This document shows, piece by piece, positions 1 through 64,000 of a stretch of 64,000 bases of DNA; position 1 is the stretch's first letter; the number at the start of each line of letters is the position of its first letter. This DNA comes from Blasia pusilla. Lineage: Eukaryota. The notes under the pieces are model-generated. The model worked only from the letters and a program-made list of their open reading frames with translations, did not search any database and had not been told where the DNA came from. The stretch is taken from assembly GCA_050084515.1 (NCBI GenBank), contig CM114271.1, positions 30,256,001 through 30,320,000 on the forward strand. Direction: 5' to 3'. The position numbers were made by a program, and so were the translations under genes.

Positions 1-1780
1 GCTCCAATCTTCTTTGATGGAAGCCCACTTTGATGCACTGTTTAGAGCTACTATGTCGGACGGGAATATCCCCGTGGAGGTTCGGGCCTGTATTCGCTCT
101 TGATCCAGAGAGGGGGCAGGCTCGTGGGTGGGGGCTCGTCCCCTCATCCCAGCTTTCCGCATCGCACCACTTACCTACACTACAGCGATGAGGTTCCGAC
201 TTGGCCTGCCCCAACTAACGGTGGTTGGTTCGACACATTGCGAGTGTCGCCGGAGTCTGGATCCACTTGGTGTGCATTTGGCACGGTGTCCAGTTGGGGG
301 TGAGAGGATAGCCACTCACGATGCAGTGCGGGATATTATGTTCTCTATTGCTCGGGAGAGTGGATTCCATGTACAAAGAGAGAGGCACTACTCCATGCGG
401 AATTCCCTTATCCGTGCTGATCTCTACATGACGAGGGAGTTTGAGGTGGTGGTATGACTGATCCTACGCGGGAGGCGGTGCGAGCTCAAGTGGTAGCACA
501 AGGGAGATTGCTACAAGGAGTAGCGGCGGCGGCAGCGGCGGTCAAGAAGACCCACATTTATAGTCGACTTCATGACGGACATCGATTTATCCCCCTGGCC
601 ATTGAGATGTACGGGGCGATGGGGGAGAGGTTTGACTCGTTCCTTACGGATTGCGCCCATCATCTCCAGTTGAGAAATGGGTTGTCCTTAGCCACTGCGA
701 TACTTTATTGTAGGCAACGGGTCTCCATAGCTTTGCAGCGCGCCCAGGAAAATGGGCTTCTGCGGCGGGCTCAGGCGGTTGGAGACGCCAATGCTAGAGG
801 CCCACTTAATAGTAGTCATAGTTTTCTAGGAGTGTCGCCGGAGTCTGGATCCACTGGGTGTGCATTTGGCACGTTGTCCAGTTGGGGGTGAGAGGATAGC
901 CACTCACGATGCAGTGCGGGATATCATGGTCAGTATTGCTCGGGAGAGTGGCTTCCATGTGCAGAGAGAGAGAGGCACTACTCCATGCGGGATTCCCTTA
1001 TTCGTGCTGATCTTTACATGACACGAGAGGCTGAGGTGATGGTGGCGGACGTGGTAGTCACAGATCCTAGGCGGGAGGCAGTGCGAGCCCAAATGGTGGC
1101 CCAAGGGCGAATGCTACAAGGAGCGGCGGCGGCGGCGGCGGTGAAGAAGACACATATCTACAGTCGACTTCACGAGGGACACATCTTCATCCCCCTGGCC
1201 ATAGAGATGTATGGGGCTATGGGGGAGAGGTTCGACTCGTTCCTTACGGACTGCGCCCATCATCTCCACTCGAGAAATGGGTTGTCCTTAGCTACTACGA
1301 TTCTCTATTGTAGGCAGCGGGTGTCCATAGCGTTGCAGCGTGCCCAGGCTAATGGGCTTTTGCGGCGGGCTCAGGCTGTGGGTGACGCCGGCGCTAGAGG
1401 CCCACTTAATAGTAGTCATAGCTCTCTTGTTGTCGCTGATATTGTCTCTGCTGTTGGTGAGTTTCGTCGTTAGGGGGGGAATGCCCCCTTCTTCCTTTTC
1501 TGGTCTTGTTGTGGCCTTCAGGTTTTGACTCTTTGAGTCCCCCTCTTTTGTACTTCCGATGGGTTTTCCATCACACGTTTTTATCGAAGTGCATCTTTGT
1601 TCCTGAGGAGTTTTCTAGGTGTTGTTGATATTGTCTCTGCTGTTGGTGATTTTGGTCGTTAGGGGGAATGCCCCCTTCTTTCTCCTCGAGGCCTGTTCCG
1701 GCCTCTTGAGGTCTATTTTTAGGTCTCCATGCCCCCTCTTTTGTATCATGATGGGTTTCCCATCCTTTTTCTACATATAT
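1..1780 (+). mobile_element. CRE-like (RLE-type) non-LTR retrotransposon, 3' part (outer copy: 1-830 plus 1620-~1780), degenerate, interrupted by a nested copy
   Basis: Reads CECRRSLDPLGVHLARC...THDAVRD...IRADL...TDP...KK..Y...FIPLAIEMYG, i.e. a zinc finger followed by a PD-(D/E)xK-type endonuclease. In-frame stop at 301. The ORF tail resumes after the nested insert (SFLG|VVDIVSAVGDFGR*). Runs off the left window edge; the 3' boundary is approximate. Confidence 0.75.
831..1608 (+). mobile_element. 5'-truncated nested copy of a related CRE-like non-LTR element
   Basis: Repeats the zinc finger/endonuclease region and has its own 3' UTR. Flanked by the direct repeat AGTTTTCTAGG at 820-830 and 1609-1619. 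Confidence 0.8.
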
Positions 1781-4700
1781 ATTTTATTTTTCTCCAAAAT
1801 AGTAGGGGATTCTAAACCGTGTTCGATAAAGCCTTTGAATTAGCGATGGGTGCCTAATTTTATCCGGCTTCCGTGCCGTGGCAAAACGACATACATATGT
1901 GAGGCCATACATGGCAATGTATACATCCATCCTTGTCATTTTGTTATCGGAGGTGCCATTGTGAGCTCTGTCCCCACACGACAGAGCTCCGTCTTCCTCT
2001 CCCTCGATCGCTTCTTGCCGCACCATCTGGATCATGTGTATGCGTCGGAATTCGAACGCAGGTCCGGACCTCTCGCGACGCGCGCGCGTCTTAGGTTTGG
2101 AGGAAGGACGAACCAAGGTCCGAACCTGCGAGGAGGAGATTCGTGTCAGTCTTGCCTAGCGCCGGGGACACAGGCGATGGCAGCGCGTTGACACGGAGCA
2201 CTATCTTGTGATTTACGTGAAGAGAATCTGAGAATCGCGGCGCTTGCGCCTGTGGATGGAGAGAGTCGACGCGCGGTCCAACTCGTTTCCATGTGCCAGT
2301 CAGGTACGCTGCAGACGCGGATTCGAACACGAAACAAACTTCGGGGAAGAATCAGGATTCCACGCGCCGCTGGAGTGGGAAATCGGAAAGGCGTGGTGAA
2401 AGCATGATCTTAAAGTTTGAGCACGTATCTTGTGATTGAGATTTTGCATTCGCTTCGCAATGCACCTGGAGCGCACTTTTCGTCTGGCCCACCGCCTTTG
2501 GGTTTGTCCCTTTATCGATTTGATCCAGTCGCAAGAAACCTCTGTCAACTTGCATAGCTCGATCCGATCTTTTTAATCTCATATTTTCGCACATGCAGTT
2601 CGCTCTAAGGTGGCTATTGGACAGGGAACGATTCTACTCCCGGTGACATGAAGGTTTGAAATCGACGCGTCTCTTTTGCTGGAATGTGGCGGCCGATAGC
2701 CCGGCCGGGAGACCGAGCCAGGACATTCCTATTTGCGTACCACAGATTGCGGCATGCCTACCCGAAGATGCACGAACCGACAGTGAAAGCGTAATATGGT
2801 ATCTCAATCCGCACGATGAATTCAAGTCTACCGCATGTATAAGTTTTGAACCATCCACACTCTCGTCACGATGCCATATGGATACTGGACGTCCTTCACT
2901 CTTCGACATCAAGATATGAATAGTTTGTTTGCATTCCTAGCACTGCAACCTGGACTCACGTAAGCCCCGGCATCCTTTTGTTTCCTCGAACAGTACTTCG
3001 ATAAAATAAGCTCTAATTTAGGCGGCGTGACGTTTATCAGAGCGTCACCTTCGAGATCCAACAATCACAGAGTCATCTGTCACCTTCAAAAATTGGTAGA
3101 AGAGCCACTCCTAAACACTATTTGGTGAACTCCAAGTTGCTAGTGTTGGGTGGAAATTTTCGTATTTTGAGCATCCCACACACCATAACATCCACCTCAA
3201 GATTCTAGCAACGAGAAATTTTATTTGCCTTGAATCTAATTCTTCCTAACTAGTCTCAAAATTTCTAGCATAATTCAGCAATGGCGACTTGGTAAGAAAG
3301 AGACCATCTACGGAGAAGATGCAAGATGCTTCAACGGTCAGTCTCGGGTGGGACCTATTGACGAGCGATTCTTTGAAGATCCTGTTTAGGGGACCGATTG
3401 AGTCCAGTTTAACGTGCACGAATCACCATGCGGAACATTCTTCAGTTCACGATGTTAGGGTAAGGATGGTCTTTTCGTTTGAGACGGAAGGATGGATTCA
3501 GTGAAAGGCGAGACCACGTTTAGGGAGAAGACGGTCGTTCTTGTGAAAATTACTAATGTAAGCATCTGCCTGCCCATTGAATTGACCACCATGGCGCGAG
3601 GTACGATTCACACGTAGGGCGGACGCAAAAGTGTGTGCAGCTGCGGTACTAGTAGCGCTACCTTTTTGCGCGCGGATGTGATTACAAATGCGATAAGGAT
3701 GTGGAGCGAGCGGGTCCGTGATAAGTGGTCTCAAGTGCGCGAAGAATTGTGTCCTCCAGAACCCAGATCGAGGTGAGCGCAGGGGAGGCACCAGAGAATG
3801 TCACCGAGAATTTCGACGGCAAGTAGGTGGAGTAAGTATGCCCGTCTGTAATGAATGCGCATCCTCTCGATGCTGTACGTAGAGGTAGACCTGTAGACCG
3901 TACGAGTTGTTATTTAAACAGTCGTGTTATGTGGTTCAAGTCACTGCGGTTACTGCGGTAGGAAGTCTGTCCAATTGGGTGAGTCGACACGGGGCAGGGC
4001 ACGTGAATTGACATTGGGTGTAACAATAAGTCTGTGTTGTTGTGTTGACCTGTGCACCGTAAGATCAGTTTAGAACTTCATATTCCAACAGTGATATGCA
4101 CTTTTGCCGTTGGCTTCAGGGTTGGGAATGGGAGGTCGAGCAGCATAATACATCAATCCGTATAATAATACGTCGATGGTGCTCATGGAGATCATGGATG
4201 TGGATCTGTAGACCGTATGACTTAGGCATAGCGCTTTTGCGACTTGCTCCAGGAGCTGGGAAGTCGGGGTTTGATCCGATCTCGTCGGATCAAAATATTC
4301 ATCGGCTTCATTTTAATGGCTCCAACGGAAGATGCCTGATGAATCCGTCACGGGTGGAGTTGGATTCCTGAGAATCCTAACCGGGTAGTCACGTAGGACT
4401 AGTACTTAGGGTGGATAAGCGTTGACTTCCATAAAAGCCTACCTAAGTCGTAGTCGGAACAGGGGGAGTGGGAAATCCGCTGGAATGAAGAAGAGAATCT
4501 CTACTTTTCGATCCATCAAGATAGCTGGTACATCGACGCAGCATGTTAGGATAGATGGATCGATGCGCAGATTAGACATGTGTTCCATACTACCGCCTTC
4601 AGCACCCCGACGCGTGTGTTTAGGGCGAGGGCGATGTCAGCGAGGCGAGGAAACTGAGCGCTTGGGATTGATTGCGCATATCGATCTGAGAGTGAACTGC

Positions 4701-5936
4701 GAAGGCTAGACTGCGCGCTCGGTCAGGACTGGAGGATCCGTTCAGGTGAGGGAGAGGTCGATACGTAGTTTGTCGGGAATCAACCTTCACCAGGAGGTTC
4801 CATGCAATCGCCTGACTGAAGAAAGAACGATGCATTTGCCTCCGGGTGGACGTGGCAAAAAGAGACGAATTCTATTTTTCCCAAGAGAACTCGTGGTGTG
4901 GCCTTTATAATTAGTCTACTGCTAAAGTCCGATCTGTTGACAGATAAATGCGTGACTGCGTCGGGCATGGCCCGGGCTACGTTCCAGGATTCATGGAATC
5001 GTACCAATATCCTTTACATACTTTTTATCTCTCAAGACCACGCGCCTCTGTTACCTGGTGGTGATCGATATGCATCGCGTACATACTTACCTCTGGTTCC
5101 ATGCATTCGAGAAGATAATTTACAAAAAATCTTCGTATTGGAAGAAAATTCTCTCACTTGCACGAACGCACCCTAGGTCGCGAGAGAAGTTGCTATTAAT
5201 TGGCGATGCACGTTGTGAATTTGAATCAGTAGATGTGTTCATGGCATGATCGATCCCTCGCACCCTGCAATATTGAGGATATTAACCTTGAATTTGATCG
5301 GAAATGACATACGTGACGACGATCTAATGGCCACCATTGGATGAGTAGATTTCAGTTTCTGCCGTCCAAACAGTGGAAAACACATACTGCATTTATCGCG
5401 TTGAATAGAGCGCAGCTGGTCCTGCCATGCCAATCATGCGATCGATCCCATCCCGTCTACTAACCTCACATCGACCGAACTGTCGTGTTCCGAAGCGTAA
5501 ACTCGTGAAGATATTATCATATCCACACTCAGCGTAGGGTTTAAGAAACGCCATAATGAACAACATGTTGGTGAATGAGTCCCTTTCCAGCCTGCACATG
5601 TCTTGGCAGCGCTCTCGAGAGACATTCATACCATATTCCTCCGGGATTTTTGTTTTCGTGTGGAAGATTGGCACTGACTGACTGTCGCAAGGACGTGAGC
5701 ATTGCGTAGGGTCGCCCGAGCCTACTTAGCCACTGCAGCAACATAATTGGCAGCCCCTCCGAAAACTCGGGACAAGCTGACTCCCTTCCGCTGACTCCCG
5801 GTCGAAAATTCCCGGCGGTGGGTCGCGCTTGCTGGCCGTCTTCTCTACTCCGATCCGACCTCGTTATCATGAATGCTCGTGCTTTTCTTAACTGGCTGCA
5901 CTATGGCACGTTCTCGGTTAACTTCTCTTATGTTAC

Positions 5937-7804
5937 GGTCAGGGACTCGTCAGGGTGACCCTCTGGGTGGCGCGTTGTTTGCTGTGGCTCATTACCGAGC
6001 GGTTCTTTTTACGGTGGAGGCTTTCCCGGGTTGCATGTTCCCTTCGCTGGCAGATGATACTCATATTGTTGGTCCTGGAGATCTGGTTGTCCCTGCATTC
6101 GAGCACTTTTCAGCACAGTTGGCACGTGTCGGCCTGGCGGTGAAGGTGGGGAAGTGCAAGGCTTGGTCTCCATTAGGCCTACGTGATGATCTACATTTAC
6201 CCGACGGCTTCTTGCGACCTGTCGGAGGGCTTCGAGTCTTGGGAGTACCGCTCGGGAGCCAGGACTTTGTATCGACTTTCGTGGCAGCGGCTCTTACCGA
6301 GGATCTTCTCCACGTTGATGATCTTACGAGGATTGGTGACCCTCAAGTCGCCTTCGGCATTCTCTCTTCTTGTTTTGCTCGTAGACCTGGTTACCTCACT
6401 AGAACTGCCTCGGACATCTAGTCACCTTTCTTCCCTATAGATCCTTTGATAGGAAGCTCATGCAGGTGTTTGGGGATCTTCTAGGACCCGGCTCTTAGAG
6501 TGCCCCATGGGGAGTTAGCTCGAGACAGGCCTCTTGGCCGATTTCTTTTGGTGGAGTAGGTCTTCTCTCGACCGAGTTAGTGGCGCCTCCGCTTTTTTTA
6601 GGGAGTTGGGCCATAGTGGCACCCCTCCTTTGCTCCCGATTTTTGGTTAGAGATAGACCGCTCCTTCTACACTACGTCTCCCAGGTCGAGGATGGCTCTT
6701 TCCCACTTCAGTCTTCACTCACAGCTTGTAGAGATTCCCTTCGAGTTGAGGCCAGAGCCGTTCTCCCCACTTTCTCCTCCTTAGTTACCTCCGGTCAGTC
6801 TGGGCTCCAATCTTCCTTGATGGAAGCCCACTTTGAGGCAGTTTTTAGAGGCACTATGTCGACGGGAATATCCCCATGGAGGTTAGGGCCCGATTCGCTC
6901 TTGCTCGGAAAGGGGGCAGGCTCATGGGTAGGGGCGCCCCTTCTCCAGCTTTCCATATCGCACCACTTACCTATATACCAGCGATGCGGTTCCGCTTTGG
7001 GCCTCCCCAACCATCGGTGGTTGGTTTGACACATGCGAGTGTCGCCGAGCCTGGATCCACTTGGTGTGCATTTGGCATTTGTCCGATTGGGGTGAGAGGA
7101 TAGCCACTCACGATGCAAAGGTCGGGATATCATGTTCAGTATTGCTCGGGAGAGTGGCTTCCATGTGCAGAGAGAGAGGCACTACTCCATGCGGGATTCC
7201 CTCATTCGTGCCGATCTCTACATGACACGTGAGGCTGAGGTGGTTGTGGCGGACGTGGTAGTCACAGATCCCACGGGAGGCAAGCGAGCCCAAGTGGTGG
7301 CCCAGGCGAATGCTACAAGGAGCGGCGGCGGCGGCGGCGGCGGCGAAGAAGACACATATCTGATCGACTACACGAGGACACATCTTCATCCCCCGGCCAT
7401 AGAGATGTATGGGGCTATGGGGGAGAGGTTCGACTCGTTCCTTACGGATGCGCCCATCATCTCCACTCGAGAAATGGGTTGTCCTTAGCTCTGCGATTCA
7501 GTAGACAGGCGGCGGGTCTCCATAGCGTTGTTGCGTGCCCAGGCTAATGGGATTTTGCGGCGGGCTCAGGTCATGGGAGACGCCGGCGCTAGAGGCCCAC
7601 TTAGTAGTAGTCATAGCTCTCTTGTTGTTGCTGATATTGTCTCTGCTGTTGGTGAGTTTCGTCGTTAGGGGGGGGAATGCCCCCTTCTTCCTTTTCTGGT
7701 CGTGTTGTGGCATTCAGGTTTTGACTCTTTGAGTCCCCCTCTTTTGTACTTCCGATGGGTTTTCCATCACTCGTTTTTATCGAAGTGCATCTTTGTTTCC
7801 TTTC
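5937..7804 (+). mobile_element. 5'-truncated CRE-like non-LTR retrotransposon (partial RT, zinc finger and RLE), frameshifted
   Basis: RT motifs GTRQGDPLGG, ADD (SLADDTHIVG) and RVLGVP in ORF 5873-6421. The downstream part closely matches 1-1600, including the 3' UTR ending ...ATCGAAGTGCATCTTTGTT. Candidate TSD TATGTTAC at 5929-5936 and 7805-7812. Confidence 0.8.
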
Positions 7805-9395
7805 TATGTTACTACGTCGGAACTTCCTGTCTGTTATTTCGTCGCTGGAAGTTTTCCGCGGGTACTTTTTACAGCGGAAGTCTCCATGTTCAATTTTCGC
7901 CGTCGGCGCTTGTCGCCACTTTCAAACTAACGAGTTTCATGAAAAGGAACTCCTTTGGATTTCGAATCTTTTATCAATATTTAATAAATATTCAAATCCC
8001 TGTCCCCGATAAGTTTTTGGGTCTTTGCAATAGTCTTCACTCCTTTTAAGAGAAAATAATAAATTTTCAATGAATATCACCTCATTATTCATTACAAATC
8101 ATTCTCGTTCCGAAGGAATATCAAATATTTTTTACGATTAATTATTATTTTTAAAAATTCACACTTTTATTCTCCTCCCAGCCCAATTTATTTCAAAGGA
8201 CAATGCAAAATCCAAATAATAAATGTCTTGTTATCTTGTTTTATTGTGCGTTGCAGCTATCCGGTTCGCGACGGCAAGCCTCGCGAACCGGATATCGGAC
8301 TTTCGTTCACTTTTCCAATCCACTCATTTCCATCGATTGCTTCTGCGTGTTCCCCTTTTTCTTTTCCAAAGGGTGTGGTTTTCGTGTTCCGACTTTTAGA
8401 GTCTCCTTGTACTTGAAGGGTTTCCATCTTTTATTCATTCTAACTCTATCAGAAAAATGAAATGAGTTTAAAATAGAGTCAAAATCGAGTTAAAGTAGAA
8501 TTTAAAGTCCGATGGATGTCGAGAAAAGCATTAGAAAATTTTGGAAGTCGTAGGGAAATAACAACCAAAACGAAAAGGAGGAGGTTGTGGGCGGACTTTC
8601 TTTATGGGGGTTGAAGTCGCACAGAGGAACGGGTAGTGCACTGCTCTCCTTCAGGAGTATAGAAGGCGGGAATTCGCACGCATGATTAGCTACCTCCAGC
8701 CTCTGTACCTCCTACAGCGATGGGCGTAGATTGGGGACGACTTCATCTATACCGATCGCATCTGCTGCCTTCCGTCTGCCTGGCTATGACGTGGAGGCTG
8801 GAGCAGCACTTCCGCCGGGCTGCGAAGAAATTAGGCTCAGCTAATAAATCACGTTTAAAAAACGAACGGCGGTAGCCGATCGATCGGTGGATTGACACCA
8901 CCCGGCTGCAGCCCCCGCTGGAGTATTCGCTCTCGACCACGGTGATTTCCACGAAGATGGCAGGGCTCTGCCTGCCTCAGCTGAACTCGTTCATCGTCGT
9001 GGATATTCCGCACATGGTCGAAGAATACGCGCGAATTGCGATACACCACCAGATTCCGCTCCTAGCCGCCTGCCCGCCTGCCCACGATGCGGGCAGGCGC
9101 TCCCGGTTCGAAGAGAAGACCGATTTGAAAATTCCTTGCGTGACTACCGAAATGCCAGCATTCTTCTAACGCACCTGGATCCCCCGCCTTGCGTAAGCAT
9201 CTATCCTGGCAATATAAGAGGAAGCAGAGCTCGAGTCAAATCTCACTGACAGACAGATTATTTCCCAGAGATCATCATGTTTCGTAGTCTTGGAGATCGA
9301 GTATCGGTACCGACTAACTGAGAGGTACAGAGAGATACGATATTCTTCAGTCTATGTACGCAGGGTTTTAGTGAAGGTCGTTGTGTGAAGTATCC

Positions 9396-12300
9396 ATGGA
9401 TCCGAAGCAAGAGCAGCCATCCGTGGCGGAGGATGTATACGGAGGCGAATTGGAACCTCGGCGGACGGAGCAGGGTGTGGCGGCGCGCCTCGGGAGTAGC
9501 AAACGCCTTTTGAAGCGTGTGGACTCCTTAGCTCGAGACGCTACGCGCCTCAAATCAATGGAAGACCACAACTATGGGGTACGCTTGCATGCTTTAATCC
9601 TTCAAATTCAATTCAGCTCACTATTTCTCATTTTGGAGTATCGTTGGCCCTCAAGACCTTGGTGAAAATTAAGACCATTCTCGCGAAATTTTCAAATTTC
9701 CGAGTTCAGAGTGGTCGATGACTCGATCATTCCTCAGACTTCATCATTTCAACTTGGTATCGAATCCTTACGTTCTTTTCTCGTTAGTTCCTCGTCTAGA
9801 ATTTCAAATGGCCAATTCCTCTCGAATAAACGTGTTTTCTTCCTCAGAGTTATATTTCGCTAGTTCGCTGTACCATAGTCCGATCCACAAGCGATTCTTG
9901 GAAACCCTGAGCGGTATTGTTGACGCCGAGCTTCCCAAGAATGCACCACTTGAATTGGTCGATAGCCCGGCCTCTTGATAACCTGATTTGCAATTCCAGT
10001 CAAATTAGGCAGTCGACGCGGCTTGAACCTGTAGGCACTTGAAATTATGTTCATTGGACTGTCCATCAGCTTCATCTCGTGGCACACGCAGTCTCCACCT
10101 CTGATTGAGGTAGCTAGTGCTAGCTCGATCAGATATGTCTTCAAAAGGACATCTTCAGTTGTCAAGATTCTTGACCGGATGAGAATTGGTGTTTAGATCG
10201 ATGCGCGCACACATTTACGGCTGTTGGAAGACCTCTCCCTTCCTAACTGTTTTTCGTAGGAGTTGGAAGTCCTCTTCCGTATCCATTTAGCGTACTACTT
10301 TGACAGACAATTCCAAGATTTCAAAATGAGACCGATTTAGGCGCTGACATACGCATCCCATAGTGCCAATTGAAAGGACAACGTTCGTATTTCTCTTTGA
10401 TTGATCTCACAACATCATTTTTCCCCTAGAGCCATAGGTTTCAGGATGTGCATGATGTTTTGCAATTGTACCAGCGATTAGTGCATCGTATAGTGTTAAC
10501 TAAGTCTCGTGAGTGATGTGTGCAGAATGAGAACCTATCTCTGTCAGTCACGCTTCGACTTGCATTTCAGACCATAGGAGTGGTGTTTGGAGACCTGGGA
10601 ACGTCTCCATTGTATGTGTATGACAGCACTCTCACCTCAAGCTCATTTCCGAACGGCCAGACAGAGCGGGACGTTCTGGGCGTTCTGTCACTAATTTTCT
10701 ACACCTTCACTCTCATTCCTCTCCTGAAGTATGTGTTCATCGTCTTGAAGGCGAACGACCAAGGAAACGGTATGTACGACATGCGCTCGAGACCTAGGTA
10801 TATTTTATGCATGGATGGGACGATCAATCAATCACTTTCAATCATTTTTTCGTCAGCACGCAGTGCGTACGTCTGGTCTTTCCAACATATACCATAAATT
10901 TCTGGTGGAGACTACAACGAGAAATTATGTTAAATGGAGGAGAAATCGAAATTTCTACCTCCGATCGGGATCGGTCAGCAGATTATTTATTCGAAATTCT
11001 GAAGCGTGGCCTGATTGCTTTGATGATCTCGACACAGGTGGGACATTCGCTCTCTACTCTCTGATCTGTAGGCATTCACGTATCACAGTGTCAACAAACC
11101 AGATACCTGAAGATCAGGATGTGTCCGCATATAGGCTTGATACCCCAGACGTCGATGGGAACTGGGAGCGCGCCGAACGGATTAAGGAGAAGCTTCGAAA
11201 GAGCAAGTTCTGGCAGCAAATATTGCTGTGCACTGCTCTTCTGGGGACATGCGCTGTTATCGGTGATGGAGTGCTCACGCCTTCCATCTCAGGTACCGAA
11301 GGGCTAATGTGGCAGTCCTTTCGCCAATAATCCACTACTAGCATGCTAATCCTCCATTTACATGCCTTCGTTCCCTGCTCAAGCAGTAGCTACCGATTGC
11401 AGATGCATGTGCGTCAGTAGCTACATCAGCCCATTCCATACCGACCTCAGGTGTCCGGATAGCAAATAACACAGCTGTCTCCAATGGCGTTGGCTCACTA
11501 TGTGACACATTTCATCGTGAAGTTCGTATCACGATGACCCTAAACCCTAAACTTTGGTGGACTGGTGATCGTGCAGTTTTATCGGCAATTTCTGGCATCC
11601 AACTTCAGTCTCCGGGCCTAAAGCAGGGTACGTCAGATCGTTTTATCTCATCATCAAGCTGATCTAGAACAGTTTAGTGGGCTTGAAGGCGGAGGTTTTT
11701 GTTTTTTTCTGTCTCGTGTCCAGAAGTTATCTGGAATGGGCCACAAAAGCATTTGCGCTGCTTAGTACTAGCATGTTGAAGCTACCCCGAACGCGTTGAG
11801 TGGTCATTTACATGATCTAGCTGAAAAGTGTTCATTCGCTGCAAAGGCAAGAATGGTGAGACGTTTAATTTATGATCGTGCATTCGAGCCATGAGTTGGT
11901 CGTGGAGCGTTGAACGTTGCGGATTCAGAGAGTGTCGAGTGACATCGTTAGCAGTAAGTGTGGGGTGGCATTTCACCGGCTAATTTGGTACCCACTGCGC
12001 TATTTGAACATTGTGCGACTTCAGAGGTGGTGACGGGAATTTCTTGTGCCATATTGGTGGTCTTATTCTGCGTCCAACGATTTGGAACGGACAAGGTTGC
12101 GTTCATGTTCTCGCCATGTGTGTTGGTCTGGTTCATCTGTATCTTCATCATTGGCTTGTACAACATTCATTACCATCCAAGTGTCTTTAAAGCCATCAAT
12201 CCGTGGTATATTTTGGACTACTTCAAAAGAAACAAGAAGAACGGATGGATTTCCATGGGAGGAGTCGTTCTTGCCATCACAGGTATGTGCACCGTCCCCA

Positions 12301-15300
12301 ATTTATTTTGCTAATTACCTCTACCTTGCATTGTATCCACTCGACGGTCCCACGGAGCTCCCACGCTTATGCTCTATTGAAGTAAATGTTGTGGAATTAT
12401 TGGAATCATTCAAATTGACTTAGCTATAGATCGGGTTTATATGGATTCTTGAACTGAGAATTTGGGAGGTCGATTATTCCTGCGGATTTTCCTCTACAGT
12501 CGTTTAGTATTTTAATTCAGACTTATCGATCGGATCTTTCCATAACAGGCACAGAGGCGATGTTCGCCGATTTGGGTCATTTCTCTGTAAAGTCAATACA
12601 GGTAGATACGATCAAATGCTTTTCGTAGTTTCGGATTCATAATACATTTTGTAGTTTTGGGTGAGGATAAAACAACTCGAGCTCGTGGGTAATTGAACTG
12701 TTACTGTGACTAAGGAAGTAATTAAGAACCTCACTATCCGGTATTCTAATCTGCCTGCGATGTTTGGTTAATTGTGCAGATTGCATTTTCAAGTCTTGTG
12801 TACCCTTCCCTCATTATAGCCTACATTGGGCAGGCAGCGTATCTAATCGAGCACCCAGACGCCATCGGTCAAACCTTCTACAAGTCTATACCACGTAAGT
12901 CTACCTATCCTGGTCTGACCACTACATATCGTCTGTTGATCCATGACAAGTTCCAGTTCTTTAAGAGTCGTTTACAGTTTCAGCTGTCTCTCGATCTATT
13001 GAGTGGACTATTTCGTGTTTTCCTTATGTTTTGTTCTCGTTTGGATTGTCGTGAGTTTGATATGAAGAACGCTCCCATTTGATTAGGATAAATGTCTGCT
13101 TAAAGTTTTGACATCCCGATTGTATTTGGACAGACAAGGTCTTTTGGCCAATGTTCGTGGTGGCGACAGCCGCAGCCATCATCGCCAGCCAAGCTATGAT
13201 TACTGCTACGTTCTCCATCGTCGATCAGTCCATGGCTTTGGGTTGCTTTCCACGTTGCAAAATTGTCCATACCAGCCAAAAATGGGCTGGGCAAATTTAC
13301 ATTCCTGAAATCAACTGGTTACTTATGGTGCTAACGGTTGCAGTCACTGCCGGATTCAAAACTACTACTAATATTGGAAATGCTTACGGTGCGTAAAACA
13401 CCTCGCCACTTATTCAACCTTTCATTTATTCTCAGTGCCCTTCTTGATCCCTAAAACTAAAACTCTCTTAGGATTTCTCTTAAGGATTTCTCAGGACCAT
13501 TTGATACTCCTTATAGACTGCACCTTTTCTAGATTTCTCTCAAGTGGAGCTGACTAATCCATCAGATCCGTTCTGGTGCTCTATTCGGTGCAATGACCTA
13601 AGGTTCTCGTATCCCCGAAAGGTCAGCTGTACTTAACCAGCTATTGGTGCTGAGGGTTCTTGAAATGAAGCGCCATCCGTGGAATAGTTCATGCACGATT
13701 CATATGAGAGTTCCGACTCTTGAGCCTTGCATGTATACCTATGGTTTCAGCTTGAAAACTCTCTTGGGTTGTCACCGATTAAATTCTACGTATCGTGTCT
13801 TTCTCAGAAGTTCGTAGCGGACTTCGAGAGGATGTATCCTTACTTGCAGATTGGATTCATGATTCAATGATCTCCCAGTTATCATGCGTAGACTAGAAAC
13901 AGCTTTGCTGCAGAGGTCTGGAAATCTCTCCATATTTAATTGAAATCTCGGCCCGATCAATCTTCGATATATCGAGGCTGCGAAGGGAAGTTGAGGAATG
14001 GTACCAGGTGGATATGGTCGTTCTTCCCTGGGAAGTTTCTCTCCTGATAAGTAATGGCATATACTCAATCGAAATGGTGGTGGTACGTGGTGCAGGAGTG
14101 GCGGTGGTGTCCGTGATGCTGGTGACCACGGCGTTTCTGACACTCATAATCGTGATGATCTTCCGTAAGAACCCGCTGATCGCATTGGGATTCTTCGGCG
14201 TGTTCATGTCGATCGAGGCGGTGTACTACTCCTCCGTCCTGTACAAAGTCCCGCAAGGAGGATGGGTGCCTCTGGCCTTCGTGGGCGTTTTCTTCACCAT
14301 CATGTACATTTGGCATTACGGACGGAAGTGCCGATACCAGTACGAGGTCTACCACAAAATCTCCGTGGACTGGATGCTCGGACTGGGATCCAGTCTCGGC
14401 ATGGTCCGCGTACCCGGCATCGGCCTTATCTACTCTGAGCTCGCGCAAGGAGTCCCCAACATCTTTGCTCATCTTACCACCAACCTCCCCGCCATACACT
14501 CTGTTATCGTTTTCGTCTGCGTCAAGCATTTGCCTGTCAGCTCCGTCCCCGACGACGAGCGATTCCTCGTGCGTCGACTCGGCCCCAGGTACTTTCCTAC
14601 GCCTCAAGTCCTACGGCAAAAAACCTTCCTTGCACCGGAGTAATTTTTAATCCGTATGTTTCAAATCCGTATGCGGCACACACATACCTACTGTACCTCC
14701 ATAGCCAGGTATGGATCAAAACAGCTGGATTAAGAAAAACTACTCGCTGGGTGAAGGAAGGTCTCCCCTATGGTAAAAGGGACAGGTGTAGCAAGAGGTC
14801 ATGAGTGAGGACAAGTGTTTACTTCTGAAACCCTCTCTGGCTAATAATATAAGAGTATATAAAGATATGTAGATCACTGCACTTTAGAAAAATATCTTGT
14901 GAGCACCTTCTAAATTATCTTTGTCGCCGCAAACGGACTCGTATTCGTCGTATGAAGTAGAGTTCGAGGGTGGATCTCTAGTAGGTATTTTGTAAGCATG
15001 TGAGCTTTGTATCTAGAATGCTAAGCAAATTAGAATGAGAAGATGTCGTATTGAACAGCAAAGTGGCCATCCGCCTCGAACATCCCCGAAAACCAACCAT
15101 TGGACAAGATGGGGCGCTGTTATCGATCTCTAATAGAGGTCGCAGAGTACCCGTCCCGTGTATTCACGACAATTGAACCATTCAATCAGACGGTGAAGCG
15201 CTTCAATTTTTGGGGTGCGCATCTTGTCGTTGATGCGGGTGACTATTTTGAATACTGCAGGCATATTGTGCACCCAAACCATCTGCCCTCGGGAAACAGC

Positions 15301-16545
15301 TCGAGAACGAGGGGGAGGAACGAGGACGGGACTTGGTCAGCTTTCCTAGCGTGTATGCGAGGAAGATCTATTACCTAGTGGGTGGCTAAGATGAGGAGAG
15401 AGTTGCGGGAGGACCAAAACAATAAGCGGTAGTTAACAGGTAGTTAACATGTCCATAATCTAAGACGGGCGGAGATAAAAGAAAACAAATCCATGCTTCA
15501 TCCCTAACTTTTTTAGGTCGGGATCCCGAAAGCCTGTTTCTCTCTTCTTGGTGGCGAGGGCTCTACCGGAAGACTGTCCAAATCGTGGTATACCAATTTA
15601 GTATCATGAAATGTTCTCGCCTCGTGGAAAGAATGAACGAACAAAACTGAAGGTAGATTGAAGTTTCTCCGAGCTAATCCGTTCAATCGCTGTGGTAAGG
15701 ATCTAAGGATTAAGGACTTAGGCTTAATGAGTACCATATCTGTCCGGACAGCATCATCCGATTGGGACAGCACTAATTCATGAATCTCACCTCAGACTGT
15801 ACAACGGAACAGTTTGCAGGAATTAAACTTCCAGAGTTGTCAGGGGAACACGACTCGATGAATCTTCTCTCTTTAGAACTCGAACTGTTGAAAGTTTCTT
15901 CTGTTCCATGAATTGAAATTCACGAGTTGGCAGAGCAGTGATGAGGTTTCTCTTTAGTGCGCGAACATCATTTTGTTTTGTTCGTTTGATGAATTGTTGA
16001 ATTTCGCAAGTTTTCTAACCACTGTTGTATCGTGCAAGGGCAGGCAGTACCACATCTACCGAGTGGCAATCCGGTATGGCTACACGGACAGCAAGGATAC
16101 GAGCACACACGCTGAATTAGAGAGAGAGCTGATCCAAGCCATCGCCGACTTCATCATCAGAGAATCTCTCACGCGCTCCTCCGATCCTCCAAAACAGCTG
16201 CTGCTCCAAGTCGACGATCATGACCCCATGTCCAACGGCGATGAAGAGATCGCTCAGCGGTCCAGCATCGAATCCAGCACCGGCTTCTCAGCCCCAGTAA
16301 ACTCAGAAAACTTGACAGCCACGGTGGAGGAGGATATCTCTCGTCTAGAGGCGAGTCGGCAGGCCGGGATCGTGTATCTGCTGGGCCACACGGAGGTGAG
16401 GGCTGCGAAAGAGTCATCCCTGTTCAGAAAGTTCTTAATCGAGCAGGTTTATGATCTCTTGCGAAGAAACTCCCGATCCAGTAACGTCGCCTTACACATC
16501 CCCCCTACTCGACTAGTTAAAGTTGGAATGATCCACCACATTTGA
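9396..16545 (+). CDS. HAK: HAK/KUP/KT potassium transporter (HAK5-like); 10 exons at about 9396-9578, 10526-10769, 11038-11292, 11577-11627, 12025-12282, 12549-12601, 12780-12894, 13134-13388, 14096-14588, 16044-16545
   Basis: Family motifs [84 protein letters not shown] and C-terminal VGMIHHI. GT-AG introns join the exons. Confidence 0.95.
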
Positions 16546-17645
16546 CGACCCTTCCCTTTTGCTTCATCACGAAACGCCTCTCCTCCTTTTGCTCTCTCTA
16601 CGGGCCTCTATAATTAGTAAAACTTTGCGCCGGCCCCCTTATTGGTTGATTCATTCCTCACTCCTCTACAGCTGCCTCTTTTCACGATCATGTCACTCCC
16701 GCTCGACTCCACTTCCCTCTTCTTCCTGTCATTCCGAACTCACATCCTTCACTCCTTCCACTTCCTCTTCTCGGGTCCGGTCGATCTGCGATCCTACTAG
16801 CATGGAAACAAAATCTCCTCCCATCATCTTCGAGGAGAAAGGAAATCACGGCAGTGCATTCGAAGGGAAGAGAAGATCTAAACCGTTTGGGTCTTTCATG
16901 CAATAAAGTTGGGTAGAGAGTGCCTTAGGGTTTCTTGCGCAACGATGGAAGGTGTGTCTGTCGGCTTTTCCAGACGGGGTACTCAGATTGATACTCTTCG
17001 TTCAAAAAGTAAAATGTAGAGTAGAATGCTTGGGATCATGAAGGTGTACTCAAGTCCCTCCATGAATGGGAGGAAATCACAAACTACCAAAGTTCTTTCT
17101 CGAAAAGCAATGCAAGTTGTTCATGTACATTTTAGAGGCGTTCATTTCAGCCGTGATATTACTAGGTTTGGTTACAGCTGGATACTTATTTGATTGAGCA
17201 AATGCCAAAGTTTTAAAAAGTAAAATTTCGATCGATTCTTCGAATTGAGGGTGAAACTCTCTTTAGACAATCCATCATAAATTGAACCTTTGAACTCCTA
17301 CTCGCAAAAGTCTTAGTAGATTAGAGATAAGATCAGAGTTAGTTTTGGATATGCACGTTTAAAAATAAGTAAATAGTACTTCGCTTGCCATCCTACAAAT
17401 TTCTTCTATAATAGTTATCATATAAGAGCTTAATTTAAACCGGTAATTTAAATCTTTTACAAATATTAGTAGCTTTATTTCTACATGTTCTTATTCTTAT
17501 GCACACAAGACTATGCATTCACAACGATTCAAGCAGAGGACTATTTGGTGCCCGGTCCCGATCTTGCCATGCCACCGAGGTGCTCGGGGTGACAAATTTA
17601 CGATGGATATGGAATCTGATCCGGTTTATTTAAAGCCAGCTACTA

Positions 17646-19885
17646 CTAGATCTCATACGCCAAGGCTTCCAGTCTTTCCATGGCAGGGGCTCGTAGGCTA
17701 AGCACTACATCGATACTTCCATCCTTCGTGTGGGATTGAGCGAACACAACATAGCCGTCTACAAACGTTCGCGCAGGGCCAGCAAACACAGGAGTGCCGC
17801 AGCCGAAGTCTAGCTGGTACAATGGCAGCTTAGCCCACGTCGTGACAACCAAGTCCGATGGCAGAATGTTCCGATATTCCTTGGCAAACGACAGAGGATC
17901 CTTCAGTTGCAGCGCTAGCTCGCAAAAATCTAGGGCAGATAGCATGTACTGCCTGTCTACTCTTCTGATCGCTCTCTGCAGCAAATCCGCTGCGTAGCTG
18001 AGAGGTCGATCTGTTAAAGCTCTGGCGGTAGACTTCGCGCAGGCGTGGAAGATGACGTTGCCAAAGTGGTCTTCTGGAAGCGAAAGCTGTCCCCGCCCAT
18101 TGACGGCGACGCTGAGTTTCGTCTCGACATCTCCAGCCAGACCGCGGGCTTTCGTTATGCACCTCCACAGATGTCCCGTCAGGCTGTGGAAGGTGGAATG
18201 GAAACCATCGCCCGTCAGATCCTTCACTGCCTCCGCTTTTATCTTCTGCAGCATCTCCACACTGAAATGTATCTTCCTTTTGGAGAGTGGAGGGTCCTGA
18301 GGCTCGGCCGACAGCGGTTTCGGGGGTGATTTCGTGTATTCAATGTGCTCAAACGTTGGTTCGGGAGGATCTCTGGCCCTCAAGGCGGATCGATCATGGG
18401 TCGGAATCGACGAGAAAGGCAGCCCCTTCACCGCCGACGCCCAGGCACCCAAGAAGGTAGAACCAGAAGAACCGTCTACCACAAGATGAGATCGAGCTGT
18501 TCCCAAAGTGATGCTCCCACATCTGAACTTAGTCATCTGAACAGCACAATGGAATCGAATCAATGCGGCTACGGGTTTCCGCACTCAGGTGCACATAACC
18601 ACGTACTCTGTGATCAATCGTAAGTCGCCACCATTGATTGTGAGTTGGCATACTTAATCCCCCAAATTCGTGATCAGGGACATGGAGCTGAATACTAAAG
18701 ATCCGAGAGTGAGAACTTGTCGCGGAGGTTTTGTGTCGTATCCTGTGCAACACAACTCGAAACTCGTATTTGATACAAAACATGGAACGCTACCGCTCGT
18801 GAACAGGCAGCGCTCAAGACATAAGTAAGAATTTAGAAATATATTGATAGCACACGGGAAGCCTGCAGGCCTTTGGACCCCTTCCAAAGGACTGCAAGCG
18901 GTTGAGTTCTCTCTCTACTAAAAAAAACTCCTCCGTGGATGTGATGGGATGTCACTGTCACATATATATATATATATAGAGCAATTGAGTTCTCTTTCAG
19001 GAGAGAGAGAGAACTCAACTGCCCCTGAAACTTGTCATGCAATTGAGTGAGGATTTGTCGTGGAGGTCTTGTTGTTGTATCCTGAGCAACACATCCTGAA
19101 ATTCGTATATGATACAAAACGTGGAAAGAAGATTTCGTGAGCAGGGAACTGGAAAACTAGACCAGAGGTCTAATGCCGTGAAGGTCTTCTGTAGGAGCAG
19201 CGTATGGAATCGATAGTCTCTAAATGGGTTGAACATTATCGACACTAACACTCCGATTCACTAAACTGGGTCAGTTGACACCTCAACAGCGACTCTGTTT
19301 CTGTTAAGGTGTGAATATCACATATGTGGAATATGATAGGGTCGCATAGGGCACGTTGGACTCGATTAGCAGTCACTTCTTCTCTAGGACATCAACGGGT
19401 CGGTCGGTTCATGACGATCGGGAAACGTTTCTGGGGATGATACTCTTGCCGAGTGAAATATTAGCTGGAAATCGTAGAGCGCAAGAAGATGATACCTGGA
19501 CCAAGAAAAGCTCCTCCGCTCCTTGAGTCGGAGGCGATAACTGGGAAAGCTCGTCGCCGGGCGAGAACGGCATCAGATCCAGTAAATCAACATTTGCCTC
19601 TGCTTCGATCCACGCGCATCCGTGACCGTTCAAAGCAATCGCGGGCCGTCCTCTGTCGTCCGCGCTCAGCCTCCCCGCGAGTTCCTGGTACTCGCCCAGC
19701 GCTTTCGCCAATCCCTCCTGCAACGCTTGCGACGAGGGAACCGGAGCCTGGAACGCATAGATGATCTCAACATGGATCGCATGCATAATTAAATCAGAAT
19801 TGGACAGCGCGACTAAACTCGGCTTGGACAACCCATCTCCAGCCTCCACCTTTATCAACTTTTTCGTCCCTCTCTTCACCTCCAT
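17646..19885 (-). CDS. BAHD-family acyltransferase (HCT-like); exons 19885-19496 and 18536-17646
   Basis: LAGRL motif, catalytic HxxxD (HLVVDG), FGNVI and DFGCG (a variant of DFGWG). A single GT-AG intron falls at the typical Q|MTKFRCG position. Confidence 0.92.
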
Positions 19886-20879
19886 CGCTGCAGCACCGAT
19901 CTCCGACTCCTCACGATGTGCACAATGCTTCCACTGCCACACGCCTACGAAACCAGTGATCTGACCCCCGGCACCTTTCAAATTCCCTGTCTGCTAGATG
20001 TAATCCTCACTCAATTGCATGACTAGTTTCACGACGAATCCTCACTCAACTGCTCTCTCTCTGAGTGAATCCCTGTCTGCTAGATGTATCTCAACAGGGT
20101 CCAGAGAAACTGAGAGAATTCGATGGTTCCCGAAATCTTTAATTCACCTTCGGGTCGCTCAACCGGAATAATTTAATTCAACCTGCGTCGATCAGGATCT
20201 GCGAGGCGGATCGTCCTCATGGGGATCCGCACGAATCGGTGGGCTTGGAGTAGCTGAAATCAAAGCGAAGGAATGGATGCGTGGGGCATGGTGACATCAG
20301 CTGCTGTCACCAGGACGCACACAGACAGCGAACACGAGGTGCAGGGAATCGGAGCTCGTTCCGTTTCTCGACTGTAGGTTTGACAGGAAGGGTGAAGAGA
20401 ATCTTTCCCGGCGCAGCAGTCGTTTGTCCTCGAACACGAAGCTGCAACTCTATATTATCTTATCTTAAACGTGGCAGCATGCACGTGGATGCTAGCGTTC
20501 AAACACGCGGATGCTAGCATTCAAACGTCATAAAATTCTACTAAAATTACTAGTAAGGTCATCATTAGGGTCATCATTAATCAAACACTAGATTATTCAT
20601 ATTTCACAATTTTTTTCCCTAAACTGCTATCTCTTCCGTGAGTGAGAGAGAGAGTCATTTGCAAATCAAGAAGGCATTCTGTATGTGCGATGCACGCCAA
20701 ATTAAAAAGTGTTTGAAGAGGTAGTGTATCGCTCGTGAAGGGAAGAGAATAATGAGGTTGCGCATAAACTCAAATTTTTTTTTCAGCCCGTAGCATGTGA
20801 AACATTTTCTTGCTGCCCAGTTGTCGCGACACTCATAACCAAACGAACACCAAAAAGGTGCCAAGCGGAACATCGGAAC

Positions 20880-21853
20880 TGTAGTGGACTCACGCTATAA
20901 TGATCGCGCTTTGGAGAGGCTTTTAGAAAGGTCTCTTGGAAAAGTCCAAAAGACGAAACGCGGAATAGAGTTGTGCGTTTCGTGCGTCAGTGGTCGCGAC
21001 CAGGAAACCTAGACCAAACGCCAACCAAGACTTGAGATGAGTTGAGTCTTGGAAGGTTGGTTGCCAAAGAGGTGAGAACCAGTTTTGGAACACGACTAGC
21101 GTTTGGAGAATTGGAGTGTGTTTTAGACCATAACGTTTAGCCCCAAGATGTGTTCGGGACAAATAAGAGCGCGTTGGAAAGCTTATCCCAAGACGCTTCC
21201 AATACATCAAAGATCTTAGCAAACACATAAGTACTGGCTGAGATATTGGCCGAAAATGACTGTTAGAGCAATCGGGTTGAGGGCCAAATCTGAGGGGCCC
21301 GGCTGTCTTTCCCTAAAGTTAGGGAGACCCCGGAGATCCCCAGAAGTACTAGTAAGGGGGAGTCTCTCCAAGATTTTTTGGAACACAAACTCCCACTTTG
21401 AGCGCCAAATGGCGTCTCAAGGGCACGAGATGGAACGGGAGTTTGGCGTTGGAACTTGAAACCCAAACCTGATCCAGGGGAGTGGATTTTGTAAGCCACA
21501 CTTGGATTCCGACCGGTTATTCATTTTGTGTGAGTCTCGGTTAGGGACTCATTGGATATCCATTGGACAGTTAGAACCGTAAGGCACAAAACGCCGTTTG
21601 AGATTCCTGAACCGATTAGAAAGTCTATCCCAAGTCTTTCGAGACTTGCCTGTGTTGTAATCCGCGAAACTAGGAAGGTTGAGCTTAATGAGAGGCGGAG
21701 TCGAGGACTCAACAAGTTAGAACCGTTCTTTGATGGAGACCCGACTAACGTGAGTGCGTGTTTGGATGGAGATCAACGTTGAGAGTGTGACCTACTGAAC
21801 GCACGCTTCCGCAACAACAAAGATTAACGTTCAAGGAGAGTAGGCGCATGACA
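20880..21853 (+). repeat. 5' LTR of the Ty3/gypsy element
   Basis: Begins TGTAG and ends TGACA, is followed by a PBS, and is homologous to 32187-32846 and (inverted) to 52578-53539. Confidence 0.85.
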
Positions 21854-21855
21854 CA

Positions 21856-21867
21856 TGGTATCAAAGC
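21856..21867 (+). promoter_or_regulatory. Primer-binding site complementary to initiator tRNA-Met
   Basis: TGGTATCAAAGC, 2 nt after the LTR end; one mismatch to the canonical TGGTATCAGAGC. Confidence 0.85.
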
Positions 21868-24800
21868 AAATCCTTGGTGAGCGTAAACTTGGGGTCGTAG
21901 AATATCTGGACGTTTGAGAAGAACTCAAGCAAGGAGACCTCGACGCTTAAGGAGGAACGCAAGAGACGAGGAAGAGATATGAGAACGCGAGGACTCGCAA
22001 ATGGCGACCTAGGGCGAAGAACCAAGGAAGTCGCGAGTCAAGCTAAAAAAAGCTGAGAGACAAATCAATGACAAACTGCAAGCTAGAAGAGGAGATAGTG
22101 ACTCCCGAAGTGCCGAGTCCTAGACATGAGGATGTCCCAAACGCGCATCTTTCCTCGGGGCCTTCGGCTCCAAACTCAAATGACCCGACCTTTTATATCC
22201 AAATGATGGATTTGATGAAGGTGATGACGGACCAGATGGCCCAACAGAGCAAGCTGATTCTAGAACTCAAGTTGAATGAAGCTTCTAGTTCCAACAAGAA
22301 GCTTTGTAAGACAAATTTGCTCACGCCATTCACAAGAATGGGGCTTTCTTGGAAAGTGAGCGAGTTTCTAATGGAACTCAAACTTTACTTCGAAGCGCAA
22401 AGGGCAGAGGAGCCGGACAAGGTGATTTTAGCGGTCACGTTCCTCAAGGATCAAGCTCTCCACTGGTGGACGGCTCATCGCAAAGAATATCTGGGCCGTG
22501 GAACAACTTTGAGTTGGGAAGAGTTCAAGGTGTTAATTGATAACCAATTTACTCTGCAATATGAGGAGTATCGCGAGGGCATGGAGTTTTTGTGGTTGCG
22601 GCAAAGAGGGTCCCTTAACGCTTATGTGCGAGAGTTCAGTGCACAAATGAACTCACTTTCCACGGATGAGTTTACAAAGAAGGTGATCTTCTTGAGTGGA
22701 CTCAAGCCAAGCGCCAAAAAGGCCCTCTTCCGTATGCCTCACTTACCAAAGACATGCGCGGAGCTTCTGAGGCTAGCGGAGTGGATTGGGGACGATGAGG
22801 TCCAAAGCCAGAAGCCCTTGGAGCTGAAAAGTTTTTCGAAGTTACTGAAAAATGAAGGGACATTCAAGAGGGTTTGGAATGGGGGTGAGCGCGGCCATGG
22901 AGGGTCTCTCGCCCCATCAGCGAAACGAGTGGAACTCAACGTGAAGCCAAGAGGGTCGCCCTATCCGAGGTCAACAAATGCCAAAGTGATTTGCTACAAT
23001 TATGGCGAATCCGGGCATATGGCTAAGGCATGTGTGAGGCCCAAGGTTAGTGAACCAAGTATGATTGCGTTTGCTGCTAAGCACTTATCGGTGGGAGATC
23101 TAGATACATCTCTCCAAGTCACCAAGAGGACACCCAATTTGGTTTACCTAGGATCCAAGATCACTCATCGCAATTTGATGTTGCTCGTTGATATAGGTGC
23201 TTCTTACTCCTTCTTGAGCCCCATGATCGTGAAGACATTGGGGTTATCAACCACCAAGGCCGACGAACCCATTAGGGTGGGTTTCACAGGATGGAAGTCC
23301 CACCAGACCTCAGAGTTGGTTTTAAGACTAGCTGTGGGATGCGGAATATTCGAGTTGAAGGAGAATGTCACAGTTTGCGACATGGACAGAATCTTGGGGA
23401 ACACGCTCTTGGGTGCGTATGAGGTGGAACTAAGGCGCTCAACCTTTGAGGTTGAGCGCCTTGGTAAATGGCAAACGGATGCACGTGAGACTGGTTTGTG
23501 AGGTTCCTAGAAAGACGGAGTTGGTGAATGCCATCACGAGGACGAGTTTGACCGAGTTAGAGGAAGGATTCCTTTGCTTGATGAGACAAGTAGAGGATGA
23601 CGTAAGCGCGAGATGTACAGATCAGAACTCAACTTCAAGGGAAATCCCTGAAACACTCAATAGAGTTGTGAAAGAATTTGGAGATGTTTTGACTAAGGAG
23701 CTTCCGACTGAGTTGCTACCACATAGGGCAGTTGATCATAAGATAGAGGAGATACCCGGATCTCAACCACCTTCAAAAGCACCGTATAGGCTGAATCAAG
23801 AAGAACTTGTAGATTTGAAGAAACAGTTGGGTGAGCCCCTAGAGAGGGGTTACAAGCAAACTAGCAAGTCACCTTATGGAGCGCCCATTCTCTTTGTGAA
23901 GAAGAAGGATGGAAAGTTGAGACTCTGTGTTGATTATTGGGCACTTAATAAAGTGACGATTAGGAAAAACTATCCTCTTCAGAGGATAAATGATCTCTTT
24001 GATCCATTGTCAAGTGCCACGTATTTCGGCCGGATTGACTTGAAATCAAGATATTATCAGATCAAATTGCCGAAGCGCATGTAGAGAAGACTGCGTGTAG
24101 GACGAGATATGGTTCGTTCAAGTTTGTGGTAATGCCTTTCGGTCTATGTAATGCGCCTCCAACGTTCATCACTTTGATGAACTCCATCATTCATAAGGAG
24201 ACAAATGAGTTTGTGATCATTTACATAGATGACATACTCGTCTATTCAAAAACACTAGAGGAGCACGCTCGGCATTTGAAATCGGTGTTTGAGAAACTCA
24301 CGGCAAACAAGCTGTATGCGAATGCAGACAAGAGTGAGTTTGGTTTCACAAAGATCAAGTTCTTGGGGCATGTGGTTAGTACATATGGAGTGATTCCAGA
24401 CATGGAGAAGGTAAGCGCGATTGCCCAATGGGAACCACCTTTCATCGTGAAGAGGATGAGGAGGTTCATCGGAGCGGTCCAGTTTTACCGGACATACGTG
24501 AAGAAATTTTCGGGAATAGTGAAATCTCTCACAAATTGGACCGCCAAGTTTTCCAACACAACATGGGCCGAGGAAGCAGAAAAGGCGTTCAATCAAGTCA
24601 AGGAGATCCTCTCACAGGAACCAATTCTGAAGCTTCCAGAGTTCTACCAACCGTTCGAGATGCACACTGATGCTAGTGATTTCGCGATTGCAGAAATGTT
24701 GGTGCAAAAAGGGAGACCTGTAGTATACAAGAGCAAGAAGCTTAGCGACACCAAAAGGAGATGGCCCACTCATGAGAAAGAGTTGTTCGCGGTGGTTCAT

Positions 24801-25659
24801 TGTTTGTGGAAGTGGCGTCACTATCTAGGACTTCGCAAGACTCTAGTATTCACCGATAATATTTTGCTCAAGTATTTTGAGACCTAGGATCGCGTAACAC
24901 CAAAAAAATTTCAATGGTATGATACCTTGGCGTTGACCAATGTGGAGCTAATCCACAAGCGGGGGAAAGATAATGTCATTCCAGATGGGTTAAGTCAGAG
25001 GGATAAGCATATGCAATCGACAACATAAGTCTTGAGAGCAATGTTCCCTAATGAAACAGACGTGGAAAGAAGGATTTGAGAAGGATACATGAAGGATGCG
25101 CAAGCGAGTCAGTACCTAGGAAAGTTGAAGCGGGGCGAGAAGGTGGCCAATCTAAGTTTGAGGCATGGTTTGCTAAGGTTTAAGTAGAGCAGGATCTATG
25201 TGGGCCAAGGCAAGCTCCGAACCAAAGTGTTAGCGGAATGTCATGACGGACCTTTGGCAAGACACAAAGGGGAGAAATCCACTCTTGTTGTTTTGGCCAA
25301 GAGGTTCTTCTAACCCAACATGAAAGAATATGTTGCTTAATATGTGAAGACCTACGTGACATATCAAGCGAACAAAGTTTCTTATGCGAAAAAGCAAGGC
25401 ATACTTCATCCTTTGTCGATCTCGGAGGGACCCTTGCAAAGCATTAGCATGGACTTCATTACGAGTCTTCCGGAATCTGAGGGATACAACGCTCAATTAA
25501 TCTGAGGGATACAACGGCAACTCTGATTGTGCTCATTTAATTTCATAGAATCAAACTGCCACGCAGAGATATGATGAAGCTAGTCGCAACACTCAATTAA
25601 TGACTACTTGTAGTGTGTGTTAGTTTAATCAAACAGCTCGGGCCCAAATTGCTCATCAA

Positions 25660-26420
25660 ATATGTGTTGTAATTGCATCTTTTGTTGTTGATATTTTTGC
25701 TAGTGCTGATGTTGTTGTTGCTCCTGCTGCAACAACTATTGTTCTTGTTGCTGAAATAAAAGTTTTTGATTCTATTGTTGTAGCTGCTCCTATTGTTGTT
25801 GCATCTGCTATTATTGTTGCATCCGATATTGCTGTAATTGATAATACTTTTGGTTGTACAATCAGCTGCTGTTGCAGCAATTTCTGTTCATGTTGTTGAA
25901 GTAAAAGTTGTTGTTGCTGCTACTGTAACTGCTCCTGCTATTGTTGCATCATCTGCTGTTGTAATTGATGTTGCTTTGGTTATAAAATCTTTTGCTGCTG
26001 TTGTTGCAACAATTAATCTTCCTGCTGCTGAAGTAAAAGTTGTTGTTGGAGTTATTATAGTTGGTTGTGTTGTTGTTGCATCTGCTGTTGCTGTAATTGA
26101 TGTTGCTTTTGTTGTATAACCTTTTTTTGCTACTACTAATGCTATTGTAAGTACTGCTAATGTTGTGTTAATTATTGTTGTTTTTGTAGTTGTTGATGAT
26201 GTTGCTGTGTTTGTTGAGAAGAGCCAACAAAAGAGCCCTCCCATTTATGAGATTTCATACTTTGCCTTGCAACTTGATGTAGTTGTTGTTGCATCAACTG
26301 CTACTGCTAATGTCGTTGTAAGTGTTGTTGATGATGTGTTAATTGTTATTGCTACTATAGCTGTTGATGATGCTTCTGTGTTTGTTGAGAAGAGCCTACA
26401 AAAGAGCCATCCCATTTCTT
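25660..26420. repeat. Low-complexity GTT/GCT-rich degenerate repeat tract
   Basis: Repeated GTTGTT/GCTGCT triplets (Thr/Ala-rich on the minus strand), with a duplicated block GTGTTTGTTGAGAAGAGCC...CCCATTT near 26207 and 26378. Confidence 0.8.
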
Positions 26421-28540
26421 TGGGCTCCATCACGAATCATTTACTATGATTGGTTGCTCATTGTCTTTTTGCTGGTTCTTCCCGTAATTCAAAATTTCTT
26501 GCAAGCTCTCTTCTCTAGTTTAAGGTCTATTCTCCCAGGTCTGTTGCTTTACGTGTTGTTTTGAGCTCCACTTTCAATGGCTATGCGCACTTCAAGCAAA
26601 TTATATTTCCGCCCTCTCTTATTGATGCAGAGTTTGCCTTCAAGCATTGCAAATTGAGATTGATGTTCTCAATGGATGGCTCAACTCAAAAATTGAAGAC
26701 AACCAAGACCAAATTGCAGAAGTGCTTGCTTTGAGAGACCAATTAAAGTAGGCACGAGACTAGATGTCTCATTTTGCTAAGGATATTCAACTACTTATTC
26801 ATGATGATCCCAAACTTTTCTCTTCAATCACATATTATTCTGTCTATGGTCAAAGAGTTTAGAAGTAAGCTCTACAATTCCTTTTAAAATTACCTTCTCA
26901 ATTTGTACCTTTGTATACATACTATGCATAAACAATGTATGGTGATGTTTATACCAATAGCCAGACCTTTATTCAACAATTTTTGCACACCTTGCACTGC
27001 TATTTTTCATTCCATATGCCATTTTGGGGCTACTCATATGTCAAAAGTGGTTGCAACTTCCCACTTACCAAGCTTACAATTCACTCTATGCAATTATTTT
27101 CTTATGCATATCATGTTCTTTACTATCTTAAACCATTTAGTTCACTCCAATTTTATGTGCCATTTTTTCCTTGCTAGAGATTATATCTTGAATGGACTTT
27201 TAATAAGTTGGGCTCATGCATTTTTGGCCATCCACTTCTAATGGAAAAATAGGTGTTGTTGGAATTCAACACTGCATCATACTCTCTAACAAAGAATCAT
27301 GTTGCATTCTCAGTAAGAATCCAATTGAGCTATACATTTACTGCTACACTATTTTCCACCTTACTTCTATATCAGTTTCAAGTATAACACCACACGACCT
27401 TCCTCTAAATTTATCTTAGACTTGTATGTGATCATATATTCTCTACGTTTTTATCATACTTAACTCTACATAGTTCCAAACTGAAGTACTTAAGGTCTCT
27501 TATCCCTATATGACAAAATAAATCAAATTTTCAACAAGCTGTCTATTTTTTTTCTTTACTGCCACTAATAACCTTTTCTCTTATATTCATGTCACAAATT
27601 TTCTCATTTTCTTTATTTATTGCACATGGGAAGAATGGTTTACCCACAAGCCCCAAATTAAAAAATATTTTAGCTTATTCTACTCCTAAGGGTTCTACTC
27701 ATATATTCGCCAATTTACATTGAAATTATTTAATACTAGACACATATGAAATTTTACCTAAACCTATACATACTCTAAAGCATGTTTGTTACGTCACCTA
27801 ATAGAACTAGGGGACATACTTGTCACTTAGGGAAGTAAACCATGACGGATACAACAATTCTCAAATGTACATCTAAGAGAGCATGGGGTAAGAAAACCCT
27901 TACATTTAAATGTTGACACTTTTCCTTTCAAAGCTCTTCCCATGATGACACCTCTTTAAAAATACTAAAATTAAAAGGAACAAAGACTTAACATACGCTA
28001 ATTTTTTTTTGCTAGTGTAATAAAAATTTCCGTCGTGATACATAAGCTTTGAATCGCTCGCGTAGCTATATCCACATACGTTTGAATACACCACTTTAAT
28101 TGCCGTTCCCCGGGTTTGCTATGCGAGGCCTTTGACACCCACAACTTGCAAGGAATCAGACCATCAACACAGCACCCTCCAGGAAAACCAGATGAAAGGT
28201 CGGGAGCTCATTCCTCAACCGACACCCAATAGAAAAGAGCTCCCGCCATCTTAGATTCACTCTCCCGCCAGCTCAGCAGTTCCTTCCCGCCAAATTCTTT
28301 CGAGCTTTGTTCATTTAGACCTTTCTTTCGCAATTCGGTGTTGCCTCTGCAATGCGCGGTCCGATTTCTCTTTCGTAGCGGCCAGAGGTCGGAAAATTAC
28401 GCGGCCAAGCTAGCGCCGCGAGAATCCTCGACGACAGCTTCTGCATTCTCATGAAGAGAAATGTTGTGCATTTCGACGAGGGAAAAGAATCTGAGACCGA
28501 AGCGCACATTTTGAAGAATCCGTGGTTTGATTTGATATAC

Positions 28541-28615
28541 AGAGACACAGGGAGATAGCGAGAGCGAGAGAGGGAGAGAGAGAGAGAGAGAGGGATAGAG
28601 GGATAGAGGGATAGA
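28541..28615. repeat. GA-rich microsatellite just upstream of the MCM5 fragment
   Basis: Imperfect (GA)n run ending about 10 nt before ATG 28625. Confidence 0.8.
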
Positions 28616-28624
28616 GTTTGAAAG

Positions 28625-30377
28625 ATGTCGGGATGGGATGAAGGAAATGTGTTCTACAGCGATCAGGACTTGGTCGACCAAAGCGAAAATAATGGCGTTG
28701 CGACTCGGCTCGCAGTGCAAGGGAAGTTCAAGGAATTCATTCGTAGCTACGGGGAGCTCAGTGGCAACTATCCTTACAGGTGTACTCCGCGCTTCCACGT
28801 TGCTCCCTGCCTTTTTTTTAAACTCTCTCCCATGTCCATTCTCTTCTCTAGCTTAGCAGTCACGTTCACTTTTTTGTTTTCAATTCCGTCAATGGGACGA
28901 ATTAAGCACCATTCTCCAATAGGTAAGAGTAGTATTACAGTTGCTTGCATGTACCGGATCCATCGTTTGAGCTTTGTGCAATTACTCCTTCTCTTCAAAC
29001 ACGAGTGCGAGGTCTTCTGTTCTTGGTCTTCCATGTGCTCGTTTGCTGGAGGACGTGACAGTGATGTCTACTCTGCCTCTTTGTTCGGCTCCACCAGCGT
29101 AGTACTGTACTAAGAGAGAGCTATCTGCTACCAGTTGTTAGCCTCTACAGGTTCAGCCTTCTTCAAAAGACAAGTCATCTTGTCTTCTGTCTGTGTATTT
29201 TTGTTCCTCTTTTACTCCACGGGAGAATTGACGTATCATTAGCTCGTGCTGATTCGTAACAGTTGTGGTCCACAGAGCTAGTCTACTTCAAAATGCAAAT
29301 TGTCTGGTTGTATCCCTCGATGATCTTGACAACTTTGATCCCGACATAGGGGAAATGATACGGAAGAATCCGGCCGAGTACATGCCTATCGTAAGTCCGA
29401 CGGAAATTCTCTCTTGGTCATTTCTAATGTTGCCACCGCTTTGTAGCTTTTTGATTAAGAGTCAGTTTATTCGCGTTCATAGGTCGATGAGATGGCCCTG
29501 TGCGCTTACATCGCCCGAGGCTGCTTCGATAGTGTAGCGGGATTGTGACTCTTGCGCATTTTCGGGTGGGATGTTCTCTTAGCTTTTTTCACTTTGTATG
29601 TACTCATCCCAGTAATCCCGTCCATTTGATATTTTTGTCAGTTCGAAGTGGCAGCCGGTGAGGTTGCCGTGGGCCTGAAGTCGAAAGTTGCCGGCGACAG
29701 GGGAGAGATGGAGGAGCCTATCCTTGGGATGTGCAAGTGCTGCTAACCTCCAAACAGCATTCCGTATCGATCCGCGCACTTTCTGTAGGGAACTTACCTT
29801 GTACATTTCCGTCATTAAGTCATGCTCTGAAGAATAGAATTGAAGGTTATGCGTTTGGTAGCGAATTTGTAGGAATCCCTGCAAGACATTTTGCTTGTAC
29901 AGCTTCCCTATGATCAATGGCGTCGATTCTCCATTCATTGTTGTGCAGGCAGAGTCCATATCGAAGCTTGTGAAAGTCACCGGTATCGTAATTGGTGCAT
30001 CACGGACAAAGGCCAAGGCTACATCGGTGACTCTGCTCTGTAAGAATTGTAAGAGTACTAAGGTCGTGGCTTGCCGGCATGGTCTTGGTGGAGCAGTCAT
30101 GCCTCGGAGTTGTGATCATCCCACGCAGGTTGGTTCCCCATTCATGTCAATCGTAATACAAATTTTAGTTTAGAATCTTACAGTATTGTGTCGAAAATAA
30201 TCTACAACTTCTTATGAACGTATTGGAGGTCATGGCAGATGTAGTTTACTGATTTCTCATGCCTTGTACTTCATTCAGCCAGGCGAGGAGCCGTGTCCAT
30301 TGGACCCGTTCGTGATAGCTCCAGACAAAAGCAAGTACATCGATCAGCAAACTTTGAAGTTGCAGGAAAACCCCGAG
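28625..30377 (+). pseudogene. MCM5: MCM5 replicative helicase subunit, 5' fragment; exons about 28625-28779, 29276-29390, 29642-29784, 29949-30128, 30279-30377; no AAA+ domain
   Basis: Reads [32 protein letters not shown], zinc site CKNC...C...CPLDPF and [13 protein letters not shown]. One base is missing in exon 3 (G-run 29726-29728). No further MCM exons are recognisable downstream in the window. Confidence 0.85.
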
Positions 30378-32186
30378 GTGGATTCCCCATTAGTTCTCAA
30401 TTATCTATGATGTGGAGATGAGCTTGGAACCAAATATTATGATTAGCGCATATGTAGCTCCAAAAGTGTTGCAAAAATGTCCACATATACACCTCGTATA
30501 ACCACGAGAGAAACTCGGCACTGTTTCAAACTTGACTCAGTATCAGTGTTTGTCAGCTTCCAACTTTTCTCTTCTGCAGCCCGCAATCCCACTCCGAGAT
30601 GTTGAAAACGGAGTTTCTTGTCTCACCTTAGCCTCATGTTGTAGAGCAATAGTGGCAGAGGTAGTGGAAAAGCAACGAAGTTTGAGATTGACATCAAAGG
30701 TCTTGGAGAGCTTACCAGGTCCTTCAATGCTTGAAAGCCTTAAGGATAATAAAATGAAAGATCCAGATTATATGCCAACTGAAGATTCAGAATACCAGAA
30801 TGATGAGGAGGAAGATGTACCTGATCCTCCATTCGTGAATAAGGATACTGGGTTGACATTCCATCCGATCCAAGTCAACAGGGTAACTACAATGATATGT
30901 TATATACCATCTTCAGTAAGATTTTGTGTGGGATACATAATTCTTCCAATCTCTGTGTTTATTTATTATAGTACACTAACTTTTATTTCTCTTTCATATG
31001 CTCAGGGTATTGGAGGGAGAGAATTCCACGAATCTCATGCCAGTTATAAGGCACATGATTCAGGCCAAAGTGGGAGATCAGAAATGGGTTGGCAATATCT
31101 CCCATGGTCAGAGAGTGGTAGCCAATATTGGGGTGGACCAATGGGTGCAAGGTGGTACACTCATGAGCGCGAGCCGTCGATGTTGAATCATGGCCCCACA
31201 GCTCTCATGGCTTGCCCCTAAACCCTTCCCCCCGACCACAATGGGGTCAACAAACTCCTACCTACGGCTGGACACATGACCGCTCAAGGCCAATGGCCTG
31301 GAGGCATGTCTTGGTCACAACCTGGAGTTGTAGAATGCCCCTGGGTAGGCAATACCCAGCCATCTCTACCATCTGGATCTCACGCCGAATGGGGTCCTCA
31401 TACATAAAATTTTACCCCGATGGGGAGTCAATAGCAATGGGGACCCATTCAACCTAGTTCTTCAGGCCAACCATGGGCAACGCCAAGTGTAATCTTCTTT
31501 CCACATTGTGTATTTGTGATCAAATTCTCTATTTTTAAGGAATGATAACTCTTTAACTCTTGATCTTCTCATGATGACTCGAAAAGTGGCCATTATCCTT
31601 TCTTGCTTCGGTGTGTTTTTTCAGATTGTGAAGTGCTGATTTCTTGTCTATAATGTTGATGAAGGATGTTAGAGTGCTATCTCCATCTGTGGACAGGATG
31701 GAGCACCATGCCCTCCGCCCCCTTATCCAACTGCAGGAGAAGGTTCTGACTCAACATTTTCTGATAGGCCATTGAGATTTGTTGGGACGAGTGTACATTC
31801 GCATCAAAGTGACAGTCAGTCTTTCATGGCCCCTAGTCTCTCCAAACCCAGAAATAAAAGTAGGGGTATGTCCACATATAGTCGCTCTTGAGGCATGGTC
31901 TAAATGTCGACCAATAATGTTGGGTACAAGTGGTTAGTGATCTGGTCTTTTATTCCCTACATTTTATAACATGTGCATGTCTAAATTGATTTTCTTGCGC
32001 CTTTCATTTCTTCAAGTGATAGGGCAAGTGCGAGGAGAAGTAGGACCAAGAGAGATTTGTGGAACCGTTATGTGGCTCAATGCAAGGACCAAAACCTACT
32101 ACCTAGATGTGAATTGTTGCCTACTGGGATTCCAAAGACGAAGGTGCCCGGTTATGAGCCATGGTTGAATGACCTAAAGATATGGA

Positions 32187-32846
32187 CCCTAAGACGCTTC
32201 CAACGCACCAAAGATCTCAGCAAACTCATAAGTACAAGCTGAGATATTGGCCAAAAACGACTGTGAGAGAAATCGGGTTGAGGGCCAATCTGAGGGGCCC
32301 GACTGTCTAAAGTTAGGGGGACCCCGGAGATCCCCAAAAGTACTAGTAAGAGGGAGTCTCTCCAAGATTTTTTGGAACACGAACCCCACTTTGAGTGCCA
32401 TACGACGTCTCAAGGGCATGGGATGGAATGAGAGTTTGGCGGTGGAACTCGAAACCCAAACTTGATCCAAGGGAGTGGATTTCGTAAGCCACACTTGGAT
32501 TCCGACCGGTTATTCATTTTGTGTGAGTCTCGGTTAGGGACTCATTGGATGTCCATTGGACCGTTAGAACAGCAAGGCATGAAACACCATTTGAGGTTCT
32601 TGAACCAATTAGAAAGTTTGTCCGAAGTCTTTAGAGACTTGTCTGTGTTGTAAACCGTGAAACTAGGAAGGTTGAGCTCGATGAGAGGCCGAGTCGAGGA
32701 CTCGGCAAGTTAGAACCACTGATTGATCCAGACCCGACTAAAGTGAGTGCGTGTTTGGATGCAGATTAGCGTTGAGAGCGTGACTTTTTGAACGCACGCT
32801 TTCGTAACAACAAAGATTAACGTTGAAGGAGAGTAGGCGCACGACA
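32187..32846 (+). repeat. 5'-truncated LTR of the same Ty3/gypsy family
   Basis: Collinear high identity to about 21187-21853, ends GGCGCACGACA, and no PBS follows. Confidence 0.88.
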
Positions 32847-35800
32847 CCAGTTGCCACATGTCAAGAAGAGAGGTGTTTGCAAATCAAGAAGGCACTCTCC
32901 CATAATAATATAGATTATATAATTAAAAGTGAAGCATTCTTCCACATCTGCTAATTAAATTATAAGTTAATTTTGATTAATGAAATTATTTCACATTGAT
33001 TTTCCTTTCCCAAAATATCAAATGTAATTTTTTTTAAGTAAGCATATTTTTAATTTCAAAATTTAAGACAAGTAAATGTGATTTTGAGAAAAAAAATTAT
33101 CTTGAAGAACTTTGGAGATCAAATTTTTCTTTCCACATATCCTCTTGATTGTTTCAAATTCGGATTTTCCTTCTAACTACATGAAGATTTAGATTTCCCT
33201 TAATACTTAATGAAAGAAAATTTAGAATTTAGTTGCCTAGAATAGGGAAGAGGAGTTTAAACCATAGTGTACTTCTTTAGCCCCCATAGTATGAAAATAT
33301 TTTCTTGCTATTTGAATACTATATGTCAATCAAACACATGACATTGTTTGAAAATAGAGAAGGGGTTCTACCATAAAAACCATAGACTAGTGTTCATGGC
33401 CGTGCCAATCACTCGGCATCTAGGAGTGCTACAAAGGCACTTCTTTCCAGCTCGCACGGTTCTCTACGACCTTTACTTGCCGTGCCGAGCACACCAAGTA
33501 AAGGTCTCTACAACCTTTACTGAATGCTCATAATGTTGAGGTAGTGGAATTTAGTATGAATGAATTGATGTGTGACCAAAGGACACAAGGACCAACTATG
33601 AGTTGAACAAAAAGAGGGAGTAATGCAAAGTAGTACTCGGCTGCCCGTGCTCTGCACTGGGCACCAAACAATATTATTGTCCAGATAGTAGCAGTACATG
33701 CTGGAGCATGGAGCATGTGATAGGACTCGAAGGGCTCCCTAAAAAGTGTCCATGAGGTAATTTTGTGTGTTATGAGGAAAAGACAAGAAAGTGTAACCAA
33801 ACCAAGGACACTTGGCAGCCATTTCCAAATTTAACTCCTCCAATGACCAAACCCAATCCATGTTTTCACTTTGGGCAATCCTATCATTAGTGACATTCAT
33901 CTCGTGTTTATACACACGACTTTGCCACCTCTTTCCCCACGTTTGTACCTGTAACAGATGATGATTATAAATTCTTAAAGTATCACAACCCATCCTCGGG
34001 GCTCGGAAGTACGATGAAGACTGGGAAGATGCCCAATATAATGGGCATCTTCCTAGTCTATTAGAACATAGATGGTACTTTGAAGCCATCCTACTCAATA
34101 CTTTAGATACTTTAGGCACTCTTGTTGAAAAAGCTCCCATATGATTCCATGGAGGATCGCGTTGCAACAACCGTTTCCAAGTCCTGCCATTGTGTCCAAG
34201 TTTCCAAGTACAACCATGAAAACTTCGTTCGAGAAAGCCATGAGATCGATTCTGCAAAAAGTGCAGTCTAGAGGCAAAGAGGGAAGAAAATTGGTATTGG
34301 AGAGGGTTCTTTTACGATGGGGATCGGAGGACGGCAGTAGGGAGAAACGGTCTCATGGCGATGATCGCCTCCTCAAGCTGCGCTCCCTGATGTGCTGTTT
34401 GACAAATAGGAGTGTCTCCAGTTTCCAGATTCAGATGATCAGTTCCTGGCCCCGAAATGTTTGGGAGGAAAATGAAATGCAATGCAACGCTTACTTGAGA
34501 TGTCGACACGCCAACAGATCCCTGGCAGTGTATGGCCTGGAGCTTGAACAGCTACTCCTCGCTCCCACTCCAATTCGATCGTGGGTTCCGCATGAACTAC
34601 TCTTGCGCTCTAATCTTAGGCTCCAGCGATCGTTTCCCGTCAAGCTGTAGGCGCAGGATGGCGGTGTATGTGCGTGTGTGCACTCAAGCGGCCATAGAAA
34701 CAACGGCCACAAACACCCATAAACATAAACCTTCAACACGAATCTTGAGACCACTAGATCGAACCATCTAGGAGTATTCCGATCCTAGACCCCAAATACA
34801 GGGAATGATTAAAAGAGGGCAAGAGAGAAGAAGCTCTAGGAAGTGCTTGTACGCTGGAGAGATCGAGCAGGTGTAAGTAGAGTGCAACAACACCCATCAT
34901 CCTTCAGCGGACATGGAACTAGAATCTACCGATCCGATGCACAGAACAAGACGCACAAAGCATGAATCTTACACCCCGAGCCACCATTCATCAAGTGATG
35001 TTCATCGCTGTCTGGCAGTCGACAACGAATCTGCAGATACCGAGTAGTCTGGAAACAGAAGTAAAGGTGACAACCTATGTAACACTGCTGTTCACGATCA
35101 AGGAACTCTCGACTCATTGACCGCACCGTTTGCAGAATTGAACGATCGTTTGTAGAAGGGTCGATTGACTTACTGGCGGCCATGTCGAGTCGATTCGAAA
35201 GTAGTGAGGCTACCTTGGAGTTGCACCTGTGGGAGGGATAATAGGTCGTGTGTTATATCCGAATTTCGACCTTCAGCGGAGAGACCATGATGTCCCCGGT
35301 GATGACCAAGCTCCATGGATCCCAACTTCACGAAGATCCCAGGACCGAACTCAAGATGGAACAAGTCAGCACAGTCAGTCGGCTTGAGTTCGTCCAAGGA
35401 TGGAAAGGAAACCTGCTTTCGGCAGACAGATCCATGCAGCCCAGTTCGGAAGAAATGAAGGATAGATCATGAAATGAGGCACCTCACCAAAACGGTGTTG
35501 GTTTACATGCCCACTTCAAACTAGGATCTGTCAATTTCAGGCCAAACTAGAACGAGCAGTACGTGATTTTAATGCAAATCTCGCTTAGGTGGCAAAACGA
35601 ATTAGTTCTGTTGAACTGGTGAAGTGACTTTCATTCCAGCAACTCCTAGGAACAATCGAACTGTAAAGAGAGACCTACACAGGTGACCAAAAACAGATAA
35701 ATCTCCACAAGAACGGAGAACCATCTTCTTGTATTCACGAAAGACGGACTAAAACTGCAAAGCCTACTCACATGTGCAGCAACTGTAGTCCCTTATTATT

Positions 35801-36191
35801 CGATAAAACTATCAGCCTCTATTCTATGTCTGGACATTGTAAATCCATTTTAGCTGGCTGGTTAAATGCCATCAGCACACAATCTGTTCTTACCTAGAAT
35901 GGCTTCTAGTAGTTTCTACTTTCTCTTCTCCTGATTGGATGCTTGGGCTTTCCATCATATCCATCATACTTGAAAACCCAACGGACTCTTATAGATGGCA
36001 TAGAAGGAGATCCCGTTAAAATTCTTCCCATCCTTATTGTGATCACACAATAGTCTGCAACGATACTCGACTGACTAGACCCTATCCTCTCTGCCTTTGG
36101 GTCATTATGTTTCTATGTAAAAAAGAAAACCCACTTCTCCACTGGCTTGAGTGCCCTCTTCATTCAATAGTTCCTCTGAAGAAAATGTAGG

Positions 36192-39100
36192 TCATTTGCA
36201 ACCATCCAAGGATGTACACAAGGCTTCATAATCTGAGTTACTGTACAATGAAAACACTTCTTGCCACCAGGTCTTTTTCCGAAGGTGATTCACACCCATG
36301 TCTTGGCACAGCTTGTCAGAGTGCCAAATCTGGATGAGACCCACACAAGATCTGGTGAAGTGGGGTCTTTTCTCCTGCACGAAATGCACCCACTTCCATC
36401 TCTCTGCATCCATGATAGCAGTGCTGGGAAGGCTGAACTTCTTCTTAAGCAATTGTCCCAACCATATGGCTCCCATCTCGGATGAGTGCACACTAGAAAA
36501 GCCCTCCAAAAACCCAATGAAACCCATGTTTGGAATATGTGGATGAATGACGCCTCTGCACAAGTTTTGGACGGGACGTTAGGAAGGAGACGAAGGATGA
36601 AGAAATTACAGAACAAGCCAAAACCAGGTGGCAGTTGCCTATAAGGCTAAGGAATAGCTCATAGCACTGCAACCACTTCAGGAGTGAAAGGCGGTTCATC
36701 CGGGAGCCTTTCAGATCTGATTCCACACAGGACTGGACTTTTCTGGTGGAGGTTATGGCCATCTCCGAAAGAGAAGTTGCAATGGGCAGAAGCTCCAAAC
36801 CTAAACTCATGTGGGAATGATGATAAATGTAGTTTCATTCCTTTCACATCAAGGCAACATATCCAGTCATACACACCAGCCCAGACCGGACCAGCACAGC
36901 ATCCTGAAAGAAAACGTCATGCTATCTAGTCCTTTACCACTTTTGGTTCCCTCAAAAACACCCCAGAGGAAGTTCGGACGTGTGCTGTAAGTTAAAGCAC
37001 CAAGCCAGAGTCCAGATCTCGGAAATACCTGTACAAAGACAGAATGTTCTCTGATTCCCAAAGTACATTTCTGTACTTCTCGGGAAACATAGCCGTCAGC
37101 TTTGCATCACCGTCGTACCCTGTACACAGAATTACAATATCTGCCACGATATCTGTTCCATCAGCCAGATGGACCCCTTTCGGGTAGAAATTGAAGTTGG
37201 GAGTCCTCTTCGGTATGATGCGACCATTCTCTAAGTGACCCACCAGAGTCACAGGTAACTGTGGGAGAACACATGATGACACGTCCTGAAATAAGGAGTG
37301 CTCTGGCACTAGCCCAAACCGTGAAAAGGGGATAGTAAGGCGAAGATAGTATTCGACCATCTTCCACAATCCCCAGCTCTGCACGCATCATTCGGGAAAC
37401 CGACAATGAATAACCGTGTATGATAAAAAAGCAGGGAGGTGAAATTCTCGTATCTCCACCTACTACTTCTACGGTGACATGAAACAATTCCTACTTAACA
37501 ACATGGGAAAGAGATAAGGGCAGCTCACCACAGGATGAAATATGCACTGTAGAGCCCGCTGTAGAATGCCTTCACCAGGTTTAGTAGTCCAATAGCCAGC
37601 GAACCGTGAACTGAAGAAAGCAGCGAATGGGAGAAATCCAAACGCTTGCCTATGCCGAGGGTATACCCAATGTGTGCGCCTGAATACCAGGGTACAAGGA
37701 GGTCCATTTATTCCTGTTGTATGCCATTTTGGAAACAGCAGGCAAGGCTTGGTTAACTCAACATCCAACGAGCAACCATTTGAACGGGTCATCCATACAA
37801 CTTCAAGGACGGAAACAAAGGAAGTCAATGTCGTTCACATGCTGGAACAGATCTTGAGATGTCAGGTTGGAACAGGCTATTGAACCTGGTCCATGAGAAG
37901 TCGGACTCATGAAAGCTACCCGAGCTGCTTATTTAGGATACACACTCTGTTTCATCTCCCAGATTGCAACCCCGACCTTCCTTTCACTCAAACTCCTCTT
38001 CATCTCCACACGGCTACAATCTCTAAACCACATCTTCCCACTCCAAATCCATCCCTGGTCCACTCTTTGTCTCCCCTAACTCCTCCAGTCCCGACGGGCG
38101 GACTTTGTCACTGTTCCATAGAGATTAGAATTCCGTTAGTTATACGCTAGACTTAGTAGGTCTGAATGGAGTGGAAGAATATGAGATCTATACTTCGAAT
38201 TTTTGCAGCCTGCGATCCCGGTGGTTACGGTCCTACCCAGAGGTCTCCCGAAACATTCCACTCGGGTTTCTGCGCTACGATGGCGTCTTGCATCAACAGC
38301 TACAGATGTTTGACTAACCAGCGGAGCTCTGTCGCTCACCCGGACACGTCCAGCCTTCATAAATTGGGAGTGAATTTCAAAGGTGTGACATTCATCGATA
38401 CACTCCACTGCAACAATACCCCACCTTGGTTTGCTTCGGCAACTTCACAAGCGACATCTAGAGAAGTTTTCTGGAACCCCACGACCACCACACGCTTTCC
38501 AGCTAGAAAATTGTGAGCACTTTGTGCATCCAGAGCAGAAAACTCCAATGCATGAAGCACGCGACCCTCGAAGACTTCAGGTCCTTCTGAAGGAGGAAAG
38601 GAGGGCACTTTGGATACGTCTCCAAACCGACCGCAGCACACAACCAGATAATCAAACTCGAGCCACTGAACAGACGAAGCTACGGTTAGAGACTGTACTC
38701 AATAAGTAGTGCCAGTCGTAGCCTTGCCTCCATAGCTACACTCAGAAACACTTGCGCTACATGTAACCTTGCATTTCCGCATGTTTGGGTGATCCGCACG
38801 CGTCTCGGGCAACGAGAGCAAGCGCTGACGACAGAGAAACGTTTCATGTGCGGTGCTGGAGTACCTCATCAATGGATGTGCACAATCCGTTGACAAAAGA
38901 AGACTTGCTCTTACGCACACACACTCGCCACACCGAATCACCATCAGCATTACTACTGTCCTCGCCTTGCCACCCACCACCAACACCGGCGGTGAAGCTC
39001 AATGACCCGAGCCCACCTTCCTCAAGCCTCTTTCCTCCATCCAATCCGCAAACCGCACTTCCAGAAGTCGCCTTTCTCTCGATCCCCACCACCTTGCAAT

Positions 39101-39431
39101 TGAAGCGGATCCTCTCCAACAGCCCAAAGTGAGTGGCGTAGCTCTCGAGATAATCCACGACCTGACGGTGCGATGGGAACATGGGCACGGACTCCGGCCA
39201 GGGGAAATCGGTGAACTCGTAACCCTTTTTGGGAGTCTGCAATTTCGTGGACGAGTAAGAGGATCGCCACACTCCTCCCACTCCACTCTTGGCCTCGAAA
39301 ACGACCGCATTGAGGCACTGCTCTTTCAAATGCTTGCAAGTTACGAGTCCGCTCACGCCGGCCCCGATTATAGCCACTCGAAGCTCGCCCTCTCCCCGGC
39401 TCCGCACCTCCGCGTCAACTGACGGCGCCAT
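36192..39431 (-). CDS. Flavin-containing monooxygenase, FMO1-like clade; exons about 39431-38865, 38665-38425, 37713-37529, 37378-37029, 36555-36192
   Basis: FAD motif GAGVSG, GGVW, FMO-identifying motif FEGRVLHALEF, NADPH motif GFQKTS (as in plant FMO1-type enzymes, not the YUCCA GCGNSG), CTGY and LYRGVIHP. GT-AG introns are in phase. Confidence 0.93.
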
Positions 39432-41172
39432 GGACAGATCGGCCGTGCCGCAATTCCTCCGCTCAAACCCAAGCCTACGGAGCGATCCCCATCAATCGCG
39501 AAGCGCTTCCGATCACGCCATGCAATCACGCAGCACCTCCTGCTCCTGCCGGAGCTCACAAGTCCTGTGTTGGGAATTCATCGCCGCCCAGATACAGACG
39601 GACTCGCGGGCACCATCTCTGGGGAGGAGGATCGAGTCCACTAGCTGCACTCCAGTCCGTTCCCATCCAATCCACAGCCGCATCAACAGGACTGCATTGA
39701 AAAGCAGCTCTGGAATGGGCCCGGACTGACTAACGCAACAACCTGAAATTCGACTGACTGACGCAAAATTCTGAAAATTCGAAGATGTGTTCCCATCGAC
39801 GGCATCGGCACACAGCCCTGAGAACAATCGAGGGCTCGCTCTCTTTCCAAGTACGACATCATCGTTTCTCGTCTGCTCGCTTGTCGTCCACCGCAATAGA
39901 ACGCGTTTGCGTTTCGTAACTCGTTTGCACTTTTTGTGTGACTTTCGTTCCTTCTCATTTCTCTCTACCAATTCCAAACGGAAGCTCAAAATCGACCACA
40001 AGGTTATAGGACTTTCTCTTCTCCGTTCTTTGAGCTTTATGAAGGCCGTGAATGATCTACGAGGGAGGATGGAACAAATCATCGGCTGCATAAATTATGT
40101 TATGGATGGCTAGTTTGCGCATGCATGTCAAACACTCTAAACTCTCGACCCAAATGTACTAACCAATCCAAGCATTTTTATTCAAAATATGTGCAATAAA
40201 AAAACTTGTTCCATGTTAAAATAAAATTTCATGTTTCTCTAAAAAAACCAAATCTACTCTAACAAGATATAAGGTTATTCTTGGCTAGTGAACATTAGTT
40301 CATTTGTTTTATGCAAAAGAAACTCAACCAAGGGAAAATGAATTTTCAAGGGAGTGAACATCACAATTCATTGGTCTTATGTTAAAGAGACTCAACAAAG
40401 AGAAAACCCTCTCCCTAGGGCAAGTGGGCCATATCCTTGACCCTAAACATGTAAAAGTGGATCAATGTTCACGTTACATAATCAAAAAGTCAGATTTTTT
40501 GAGAAAAGGAACTTTTCTCAAATAATTCGTTCTAAATGGGCCCAACCCAAGAGAAACTCTATATCTTCAAGCTAACCTACTCCTCAAACATGTCACCTTT
40601 TGATCTATTGGTCTCCATCTCCGGTCTCTCTCGGATCACTGCGGGAATACTCTCTAGTTTGCTACAAAAGAGGTGACAATTGTCATGTGAATGCATAACA
40701 TACATTGTTTTGACTAATCAAACACAAAGAATCACCTATCTGACACATCCGACCATGGAGTTCAAACACAAAGGCAAGTAGCTACCAAGATATCTCCAAT
40801 CCCCTCCCCCTAGTTGGTGATTAGGGCCCTTCGGGATGATCTCCCAATGTCATGCGATGGTCAATCAGTATCTAATCATATAGGTCGCTATTCTATTTAT
40901 GTCCTATTGTGTATGGATGTCGGAATGTTATGATGGCAAGGGATTGTTGGAAATATGATCCCAACAATAGGTGAGCGATCCTATTGTTTAAGAGTGCCAA
41001 GTAGAAACTTATGTCCTTTACTCCCATCTATATCTTCTTCCATATTTTATTCTATATATTATATAGAATAATTCTCAATATCTCAATAACAAACACTTAT
41101 GTATCTGACTCTTGTCCTTTTAGATGCCCTCTAGCTACGTCACCTATTCCTTAGATCTAGCTTTGTTTCCTC

Positions 41173-41540
41173 TGTCATGACCATACGGATTATGTCGTAG
41201 AGTATAGTGTGCTAGTAGAGGCCATACCTTATGTAGGGCCGTAGTGTCTAGGTAGAGATGCGGTTTCATACATAGGGTTGGGGATTACTTAGTTAAGGAT
41301 GACTTTTCCAGTAGGGCCCGCTCTTAGGTTGGAGAATATAGTGTGGAGTGCACTCAAAGAACAATTAGTTCTTTGAGTTGAGCCTGTTGCGTTGGGAGTT
41401 AGCCTTGGTAGTGAGTAGAGCTCTTGGCTATGGTGGTTCCCGCAAGCTTCGACCTGGATTCTCCCATCGTGAAGAGGGTTTGGCTCGATTGTATGTGAAT
41501 GTATACGTGTTTTATGACAGTAGGTCTTTCACGGATTTCA
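41173..41540 (+). repeat. Repeat A1 (368 bp), left terminus
   Basis: Direct repeat of 50474-50841, with about a dozen mismatches by eye. Confidence 0.95.
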
Positions 41541-43025
41541 CTCAAATAACTCGGGTAGCTTTGATTGTGGATCAGTAGGATCTGGTTTGGGCTGATTGTG
41601 TACTCAGCCGTGGATGTTTGTGGCTTGTGGCCTATGTTGGAGATGGTAATCTGGTGCATGGTTGGTTGGGAAAGAAGCGCCATGCTGAGAGCTTTCCAAA
41701 GCACTTTAGATCGCCGGAGTTCGTCAAGGGAGTTGGAAGTTATCAAGGATTGAAGATTCTGGTTCGTGTTCGACGGTTTTCTGATGTGGAGAGCTTGGAG
41801 TGCTGAAGCTCTGTTGAAGTTCATCCAGATCGGGTGAGAGGTTCCTATTGCTAATTGTATTGTGATCTCATGTGAAGCTATCTGCTTGAGTGTGTGGAGC
41901 GTTGCGGATTTCTGCGTGCATGAATCTAGGCGGAAGCGTTGTCGGATTTGCGATTCTGGAGGTGTATGGACAGCAAGTTTGTCTGATTTTTAGCTCAGAG
42001 TACAAAGCTCGGTTGTAGCTGATTTTTTGTGGAGAGATAGCTCTGATGGTCAATTAAATTCTGGTTGAAACAGATTAAATTTTGGTTGAGTATTTGTGGA
42101 GTAATTTCTGATCAAAATTTCATGATGGTGGACAGCAGATCGGAGGGGCTGGTTGGTTGGTGACTCGTCCGATGTTGGAGACACCTATCCCGTTGGGGGC
42201 GCCCTGGTTGGACCTCTCTCCATAGCGAAGCATGGCAAAGCGTGGCAAACGGGGCATGTCTCGAGCATTTCTCGGCGTTTTGAGGCTTCGAGGCAACTCG
42301 TGGTAGCTCGGGGTGAGTGGGCGTGAGAGGCGGAGTAAGGAGCAAGCAAGCAAGCTTGCTTGCTTGGGCGTGAGGTAGTGTTTGGAGGATTTGTGATTTG
42401 AGTGTTGCATAATTGGTCATCTATCTTTGGGCTATTCTGCCTGGAAGACTCTTAACTGCTGAGTTCTTAACTATGCCAATGTACACACTAGTGTAGCTCA
42501 TTTGGTGGTGTTCGGAGATGTGTTAGGCGCTTTATGCATCTCAGATTTTTGGTTGATAGACCTCTAGCGCATAGTATGGTGTAGCCTCTCCATGCAGGTG
42601 ATATTTTCAGATGCTACGGGTCCAACTAGCACGTCATCGACCCGCGGCAGAGTAGCTATTGCGTTAGAATTGTATGGTGGTTTCTGTGGATTCAAGGGGC
42701 GCCACATTTGGTGGATTGTGTTACCTTGATTTCCATTTGCGATTGGAGGGTTGTCGTTGGACTTCCTGTGTTTGGATCCCCTCCATCGTTGCTTCTTGCT
42801 TGCGCGCCCATTGTTAGGGTTGACGCTGATTTCCAAAGTAGTGTTACTCCTGTGTGCTACCGGTAGTGAGGCTAGAGTGATGACCAGTAGACCGTGGGAG
42901 GCTTCTTGTGGTGATGACAGGTTAGGTTGCCTACACCCATAGCTAGTAGAGCTAGAATAGTACAGCCACATCGACGTCACTTGGCTACTTAGTGGTGGTA
43001 ATTTGGTGGTGGTGCGGCATCGGCG

Positions 43026-45590
43026 TTGGTCATCACGGAGCTCTCTGGTGGTCTGGTTGGGGACGGTGGTACGGACAGTGGTGGTTTCACACGGAGTGGA
43101 TTGAGGTATCGGCTATCTTTTCCACTTCCAACGGTTGATGAAGAGGAGGACGAGGGTGTTCCAAACACTGAGTCTTCTACGTTGTTATCGAGTGTTGCAT
43201 CTCCATTGATTTGGGACATGGATGGGATATATGGGGCCATGAAGGGCCCACGACGATACTCGAGTGCAGTGGGCACCATTGAGTTGGAGGACTTCATGCA
43301 GGAGTTTGATACGTGGTGTGATATGCAGATGTTGCGGAACGTCACGTTGTTTACACCTTTCTTGGCTTGGAAGGGGTTGTTTCAGCACTTGGAGGGACCA
43401 CCCATGGATGATTACCATGAGTTTAGGAAGGACCATGTTGCTGAGATTGAGGTGTGGAGACAATATTGGTCTCCAGGCTATGTGTCTATCACCCATGGTG
43501 GTATTGGTAGTAGTGCTCCTACTATGCCAGCCAGCCCGACGTTGAGTGGTACGAGTACGAGCCGGAGTGGGGGTACCAGTGGAGGTACCCATGGAGGTAC
43601 CAGTGGGGGTACTAGTGCCCCACCATCGTTCAGCCCGGTTGCAGAGTTCTTCAAGAGGTTGAAGAAGAACTATCACTGAGTGAAGACAAAGAAGTTGAGG
43701 AGCCTTTAGGAATTTGAGCGAAAGACTGGTGAGAGTCTTCGTGAGGCATACACTCGTATGCGACGCTTGATTTCAGTTACCCAGGGTGTGACTGAGGCTC
43801 AGGCAGTCCAGTTTTGGTATGGGATCTTGGACGGAGAGTTGCGCCGGAGGGTACTCTTATGAGTGATGATTCACCTACATTGACCCATGTGTTTGCTCTA
43901 TCTGAGAAGATTGAGCTTAACATGGTGAAGGAGAGAGTGGTGACATCCGCATTCAGTAGGGATATAACTACTACTTCTTGTGTTCAGCAGCCCACCTCAC
44001 AATCTCGTAGTAGTGGTGGTGGTAGTAGTAGTGGGAGTCGTGGGGGGTACACACGACCTCAGTCAAGTCCTAGAGGGACACTTGCGTAGAGACCATTGCC
44101 TTTATTTGCTGCCCCGCAGCAAGAACAGTCATGATGGACATGTGGAGGTGATCATGTTAGGAGGTTTTGTCCCCAAGAGGATGGGAGACGGACTTTGGAG
44201 GATGGGCCTCAGTCGGCCCCAACTCAGTGTGATCATTGCGGGAGACCAGGTCATCCTCGAGAGCGTTGCTTTGATCTTCATCCAGAGTTGAGGTCACGCC
44301 GTGGCCGTGGTGGAGTAGCTCCGAGAGGCCGAGGTGGTAGGGGTGGTAGAGGTGGACCAGTGGTTGGAGAGCCTACGGTGGCCACCCCTACCACTCTGAC
44401 AAGTCGACCTATGGTTGCCGAGATTGAGCTTGATTGGAGAAGAAGTTGGCTACTATGGCTGGTATCGAGCATAAATGAGGTTTGGGAGCAGGGGCTTCCA
44501 TTTCCTATGGAGGGGATGATCTCTCTTATATGGCAAGTGCAGCACAGGTTGAGGCATTAGCTGCAGTTACGAGAGGAGCCACTCGAGCGTTAGAGCCACG
44601 TGGTGCTATTGTGGAGTTGGACCCACAGAGGGGTGAGGCTGGGAGGCAGGCTAGGCTTGCCCAGTCATTCTTGTTGTCTGAGGTGCTTAGGACTCCATCC
44701 ATGGTTCTTACGCAGCCTATTGAGCGGCGAGTGGGGATCGAGGCATCTACATCGCGTGTAGTAGACACGGATGCAAAGACATCGATCAAGATTGCGGATG
44801 GCAACTTAAGTGTTGGGATCCCCATTGTTTTCGGCCACGGAGCTGATGGCTTTAGGAGTTGACTTAGCTCCTGCATTTCAGCTAGCAGCCACGTTGTATG
44901 AACATGGGGTGTATTCTTGCTACGTCTTTGAGGTGGATGAGGGTGTTGCGGTGAAGCGACCCTCTATGTCAGTGTAGCATTGAGTACGGTGCTACTTGGC
45001 AAAGCGGCGGCGAAGATGGATGCATTACCAGCCCGGCCAGCCATTGATCGTGAGAGGCTTACACCTGGTGTATGTATGTTGGACAACCGGAGTGGGATAT
45101 CCGATTGGTGAGTCCTACAGGATAGGTGTATAGCCCAGATAGAGTCTTGTTAGACTCTGGTGCCCAACCTTTGATGTTGGGAAAGGCAGCATGTATTGGT
45201 TTGGGTATTCGGAGGTCAGAGCTTAAGCCTTGCCCATTCCAGATTCAAACATCACTTGGATGAGCCAATGATAGGTCTTAATTCATGACACGGGAGAAGT
45301 TGTCTGTACAGTTGAGACCAGATCAAGCGACTGATAGCTCCCGGTTGGGAGTACCTGCAGTGGTCACATCAGCCGAGTCATATGATGTACTAGTTAGAGG
45401 AGCAATATTGTACCCGATGGGTTTTCAGATGGACTACTGGAGTGAGACAACGTCTTATAGACCTGGTTGGCAGTCCGGGGATGGACGTATGAGCCAGGTT
45501 CCTGTGAGATTTATTTATGGGGCTCGACATAGAGGGTCTTCCCCAACGGTGTTAGCATCTGTGGTTGGTTTTAGTGGAGTAGTCACCTGA
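43026..45590 (+). pseudogene. Gag and aspartic protease region of the split-repeat element, disrupted
   Basis: Gag-like ORFs (ELEDFMQEFDTWC; GESLREAYTRMRRL), one degenerate and one intact CCHC knuckle, an RG-rich tail, protease RVLLDSGAQP and downstream YDVLVRG. Contains stops and frameshifts. Confidence 0.75.
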
Positions 45591-45881
45591 CCAGGAGACT
45601 TTTTGGAGGGTAATCTTTCTGCTATGGATTCTCCAATGCATGAGGAGGTAGAGGAGGTCCCTAGTTTTGTAGCAGTGGCATCCTCATCGTTGGATGTGCC
45701 ACTTTGGAGTTCAGGCGGTGCACTACGGCAAGAGGCTGATCGCCTAGTGCCGGAGGCTTGGTGTGAGGTTGTTATACCTCATGAGGAAGAGGAGGCCCCA
45801 CGGCGGACTCCTACTTCTGGTCTAGTTGGGTTATCCCCTTTGGATACTACACCCATTGTATGGCAGTATCCGCCGGAGGGC

Positions 45882-46830
45882 ATTTGTGTGTTAGATCTCT
45901 TTGGTGGGATAAGCATTGGTTTGGCTGCAGTGTTGCAGATCGGTATTCATGTGCGGAGATACGTGTATGTGGACCCAGATGAGACGGCCCAGAGAGTCTC
46001 ATCCCGACATATCGGTCAGTTGATGCGGAGATATCCTGAGTTGTTGCCGCCATCAGCTATTCGTGGGTACCAACATGCTTTGCCGTCACACATTGCATTG
46101 TTGGGGGCGCAGGACCTTGAGAGGGTTGGTCTTGTGGATTTGGTGATTGCTGGATGGCTATGTCACGCTCATACACGTGTTGGTCGTGGTGAGGGATTAT
46201 ACGACCCTAGTTCTCGATTATTTTGGGAGATGTTACGGGTGTTACGACATCTTCAGGTTCATTAGGCACGTGCTCCAGCTTACATTCCGGAGAATGTTCC
46301 ATTGTTGGGTGACACTCGGACCCGGATGATGGCGAGTGTTCATGAGGTACGGTCTTGGATTGGACCAGCGGTATTTTTGGATGTGCACGCGAGTTGGCTC
46401 GCGTGCACATCGTCTATGCTTGTGGTGGACAAACTTGTTGCCTAGGGAAGTTCTACGTCAAGCATATGATGCACTGCAGCGAGATCCTTGCCTTACAGTG
46501 GATAGTATCTTGGATACTGGGCCACTTTCTCAGGTGGTGTGGTTATTGATCGGTCACCCATGGCAGTGGTGAACCGTGTGGGCCAGCCTAGGATGGCACT
46601 ACCCACATTTGTGAGTTTTCCCTCGTCACATGCCTACAAGGAAGGTGGTCCCAAGTTTGTATGGGATTCTCATGTGCGACAGTTGGTGGAGCCTAACGCT
46701 GATGAGAGAGAGCGTGCGATGGGATTTGCTACTGGTGTGACAGCGGTTGCTTCCATTTCTGAGGCTTCACGACGTCACCTATTGGGTCAGGCCATGGACC
46801 TGAATTGTTTGACTTGGATTTTGAGTCTTG
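45882..46830 (+). pseudogene. Element-borne C5 cytosine DNA methyltransferase domain (DNMT3-like), disrupted in this copy
   Basis: Motifs in canonical order: I VLDLFGG (45888), IV DLVIAGWLC (catalytic Cys at 46161, preceded by CTA where Pro is expected), VI ENV (46290), VIII GSRAHRLCLWWTNL, IX ERERAMGF (46704), X RRHLLGQAM (46770). One in-frame stop at 46263, plus frameshifts. Confidence 0.88.
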
Positions 46831-47081
46831 GTATGGCCGAGCAGCGTCGATTTCGGACTATGTCTGTGGGTCTTCCACCCCTTGTGATGAGCTCGATGGC
46901 TACCGGGACGGTAGAGGCATCGGCTGGGGATGAGGAGAGTAGTATTTTGCATCCTTGGAGTAAATGGGATGTAATGGCTGGGCATGTGGAGTTGGTTGCT
47001 CATGCTGGTGGAGGAGTTATTTTCTCAGATGATGGTATAGCTAAGGGTGTACCATCTTGTGAGGGGGTTGCGTAGCAGCCA

Positions 47082-50000
47082 ATGGCGTCGTCATCTCCCT
47101 CTAGTGTGTCAGTGGAGGAGACTTGGGAGCCATTACTTGGGCCCAAGCTTACGGGAGGTGAGAAACGACGCTTGACACAGTTCCTACGTACTTATAGGAG
47201 TTATTTTGCCTTTAGCATGAAGGAGTTGGGTGCTTTGGTTGGACCCGGTATACGGATTGATTTGGCTAGTGATACGCCAATCTTTCGTCGTCCCTACCGA
47301 TATAGTGATATGGAGAGGGACGTGATTCAGAGTAGGACGTTGGACCTTTTGGAGGCTGGATTAGTGGAGTTGTCGCATGGAGAGTATGCATCAGCCACTA
47401 TCATGCCTGCTAAAAAGGATGTGCATGGCAACTACACGGATAGGCGGATGTATGGAGATTATCGTCCTATCAATCGGCAGACCAAGGCTGATAGGTATGC
47501 CATGCCTACACCTGAGGAGATCTTTGATGTGGTGGGACAGGCAAAGATTTTTAGTACTTTGGATCTTCGGGCAGGATACCATCATTTGCCGATTAGAGAG
47601 AGTGACAAGGCCAAGACAGCATTTTGGGGTGTCAACTCTCATGGCAAGGATTGTTTGTACCAATGGAAATTCTTACCCTTTGGGTTGAACAATGCACCTG
47701 TCGAGTTTCAGAGAGTGATGGACAGGATCCTAGTAGGGTTGGATTTTGTTCGGTGTTACATTGATGATATATTGGTGTTTAGTAACATGGTGGAGGAGCA
47801 TCCGATACATTTTCAGATTGTGTTTGAGCAGTTGAAAGCTCATGGTCTACGTTTGCATCCAGGAAAGTGTTAGTTCTTCCATGAGGATGTTGAGTACTTG
47901 GGTCATGTGATCTATCCAAGTGGTTTGGGATTTTAGCAAGCAAAGGTGGAGGCTATTGCACTTATTCCTTGTCCGGTAGATGTGAGTAGAGTTCGGGCAT
48001 TCATGGGATTGGCGAACTACTATCGGAGGTATGTGAAGGGATTTAGTGCTATGGCAAAGCCTTTGAACCAATTGTTGAAATCAGATCAGGAGTGGCACTG
48101 GGGAGATAATCAGGAGAGAGCTTTTGTGGAGCTCAAGGCCCAGTTGGTGGCGGCGCCTATCTTGAGGAGACCTATCAGAAGGCGCCCATTTCAGTTACAC
48201 ACTGATTGGAGTAGGTTGGGACTTGGAGCGGTGTTGACACAACATGATGATGAGCACATGGAGTTTGTGGTGGCCTATGCAAGTCGTTCGAATAATGCAG
48301 CGGAGTCGCGCTATAGTTCATATGAGGGAGAGTGCTTGGCAGTAGTGTGGGTTGTGGCACACTTTAGGTGTTACTTGTTTGGCACACAGTTTACCCTTGT
48401 TATTGATCACCAGCCGCTCAAATGGTTGATGGAGTCTGACAAGCTTACAGAGAAGCTTGCACGGTGGGCTCTTATCTTACAAGAGTATGACTTCCAGGTG
48501 GTACATAGACCTGGAGTTGCCAACCTTGATGCTGATGGGTTGAGTAGGAACCAATGTACTAGCCAAGAGGATGCAACAGGGGCTAGATGGCATGACGAGG
48601 TTGATGAGGAGATGGTGCCAGGTTGGCATGCATCTGCCTTTTTATGTTGGTTAGGGGTGGACTCTAGTATGGAGGACCACATGATATCTTACTCTAGTCA
48701 GAGGGTAGATGGCCAGCCTTCAGATCCTAAGGTTGGAGATGGTAGTACGGATCAGCGTGACATTCATGATGATGCGTTGGTGTTGGAGCTCGTACGGACC
48801 AGTAGGGTGCCAAGCATAGTGAGTGCCAAGGAGCGAGACCGTGTTCTTCAACGTGCTAAGAGGTATCGATTGGAGGGAACACATATTCTCCGTGTGTGGG
48901 ATGATGGTAGAGTACGAGTAGTGCCGCATTTGGCTCAGAGTGAGCGCATTGTGTGACATGCCCATGAGGAGTTGGGACATTTTGGGGTAAAGCGTACGTA
49001 TAGCTTACTCCTTGGTGAGTATTGGTGGCGTGGCATACATACTCAGGTGCAGCAGTTGGTGTCACGTTGTATGGTTTGAGACTGGGTGAGGGCATCATTC
49101 AATGCCCCTACACCACAGTTACACCCCTTGCCTATTATGGGGTTGGGTTACCGTTGGAGTGTGGACTTTGCGGGACCGTTACGTGGATTGGTATGCGACA
49201 TCATCGATATGTATTGGTGATGGTGGAGCACTTCTCCAAGTGGATTGAGTTGGTGGCATTACCTAATAAGGCAAGTGAGGGAACGGCGTATGCGTTTCTT
49301 GATAGAGTTCTTAGTCATTTTGGTGCACCAGCTGAAGTGCTGACCGACCAGGGTACATAGTTTCAGGGTGAGTTTCAGGTCTTGTGTGACAAGGCGTTGA
49401 TTGATCATCAGACCACGTCTCGAGATCATCCAGAGGCGGATGGTTTGGTTGAGCGTGTGGTTTAGACGGTGAAGAGGGCATTGCACAAGTATGGCCTATA
49501 GAAGGAGCATCTTGGAGACTGAGATATTCAGTTGCTATGGTTAGCCATGGGGTATAGGTTCAGTCAAGGATGCTTGACTTCCTTCTCACCTTATTTTTTG
49601 TTATACGGCCGAGATCCAGACTTGCCCGCAAAACTTTGTTGGGAGTCTAGTGAGGTAGTGAACCTTGATGACCCAGAGATGAGGATGAGAGTGTGTTCTC
49701 AGCGGGCAAAGCTCTTTCGGAGAGTTATGCCAATAGCCTTTGAGAATCTTGCCATACTCAACACAGGGATACGTTGCGATATGCAACCATTCGGGGTGGA
49801 GGTTATCGACCATAGATTCGTAGGTTCCATGTGGGGGACTATGTCTATTTGCAGCAGATTGCACCGACAACGTTGGATGTGACGGCAAGCCGCACTATTT
49901 TATGAGTGCGAGAGGTGTTAGCTTTTGGAGTTCTCATGTTGGAGGGTCGCGATGGAGTTTTTTGGAAGGACCATGTGCGTAATTGTGCGTCATGTCATAT

Positions 50001-50199
50001 TCCAAATGCGGATGGTACTGTTGACCCAAGTTTAGCCATGATACGTGCTAGCTTGAGGTGCATGTTGTGTAGGTCTGCTCGTAACGCAGCCCGTATGTTT
50101 GTGTGTGATCGGTGTTCTAGGGGTTGGCACATGATGTATTTGACTCCACGTATGGATGTTGTTCCTATTGGAAGATGGGTTTGTCCTCGATGTACTTAG
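47082..50199 (+). pseudogene. RT, RNase H, DDE integrase and C-terminal PHD finger of the split-repeat element
   Basis: Motifs DYRPIN, FSTLDLRAGY, LPFGL, YIDD, TDWS, YASR, DHQPL, integrase HHCC and D,D,E, and PHD CMLC...CDRC....H..Y...WVCPRC at 50059-50193. Confidence 0.9.
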
Positions 50200-50369
50200 G
50201 AGAGTTAGATGACTTGATCTTTGCATGATATGGATTACAGATGTGCGACTAACGATGGGGCAACCTAGCACCCGGCCTTCTGATTCGTGCACCCATGAAG
50301 GTGTATAGCATGTAGTAGATGTATAGGGCTACTTGGAGGGACCTAACCGCCAGTTAGAAGGGCGAGTTT

Positions 50370-50471
50370 TGGTACACTTGTGTTTGTGTATGCTCTCGTC
50401 TATGTTATGTATGTATGTGAGTATGGTATGTCAGCAATGTATGTTGTATGACAATGTGGATTCGCAAGACA
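50370..50471 (+). repeat. Repeat B1 (102 bp)
   Basis: Direct repeat of 50846-50947; ends in CA. Confidence 0.95.
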
Positions 50472-50473
50472 GC

Positions 50474-50841
50474 TGTCATGACCATACGGATTATGTCGTA
50501 GAGTATAGTCTGCTAATAGAGGCCATACCTTATGTAGGGCCGTAGTGTCTAGGTAGAGATGCGGTTTCATACATAGGGTTGGGGGTTACTTAGTTGAGGG
50601 TGACTTTTCCAGTAAGGCCCGCTCTTAGGTTGGAGAATATAGTGTGGAGTGCACTCAAAGAACAGTTAGTTCTTTGAGTTGAGCCTATTGCGTTGGGAGT
50701 TAGCCTTGGTCGTGAGTAGAGCTCTTGGCTATGGTGGTTCCCGCAAGCTTCGACCTGGATTCTCCCATCGAGGAGTGGGTTTGGCTCGATTGTATGTGAA
50801 TGTATACGTGTTTTATGACAGTAGGTCTTTCACGGATTTCA
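50474..50841 (+). repeat. Repeat A2 (368 bp)
   Basis: Direct repeat of 41173-41540; starts TGTCATG, 2 nt after B1. Confidence 0.95.
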
Positions 50842-50845
50842 GTGG

Positions 50846-50947
50846 TGGTACACTTGTGTTTGTGTATGCTCTCGTCTATGTTATGTATGTATGTGAGTAT
50901 GGTATGTCAACGATGTATATTGTATGACGATGTGGATTCGCACGACA
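50846..50947 (+). repeat. Repeat B2 (102 bp), right terminus
   Basis: Direct repeat of 50370-50471; ends CACGACA and is followed by the TSD. Confidence 0.95.
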
Positions 50948-52577
50948 CCTCTAACTAGCTTGGAAAATGGTGCAAAGAGAAGGACTCGGTGCTCTTCTTT
51001 CACCTGTGCACGGCACGATCACTAACTAGTCTGGCAAAATCTATCTAAAGTAGAGAAAGGGTGTAGGGAGAAGGAGAAGGGATGCAAGAAGAAGGACTCT
51101 TCCTAACCGGTGTGAGATTGCTCACGTATTTTTTTCAAGCATGTGAACATCAAAACATATTTACCTTCAGACACCAACTTGTCGTATAGATTGCAGAAAC
51201 TGTCTTTCGTCATTGTAACCTTACTACTTGGCCCGTGACGCTTGGGTTTCTTCGTGTATGTAATTTCATGAATGGGTTTGGCCTGTGATGTTTGGATTTT
51301 GGCATTGTAGAGTAACTTTTGAAGGTAAATATGTTTTGATTTTCACCTACTTGTCACACATATTAACTTTGTGACGTAGTCTTAAAAGTTTATCTCCCTA
51401 GATGTGAATATGACTTGCTATGTTCGTTCTTGACCAATAGGATCACAAGTGTGGACTTGGGATCTCATTGGAAATGCCTCACTTATTTTTAGTTGTATAG
51501 TGCTCAGTTCTCTGTCCCCGTGTTTGTAGCGGCCATCCGATACAGACCTTTTTACATGTGTGTTACTTATGATAATATATTCGTATCAAAGTTTGTGCTC
51601 TGAAGCGCTACCTCGTAGTTCCCCTTCAAGTCTCTTAGAGTGCAAGGGTACAACATAGCACTCCTCCAGTACTAGGGTTACTATGTGGTACTACTTCAGA
51701 CAAAGTACCCTTTGAGAGTCTCTATGAGTATTAGGTGTCACGTATGCAGTACCCTATTACTACTTCATTTTAAATTTCTACAAGCATTAATTTATTTGGT
51801 TTATAGAAGGCTGAGTCACCCTACTATGTGCCCTTTTTAGCCTCTTATACGAGCCTACATCATTGTGGCGGGCTTATGTACATTACAATTAAACCCGAAT
51901 GTGAAAGTTCAAGCCAAGGGAATATATGGTGAAGTATGTTAGGGCAAGGAATATAATACACACACGTTGTTGTCATTTCCTCTTCTAGAATTAGAGATAC
52001 TATGCAGTCTGGACGTCATCCTTATCATGTGCATTCAGGATGACATTATTGGAAGTTTGAGTTTAATTTCCGGGATTTGTGAGGACGAGAGCTGATGTGG
52101 AGCGTTGTCCATTCCGGATACAGACATCCTTGGGTGGAGCGAGTACCACACAAAGGGAAGAGAGTCCTAACACTCAATAGAACTTCAGATCAAATCGGAT
52201 GGTGTTAGTGAATTCTTGTGGCCTAAATGTGTCTAAAACATCTCTTTATTTGCATTGAAGTCCACTATAGACCACAAAAACACGTGCCCAAGAACAGACC
52301 AGACAGTGTGCAGAAGTCCACATTCCATTTATATAAGGTTAGTTTGGAACTTGTAAGTTAAACACCTCGCATAATATAAACATACAATGTCAATGCGATT
52401 CGTTCATGCTGAGAGTTTGCATTGATCAATAGAGAGCTAGCATTCTGATCAAATTTCATCAAGAGTTAGGTTTTCTAATGTTATGAATGCATTCATTACG
52501 ATTTCTTGAGTGGCAATGAAGTGAATCAATCCACAATCATGGTTAAGAAGGAGATTCTTACCCGGAAAAAGGTTATA

Positions 52578-53539
52578 TGTCGTGCACCTACTCTCTTTGA
52601 ACGTCAATCTCTAGTGTTGAGGAAGCATACATTCAATAGGAAATGCTCGCACTATTGATCTGCACCCAAACACACTCACGTTAGTCTGGTATGGATCAAT
52701 CTACCTTCCAACCCACCGAGTTCTCAACTCAGTCATACATCAAGTTGAACCTCCCCTCATTCCTAGCTTCCCAACACGGGAAAGTCTTTCGAGACTTGGG
52801 ACAAAATTTGTGGTTAATCTAGACACGTAAAACGGCATTTGCGCGCCTAGCGATCCCAATTATCCAATGGACCTCGTATGAGCCCCAAACCTAAAAGCAA
52901 GTAAATGAGTTGCGGGATGGAATCTAATAGGGACCTCCGAAAACCACTCTATTGGACTTGGTTCACGTTTCGAGTCCCAACATCAAACTCCTGATCCATT
53001 CTGTGCCCTTGAGTCGCCCCGTGGCGCCCCAAATTGGGGTTTGAGTCCCAAGCACCCTTGGAGACCTTACTAGTATTTTTGGGGATTCCCGCCCTCCCCC
53101 TACCTTTGGGGAAGAGACCTTCGGGCTCCTCTTTTTGGCCCTCAACCCGACTCCCTATACAATAATTTTTGGCCAATATCTCAGCCTTTGTTTATTCATT
53201 TACTAATATCTTTCATTTTTTTGAAGTGACTTTACATAAGCTTTCCAATGCCACCTTATTAGTCCCAAATGCATCTTGGGACTAAAAGTTATGATCCAAA
53301 ATACAGTCAAAATCCTAAACGCTAGTCACGTTCCAAATCCGGTTCTCACTTCTTTGGCAACCAACCTTCCTAGACTCGACTCCTCTCAAGTCTTGGTTTA
53401 TGTTTGGTCGAGGTTTCCTAGTTGCAAACATAAACGCATGAAATGCTCAACCTTGTTCGTGTCTCATCTTTTGTGTCTCTTGCATGTCTTCCAAGAGATC
53501 ACTCCAAGGCGCAAACCATTCTAGGGTGAGCCCGCTAGA
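52578..53539 (-). repeat. Diverged solo LTR related to the 20880-21853 LTR, inverted
   Basis: The reverse complement aligns with the LTR at both ends and internally (GCTGAGATATTGGCCAAAAAT; GAGTAGGTGCACGACA). No clear TSD. Confidence 0.8.
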
Positions 53540-56500
53540 GTCATGATGTTACGCTTGCCGCTCGTTTGGTTATGAGGGTTGCAAAATTTTAGGCGCTATG
53601 ATTAGAGACCAAGGAGTTCCTTTCAATTTAAATTCCGTATAGGCCATTTTTTGAGATTATGGGATGAACTTTAGAGTTTCGGCTCAAGGAGTGTACAAAA
53701 TAAGACTCAGTGTAAAACTTGCAAGGAAGGAGAGCGCACTTCTAGATTGGATGCGATTAATAGGATGTGGTATCATTGCTAATGATACGTACTTGATGCT
53801 TCACCTTTTAGACGTCGATAATGAAGAAAACTATCATGTTGATGTTACCTAGTTGGTTGTTTATGGACCTAGATTGAATTATGGAGTTGAAAGTCTTTCC
53901 AAAATTATCCAAAAGCTAGTTTTCAGAGGTCCAACTTCATCAGACATTCAACATATTTCTATGTTTTTTAGAGAGATCATTTGGGTAGTTATTGGGATTC
54001 CTACCGTTGATTTTACCTTAGCAATTATGCTACGAGAAGACACAAAGGTAGAGCAAATTGGTTTAGGGAAAGAGACGACAATTGCTCATCTAGCAAAGGT
54101 TGTAGACTCTGCTTTAGAGTTTGGATTTGTTGTCATTGTCTAGGAGAACAAAGCTTGATGCAAGGGGGACCCAACTATTGATTGAGTTTGGGAAGCCCGC
54201 AAACAACAGGTTGTGGGAAGAGTTGGAGGATCTTTACATTCCAAACTCAGTCTCCACTTTGAAAATCTTTCGCTTGGAAGTGAACGATTTCAAACTCGCC
54301 CCTCTTGACATTAAAGCAAGGATCTTTATTAGGAGAGAGTGAATGCATTGATGCACAATCTCTCGGGGACGAGAAACATCATTGTAAGAAATACAAACAA
54401 TGGTATTGTTGTCGTGTGTACATACGATCTTTCTAGAGCCTTGGATGAATATCAAAGACGATTTTTTCAGAAGTCTCCCGTGTATAGTAGTATGGGGGGG
54501 AAGATTGTCCCGAGAACCCGCTTAGTTATTTCAGCCTCTCATCCCTTCACAATCAAGTGGACCCATGCGCCAACAAGATGGAGACTTTGATAAGGATGCA
54601 GAAAGCCACTTCCGGGCACACATGACCACCATTGAGTTGGCAGCAATTAAGAAGATCGGGAAGAGGAAGATTCGAGAAGTGGTGGGTAACATTTCCTTTG
54701 ATTCAGGATTGCTATTGTAGTACTATTAAAATTGAATTAAGAAATTTTTTTGAACTTGAGTTCTCATCAGCTATTTTGGTCCTAGCCACAAGGAGATCAA
54801 CAAGTCCTTATACAATTGCTCTTCCGCCACATGGAATATGTAGCATGCTATGATGTTTGCATACGAGGAAGGTAAACTCACAACACAAGTTGGTCTTATG
54901 TACTCCAAGTACAGACATAAGACTAGCGTTGAGAATAGGTGATTGAAGAAGACCAACTTGAGACCACTGCAGGGGCTTGGCAGAGACATGCAATGTGGTT
55001 CAAGTTGTAGAAGAACTCTTGAAATTAAGGGTGCAAATAAGGCCAACATCTGCTCGCAAACTACAAAATGAAGACTTGATCGACCTGAAATCCTATTGTG
55101 ATAAATGGAAATGCAAACAAGTCAATGTAGGCGCCATTTATAAATTCTTCTTATCGGAGAGGGAATTCACTACCGAGAGAAGTTGTCAGGATTACTTTGA
55201 CGAGCTCGTTTTGCAATAAGACTTCTTTGTCAATGATGCCCAAATTCTCCTTGATATTCTGCTGGAGGAGAAGATGTATTTGAAGAAGCATCTCTCTTTG
55301 GCACACAAGCCAAATTTGGTCTTCCTCTAGAAGAATTCAACAAGACTTTGTGGAAATTAATCAATTTGCAGAGGGCCAACAAGCCAAGATACGACTTTCT
55401 TGTGTCTACATACAAGGAAGTTACTGCTAGTCTTGATATAACCTTCCCGGGATTTTTCTGGACTATTGTATGTACGAAGGTAGTAGGCAATGATTGGGGT
55501 CTCTTTTACGACATCATATTTTCAAATATGGTTACCACGTCGGATGATTAGAAACGACATAGCATTGAAGATTTTGAAGAATGTTTTGGCAAAGGATGTC
55601 GCCTTAATGCAAAAGAAAGATTGTTGGTGTTTTTCACAAAACACTATGGAATTTATAGTAGCTTGCTAAAGAGCATCAAATCTTTGGTTTAGAGTAATTC
55701 CTTATATAGTCAAATCCAAAGAGACAAAAGATCCAAAGTGGAGGATGTTTGATGATTGTCATCGTAGTATTTAGCAATGGTTTTGATTAGTCTACTCAAG
55801 ACCAACAAGTAGCCACTCTAAATAGAGTACTTGGCAAAAAAGTTCTTCCAACGTCCTTAAGCGACGCAAGGATTATGATCAACGAGGAGTATAGATTCCT
55901 TCCAATCCTCAAGGAGAATGAGTTTTGAATGGGTGACCCGGTGGAGATTTTCAGAGGGTTGTCCAAGGTTGGATCGCGGAAGAATGCCATCATGATCAAT
56001 CTAAGTTTCCATGTATTGGAAACTTTATTGGTGAGTTGCTCTTTTGGAACTAAAGTTGTGATATTCCCTTTTCATGGTCATGATGGTATGATGTATTGGG
56101 GCCTATGTCTAACTATGGCTGATTTCCACAATCAAGACAACGAATTCAAAGGGAGGAGTGAAGGTCATGAAGTGAGTTCCTTGCATCTATATTATTATTG
56201 GAGAGTGTTTTTTTATTTGCAAACACCTCTTTACTTGTGGCAACCCCGTAGAAAGAAAATGTTTCCTCTTTTAAGGGCAGAAAAAAAAATTTCCCTCTTT
56301 AACTCCCGTAGATGGCACTTATCCCAACTAGTATGACATCGACCCCTCATTTTACACGAGAGAATAGTGGTTAGGCAACTCCTGGTTTGTCTAGCCACTC
56401 TGCCCAAATTATCTCCACACCACACAGGTGGGAGAAAATACCTTAACAACAAGAACCGAGAGCGGGGCCAATCCGGAAATGGTGGAGGTAATGTCGTCCG

Positions 56501-56701
56501 CGGTTCGCTCACCAGCGATGAGCAGTGGCTGATGGGAAACCACAGCAACCCCCACAACTGCCCTTCTTCCTGGAGATTTTCTTTTACCCATCGCGCATTG
56601 AAATCGGAAGCCATCGGAATAGCAAGCTAGCGCAGGCGTAGCGGTCTGCATCCGCTCTCGCGTCATGTTCCGATCCGAGGAGCGAGTGCGCGCACGTTGC
56701 G

Positions 56702-59700
56702 ATGGCTTCGACGATGTCTCAAGCCTGTCGTCTCGCGACAGCGGATGCTCCAGCTCGGGAGATTTCAGAACAGAGAAGAATTGCGAGCTGCAGCTCTTGC
56801 TATGGAGCTGTGCTCGAGTCATCCCGCGAAGTTCCGCATTCTTCTTCTCCCGTTCGACGCGTTGCGGAGAAATTTGCTTCCGCAAGCGGGGAAGAGTGGT
56901 GGTGTGCATGGCCGATGGTACGGACCACCGTCCTCCCTCTCTATCTCTGCCGGGATGCGAGCTTGGATTCCCCTCTCATACTCGTTCCAGCATCTCCTCC
57001 GCCTCGTCCGCATACACTTCACTTCCCTTCGCTTCATTTCATTTCGGTTCAGTTCGGTTCAGTTCAGCTCAGAGGACTTTTCTGGGAAATTGGGATTTCC
57101 GCTCTGCACCCGCGACGTTCCCCATCGCCACCGTTGTTGTGACTCATTGCGGAATTAGAGGAAGAATGTTATGATCAGCGCCATTCGATTCAGTGCGTCG
57201 TGGTTGCGTGCTTTGAATCAGAAGCTCCGTTCGAATTTAGCATCTTCTCGGATTGGTCTCCCGGGTCAGTCGAGTTCATAAGCGGGTGCGGAAATGGGAC
57301 AGTGTCGGGAGTTTTTTCTTCTGAGGACTGAGTCTTTGGAGCGGAGACGAGGAATCCGCAGTGGGTATTTTGACTGACGAGTGATGACACTCTTCGTCAT
57401 TGCAGTTGAGAAGCGGGCAGTGCCGCTCACCAACTACCGCAACATTGTTATCATGGCCCACATCGATGCAGGGAAAGCCACCACCACTGAGCGGATCCTG
57501 TTCTACACTGGAAAGAACTACAAGATTGGGGAAGTACACGAGGGAACTGCCACTGAGGGGACTGGATGGAGCAGGAGCAGGAGGGAGAATCGCCATCACC
57601 TTCGAGGCCACGACGGCGAAGTGGAAGGACCACCGAATCAACATTATCGACACCCCGGGGCACGTGGATTTCACCTTGGAAGTGGAGCGCGCTCTGAGAG
57701 TTCTGGATGGAGCAATGCCTTTTCGACAGCGTCGCAGGAGTGGAGCCACGGTCCGAGACTGTGTGGAGGCAGGCAGACGAGTACGGAGTCCCTCGCATTT
57801 GCTTCGTGAACAAGAAGGACCGTTTGGGTGCCAATTTCTTTCGCACTAGAGACATGATCGTGTCCAACTTGGGTGCGAAGCCTTGGGTTATGCAAATTCC
57901 CATCGGAGCGGGAGAAGCTTTCCAGGGAGTCATCGACTTGGTGAGGACGCAAGCGATTGTGTGGGATGGGGAGGAGCTTGGTGCTTCGTTCGATTACAAG
58001 GATATCCCAGCTGATTTGGCAGACGTGGCAGCTCAGTATCGAGCTCTGATGATTGAGACTGTGGTCGAGCAGGACGGCGAGGCAATGGAGAATTACCTCG
58101 AAGGGATCGAGACTGATGAGAAGACTATCAAGAGACTGATCAGGAAGGGAACTATTTCGCTTTCTTTCGTGCCGGGTTTTTGTGGATCAGCCTTCAAAAA
58201 CAAGGGCGTGCAACCCCTCCTAGATGCTGTGATTGCCTATCTCCCGTCTCTTCTGAATGTCCCTCCCACGAACGGAATAGACTTCGAAGATCCCACAGTT
58301 TCCATCGTCAGGCAACCTAGTGATGAGGAGCCTTTCTCAGGCTTGGCGTTCAAGATCATGACGGACCCATTTGTGGGCTCACTCACGTTCGTCCGTGTCT
58401 ACAGTGGCTCTCTCACTGCGGGAACTTACGTGATGAATGCCAACAAGAATAGGAAGGAGCGAATTGGACGTCTCCTGGAGATGCACGCTAACAGTCGAGA
58501 GGATGTCAACGTTGCAAGATCTGGAGATATCATCGCTCTTGCGGGCCAGAAAGATACCATCACAGGGGAGACTTTGTGCGATCCTGAAGAAGCCTGTCAT
58601 TCTGGAGCGGATGGACTTTCCCCACCCCATGGTTAAGGTCACCATCGAGCCCCAAACGAAAGCTGATGTCGATAAGATGTCCAACGGTCTCATCAAGTTG
58701 GCACAGGAGGATCCTTCTTTCCATTTCTCGAGGGACGAAGAGACCAATCAGACCATCATCGAAGGGATGGGAGAACTTCACTTGGAGATCATTGTCGACC
58801 AGCTGAATAGAGAGTTGAAGGTATGTCCCAGTGTGCCATTGGGTAGTTCTCTTGTGGATACTGAAACGTTTGTGTACAGGAGGTGCACTCGTGTGTCTGT
58901 CTGCATGTACTTCAGACTAATCTATCTTGCTGGCGACGGACAAGAACTTAGCCACTTCAGAAGTTCAGATTCCTTCTTTGATTGCTCGGCGAGCTGGATC
59001 ACTTGTCGATGTACTTCGACTTGGTGTTCTCAGGCTCGAGCAGGTGGAGGCAAATGTAGGTGCACCACAGGTCAACTACAGGGAGAGTATCTCAAAGATC
59101 TCTGAAGTCAAGTACGTCCACAAGCAGCAATCTGGAGGTCAAGGATAGTTCGCCGAAGTTGTTGTCCGTTTCGAACCTCTTGAACCTGGCGGTGGGTATG
59201 AATTCAAGAGCGAGTTCAAGGGGCGGTACTGTGCCCAGGGAGTACGTTCCTGGTGTTGTGAAAGGTCTGGAAGAGTGCATGCGCAATGGTGTTCTTGCCG
59301 GCTACCCAGTGGTAGATGTGCGAGCGGTGCTCGTGGATGGATCATACCATGAGGTGGACTCCAGTGTTTTGGCCTTCCAGTTGGCTGCTAGGGGAGCATT
59401 CAGGGAAGGTATCGCTAAAGCGCGACGAACACTCCTGGAGCCTGTCATGAAGGTAGAGGTCGTGACACCTGAGGACCACATGAGCGATGTCATCGGTGAC
59501 CTCAATTCCCGCAGAGGACAAATTTCGAGCTTTGGTGACAAACCTGGTGGCATGAAGGTACGCACGGGAATGACACCACCCTCAACACGAGAGGCTCTCG
59601 CCTCTCGTGTTGTACATATGTATGGAGTCGATGTCTCTCTGCGGTTCGAAAGGCACAGGTTGTCTCCTTCCGTAGTACGTATAGATTGGTCCTCCTCTCA

Positions 59701-60040
59701 CGGTGATAGCTGAATGATTGAACGTAAGGTTCTTGATTCACCGGCGAAGCCCTGCCCTCAGGGTTACCAGGTACATAGAGACAGTTCTGGATAAGAATCC
59801 AGACACCGGCGATGAGTGTGGAAACGTTTTAGCGAAGAGGGAACCGCTGACGAGGAAAATGCACTTGCAGGTTGTGGATGCGGAGGTGCCTCTGTCGGAG
59901 ATGTTCCAGTACGTGCCCAACCTGAGGAGTATGTCCAAGGGACGTGTGCGCAGTATACGATGCAGCTGTCGAAGTTCGAAGTAGTGCCACAACACATCCA
60001 GCAGCAAATCGCCTCAAAGAACCAGCCAGCCGTTGCTTGA
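56702..60040 (+). pseudogene. fusA: Nuclear-encoded plastid elongation factor G (cpEF-G/SCO1-like), intron-containing and multiply disrupted; exons about 56702-56917, 57406-58820, 59044-59557, 59871-60040
   Basis: A transit-peptide-like exon 1 is followed by [81 protein letters not shown] and VPLSEMF. Frameshifts near 57560, 57595, 57715, 58590, 59220 and 59945, and an in-frame TAG at 59146. Confidence 0.9.
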
Positions 60041-60444
60041 GCGAAGGTTCCACATCTAAATTGGTCTAGTCCCATCTGTCGCTCGGCTTCTAAAAGTGTG
60101 CAATGAAAATGCAACGCCTACCTCTTGCCGGAGCTTGGGCAGTGAACATGCGCTTCGGGCTCGATCACGAGTTCCGCGCTGGGGCGGGGGTGCCGCGTTT
60201 CCTCACACTATACAAGGATCTGCGAATGTACAAAATAGACAGAAGCAATAGTGACAAATTCACCAATTTGTACCGTACTACAACAAGTGGTGTTCACCTG
60301 GTCATCTAGCTACGATGGTGATTTATTTCGGCCTCAAGTGCTTCGAAGTTTGGGTATCATTCTGCTAGTATGATCGACCATTCTTTGGTACATCTCACTC
60401 GTAGTTGGCAGAGGCTCTCCTAGTTCTGTGTATTATGGTTAAGT

Positions 60445-60677
60445 TTGCTGGGTTGGGTGGGTTGCTTGCGTTCTGAAGCTGAAATCTGCTCAACTCTAGC
60501 TCGTAGAAATGGTGGTTAGTCCTCAGTTTCAACTTCATCAAAGGCACCCACCTAAGTACTGCCAGAAGTTGCTGGGTTGGGTGGGTTGCTTGCGTTCTGA
60601 AGCTGAAATCTGCTCAACTCTAGCTCGTAGAAATGGTGGTTAGTCCTCAGTTTCAACTTCATCAAAGGCACCCACCT
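60445..60677. repeat. Tandem duplication: two 109-bp copies (60445-60553, 60569-60677) with a 15-bp spacer
   Basis: The two copies appear identical by eye. Confidence 0.9.
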
Positions 60678-63600
60678 CTAGAGTAAAGGCAAGTTTGAAA
60701 TCTTCTCATAAAAGCCCATCGTCATCGTTGTCATTGGTCACAGTCCTTGGGTCCTCGTCATCGCAACGATGTATGTCGTTTATGGGTCTGCCTGGAAGGG
60801 CGACCCAGTTCGAAAGCCTTGAAATCTTATGGCAACTACGCAACCTCAAAAATCGTAGACTCGTCAGTGGAATGGTCGATCGGACAGGTTCTGTCACCCT
60901 GAGATCTCGCACGTATGCGCAAACGAGGAATGTCGGATTCTCAACGCCTGAGCGATGTATGTACGTGACATCCACTTCTGGCTGAAAGGAAACTGACCAA
61001 ATGGACCCGTCTACTTCGTCCTGTGAACCTGAAAAAAAAACTCATTTTTGCTGTGGATTGGGCTGATCGTGGGGAGAAGGTGGTACGGTGCAGCGGACTG
61101 GAGTTGAATCGTGTTCGCAGCCCACTTTTGAAGCTGTAGTTGAGTCTGGGGATTCGTCCCGATTTTGAGACTGAAGACTCGGGCTGAAGCGGAACGTTGT
61201 GTTCAACTGGTCTCACGACTGAGGAAGATCGACTGAAGGAGTTGACCGACAAACACTCCACCAGGTTGAACCCGACTGCAGTGTTCATTTTTCAACAGGA
61301 TTCCGGCGTCAGCTGCTGAGGATCCGCCGATGCCATAAATACGAGTTAGCATGATCTCATGAGCATTGTCGCCTTTCTGGACATGACCGATAGAATGAAT
61401 GGCAGTCAATGGCTTACTTCTTACTGCGAGACTCCGGCCCTCGTCACGTGAGAGTAAAACTCTGTGTCATTCCCCATGTGCAAGTGTTGACCCTGCCCTG
61501 TCCAATGACTGCGATCCTGGGTGGCGATGGCGGCAGGTCGTGTGGTGCCATTCGGGTTCCTACCAATGCTTTCTCTTGCAACATCGGCTCAATCACCGAC
61601 CGCCTGTCAAGTCCTGGTCTCTTTTCAGAATTCCGCAGCATGAGTGCTGGCGTAGCTGCAGGTCGTGTTGAGCACGTTGGGTTACCACCCATAGTTGCTC
61701 TCACCGATTCAGGCACAGTCAGCTGATGGTTGTAGCTGCGTCGCCACGATACCACCCTGGATGCAATCTCGGACGACTAATCGTGCTTCAAAGAACTCGG
61801 TATGGGTCCCTGCTGCAGTTAACTGCATCTGGGTCTCGATACTACATCTTTGGGGTAATTCTCATTTGCACGCAGTCTTCATCATCTGTCGTATGGTTTG
61901 TCAGTAAATGAGGTCGATCTGAGTAGGCGTACGATGGGGATTTCTCACCGCTTGAGAATTCAGTCGTCGTGGAATCGAAGGACTTCGAAAGCTGGAGATC
62001 TCAATCAGCTTCTTGCCGAGATTGGGTTGCAACGCTGCTTAGCCGAATTCCATTTCCGTCTTCTCTGCATCAGGGTTTCTCTATCTGATAGAGTTTTGAC
62101 CTCTTTGTTTGTACGATGGGTTTTCCACCCCTTCTCTTGTCGAGGTGCCTCTATTGAATGTGAGCTGACAATTTAGTGCGCGTGGATTGAAGCAAATATC
62201 GTTGCTTCCAGCTAGAAACCATACGCTAACTCCGTTGCCACTCACCGCTCTTGAAGGTCTTTAGTCAATAATGCCAGAAGTTTCAACAATCAAAGGATGG
62301 CCAGAATGGATGAGACCCCAGATGCTCAGAGACTCAAGAGGAAACAAGAGAACTTGCCACGGAAACCAAGTGAAGAAATTTCTAGCAGAATCTTAACACC
62401 GGTGAAAATGGGTGTTCGTTTCCAAGTTACCATGAGACGATAAACTTGAACAACGCGCCACCCTGGAGGATTTCTGGCTAAGAGAATCACCTGTGTTCAC
62501 TTCAACATGCACATCGAGCACTCTGGAGAAACATCTGTCAGCGACTTTATTCATTGTGTGCAGAAGGAAACTCTTAACGTCGCTGAGCTGAGTGGAAATG
62601 TATTCCCTACTCATTGGGAGGATTTCTTTCCTAGATGATATGATATTGCACTTTTCTTTCCCGTGAATGTTTTAAAACCTGAACTGCGTACTTGCTACGT
62701 CCACTTTATAGCTGCCAACGAGAAGGGCTCAGACTAACTAAATGCGCTTTAGCCCACTGGACAAGTTCGCTGCTCGAGGGGAAATACAGTGGCATCAGCA
62801 GTCGATCCACTACCAAATTAGACAGCTTCAAGCACAAGCTAAACACGGGACAATTTCGGTACTCGACCAGATTGGGACTACAGGATTACAGTACGTTTGT
62901 GGGCTTGAGATGAGGAGCAGGTAAACTGAAAAGGTTGAACACCTACATTTTGGACGGACTACCTCCCGGCCTCGAACCCCCGGCTTTATAACAAGCTTCG
63001 ATTGGAACCCGTGGATTACAGCGCCAATACTCTTCCCTGTCTGACTGCAGGTGTCAAATTCCTATCTCAAACCAACGTCGTATAAGACACGCATTCGCAA
63101 CAGCATGAGACGGAAAGCGTGGAGATTTTCTAGCAGCACTTCACCCTCACTTTGGTGGATTTGTACAAAATAGTTGGAAAAACATGTCCAAGTACATCAC
63201 TCACTCACCCGCTTCGCTGCCTTCCACGGTACTAGCCCTAGACCTCAAAATTCCAGGCAGCCCTTCAATCGAGGAAACTCTATTGCTCTTCGACTTTTGT
63301 CACCAATGTACATGTGTACATTGTTAGACTCAAAGCTTCGTCTCTCTTCAGACCACGAATCTCCGCCTTCTTGTGTGGGAGAGTCTCGTACAATTCCAAC
63401 TTGGCTAAATTGCTTTGAGTGTTTCCTCCACCCACAGGGGTTTGACTGGAGGTGTCTCCGGACTGTACAGAACACTGTCCTTCGCGGTCTGCAGCTATAC
63501 ATATTGCCTAAAATTGGGCAATGACACGCGACATTTCCCTTTCGCTTCTGCTCAGCATGTTGTATTGAGGTTAACATTACATTCACATCCCATGAAAGGG

Positions 63601-64000
63601 AGATGGCTTCATTTGGGGAAATTTTCTCCAAACGTATTCTTACACTTCAGTTTCAGCCATGTCCATGTGGACTTTATCGATTCCTTAATCTTGTATTCGT
63701 ACTCGTACCGACTGTACTTCCAAACTCTCTTCGACCGTGCAGTGTCCTTACCCCGCTCCATGATGCCTTCCTCGTCTGCTTCGGATCCGCGCCAGCTATC
63801 AAGATGAGTCGCCTTCGCTTGTGAGCCTGAGATTCACAATATAACGAGAGGAGAGAATGGAAAGTGCGTCAGCTAAACTGAAGAATTGATGCATGTCGCA
63901 TACTTTCTAGTCGAACTGAAGGAGGAAAAGCACACCCCACGAGAACCAAAAGAACAGGACGACAACTTCACTTCCCGGAGTACGCACTGCATTGCTGACT

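Follow-up and report, generated by a model that had tools for sequence, protein, structure and literature searches.

A retroelement that joins the repeat structure of a DIRS element to Gypsy domains has been described in the green alga Klebsormidium nitens under the name KnitGypsy-Dnmt3 (de Mendoza et al. 2018, PMC5890265, Fig. 4c legend). That figure legend is the one published mention of a split-repeat layout in a Gypsy-DNMT element that was found by literature search. In the classification of retroelements an A..B-A-B arrangement of split direct repeats serves as the signature of a tyrosine recombinase and equal LTRs as that of an integrase, and LTR-finding software that follows this rule will miss or mis-annotate the Gypsy-DNMT family. 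Here we describe an element of this kind in which the layout and the position of the putative primer site and polypurine tract could be read directly, and consider how such an element might replicate and integrate.

Structure and coding content of the element

The element occupies positions 41173-50947 of the window (the whole 64-kb stretch of DNA that was analysed) and takes the form of an asymmetric unit, A1-internal-B1-GC-A2-B2, as determined by repeat search, BLAST and direct reading. This bears out the split-repeat architecture proposed in an earlier note on this DNA. A1 (41173-41540) and A2 (50474-50841) are 96.7% identical over 368 nt and B1 (50370-50471) and B2 (50846-50947) 95.1% identical over 102 nt, and neither repeat search nor BLAST found further copies of A or B within the window. 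A1 begins with TGTCATGACC, an integrase-type TG end, and finishes in TTTCA, while B1 finishes in CAAGACA, an integrase-type CA end, and is separated by the spacer GC (50472-50473) from the TG start of A2, so that an abutted-end junction lies within the unit. Between 50841 and 50846, where the note had placed 4 nt, the letters gtgg can be read. Relatives, however, place the start of B 5 nt further 5' (50365 and 50841), so that B1 runs from 50365 to 50471 and B2 from 50841 to 50947, and A2 and B2 abut directly with one base in common rather than being separated by a gap. Direct reading also confirmed the outer borders, CCTC followed by TGTCATG on the left and CACGACA followed by CCTC on the right. 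The two CCTC copies (41169-41172 and 50948-50951), also supported by comparison with relatives, form a perfect 4-bp target-site duplication, for which the probability of a chance match at fixed borders is 1/256. The integrase-type ends and the bracketing duplication uphold the view that the whole asymmetric unit was integrated as one.

All of the features apart from the duplications lie on the plus strand, and the domain order is gag, protease, Dnmt3-like DNA methyltransferase (DNMT), reverse transcriptase, RNase H, DDE integrase and PHD finger. Gag (43218-44300; ORFs and tblastn) carries two CCHC zinc knuckles in broken frames, and the aspartic protease (45099-45400; tblastn) shows VLLDSGA at 45153. 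The Dnmt3-like C5 cytosine methyltransferase (45591-47057) is decayed, with LCH in place of PCQ at motif IV and ENV at 46290, and was recognised from ORFs, Pfam, protein and structure matches and tblastn. The Pfam family DNA_methylase was found on P0004 and P0015, the window ORF at 45591-46265 is 60-71% alike to polyproteins bearing PF00145, and the closest solved chains are DNMT3A/B (E about 2e-6). The reverse transcriptase (47124-47873; Pfam and tblastn) has YIDD at 47757 and is followed by RNase H (47937-48500; Pfam), the closest solved structure for the pair being that of Ty3 (4ol8, E 4e-48). The DDE integrase (48735-49756, rve core 49019-49360; Pfam, structure match and tblastn), likewise in broken frames, is closest to the Ty3 Gag-Pol structure 7q5b (E 1.2e-8). 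A PHD finger (50059-50193; Pfam) stands at the C-terminus in the place of the chromodomain of Tf1/sushi-Tcn1 integrases, which is absent here, and this is also the case in the wider clade of relatives. The protease and integrase named in the earlier note are therefore present, whereas the methyltransferase and PHD finger had been overlooked.

The Pol order PR-RT-RNase H-IN (Pfam RVT_1, RT_RNaseH and rve, with the order from tblastn) is that of Ty3/gypsy elements. No Pfam match to a tyrosine recombinase (Phage_integrase or other) was obtained among the plus-strand ORFs, six long minus-strand ORFs and nine leader ORFs. Pfam scans and structure matches thus agree with the assignment, made earlier, to a Ty3/gypsy type with a DDE integrase and without a tyrosine recombinase. 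Further Ty3/gypsy traits are the TG..CA termini (TGTCATG..CGACA) with a duplication in the 4-5 bp range, and a polypurine tract (PPT) before the 3' repeat with a primer-binding site (PBS) after the 5' repeat, although the latter is not of the TGG type seen with tRNA priming. The two equivalent LTRs of Ty3/gypsy elements are absent, the 5' end being A alone and the 3' end B-A-B or B. From DIRS elements of the PAT/Ngaro kind the element has the split direct repeats, and their lack of target-site duplications is contradicted by the 4-bp duplications of the window family. Both traits of the KnitGypsy-Dnmt3 kind, a Dnmt3-like C5-DNMT inside a Gypsy Pol and A-coding-B-A-B repeats, are present.

The window element is an old, frame-broken Ty3/gypsy copy belonging to a family of bryophytes and relatives. 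Named relatives are from Marchantia polymorpha, Calypogeia fissa and Sphagnum, and many predicted Marchantia proteins derive from the Gypsy-DNMT family; no Klebsormidium-named protein occurs among the 30 and 73 protein matches listed. Viral contigs gave no match to P0015 (protein scan) or to the hairpin described below (DNA pattern). The family is highly repeated in its host; in one sequencing run 33,293 contigs matched the element, contig depth here not being readable as copy number.

Recurrence of the layout in related copies

Eighty metagenome loci were fetched by their DNMT, of which 41 carry A or B. These are short-read contigs, and the direct evidence for further permuted copies that they supply is that of a sister lineage, with A 70-77% alike to that of the window, and not of the window's own genome. 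B-A-B 3' ends were found in five independent copies (L025, L050, L067, L069 and L073), all with different flanks, and L050 is a complete A..B-A-B copy with its own duplication, CATA. Recurrence of the layout with a separate 4-bp duplication, proposed in the earlier note as a genome-wide check, was thus observed in the metagenome relatives. Ordinary AB...AB LTRs were not seen, B standing before A or directly after A in none of the 21 distinct 5' ends of the metagenome loci. The A..B-A-B layout thus characterises the family and is no isolated case, and it is very likely that the replication cycle includes a non-canonical step.

The ends and junctions are similarly constant. Among seven copies with both ends, window included, six have a perfect 4-bp duplication (CCTC in the window, CATA in L050, TGTT in L029, TTCA in L032, ATTA in L078 and CACA in L060) and L026 matches at three of four positions. 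All seven readable B1/A2 junctions, again counting the window, have the form ACA-NN-TGTCA with NN being GC, AT or AC, the A side in L050 reading TATCATG, and the A/B joint is a precise abutment in 6/6 cases. The PPT of the window (agaagggcga, 50356-50365), identified by direct reading, RNA reads and relatives, lies directly 5' of B1, and among the 20 loci in which the PPT-adjacent B is readable, all but L057 and L061, hence 18, have a purine tract of the AGGGGGGCG type in front of it. Four loci (L009, L011, L028 and L035) have no B although their contigs extend to the expected place. L007, L014, L022 and L023 are without a normal A1.

A second integrated form, A-internal-B, is present in 11 loci. 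Assembly collapse was rejected as its source, since A-int-B and B-A-B copies are decayed to the same degree (their longest ORFs span 99-467 aa) and there is no A-like remnant behind B, a search of the 11 loci returning only noise at E > 0.01. Besides the integration route considered below, the form could equally be explained by later deletion between B1 and B2.

Priming, RNA and the route of integration

A candidate TATA-like AATATAG (41335-41341; TATAAAG in the metagenome relatives) lies about 32 nt upstream of an 11-mer at 41368. This 11-mer belongs to a conserved hairpin (41352-41378; repeats, relatives and consensus fold) composed of an arm ACTCAAAGAAC, a loop and a second arm GTTCTTTGAGT, and the second arm is complementary to a putative self-priming PBS, ACTCAAATAAC (family form ACTCAAAGAAC), that adjoins the end of A1 at 41540-41550 and is supported by RNA reads, relatives and the fold. 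CTCAAAGAAC or a one-base variant stands behind A in 21/24 5' copies, and the complement of the primer site is found within A, allowing up to two substitutions, in 18/21. The consensus fold pairs the 11-mer with the primer site; the pairing is conserved and not covarying and is therefore putative. Priming by tRNA was rejected because no TGG-type site follows A and there is no tRNA gene in 40000-52000. The complementarity of the PBS to the 11-mer in A leads to the prediction of Tf1-like self-priming.

RNA reads from organism A (1049, with a strand bias of about 20:1) cover B1 and the start of A2 at a depth of 90-150; where A2 ends the depth has dropped to 43, and over B2 it is about 2, such that about 2% of the depth extends into B2. 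At the end of A (50841), 28 reads run on into the primer-site leader. The only pile-up of read starts is at 50635 (30 molecules). The TATA-like motif predicts a start 34 nt downstream of this point, and the predicted RNA 5' end, and hence strict Tf1-like priming, is accordingly tentative. In a sequencing-run search the best DNA run among those listed shared 0.30 of words, and none was recorded as RNA.

Judged by sequence, reverse transcription appears canonical, with the PPT before B and the PBS after A. Transcripts extend from A1 across the internal region and B1 as far as A2, A1 corresponding to the 3' part of U3 with R and U5, and B1 to the 5' part of U3. Since the PPT precedes B, the primer site follows A and RNA covers B1-A2 and not A2-B2, a cDNA with LTRs of the form B-NN-A is to be expected. 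The only TG...CA inverted ends are those with which A starts and B ends, and they would then abut inside the LTR (..CGACA NN TGTCATG..). It is these that the integrase would join to the target, creating the 4-bp duplication, and use of ends abutted in this way would make the integrated copy a circularly permuted version of the cDNA. Cutting at the junction of a joined-LTR cDNA resembling a 2-LTR circle could give A-int-B-NN-A-B with the last two parts abutting, while a 1-LTR circle cut at its junction, or a linear cDNA cut at both, could give A-int-B. The unusual step is thus the presumed site of integrase cutting and not reverse transcription. The earlier suggestion of a distinct type with a non-canonical cycle stands as regards the family trait and the unusual integration step; reverse transcription itself looks canonical and the layout had already been published for KnitGypsy-Dnmt3.

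Canonical reverse transcription, integrase cutting at an internal LTR junction and a circularly permuted integrated copy together probably constitute the best explanation. More tentatively, and with slightly less than an even chance in our estimation, this may be a DDE-integrase Ty3/gypsy lineage for which integration of a circularly permuted genome is obligatory, which uses the abutted junction inside its LTR as att and which is primed by its own RNA. With att encoded there, productive integration would start from a joined-LTR or circular cDNA instead of from the ends of linear cDNA. An argument against the cutting of circles is that a 2-LTR circle cut at random should also produce A-B-A-int-B, a form found at 0/21 distinct 5' ends.

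That absence is accommodated by a linear route, which accounts for A-int-B-A-B only. Here the integrase would cut the left-LTR junction of an ordinary B-A..B-A cDNA, and B2 would be added by a template switch from the end of A to B across a 1-nt overlap. The A/B joint, exact and with one common base in 6/6, is as expected of a templated switch. Precise blunt joints are, on the other hand, the commonest form of retroviral 2-LTR junction; we know of no third jump of this kind in LTR elements, and no observation here points to the extra switch. We consider this route unlikely.

It appears less probable still that A-int-B is the basic unit and that B-A-B arose by host recombination or repeated insertion as a head-to-tail tandem of a full unit and an A-B unit that had lost its interior. 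In favour of this, A-int-B, with a duplication of its own, outnumbers complete B-A-B (11 loci against five). However, in the window and L050 the duplication brackets the entire A..B-A-B, the B/A spacer is invariably 2 nt and RNA is continuous over B1-A2. Having no 3' R region, A-int-B alone would presumably not be reverse-transcribable by strand transfer.

There is very little to recommend a DIRS-like mode, with a circle integrated by a tyrosine recombinase acting in trans and the DDE integrase no more than a relic. In its favour, PMC4157794 and PMC8969392 give A..B-A-B repeats as the hallmark of the PAT and Ngaro elements. A tyrosine recombinase is nevertheless absent from all scanned ORFs, TG..CA ends and perfect 4-bp duplications occur in 6/7 copies where DIRS elements are described as having no duplications (PMC8969392), and the integrase and PHD finger are retained across a wide clade of relatives. 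Least credible is that an ordinary LTR element was rearranged once, or mis-assembled, at this locus of the window: the junction between B2 and the flanking DNA does lack read cover (none over 50981-51074 in four mapped runs, with only a trace of mean depth 2 in the bin 51075-51121 from run X2, whose contig begins at 51098), but a one-off rearrangement is refuted at the family level by the recurring B-A-B layout (at five independent 3' ends that are complete, and in one copy that is complete throughout), ordinary 5' ends number 0/21 and the duplication brackets the whole unit.

Comparison with known systems

A Gypsy-DNMT element with A..B-A-B repeats is not undescribed, and the layout given for KnitGypsy-Dnmt3 (PMC5890265, figure legend) places the window element in a known kind, with new mechanistic detail. 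The two share an LTR/Gypsy-type Pol, a Dnmt3-like DNMT inside the polyprotein and A-coding-B-A-B repeats, a likeness drawn from description; the hosts differ, being a green alga in the one case and of a bryophyte-like lineage in the other. The section and figure legends on KnitGypsy-Dnmt3 are silent on duplications, PPT/PBS placement, self-priming, the PHD finger and A-int-B. What is new relative to the published legend is the target-site duplications, the reasoning from PPT and PBS, the existence of two integrated forms and the occurrence in bryophytes. No description of a bryophyte Gypsy-DNMT element was found by literature search, though subscription journals, Repbase or the supplements of PMC5890265 may contain one.

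As in the PAT/Toc/Kangaroo and Ngaro elements, the A1-internal-B1-A2-B2 order amounts to a two-LTR element that has been circularly permuted and implies a circular or joined intermediate. Those elements encode a tyrosine recombinase, and their insertions are not flanked by target-site duplications, whereas the window family has a DDE integrase, TG..CA ends, 4-bp duplications and a Ty3-like reverse transcriptase. If obligate permuted integration is correct, split direct repeats are not diagnostic of tyrosine recombinases and the Gypsy-DNMT family would be a living model of a step between LTR and DIRS/Ngaro-type elements. The likeness in features to the Tf1/sushi and plant Tcn1 clade lies in having no tRNA-type primer site (as reported for that clade in Neumann et al. 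2019, PMC6317226) and perhaps also in an 11-nt site directly after U5, whose complement lies at the predicted RNA 5' end or close to it; that clade has equal LTRs and a chromodomain, in contrast to the permuted repeats, PHD finger and DNMT found here.

The family offers a natural test of a long-standing idea, namely that an integrase of retroviral type can act on an abutted-end junction, and ties that question to a retroelement that encodes both a de novo DNA methyltransferase and, as a chromatin reader, a PHD finger. The proposed cutting of abutted CA/TG ends inside DNA by a DDE integrase would resemble the 2-LTR-circle cleavage described for foamy virus and HIV-1 in PMC1180852 and PMC1905944. 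In those viruses the junction is formed by ligated cDNA ends, whereas here it is encoded inside the LTR and inherited via RNA.

Repeats, borders and coding content of the window element

The positions at which an earlier note had placed the repeats of this decayed Ty3/gypsy copy (window 41173-50947) were confirmed by a repeat search and by BLAST, neither of which found further A or B copies in the window. A1 (41173-41540) and A2 (50474-50841) are 96.7% alike over 368 nt, and B1 (50370-50471) and B2 (50846-50947) are 95.1% alike over 102 nt. Direct reading of the sequence gives CCTC followed by TGTCATGACC at the left border and GCACGACA followed by CCTC at the right border, with GC as the spacer between B1 and A2 and gtgg between A2 and B2. 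Judged from its relatives, the true start of B lies 5 nt further 5', so that A2 and B2 abut exactly with one base in common. The 3.3% divergence between A1 and A2, together with the many frame breaks, marks the window copy as old and inactive. An inverted repeat of MITE-like appearance (51127-51362; 43-nt arms, 84% complementary, 150 nt apart) sits 175 nt downstream of the element, and one contig of the DNA set X2 has an opposite-strand joint there.

Every frame of the element is broken, the longest ORF being 339 aa, and Pfam matches were obtained to RVT_1, RNase H, rve and the PHD finger. The ORF at 45591-46265 has a weak match to DNA_methylase (E 0.17), yet 30 proteins, 396-1333 aa long and mostly with PF00145, are 60-71% alike to it; those of named source come from Marchantia polymorpha, Calypogeia fissa and Sphagnum. 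In intact relatives the DNMT motifs are carried with RT, RNase H and integrase on a single polyprotein. The domain order in the window was determined by tblastn as gag (from 43218), protease (DSGA at 45153), DNMT (ENV at 46290), RT (YIDD at 47757), RNase H, integrase and PHD; within gag, three 12-nt tandem units (43568-43612) encode a Gly/Thr/Ser-rich stretch. The nearest solved chains are Ty3 RT for the RT (4ol8, E 4e-48), Ty3 Gag-Pol for the integrase (7q5b, E 1.2e-8) and DNMT3A/3B for the methyltransferase (E about 2e-6). No tyrosine recombinase or other family was found on six long minus-strand and nine leader ORFs, which gave one sub-threshold DUF hit. A wider clade, comprising the metagenome protein P0206 and about 30 others, has DNMT, RT, RNase H, Integrase_H2C2, rve and PHD. 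The DNMT of P0206 lies between RNase H and integrase and that of the window family between protease and RT, a difference which suggests either a move of the domain or a second capture.

The window also holds a second, ordinary Ty3/gypsy element (20826-32847) with repeats at 21187-21854 and 32188-32847 (88% alike), gag, RT and RNase H ORFs at 22047-24884 and a tRNA-Met-like site, TGGTATCAAAGC, directly after the left repeat. Comparison with a related repeat copy in reverse orientation at 52575-53582, about 70% alike to the repeat of this second element, shows that its left repeat reaches back to 20826. A repeat pair at 1-1764 and 6804-7797 (82-92% alike), the left member of which has a partial tandem duplication (242-827 versus 830-1427), is possibly another element, with ends of an unusual kind. 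Round the elements lie host gene fragments at 13897-14640, 17649-18584 (minus strand), 38847-39491 (minus strand) and 57698-58633, identified as K+ transporter, BAHD-type acyltransferase, flavin monooxygenase and EF-G/EF-Tu-type GTPase.

The permuted layout among related copies

The split repeats described in the earlier note are real, and amount to more than was seen there; their layout characterises the family. When an alignment of the DNMT part was used to scan metagenome contigs, 80 loci (numbered with L) were obtained, of which 41 have A or B, these being 70-84% alike to the A and B of the window. Five independent B-A-B 3' ends, all with different flanks, were found (L025, L050, L067, L069, L073). 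In one of them, L050, the copy is complete (A1 6255-6591, B1 14889-15003, A2 15008-15344, B2 15344-15458). The contig of L006 ends inside A2, and L077 (= L075) has B plus a partial A. B stands neither ahead of A nor immediately behind it in any of the 21 distinct 5' ends, a count that leaves out L008, cut by its contig start, and the duplicates L030 (= L029) and L043 (= L042); neither an AB..AB nor a BA..BA layout was therefore seen. Of seven copies with both ends, the window copy included, six have their own perfect 4-bp duplication (CCTC, CATA, TGTT, TTCA, ATTA, CACA) and the other, L026, matches at 3/4 positions. The family is highly repeated in organism A, the source of the best DNA match for this stretch (33,293 matching contigs in the DNA set X1), and is present in organism B too.

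Priming, transcripts and a proposed route to the permuted copy

The purine tract directly 5' of B reads agaagggcg in the window; AGGGGGGCG precedes the tract-adjacent B in 17/19 readable metagenome loci (exceptions L057 and L061), and reads from organism A have a majority G at 50358-50359. Directly 3' of A, CTCAAAGAAC or a one-base variant is conserved in 21 of 24 5' copies, the window copy having one mismatch, and 28 RNA reads and 39 contigs also have CTCAAAGAAC in their loose ends. A tRNA-type primer site after A was rejected, CTCAAAGAAC not being of that type. The complement of the primer site, GTTCTTTGAGT, is present inside A with at most two substitutions in 18/21 copies; in the window it lies at A position 196. 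TATAAAG, which in the window reads AATATAG, stands about 32 nt upstream of this complement. RNAalifold pairs the primer site and its complement (9-11-mers) around U5 stem-loops; the pairs are invariant and hence no proof. The arrangement is that of putative Tf1-type self-priming. A same-sense copy of the primer site 3-5 nt before its complement forms a conserved hairpin (41352-41378 and 50653-50679, and in relatives) placed at the predicted U3/R border. Self-priming is predicted for the plant Tcn1 clade in a passage of Neumann et al. (PMC6317226).

The RNA run X18, from organism A, gave 1049 reads which are mostly 90-95% alike to the window element and so come from other copies, with a strand bias of about 20:1 that is consistent with sense transcripts. 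Depth is 130-240 in the internal part, 90-110 in B1 and about 150 at the start of A2, and is 43 in the last bin of A2 and about 2 in B2. Transcripts therefore hold internal-B1-A2 and the A1-leader, and hardly any A2-B2, which fits RNA starting and ending in A. Thirty reads start at 50635, a pile-up that lies 34 nt before the start predicted from the TATA-like box.

With a polypurine tract before B and a primer site after A, ordinary strand transfers would give cDNA with LTRs of the form B-NN-A, NN being a spacer that is 2 nt long in 7/7 readable junctions, the window counted (GC in four, AC in two, AT in one). The outer ends of such an LTR (GTTGTGG.. and ..TTTTCA) do not make an inverted TG..CA pair. 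A pair of that type is formed by the first bases of A and the last bases of B (TGTCATG/TGTCGTG), which sit abutted within the LTR. Integrated copies start exactly where A begins and stop exactly where B ends, with 4-bp duplications, and the A-to-B abutment is exact in 6/6, as would be expected from joining of both cDNA ends. From the abutted ends, the borders and duplications there and the exact joint we infer that integrase would cut this encoded junction in joined-LTR or circular cDNA. In a molecule of the 2-LTR type, such a cut would give A-int-B-NN-A abutted by B. A-int-B would result if the junction were cut in a circle with a single LTR or in both LTRs of linear cDNA; this form has no 3' R and should be a dead end. 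Cutting of palindromic LTR-LTR junctions by retroviral integrases is reported in PMC1180852 and PMC1905944. The cut-junction proposal has its main weakness in the mirror product, A-B-A-int-B, of which no example was seen. Its absence could reflect faster loss via the longer, closer A repeats; a linear, templated route, in which B2 is added by a further template switch of reverse transcriptase from the A end, could also account for it.

Copies of the second integrated form, A-int-B, may be primary products or later deletions between B1 and B2. Eleven loci (L020, L022, L023, L026, L029, L032, L036, L054, L057, L061, L078) have just one B at the 3' end, with unrelated DNA behind it, and four of them have A1 as well, with three perfect duplications and one at 3/4. 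Assembly collapse of identical repeats is an unlikely source, since decay of the single-B copies equals that of the B-A-B copies and no A remnant lies behind B in any of the 11. B is missing at the expected place in four loci whose contigs reach there (L009, L011, L028, L035), and L007, L014, L022 and L023 are without a normal A1. L060 (= L058; 13534-13822) is aberrant: an inverted A fragment comes first, then A positions 178-337, the primer site CTCAAAGAA, 4-5 nt and B, yet the copy has a perfect CACA duplication. It looks like the integrated product of a mis-joined cDNA end.

Comparison with known systems

The A1-B1-A2-B2 layout is common to the window family and to PAT, Toc, Kangaroo and Ngaro. 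These four have a tyrosine recombinase and make no duplication, and the window family differs from them on both counts. It agrees with Ty3/gypsy elements in its proteins and its duplications but not in equal LTRs. A literature search found no description of such elements in bryophytes among the papers it covered. The closest published element is KnitGypsy-Dnmt3 of Klebsormidium, described in a figure legend as having DIRS-element repeats and Gypsy domains (Fig. 4c, PMC5890265). The distinct retrotransposon type proposed in the earlier note is not a new class, the kind having been recorded once. What is new here is evidence on how the permuted layout arises, and the window element is a bryophyte-lineage member of the kind to which KnitGypsy-Dnmt3 belongs.

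What the first reader, a model, noticed from the sequence alone, without database searches (positions are those of the whole stretch)
45882..46830. DNMT3-like cytosine methyltransferase embedded in pol between protease and RT
Seen: C5-MTase motifs I, IV, VI, VIII, IX and X in non-permuted order, without introns, on the pol strand. AHR..WWTNL, ERAMGF and R.LLG resemble DNMT3 (AHRARYFWGNL, ERVFGF, RLLGRSW), not the permuted DRM type. Known, from memory: DNMT-carrying retrotransposons have been reported in dinoflagellates and charophyte algae and are not typical of land plants. Inference: active relatives could methylate their own cDNA or insertion sites to evade or manipulate host silencing. This copy is disrupted.
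Basis: partly seen in the sequence, partly recalled or inferred. Interest (0 to 1): 0.88.

Follow-up and report, generated by a model that had tools for sequence, protein, structure and literature searches.

The report
Dead retrotransposon carrying DNMT3-like methyltransferase
This is a decayed copy of a jumping gene that carries its own DNA-methylating enzyme, a kind first described in an alga and here found to be common in liverworts and mosses.

Summary
Window 45882-46830 (+) encodes a non-permuted C5 cytosine methyltransferase domain with motifs I, IV, VI, VIII, IX and X in order and no introns. It lies inside a 9.8-kb Ty3/gypsy-type element (41173-50947).

This copy is dead. The domain has one stop, two frameshifts and a mutated motif IV (GWLCH; relatives have GWPCQ). 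The window pieces alone fail Pfam (E 0.17). Relatives pass PF00145 (6 of 8 tested). These come from Marchantia, Riccia, Calypogeia, Sphagnum, Closterium, Mesostigma and two chlorophytes.

The family profile matches DNMT3A far better than anything else solved (7e-23; next is DRM at 1e-11). A predicted structure matches only DNMT3A/B/C among the listed hits.

Distant copies give dN/dS 0.18-0.33, and the catalytic residues are invariant. Related copies are transcribed in sense.

New details:
- The domain ends ORF1 (gag-protease-methyltransferase), ahead of an in-frame stop kept in 45 of 51 loci.
- Integrase carries a PHD finger.
- The termini are A-coding-B-A-B, as reported for KnitGypsy-Dnmt3 of Klebsormidium.

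Verdict: a new (bryophyte) member of the known Gypsy-DNMT3 kind. Its function, self-methylation of cDNA, is inferred and untested.

The parts
41169..41172 (.). left copy of the 4-bp target-site duplication CCTC
   Evidence: same 4 bases at 50948-50951
41173..41540 (+). terminal repeat A1 (368 bp, TG...CA)
   Evidence: blastn to 50474-50841, 96.7%; 12 differences in 368; ends read
43218..47072 (+). remains of ORF1: gag (two CCHC knuckles at 44135-44170 and 44228-44269), aspartic protease (LLDSGAQ at 45147-45167) and methyltransferase; broken by stops and by frame changes near 43811-43853, 44290-44434 and 45099
   Evidence: tblastn of P0006 collinear over 43218-47057; motif places
45882..46830 (+). 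DNMT3-like C5 cytosine methyltransferase domain (the finding): motif I 45891-45923, IV 46149-46166, VI 46284-46301, VIII 46399-46437, IX 46704-46727, X 46779-46805
   Evidence: relatives pass PF00145; profile and fold match DNMT3A
46263..46265 (+). premature TAG inside the methyltransferase; related transcripts read C at 46263
   Evidence: (30 of 30, 23 of 23 and 43 of 43 reads in the three RNA runs)
46382..46384 (+). first frameshift in the domain (frame 0 to +1), about two residues lost
   Evidence: alignment of window pieces to intact relatives
46533..46536 (+). second frameshift in the domain (+1 back to 0), about three residues lost
47073..47075 (+). in-frame TAG between methyltransferase and RT, conserved in the family (candidate read-through stop)
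   Evidence: 45 of 51 loci have TAG (31) or TAA (14) at the aligned place; six stored proteins (five from Marchantia, one metagenome protein) end there
47076..50199 (+). remains of ORF2: RT (47076-47873), RNase H (47937-48956), integrase (48735-49756; rve core 49019-49360) and PHD finger (about 50059-50193); frame changes near 49185-49196 and 49756, and 10 stops
   Evidence: Pfam RVT_1 2.8e-25, RT_RNaseH 7.9e-36, rve 7.1e-09, PHD 2.9e-08; tblastn frames and stops
50356..50362 (+). purine run AGAAGGG just upstream of repeat B1 (polypurine-tract-like)
   Evidence: AGGGGGG at the same place in L077 and L054
50365..50473 (+). repeat B1
   Evidence: 95% identical to 50846-50947 over 102 nt
50474..50841 (+). 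terminal repeat A2
50842..50947 (+). repeat B2, right end of the element (ends ...CA)
50948..50951 (.). right copy of the target-site duplication CCTC

Best explanation
The region is the methyltransferase domain of a dead copy of a Ty3/gypsy-type retrotransposon (41173-50947). It belongs to a bryophyte branch of the Gypsy-DNMT3 kind first described as KnitGypsy-Dnmt3 in Klebsormidium.

In intact family members the element reads A-[gag-protease-DNMT3-like methyltransferase]-stop-[RT-RNaseH-integrase-PHD]-B-A-B.

Shown here:
- The domain is a non-permuted C5 methyltransferase, closest to DNMT3.
- It is a fixed part of the family, and its catalytic residues are kept under purifying selection.
- Related copies are transcribed in sense.
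- This copy is broken and cannot make an enzyme.

Inferred:
- The enzyme is made as the tail of the Gag-protease polyprotein, upstream of a read-through stop. It would therefore be made in Gag-like amounts.
- It enters the particle and methylates the element's new cDNA, or DNA at the insertion site, so that the element sets its own epigenetic state.
For: Identity and anatomy:
- Collinear tblastn to Marchantia P0006.
- 38 relatives at 45-76% identity, 30 of 38 with precomputed PF00145. PF00145 is above the cut-off in 6 of 8 relatives scanned.
- Window Pfam hits: RT, RNase H, rve, PHD.

DNMT3 affinity:
- phmmer of P0006: DNMT3A 1.7e-8, HaeIII 1e-3.
- Profile A3: DNMT3A 7e-23 (84 bits), DNMT3C 6.8e-21, DNMT3B about 1e-20, tobacco DRM 1.1e-11, HhaI 1.6e-9, DNMT2 2.2e-8. 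No DNMT1 or chromomethylase at E up to 1.
- AlphaFold model: pLDDT 86.5, pTM 0.86. Every Foldseek row listed, to rank 49, is DNMT3A/B/C; the best has E 1.2e-19 and TM 0.84.

Constraint:
- In 15 domains at 34-76% identity these are invariant: Cys and Gln of PCQ, Glu of ENV, both Arg of motif VIII, Asn of TNL, Glu and Gly of motif IX, and Gly of motif X.
- NG86 dN/dS falls from 0.84 (dS below 0.1) to 0.31-0.33 (dS 0.8-1.5) and 0.18 (dS above 1.5).
- Window against loci, median values: methyltransferase 0.31 (n=63), RT 0.14 (n=41), RNase H 0.17 (n=31).

ORF structure: a stop at the aligned place in 45 of 51 loci, and protein ends at the same place.

Termini: B-A-B in 4 of 7 copies that have an A pair. 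Four-base target duplications in the window and L077. The figure legend in PMC5890265 gives A-coding-B-A-B for the algal element.

Transcription: 1582-1891 reads per RNA run, all 30 bins covered, mostly one orientation.
Against: - The window's own pieces do not reach the Pfam threshold.
- No K. nitens sequence was seen in any list, so kinship with KnitGypsy-Dnmt3 rests on shared architecture, shared repeat layout and host range, not on a tree.
- No tree with DNMT1, CMT, DRM, DNMT5 or bacterial enzymes was built.
- dN/dS for the methyltransferase is about twice that of RT and RNase H, so it is the less constrained domain.
- Only 2 of 80 metagenome copies have an unbroken domain.
- B-A-B was not found in 3 of the 7 copies with an A pair (L062, L045, L016).
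- Catalysis is untested here. In the published yeast assay the algal domain gave no detectable methylation, which the authors call inconclusive (PMC5890265).
- Read-through of the stop is inferred from conservation alone.
- RNA reads are 95-99% alike, so they come from other copies. The RNA strand assumes the usual stranded library.
Confidence: 0.85

Rival explanations
1. The bryophyte elements captured a DNMT3-type domain on their own, separately from the Klebsormidium elements. They would be a convergent look-alike rather than the same lineage.
For: Captures are known to recur: two SymbioDIRS structures, plus the Gypsy capture, in PMC5890265. The domain sits in two different places in this superfamily: before RT in 16 stored proteins and after RNase H in 76, of 248 with the domain. 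No K. nitens protein appeared.
Against: The repeat layout A-coding-B-A-B is unusual for an integrase element and is shared with the algal element. The same domain family occurs in Mesostigma, Closterium, liverworts and mosses, which brackets Klebsormidium in the plant tree (recalled). Architecture is clustered on the domain tree: one clade of 76 rows (support 97) holds all 74 RT-before-MT rows.
Confidence: 0.15
2. The domain is kept for a role that needs no methyl transfer, such as DNA binding or tethering of the pre-integration complex, or it methylates RNA.
For: The algal domain gave no methylation in yeast (PMC5890265). Several family members have Glu or Gln in place of the Pro of PCQ. Its dN/dS is higher than that of RT.
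Against: The catalytic Cys, the ENV Glu and the RxR pair are invariant in 15 of 15 diverse domains. The match to DNMT2 (the tRNA enzyme) is far weaker than to DNMT3A: 2.2e-8 against 7e-23. SymbioDIRS-Dnmt3 domains methylate CG de novo in yeast (PMC5890265).
Confidence: 0.12
3. A host DNMT3 gene or pseudogene merely lies next to, or nested in, this one retrotransposon copy, so the fusion is an accident of this locus.
For: None beyond the fact that the window holds several nested or adjacent elements.
Against: The same order gag-protease-methyltransferase-stop-RT occurs in Marchantia proteins and in 51 metagenome loci with an alignment across the junction. There are no introns. No PWWP or ADD domain appears in the relatives scanned.
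Confidence: 0.01

Closest known systems
KnitGypsy-Dnmt3 of Klebsormidium nitens (de Mendoza et al. 2018, PMC5890265; section 9 and other passages read)
   Same: An LTR Gypsy-type Pol with an intronless, non-rearranged Dnmt3-type domain. Purifying selection on that domain. Repeats laid out A-coding-B-A-B.
   Different: The host is a land-plant (bryophyte) lineage rather than a charophyte alga. Here I also see a conserved in-frame stop between the methyltransferase and RT, and a PHD finger after integrase. The paper's text has no occurrence of 'PHD', and its figure and supplements were not visible. No sequence-level comparison was possible.
Animal DNMT3A/3B/3C catalytic domains (solved structures)
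   Same: Motif order; the best sequence-profile match; the best fold match, with 322-351 aligned columns in the listed rows and TM up to 0.84 on the target.
   Different: About 19-24% identity. No PWWP or ADD reader domains. Embedded in a retrotransposon polyprotein. The segment between motifs VIII and IX is somewhat longer.
SymbioDIRS-Dnmt3 of Symbiodinium (PMC5890265)
   Same: A Dnmt3-type domain inside Pol, and A-coding-B-A-B repeats.
   Different: Those elements use a tyrosine recombinase and belong to DIRS. This one has a DDE integrase (rve). A Symbiodinium kawagutii protein matches the family profile only weakly (1.3e-9, 29% identity).
Chromoviruses (Ty3/gypsy with a chromodomain after integrase)
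   Same: Ty3/gypsy domain order, with a chromatin-reader module at the integrase C-terminus.
EpiLTRs (bioRxiv 10.64898/2026.05.21.726589; passages read)
   Same: LTR elements that carry a cytosine methyltransferase together with a chromatin reader.
   Different: According to that preprint, their DNMT is sister to DNMT4 and is appended at the 3' end of pol together with a Dam-type adenine methylase. It is a distinct capture.

Membership tests
C-5 cytosine DNA methyltransferase (Pfam PF00145) | Profile hit above the curated cut-off (22 bits) | tested here: inconclusive
   The window pieces give 11.8 bits, E 0.17, which fails. Relatives at 60-76% identity pass in 6 of 8 scanned, at 27.7-46.5 bits; P0019 and P0035 have no hit. 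Met for the family but not for the decayed copy itself.
C-5 cytosine DNA methyltransferase (Pfam PF00145) | Catalytic residues: Cys of motif IV (PCQ), Glu of ENV, Arg-x-Arg of motif VIII | tested here: met
   Invariant in 15 of 15 diverse family domains. In the window, Cys, ENV and RxR remain, but Pro is Leu and Gln is His in motif IV.
DNMT3 family | Motifs in the unpermuted order I-X, unlike DRM | tested here: met
   Order along the window. A single collinear alignment to DNMT3A residues 9-270. DRM matches only in two separate stretches.
DNMT3 family | Closer to DNMT3 than to any other C5 methyltransferase class | tested here: met
   Among solved chains: DNMT3A 84 bits, DRM 47.5, HhaI 40, DNMT2 37, and no DNMT1 or CMT. 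Foldseek top rows are all DNMT3. This is similarity ranking, not a phylogeny.
DNMT3 family | Placement inside the DNMT3 clade in a tree with DNMT1/MET1, CMT, DRM, DNMT5 and bacterial enzymes | not tested
   No reference sequences could be brought in. Only the best 150 of 6207 hits are listed, and the word-based searches returned none.
DNMT3 family | PWWP and ADD reader domains N-terminal of the catalytic domain (host-type architecture) | tested here: not met
   No such Pfam hit in the 12 relatives scanned. The domain is DNMT3-like in its catalytic part only.
Gypsy-DNMT3 retrotransposons (KnitGypsy-Dnmt3) | Gypsy-type Pol (protease, RT, RNase H, DDE integrase) with a Dnmt3-type domain in the polyprotein | tested here: met
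Gypsy-DNMT3 retrotransposons (KnitGypsy-Dnmt3) | Repeat layout A-coding-B-A-B | tested here: met
   Seen in the window, L077, L054 and L055, that is 4 of 7 copies with an A pair. B-x-B at the 3' end also in L015, L059 and L050.
Gypsy-DNMT3 retrotransposons (KnitGypsy-Dnmt3) | Sequence kinship with the K. nitens elements | not testable with these tools
   No K. nitens sequence was returned, and the paper's supplements are closed.
Ty3/gypsy (Metaviridae) | Domain order RT-RNase H-integrase, and LTR ends TG...CA with a short target duplication | tested here: met
   Order. TG...CA ends and a 4-bp duplication in the window and L077, imperfect in L054. The right end is B2, not a second LTR, which is atypical.
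DIRS-like elements | Tyrosine recombinase instead of a DDE integrase | tested here: not met
   rve and Integrase_H2C2 were found, and no phage-integrase hit.
Chromoviruses | Chromodomain at the integrase C-terminus | tested here: not met
   A PHD finger instead.

The most novel reading that the evidence does not exclude
A single old lineage of integrase-bearing elements runs through green plants, from chlorophytes and early streptophyte algae to liverworts and mosses. It has split-direct-repeat termini, a DNMT3-type methyltransferase and a PHD reader, and it is still transcribed in a living bryophyte. In the streptophyte branch the methyltransferase was moved into the Gag-protease frame, ahead of a read-through stop. 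It is therefore made and packaged in Gag-like amounts and methylates the element's own cDNA before or at integration. This would be a retrotransposon writing its own epigenetic mark in land plants.
Probability: 0.3. Interest if true: 0.7.

Novelty: new member of a known kind. Interest (0 to 1): 0.5.

Why it matters
Retrotransposons that carry a cytosine methyltransferase turn the usual picture around, because the host's silencing mark is written by the element itself. So far they are documented in dinoflagellates and one charophyte alga. The 2026 literature I could search still cites only 'streptophytes (Gypsy-DNMT3)' from the 2018 paper.

Finding the family as multi-copy and transcribed in liverworts and mosses would place it in land plants. 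Marchantia is genetically tractable (recalled, not from any call) and has annotated family members with a complete methyltransferase domain. That makes the open question directly testable: what does the element gain from its own methyltransferase?

It also warns annotators. Some 'DNA (cytosine-5)-methyltransferase' gene models in bryophyte genomes are retrotransposon frames, and some of them have invented introns that skip the conserved stop.

Tried and rejected
- Pfam on the window's own pieces: no significant methyltransferase hit. Settled through relatives.
- The genome search 'own': no genome is held for this window, so copy number in the source genome was not measured.
Repeated with A2.
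- Protein Atlas: the first hit was a streptophyte PF00145 cluster, and the next two were phage clusters at the same score. No use for classification.
- Looking for K. nitens or host DNMT3, DRM, CMT or MET1 sequences in three word-based searches and one exhaustive search: none listed. The class-level tree was therefore dropped.
- A first dN/dS script failed on a record name and was rerun. 452 saturated pairs were dropped before the medians.
- The look-up of sequencing runs: no RNA holder listed among the indexed runs. Raw RNA runs of the same species label were laid instead.
- A tRNA-type primer-binding site directly after A1: none evident; the sequence there does not start with TGG.
- Literature searches for any paper naming liverwort, Marchantia or bryophyte retrotransposon DNMTs found none (passages). 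Supplements of PMC5890265 and PMC12344493 were closed and may list such sequences.
- A host gene accidentally next to a transposon: rejected.

Full report
**1. What is at the coordinates**

Frame-by-frame translation of 45591-47075 and motif mapping show, on the + strand and in this order:
- LDLFGGISIGL (45891-45923, motif I)
- AGWLCH (46149-46166, motif IV)
- IPENVP (46284-46301, motif VI)
- SRAHRLCLWWTNL (46399-46437, motif VIII, in the +1 frame)
- ERERAMGF (46704-46727, motif IX)
- LLGQAMDLN (46779-46805, motif X)

The motif numbers are the usual convention, recalled.

Pfam on the window's own open pieces gives only a sub-threshold DNA_methylase hit (E 0.17, 11.8 bits against a cut-off of 22). 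The identification therefore rests on relatives.

**2. Relatives**

A search with 45843-46442 (stop read as X) returned 38 proteins at 45-76% identity. Of these, 30 carry a precomputed PF00145 hit. They include many Marchantia polymorpha proteins and proteins of Calypogeia fissa and Sphagnum. My own Pfam scan found DNA_methylase above the cut-off in 6 of 8 relatives; P0019 and P0035 had none.

tblastn of the Marchantia protein P0006 (gag-protease-methyltransferase, 1278 aa) is collinear with 43218-47057 of the window. Identity is 64% over 647 columns in the protease-methyltransferase half, with no intron-like gaps. The window's three methyltransferase pieces align in order to intact relatives.

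**3. State of this copy**

Inside the domain there are four defects: TAG at 46263-46265, a frameshift near 46383, a second near 46534, and GWLCH where relatives have GWPCQ.

Across the whole element, the alignments show stops at:
- 43677, 43707, 44087, 44132, 44476, four more in the poorly aligned stretch 44860-44938, then 45123, 45261, 45279, 45588 and 46263 in ORF1
- 47871, 47934, 48954, 49077, 49358, 49463, 49499, 49520, 49813 and 49903 in ORF2

Frame changes lie near 43811-43853, 44290-44434, 45099, 46383, 46534, 49185-49196 and 49756. The three frame-0 stops at 46443-46503 lie in the out-of-frame stretch and are not counted. The two A repeats differ at 12 of 368 positions. The copy is dead.

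**4. The element**

- A1 is 41173-41540 and A2 is 50474-50841 (96.7% identical, TG...CA).
- A second repeat, B, flanks A2: B1 at 50365-50473 and B2 at 50842-50947 (95% over 102 nt).
- No B lies beside A1.
- A purine run (AGAAGGG, 50356-50362) sits just before B1. B begins with a TGG-containing stretch. The B1/A2 junction reads CA-NN-TG.
- The same four bases, CCTC, flank A1 on the left and B2 on the right.

The layout A-coding-B-A-B recurs in L077, which has a perfect AATC duplication, and in L054/L055, which may be one locus seen twice. That makes 4 of 7 copies with an A pair; it was not found in L062, L045 or L016. B-x-B with the same spacing also occurs at the 3' ends of L015, L059 and L050.

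De Mendoza et al. 2018 state in the legend of their Fig. 4c that the K. nitens Gypsy-Dnmt3 elements have 'the same' repeat structure as DIRS, that is A-coding-B-A-B, with Gypsy domain content (PMC5890265). How an integrase element copies such termini I cannot say.

**5. Reading frames**

The methyltransferase ends ORF1. The window has TAG at 47073-47075, and RT follows in the same frame. In 51 metagenome loci with one alignment across this junction, 45 have a stop at the aligned codon (TAG 31, TAA 14). The other six have TCT, TAC or GAT, and three of these align at only 34% identity.

Six stored proteins (five from Marchantia, one metagenome protein) end at the same place. Three Marchantia gene models skip it through predicted introns. 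I infer stop-codon read-through, as in some retroviruses (recalled). This is not shown.

ORF2 holds RT, RNase H, integrase and a PHD finger.

**6. Which methyltransferase**

- phmmer of P0006 against solved structures: DNMT3A 1.7e-8, DNMT3B/3C about 2e-7, HaeIII 1e-3, tobacco DRM 2.6e-3.
- A profile of 15 diverse family domains (A3): DNMT3A 7e-23 (84 bits), DNMT3C 6.8e-21, DNMT3B about 1e-20, tobacco DRM 1.1e-11 in two stretches, HhaI 1.6e-9, DNMT2 2.2e-8, Arabidopsis DRM2 1.8e-7. There was no DNMT1 or chromomethylase at E up to 1.
- An AlphaFold model of P0001 built on A3 has pLDDT 86.5 and pTM 0.86. Every Foldseek row listed, to rank 49, is DNMT3A, 3B or 3C; the best has E 1.2e-19 and TM 0.84 on the target.
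- No PWWP or ADD domain appears in the 12 relatives scanned.

The catalytic domain is DNMT3-like.

**7. Constraint**

In A3 (34-76% identity to the first row) the following are invariant: Cys and Gln of PCQ, Glu of ENV, both Arg of motif VIII, Asn of TNL, Glu and Gly of motif IX, and Gly of motif X. The Pro of PCQ varies.

Of 80 metagenome loci, only 2 have an unbroken domain by my criterion. Two more distant loci are also open.

Pairwise NG86 on 70 sequences gave 1956 pairs, after 452 saturated pairs were dropped. Median dN/dS:

| dS range | median dN/dS |
|---|---|
| below 0.1 | 0.84-0.86 |
| 0.2-0.4 | 0.55 |
| 0.8-1.5 | 0.33 |
| above 1.5 | 0.18 |

 This is the pattern expected if copies decay neutrally after insertion while the transposing lineages are under selection.

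Window against loci, median values:

| region | median dN/dS | pairs |
|---|---|---|
| methyltransferase | 0.31 | 63 |
| protease | 0.23 | 46 |
| linker | 0.18 | 63 |
| RT | 0.14 | 41 |
| RNase H | 0.17 | 31 |

These pairs are not independent. Stops and gaps were skipped, and the frames come from tblastn.

**8. Range**

The profile of the bryophyte domains, run against 1.84 billion representatives, gave 6207 hits at E up to 1e-3, 1397 at 1e-10 and 388 at 1e-30. The best 150 are all below 1e-55, and many are 1300-3456 aa polyproteins. The weak tail surely includes ordinary methyltransferases.

Named sources seen:
- Marchantia polymorpha, M. paleacea, Riccia sorocarpa, Calypogeia fissa (liverworts)
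- Sphagnum fallax, S. troendelagicum (mosses)
- Closterium sp. and Mesostigma viride (streptophyte algae)
- Scenedesmus sp. and Haematococcus lacustris (chlorophytes)
- a weak Symbiodinium match

 No vascular plant and no K. nitens protein was listed.

Two architectures exist: CCHC-methyltransferase-RT-RNaseH-integrase (P0048, like the window) and RT-RNaseH-methyltransferase-integrase-PHD (P0044, P0057). Among 248 stored proteins with the domain, 16 have it before RT, 76 after, and 156 lack RT.

On a FastTree of 116 domains, one clade of 76 rows (support 97) holds all 74 'after RT' rows, including the chlorophyte ones. The named streptophyte rows lie outside it. The root is unknown. In an IQ-TREE quick tree the window falls in a supported set of 31 rows (96) with Calypogeia, the Marchantia clade and the metagenome clade. 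Its nearest row is P0001, at 77%.

**9. Expression**

Three RNA runs carrying the same species label as the best DNA holder laid 1745, 1582 and 1891 reads on 43000-50300. All 30 bins were covered. Nearly all reads are 95-99% alike (17, 7 and 21 reads at 99% or more), so they come from related copies.

First mates lie mostly on the - strand, for example 59.8 against 1.5 in bin 46904-47147. That means + strand RNA if the library is of the usual stranded type.

At 46263 all reads read C (30 of 30, 23 of 23, 43 of 43). At 45261 all read G, and at 45279 all read C. Three of this copy's stops are therefore sense codons in the transcribed relatives. Whether those transcripts keep motif IV intact was not visible in the rows shown.

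**10. Literature**

The kind is known: KnitGypsy-Dnmt3 (PMC5890265). It is cited as 'streptophytes (Gypsy-DNMT3)' in a 2026 preprint (passages) and mentioned in PMC12344493 (passages). PMC5890265 has no occurrence of 'Marchantia' and mentions bryophytes only for the host gene.

Searches found no paper that names such elements in liverworts or mosses. Passages read do not either. Supplements were closed and may hold such sequences. About 1.7 million PMC articles are not searchable.

**11. Verdict**

It needs correcting on the frame structure and on land plants, and it remains untested on function. This is a new, land-plant member of a known kind, with several structural details not found in the text I could read.

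Noticed in passing
window 50365-50947, with 41173-41540; L077 1326-12353; L054 1972-15985: The termini are A-coding-B-A-B, with a purine run before B1, a CA-NN-TG junction between B1 and A2, and a 4-bp target duplication outside A1 and B2. This is a DIRS/Ngaro-like split direct repeat on an element that encodes a DDE integrase. I have no replication model for it.
   Followed up: partly
window 49906-50199 (PHD about 50059-50193): A PHD finger follows integrase where chromoviruses carry a chromodomain. The same Integrase-PHD tail occurs in distant relatives (P0044, P0057) and in many precomputed annotations.
   Followed up: partly
window 48720-49757: RNA reads in all three runs (12, 20 and 30 reads) join 48720 to 49757, with 39 other letters in between. 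This looks like a transcribed relative in which about 1 kb of the integrase region is replaced.
   Followed up: no
window 43000-50300: In the DNA contigs of run X1, the window has T or A where other copies have C or G about twice as often as the reverse (T>C 51 and A>G 44 places, against C>T 21 and G>A 24). That is what deamination of methylated cytosines in this copy would give.
   Followed up: no
proteins P0019, P0237, P0016 (Marchantia gene models): These models run from the methyltransferase into RT by skipping the stretch with the conserved stop, apparently through predicted introns. The database models are chimeric readings of two retrotransposon frames.
   Followed up: partly
protein P0253: A 455-aa family member on a 2.4-kb contig is labelled as a 'Candidatus Obscuribacterales' MAG protein. 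Given its 49% identity to the bryophyte domain, it is probably a mis-binned eukaryotic contig.
   Followed up: no
window 1-7801, 21187-32847, 52575-53557: Other repeat pairs in the window are 830-1604/7037-7801 at 92% and 21187-21854/32187-32847 at 88%. A different Gypsy-type RT lies at 23749-24998, about 35% identical to P0016. These suggest further LTR elements around the one studied.
   Followed up: no
alignment A3, motif IV column: Several family members have Glu or Gln instead of Pro before the catalytic Cys (GWECQ, GFECQ, GWQCQ), while Cys and Gln are invariant.
   Followed up: no
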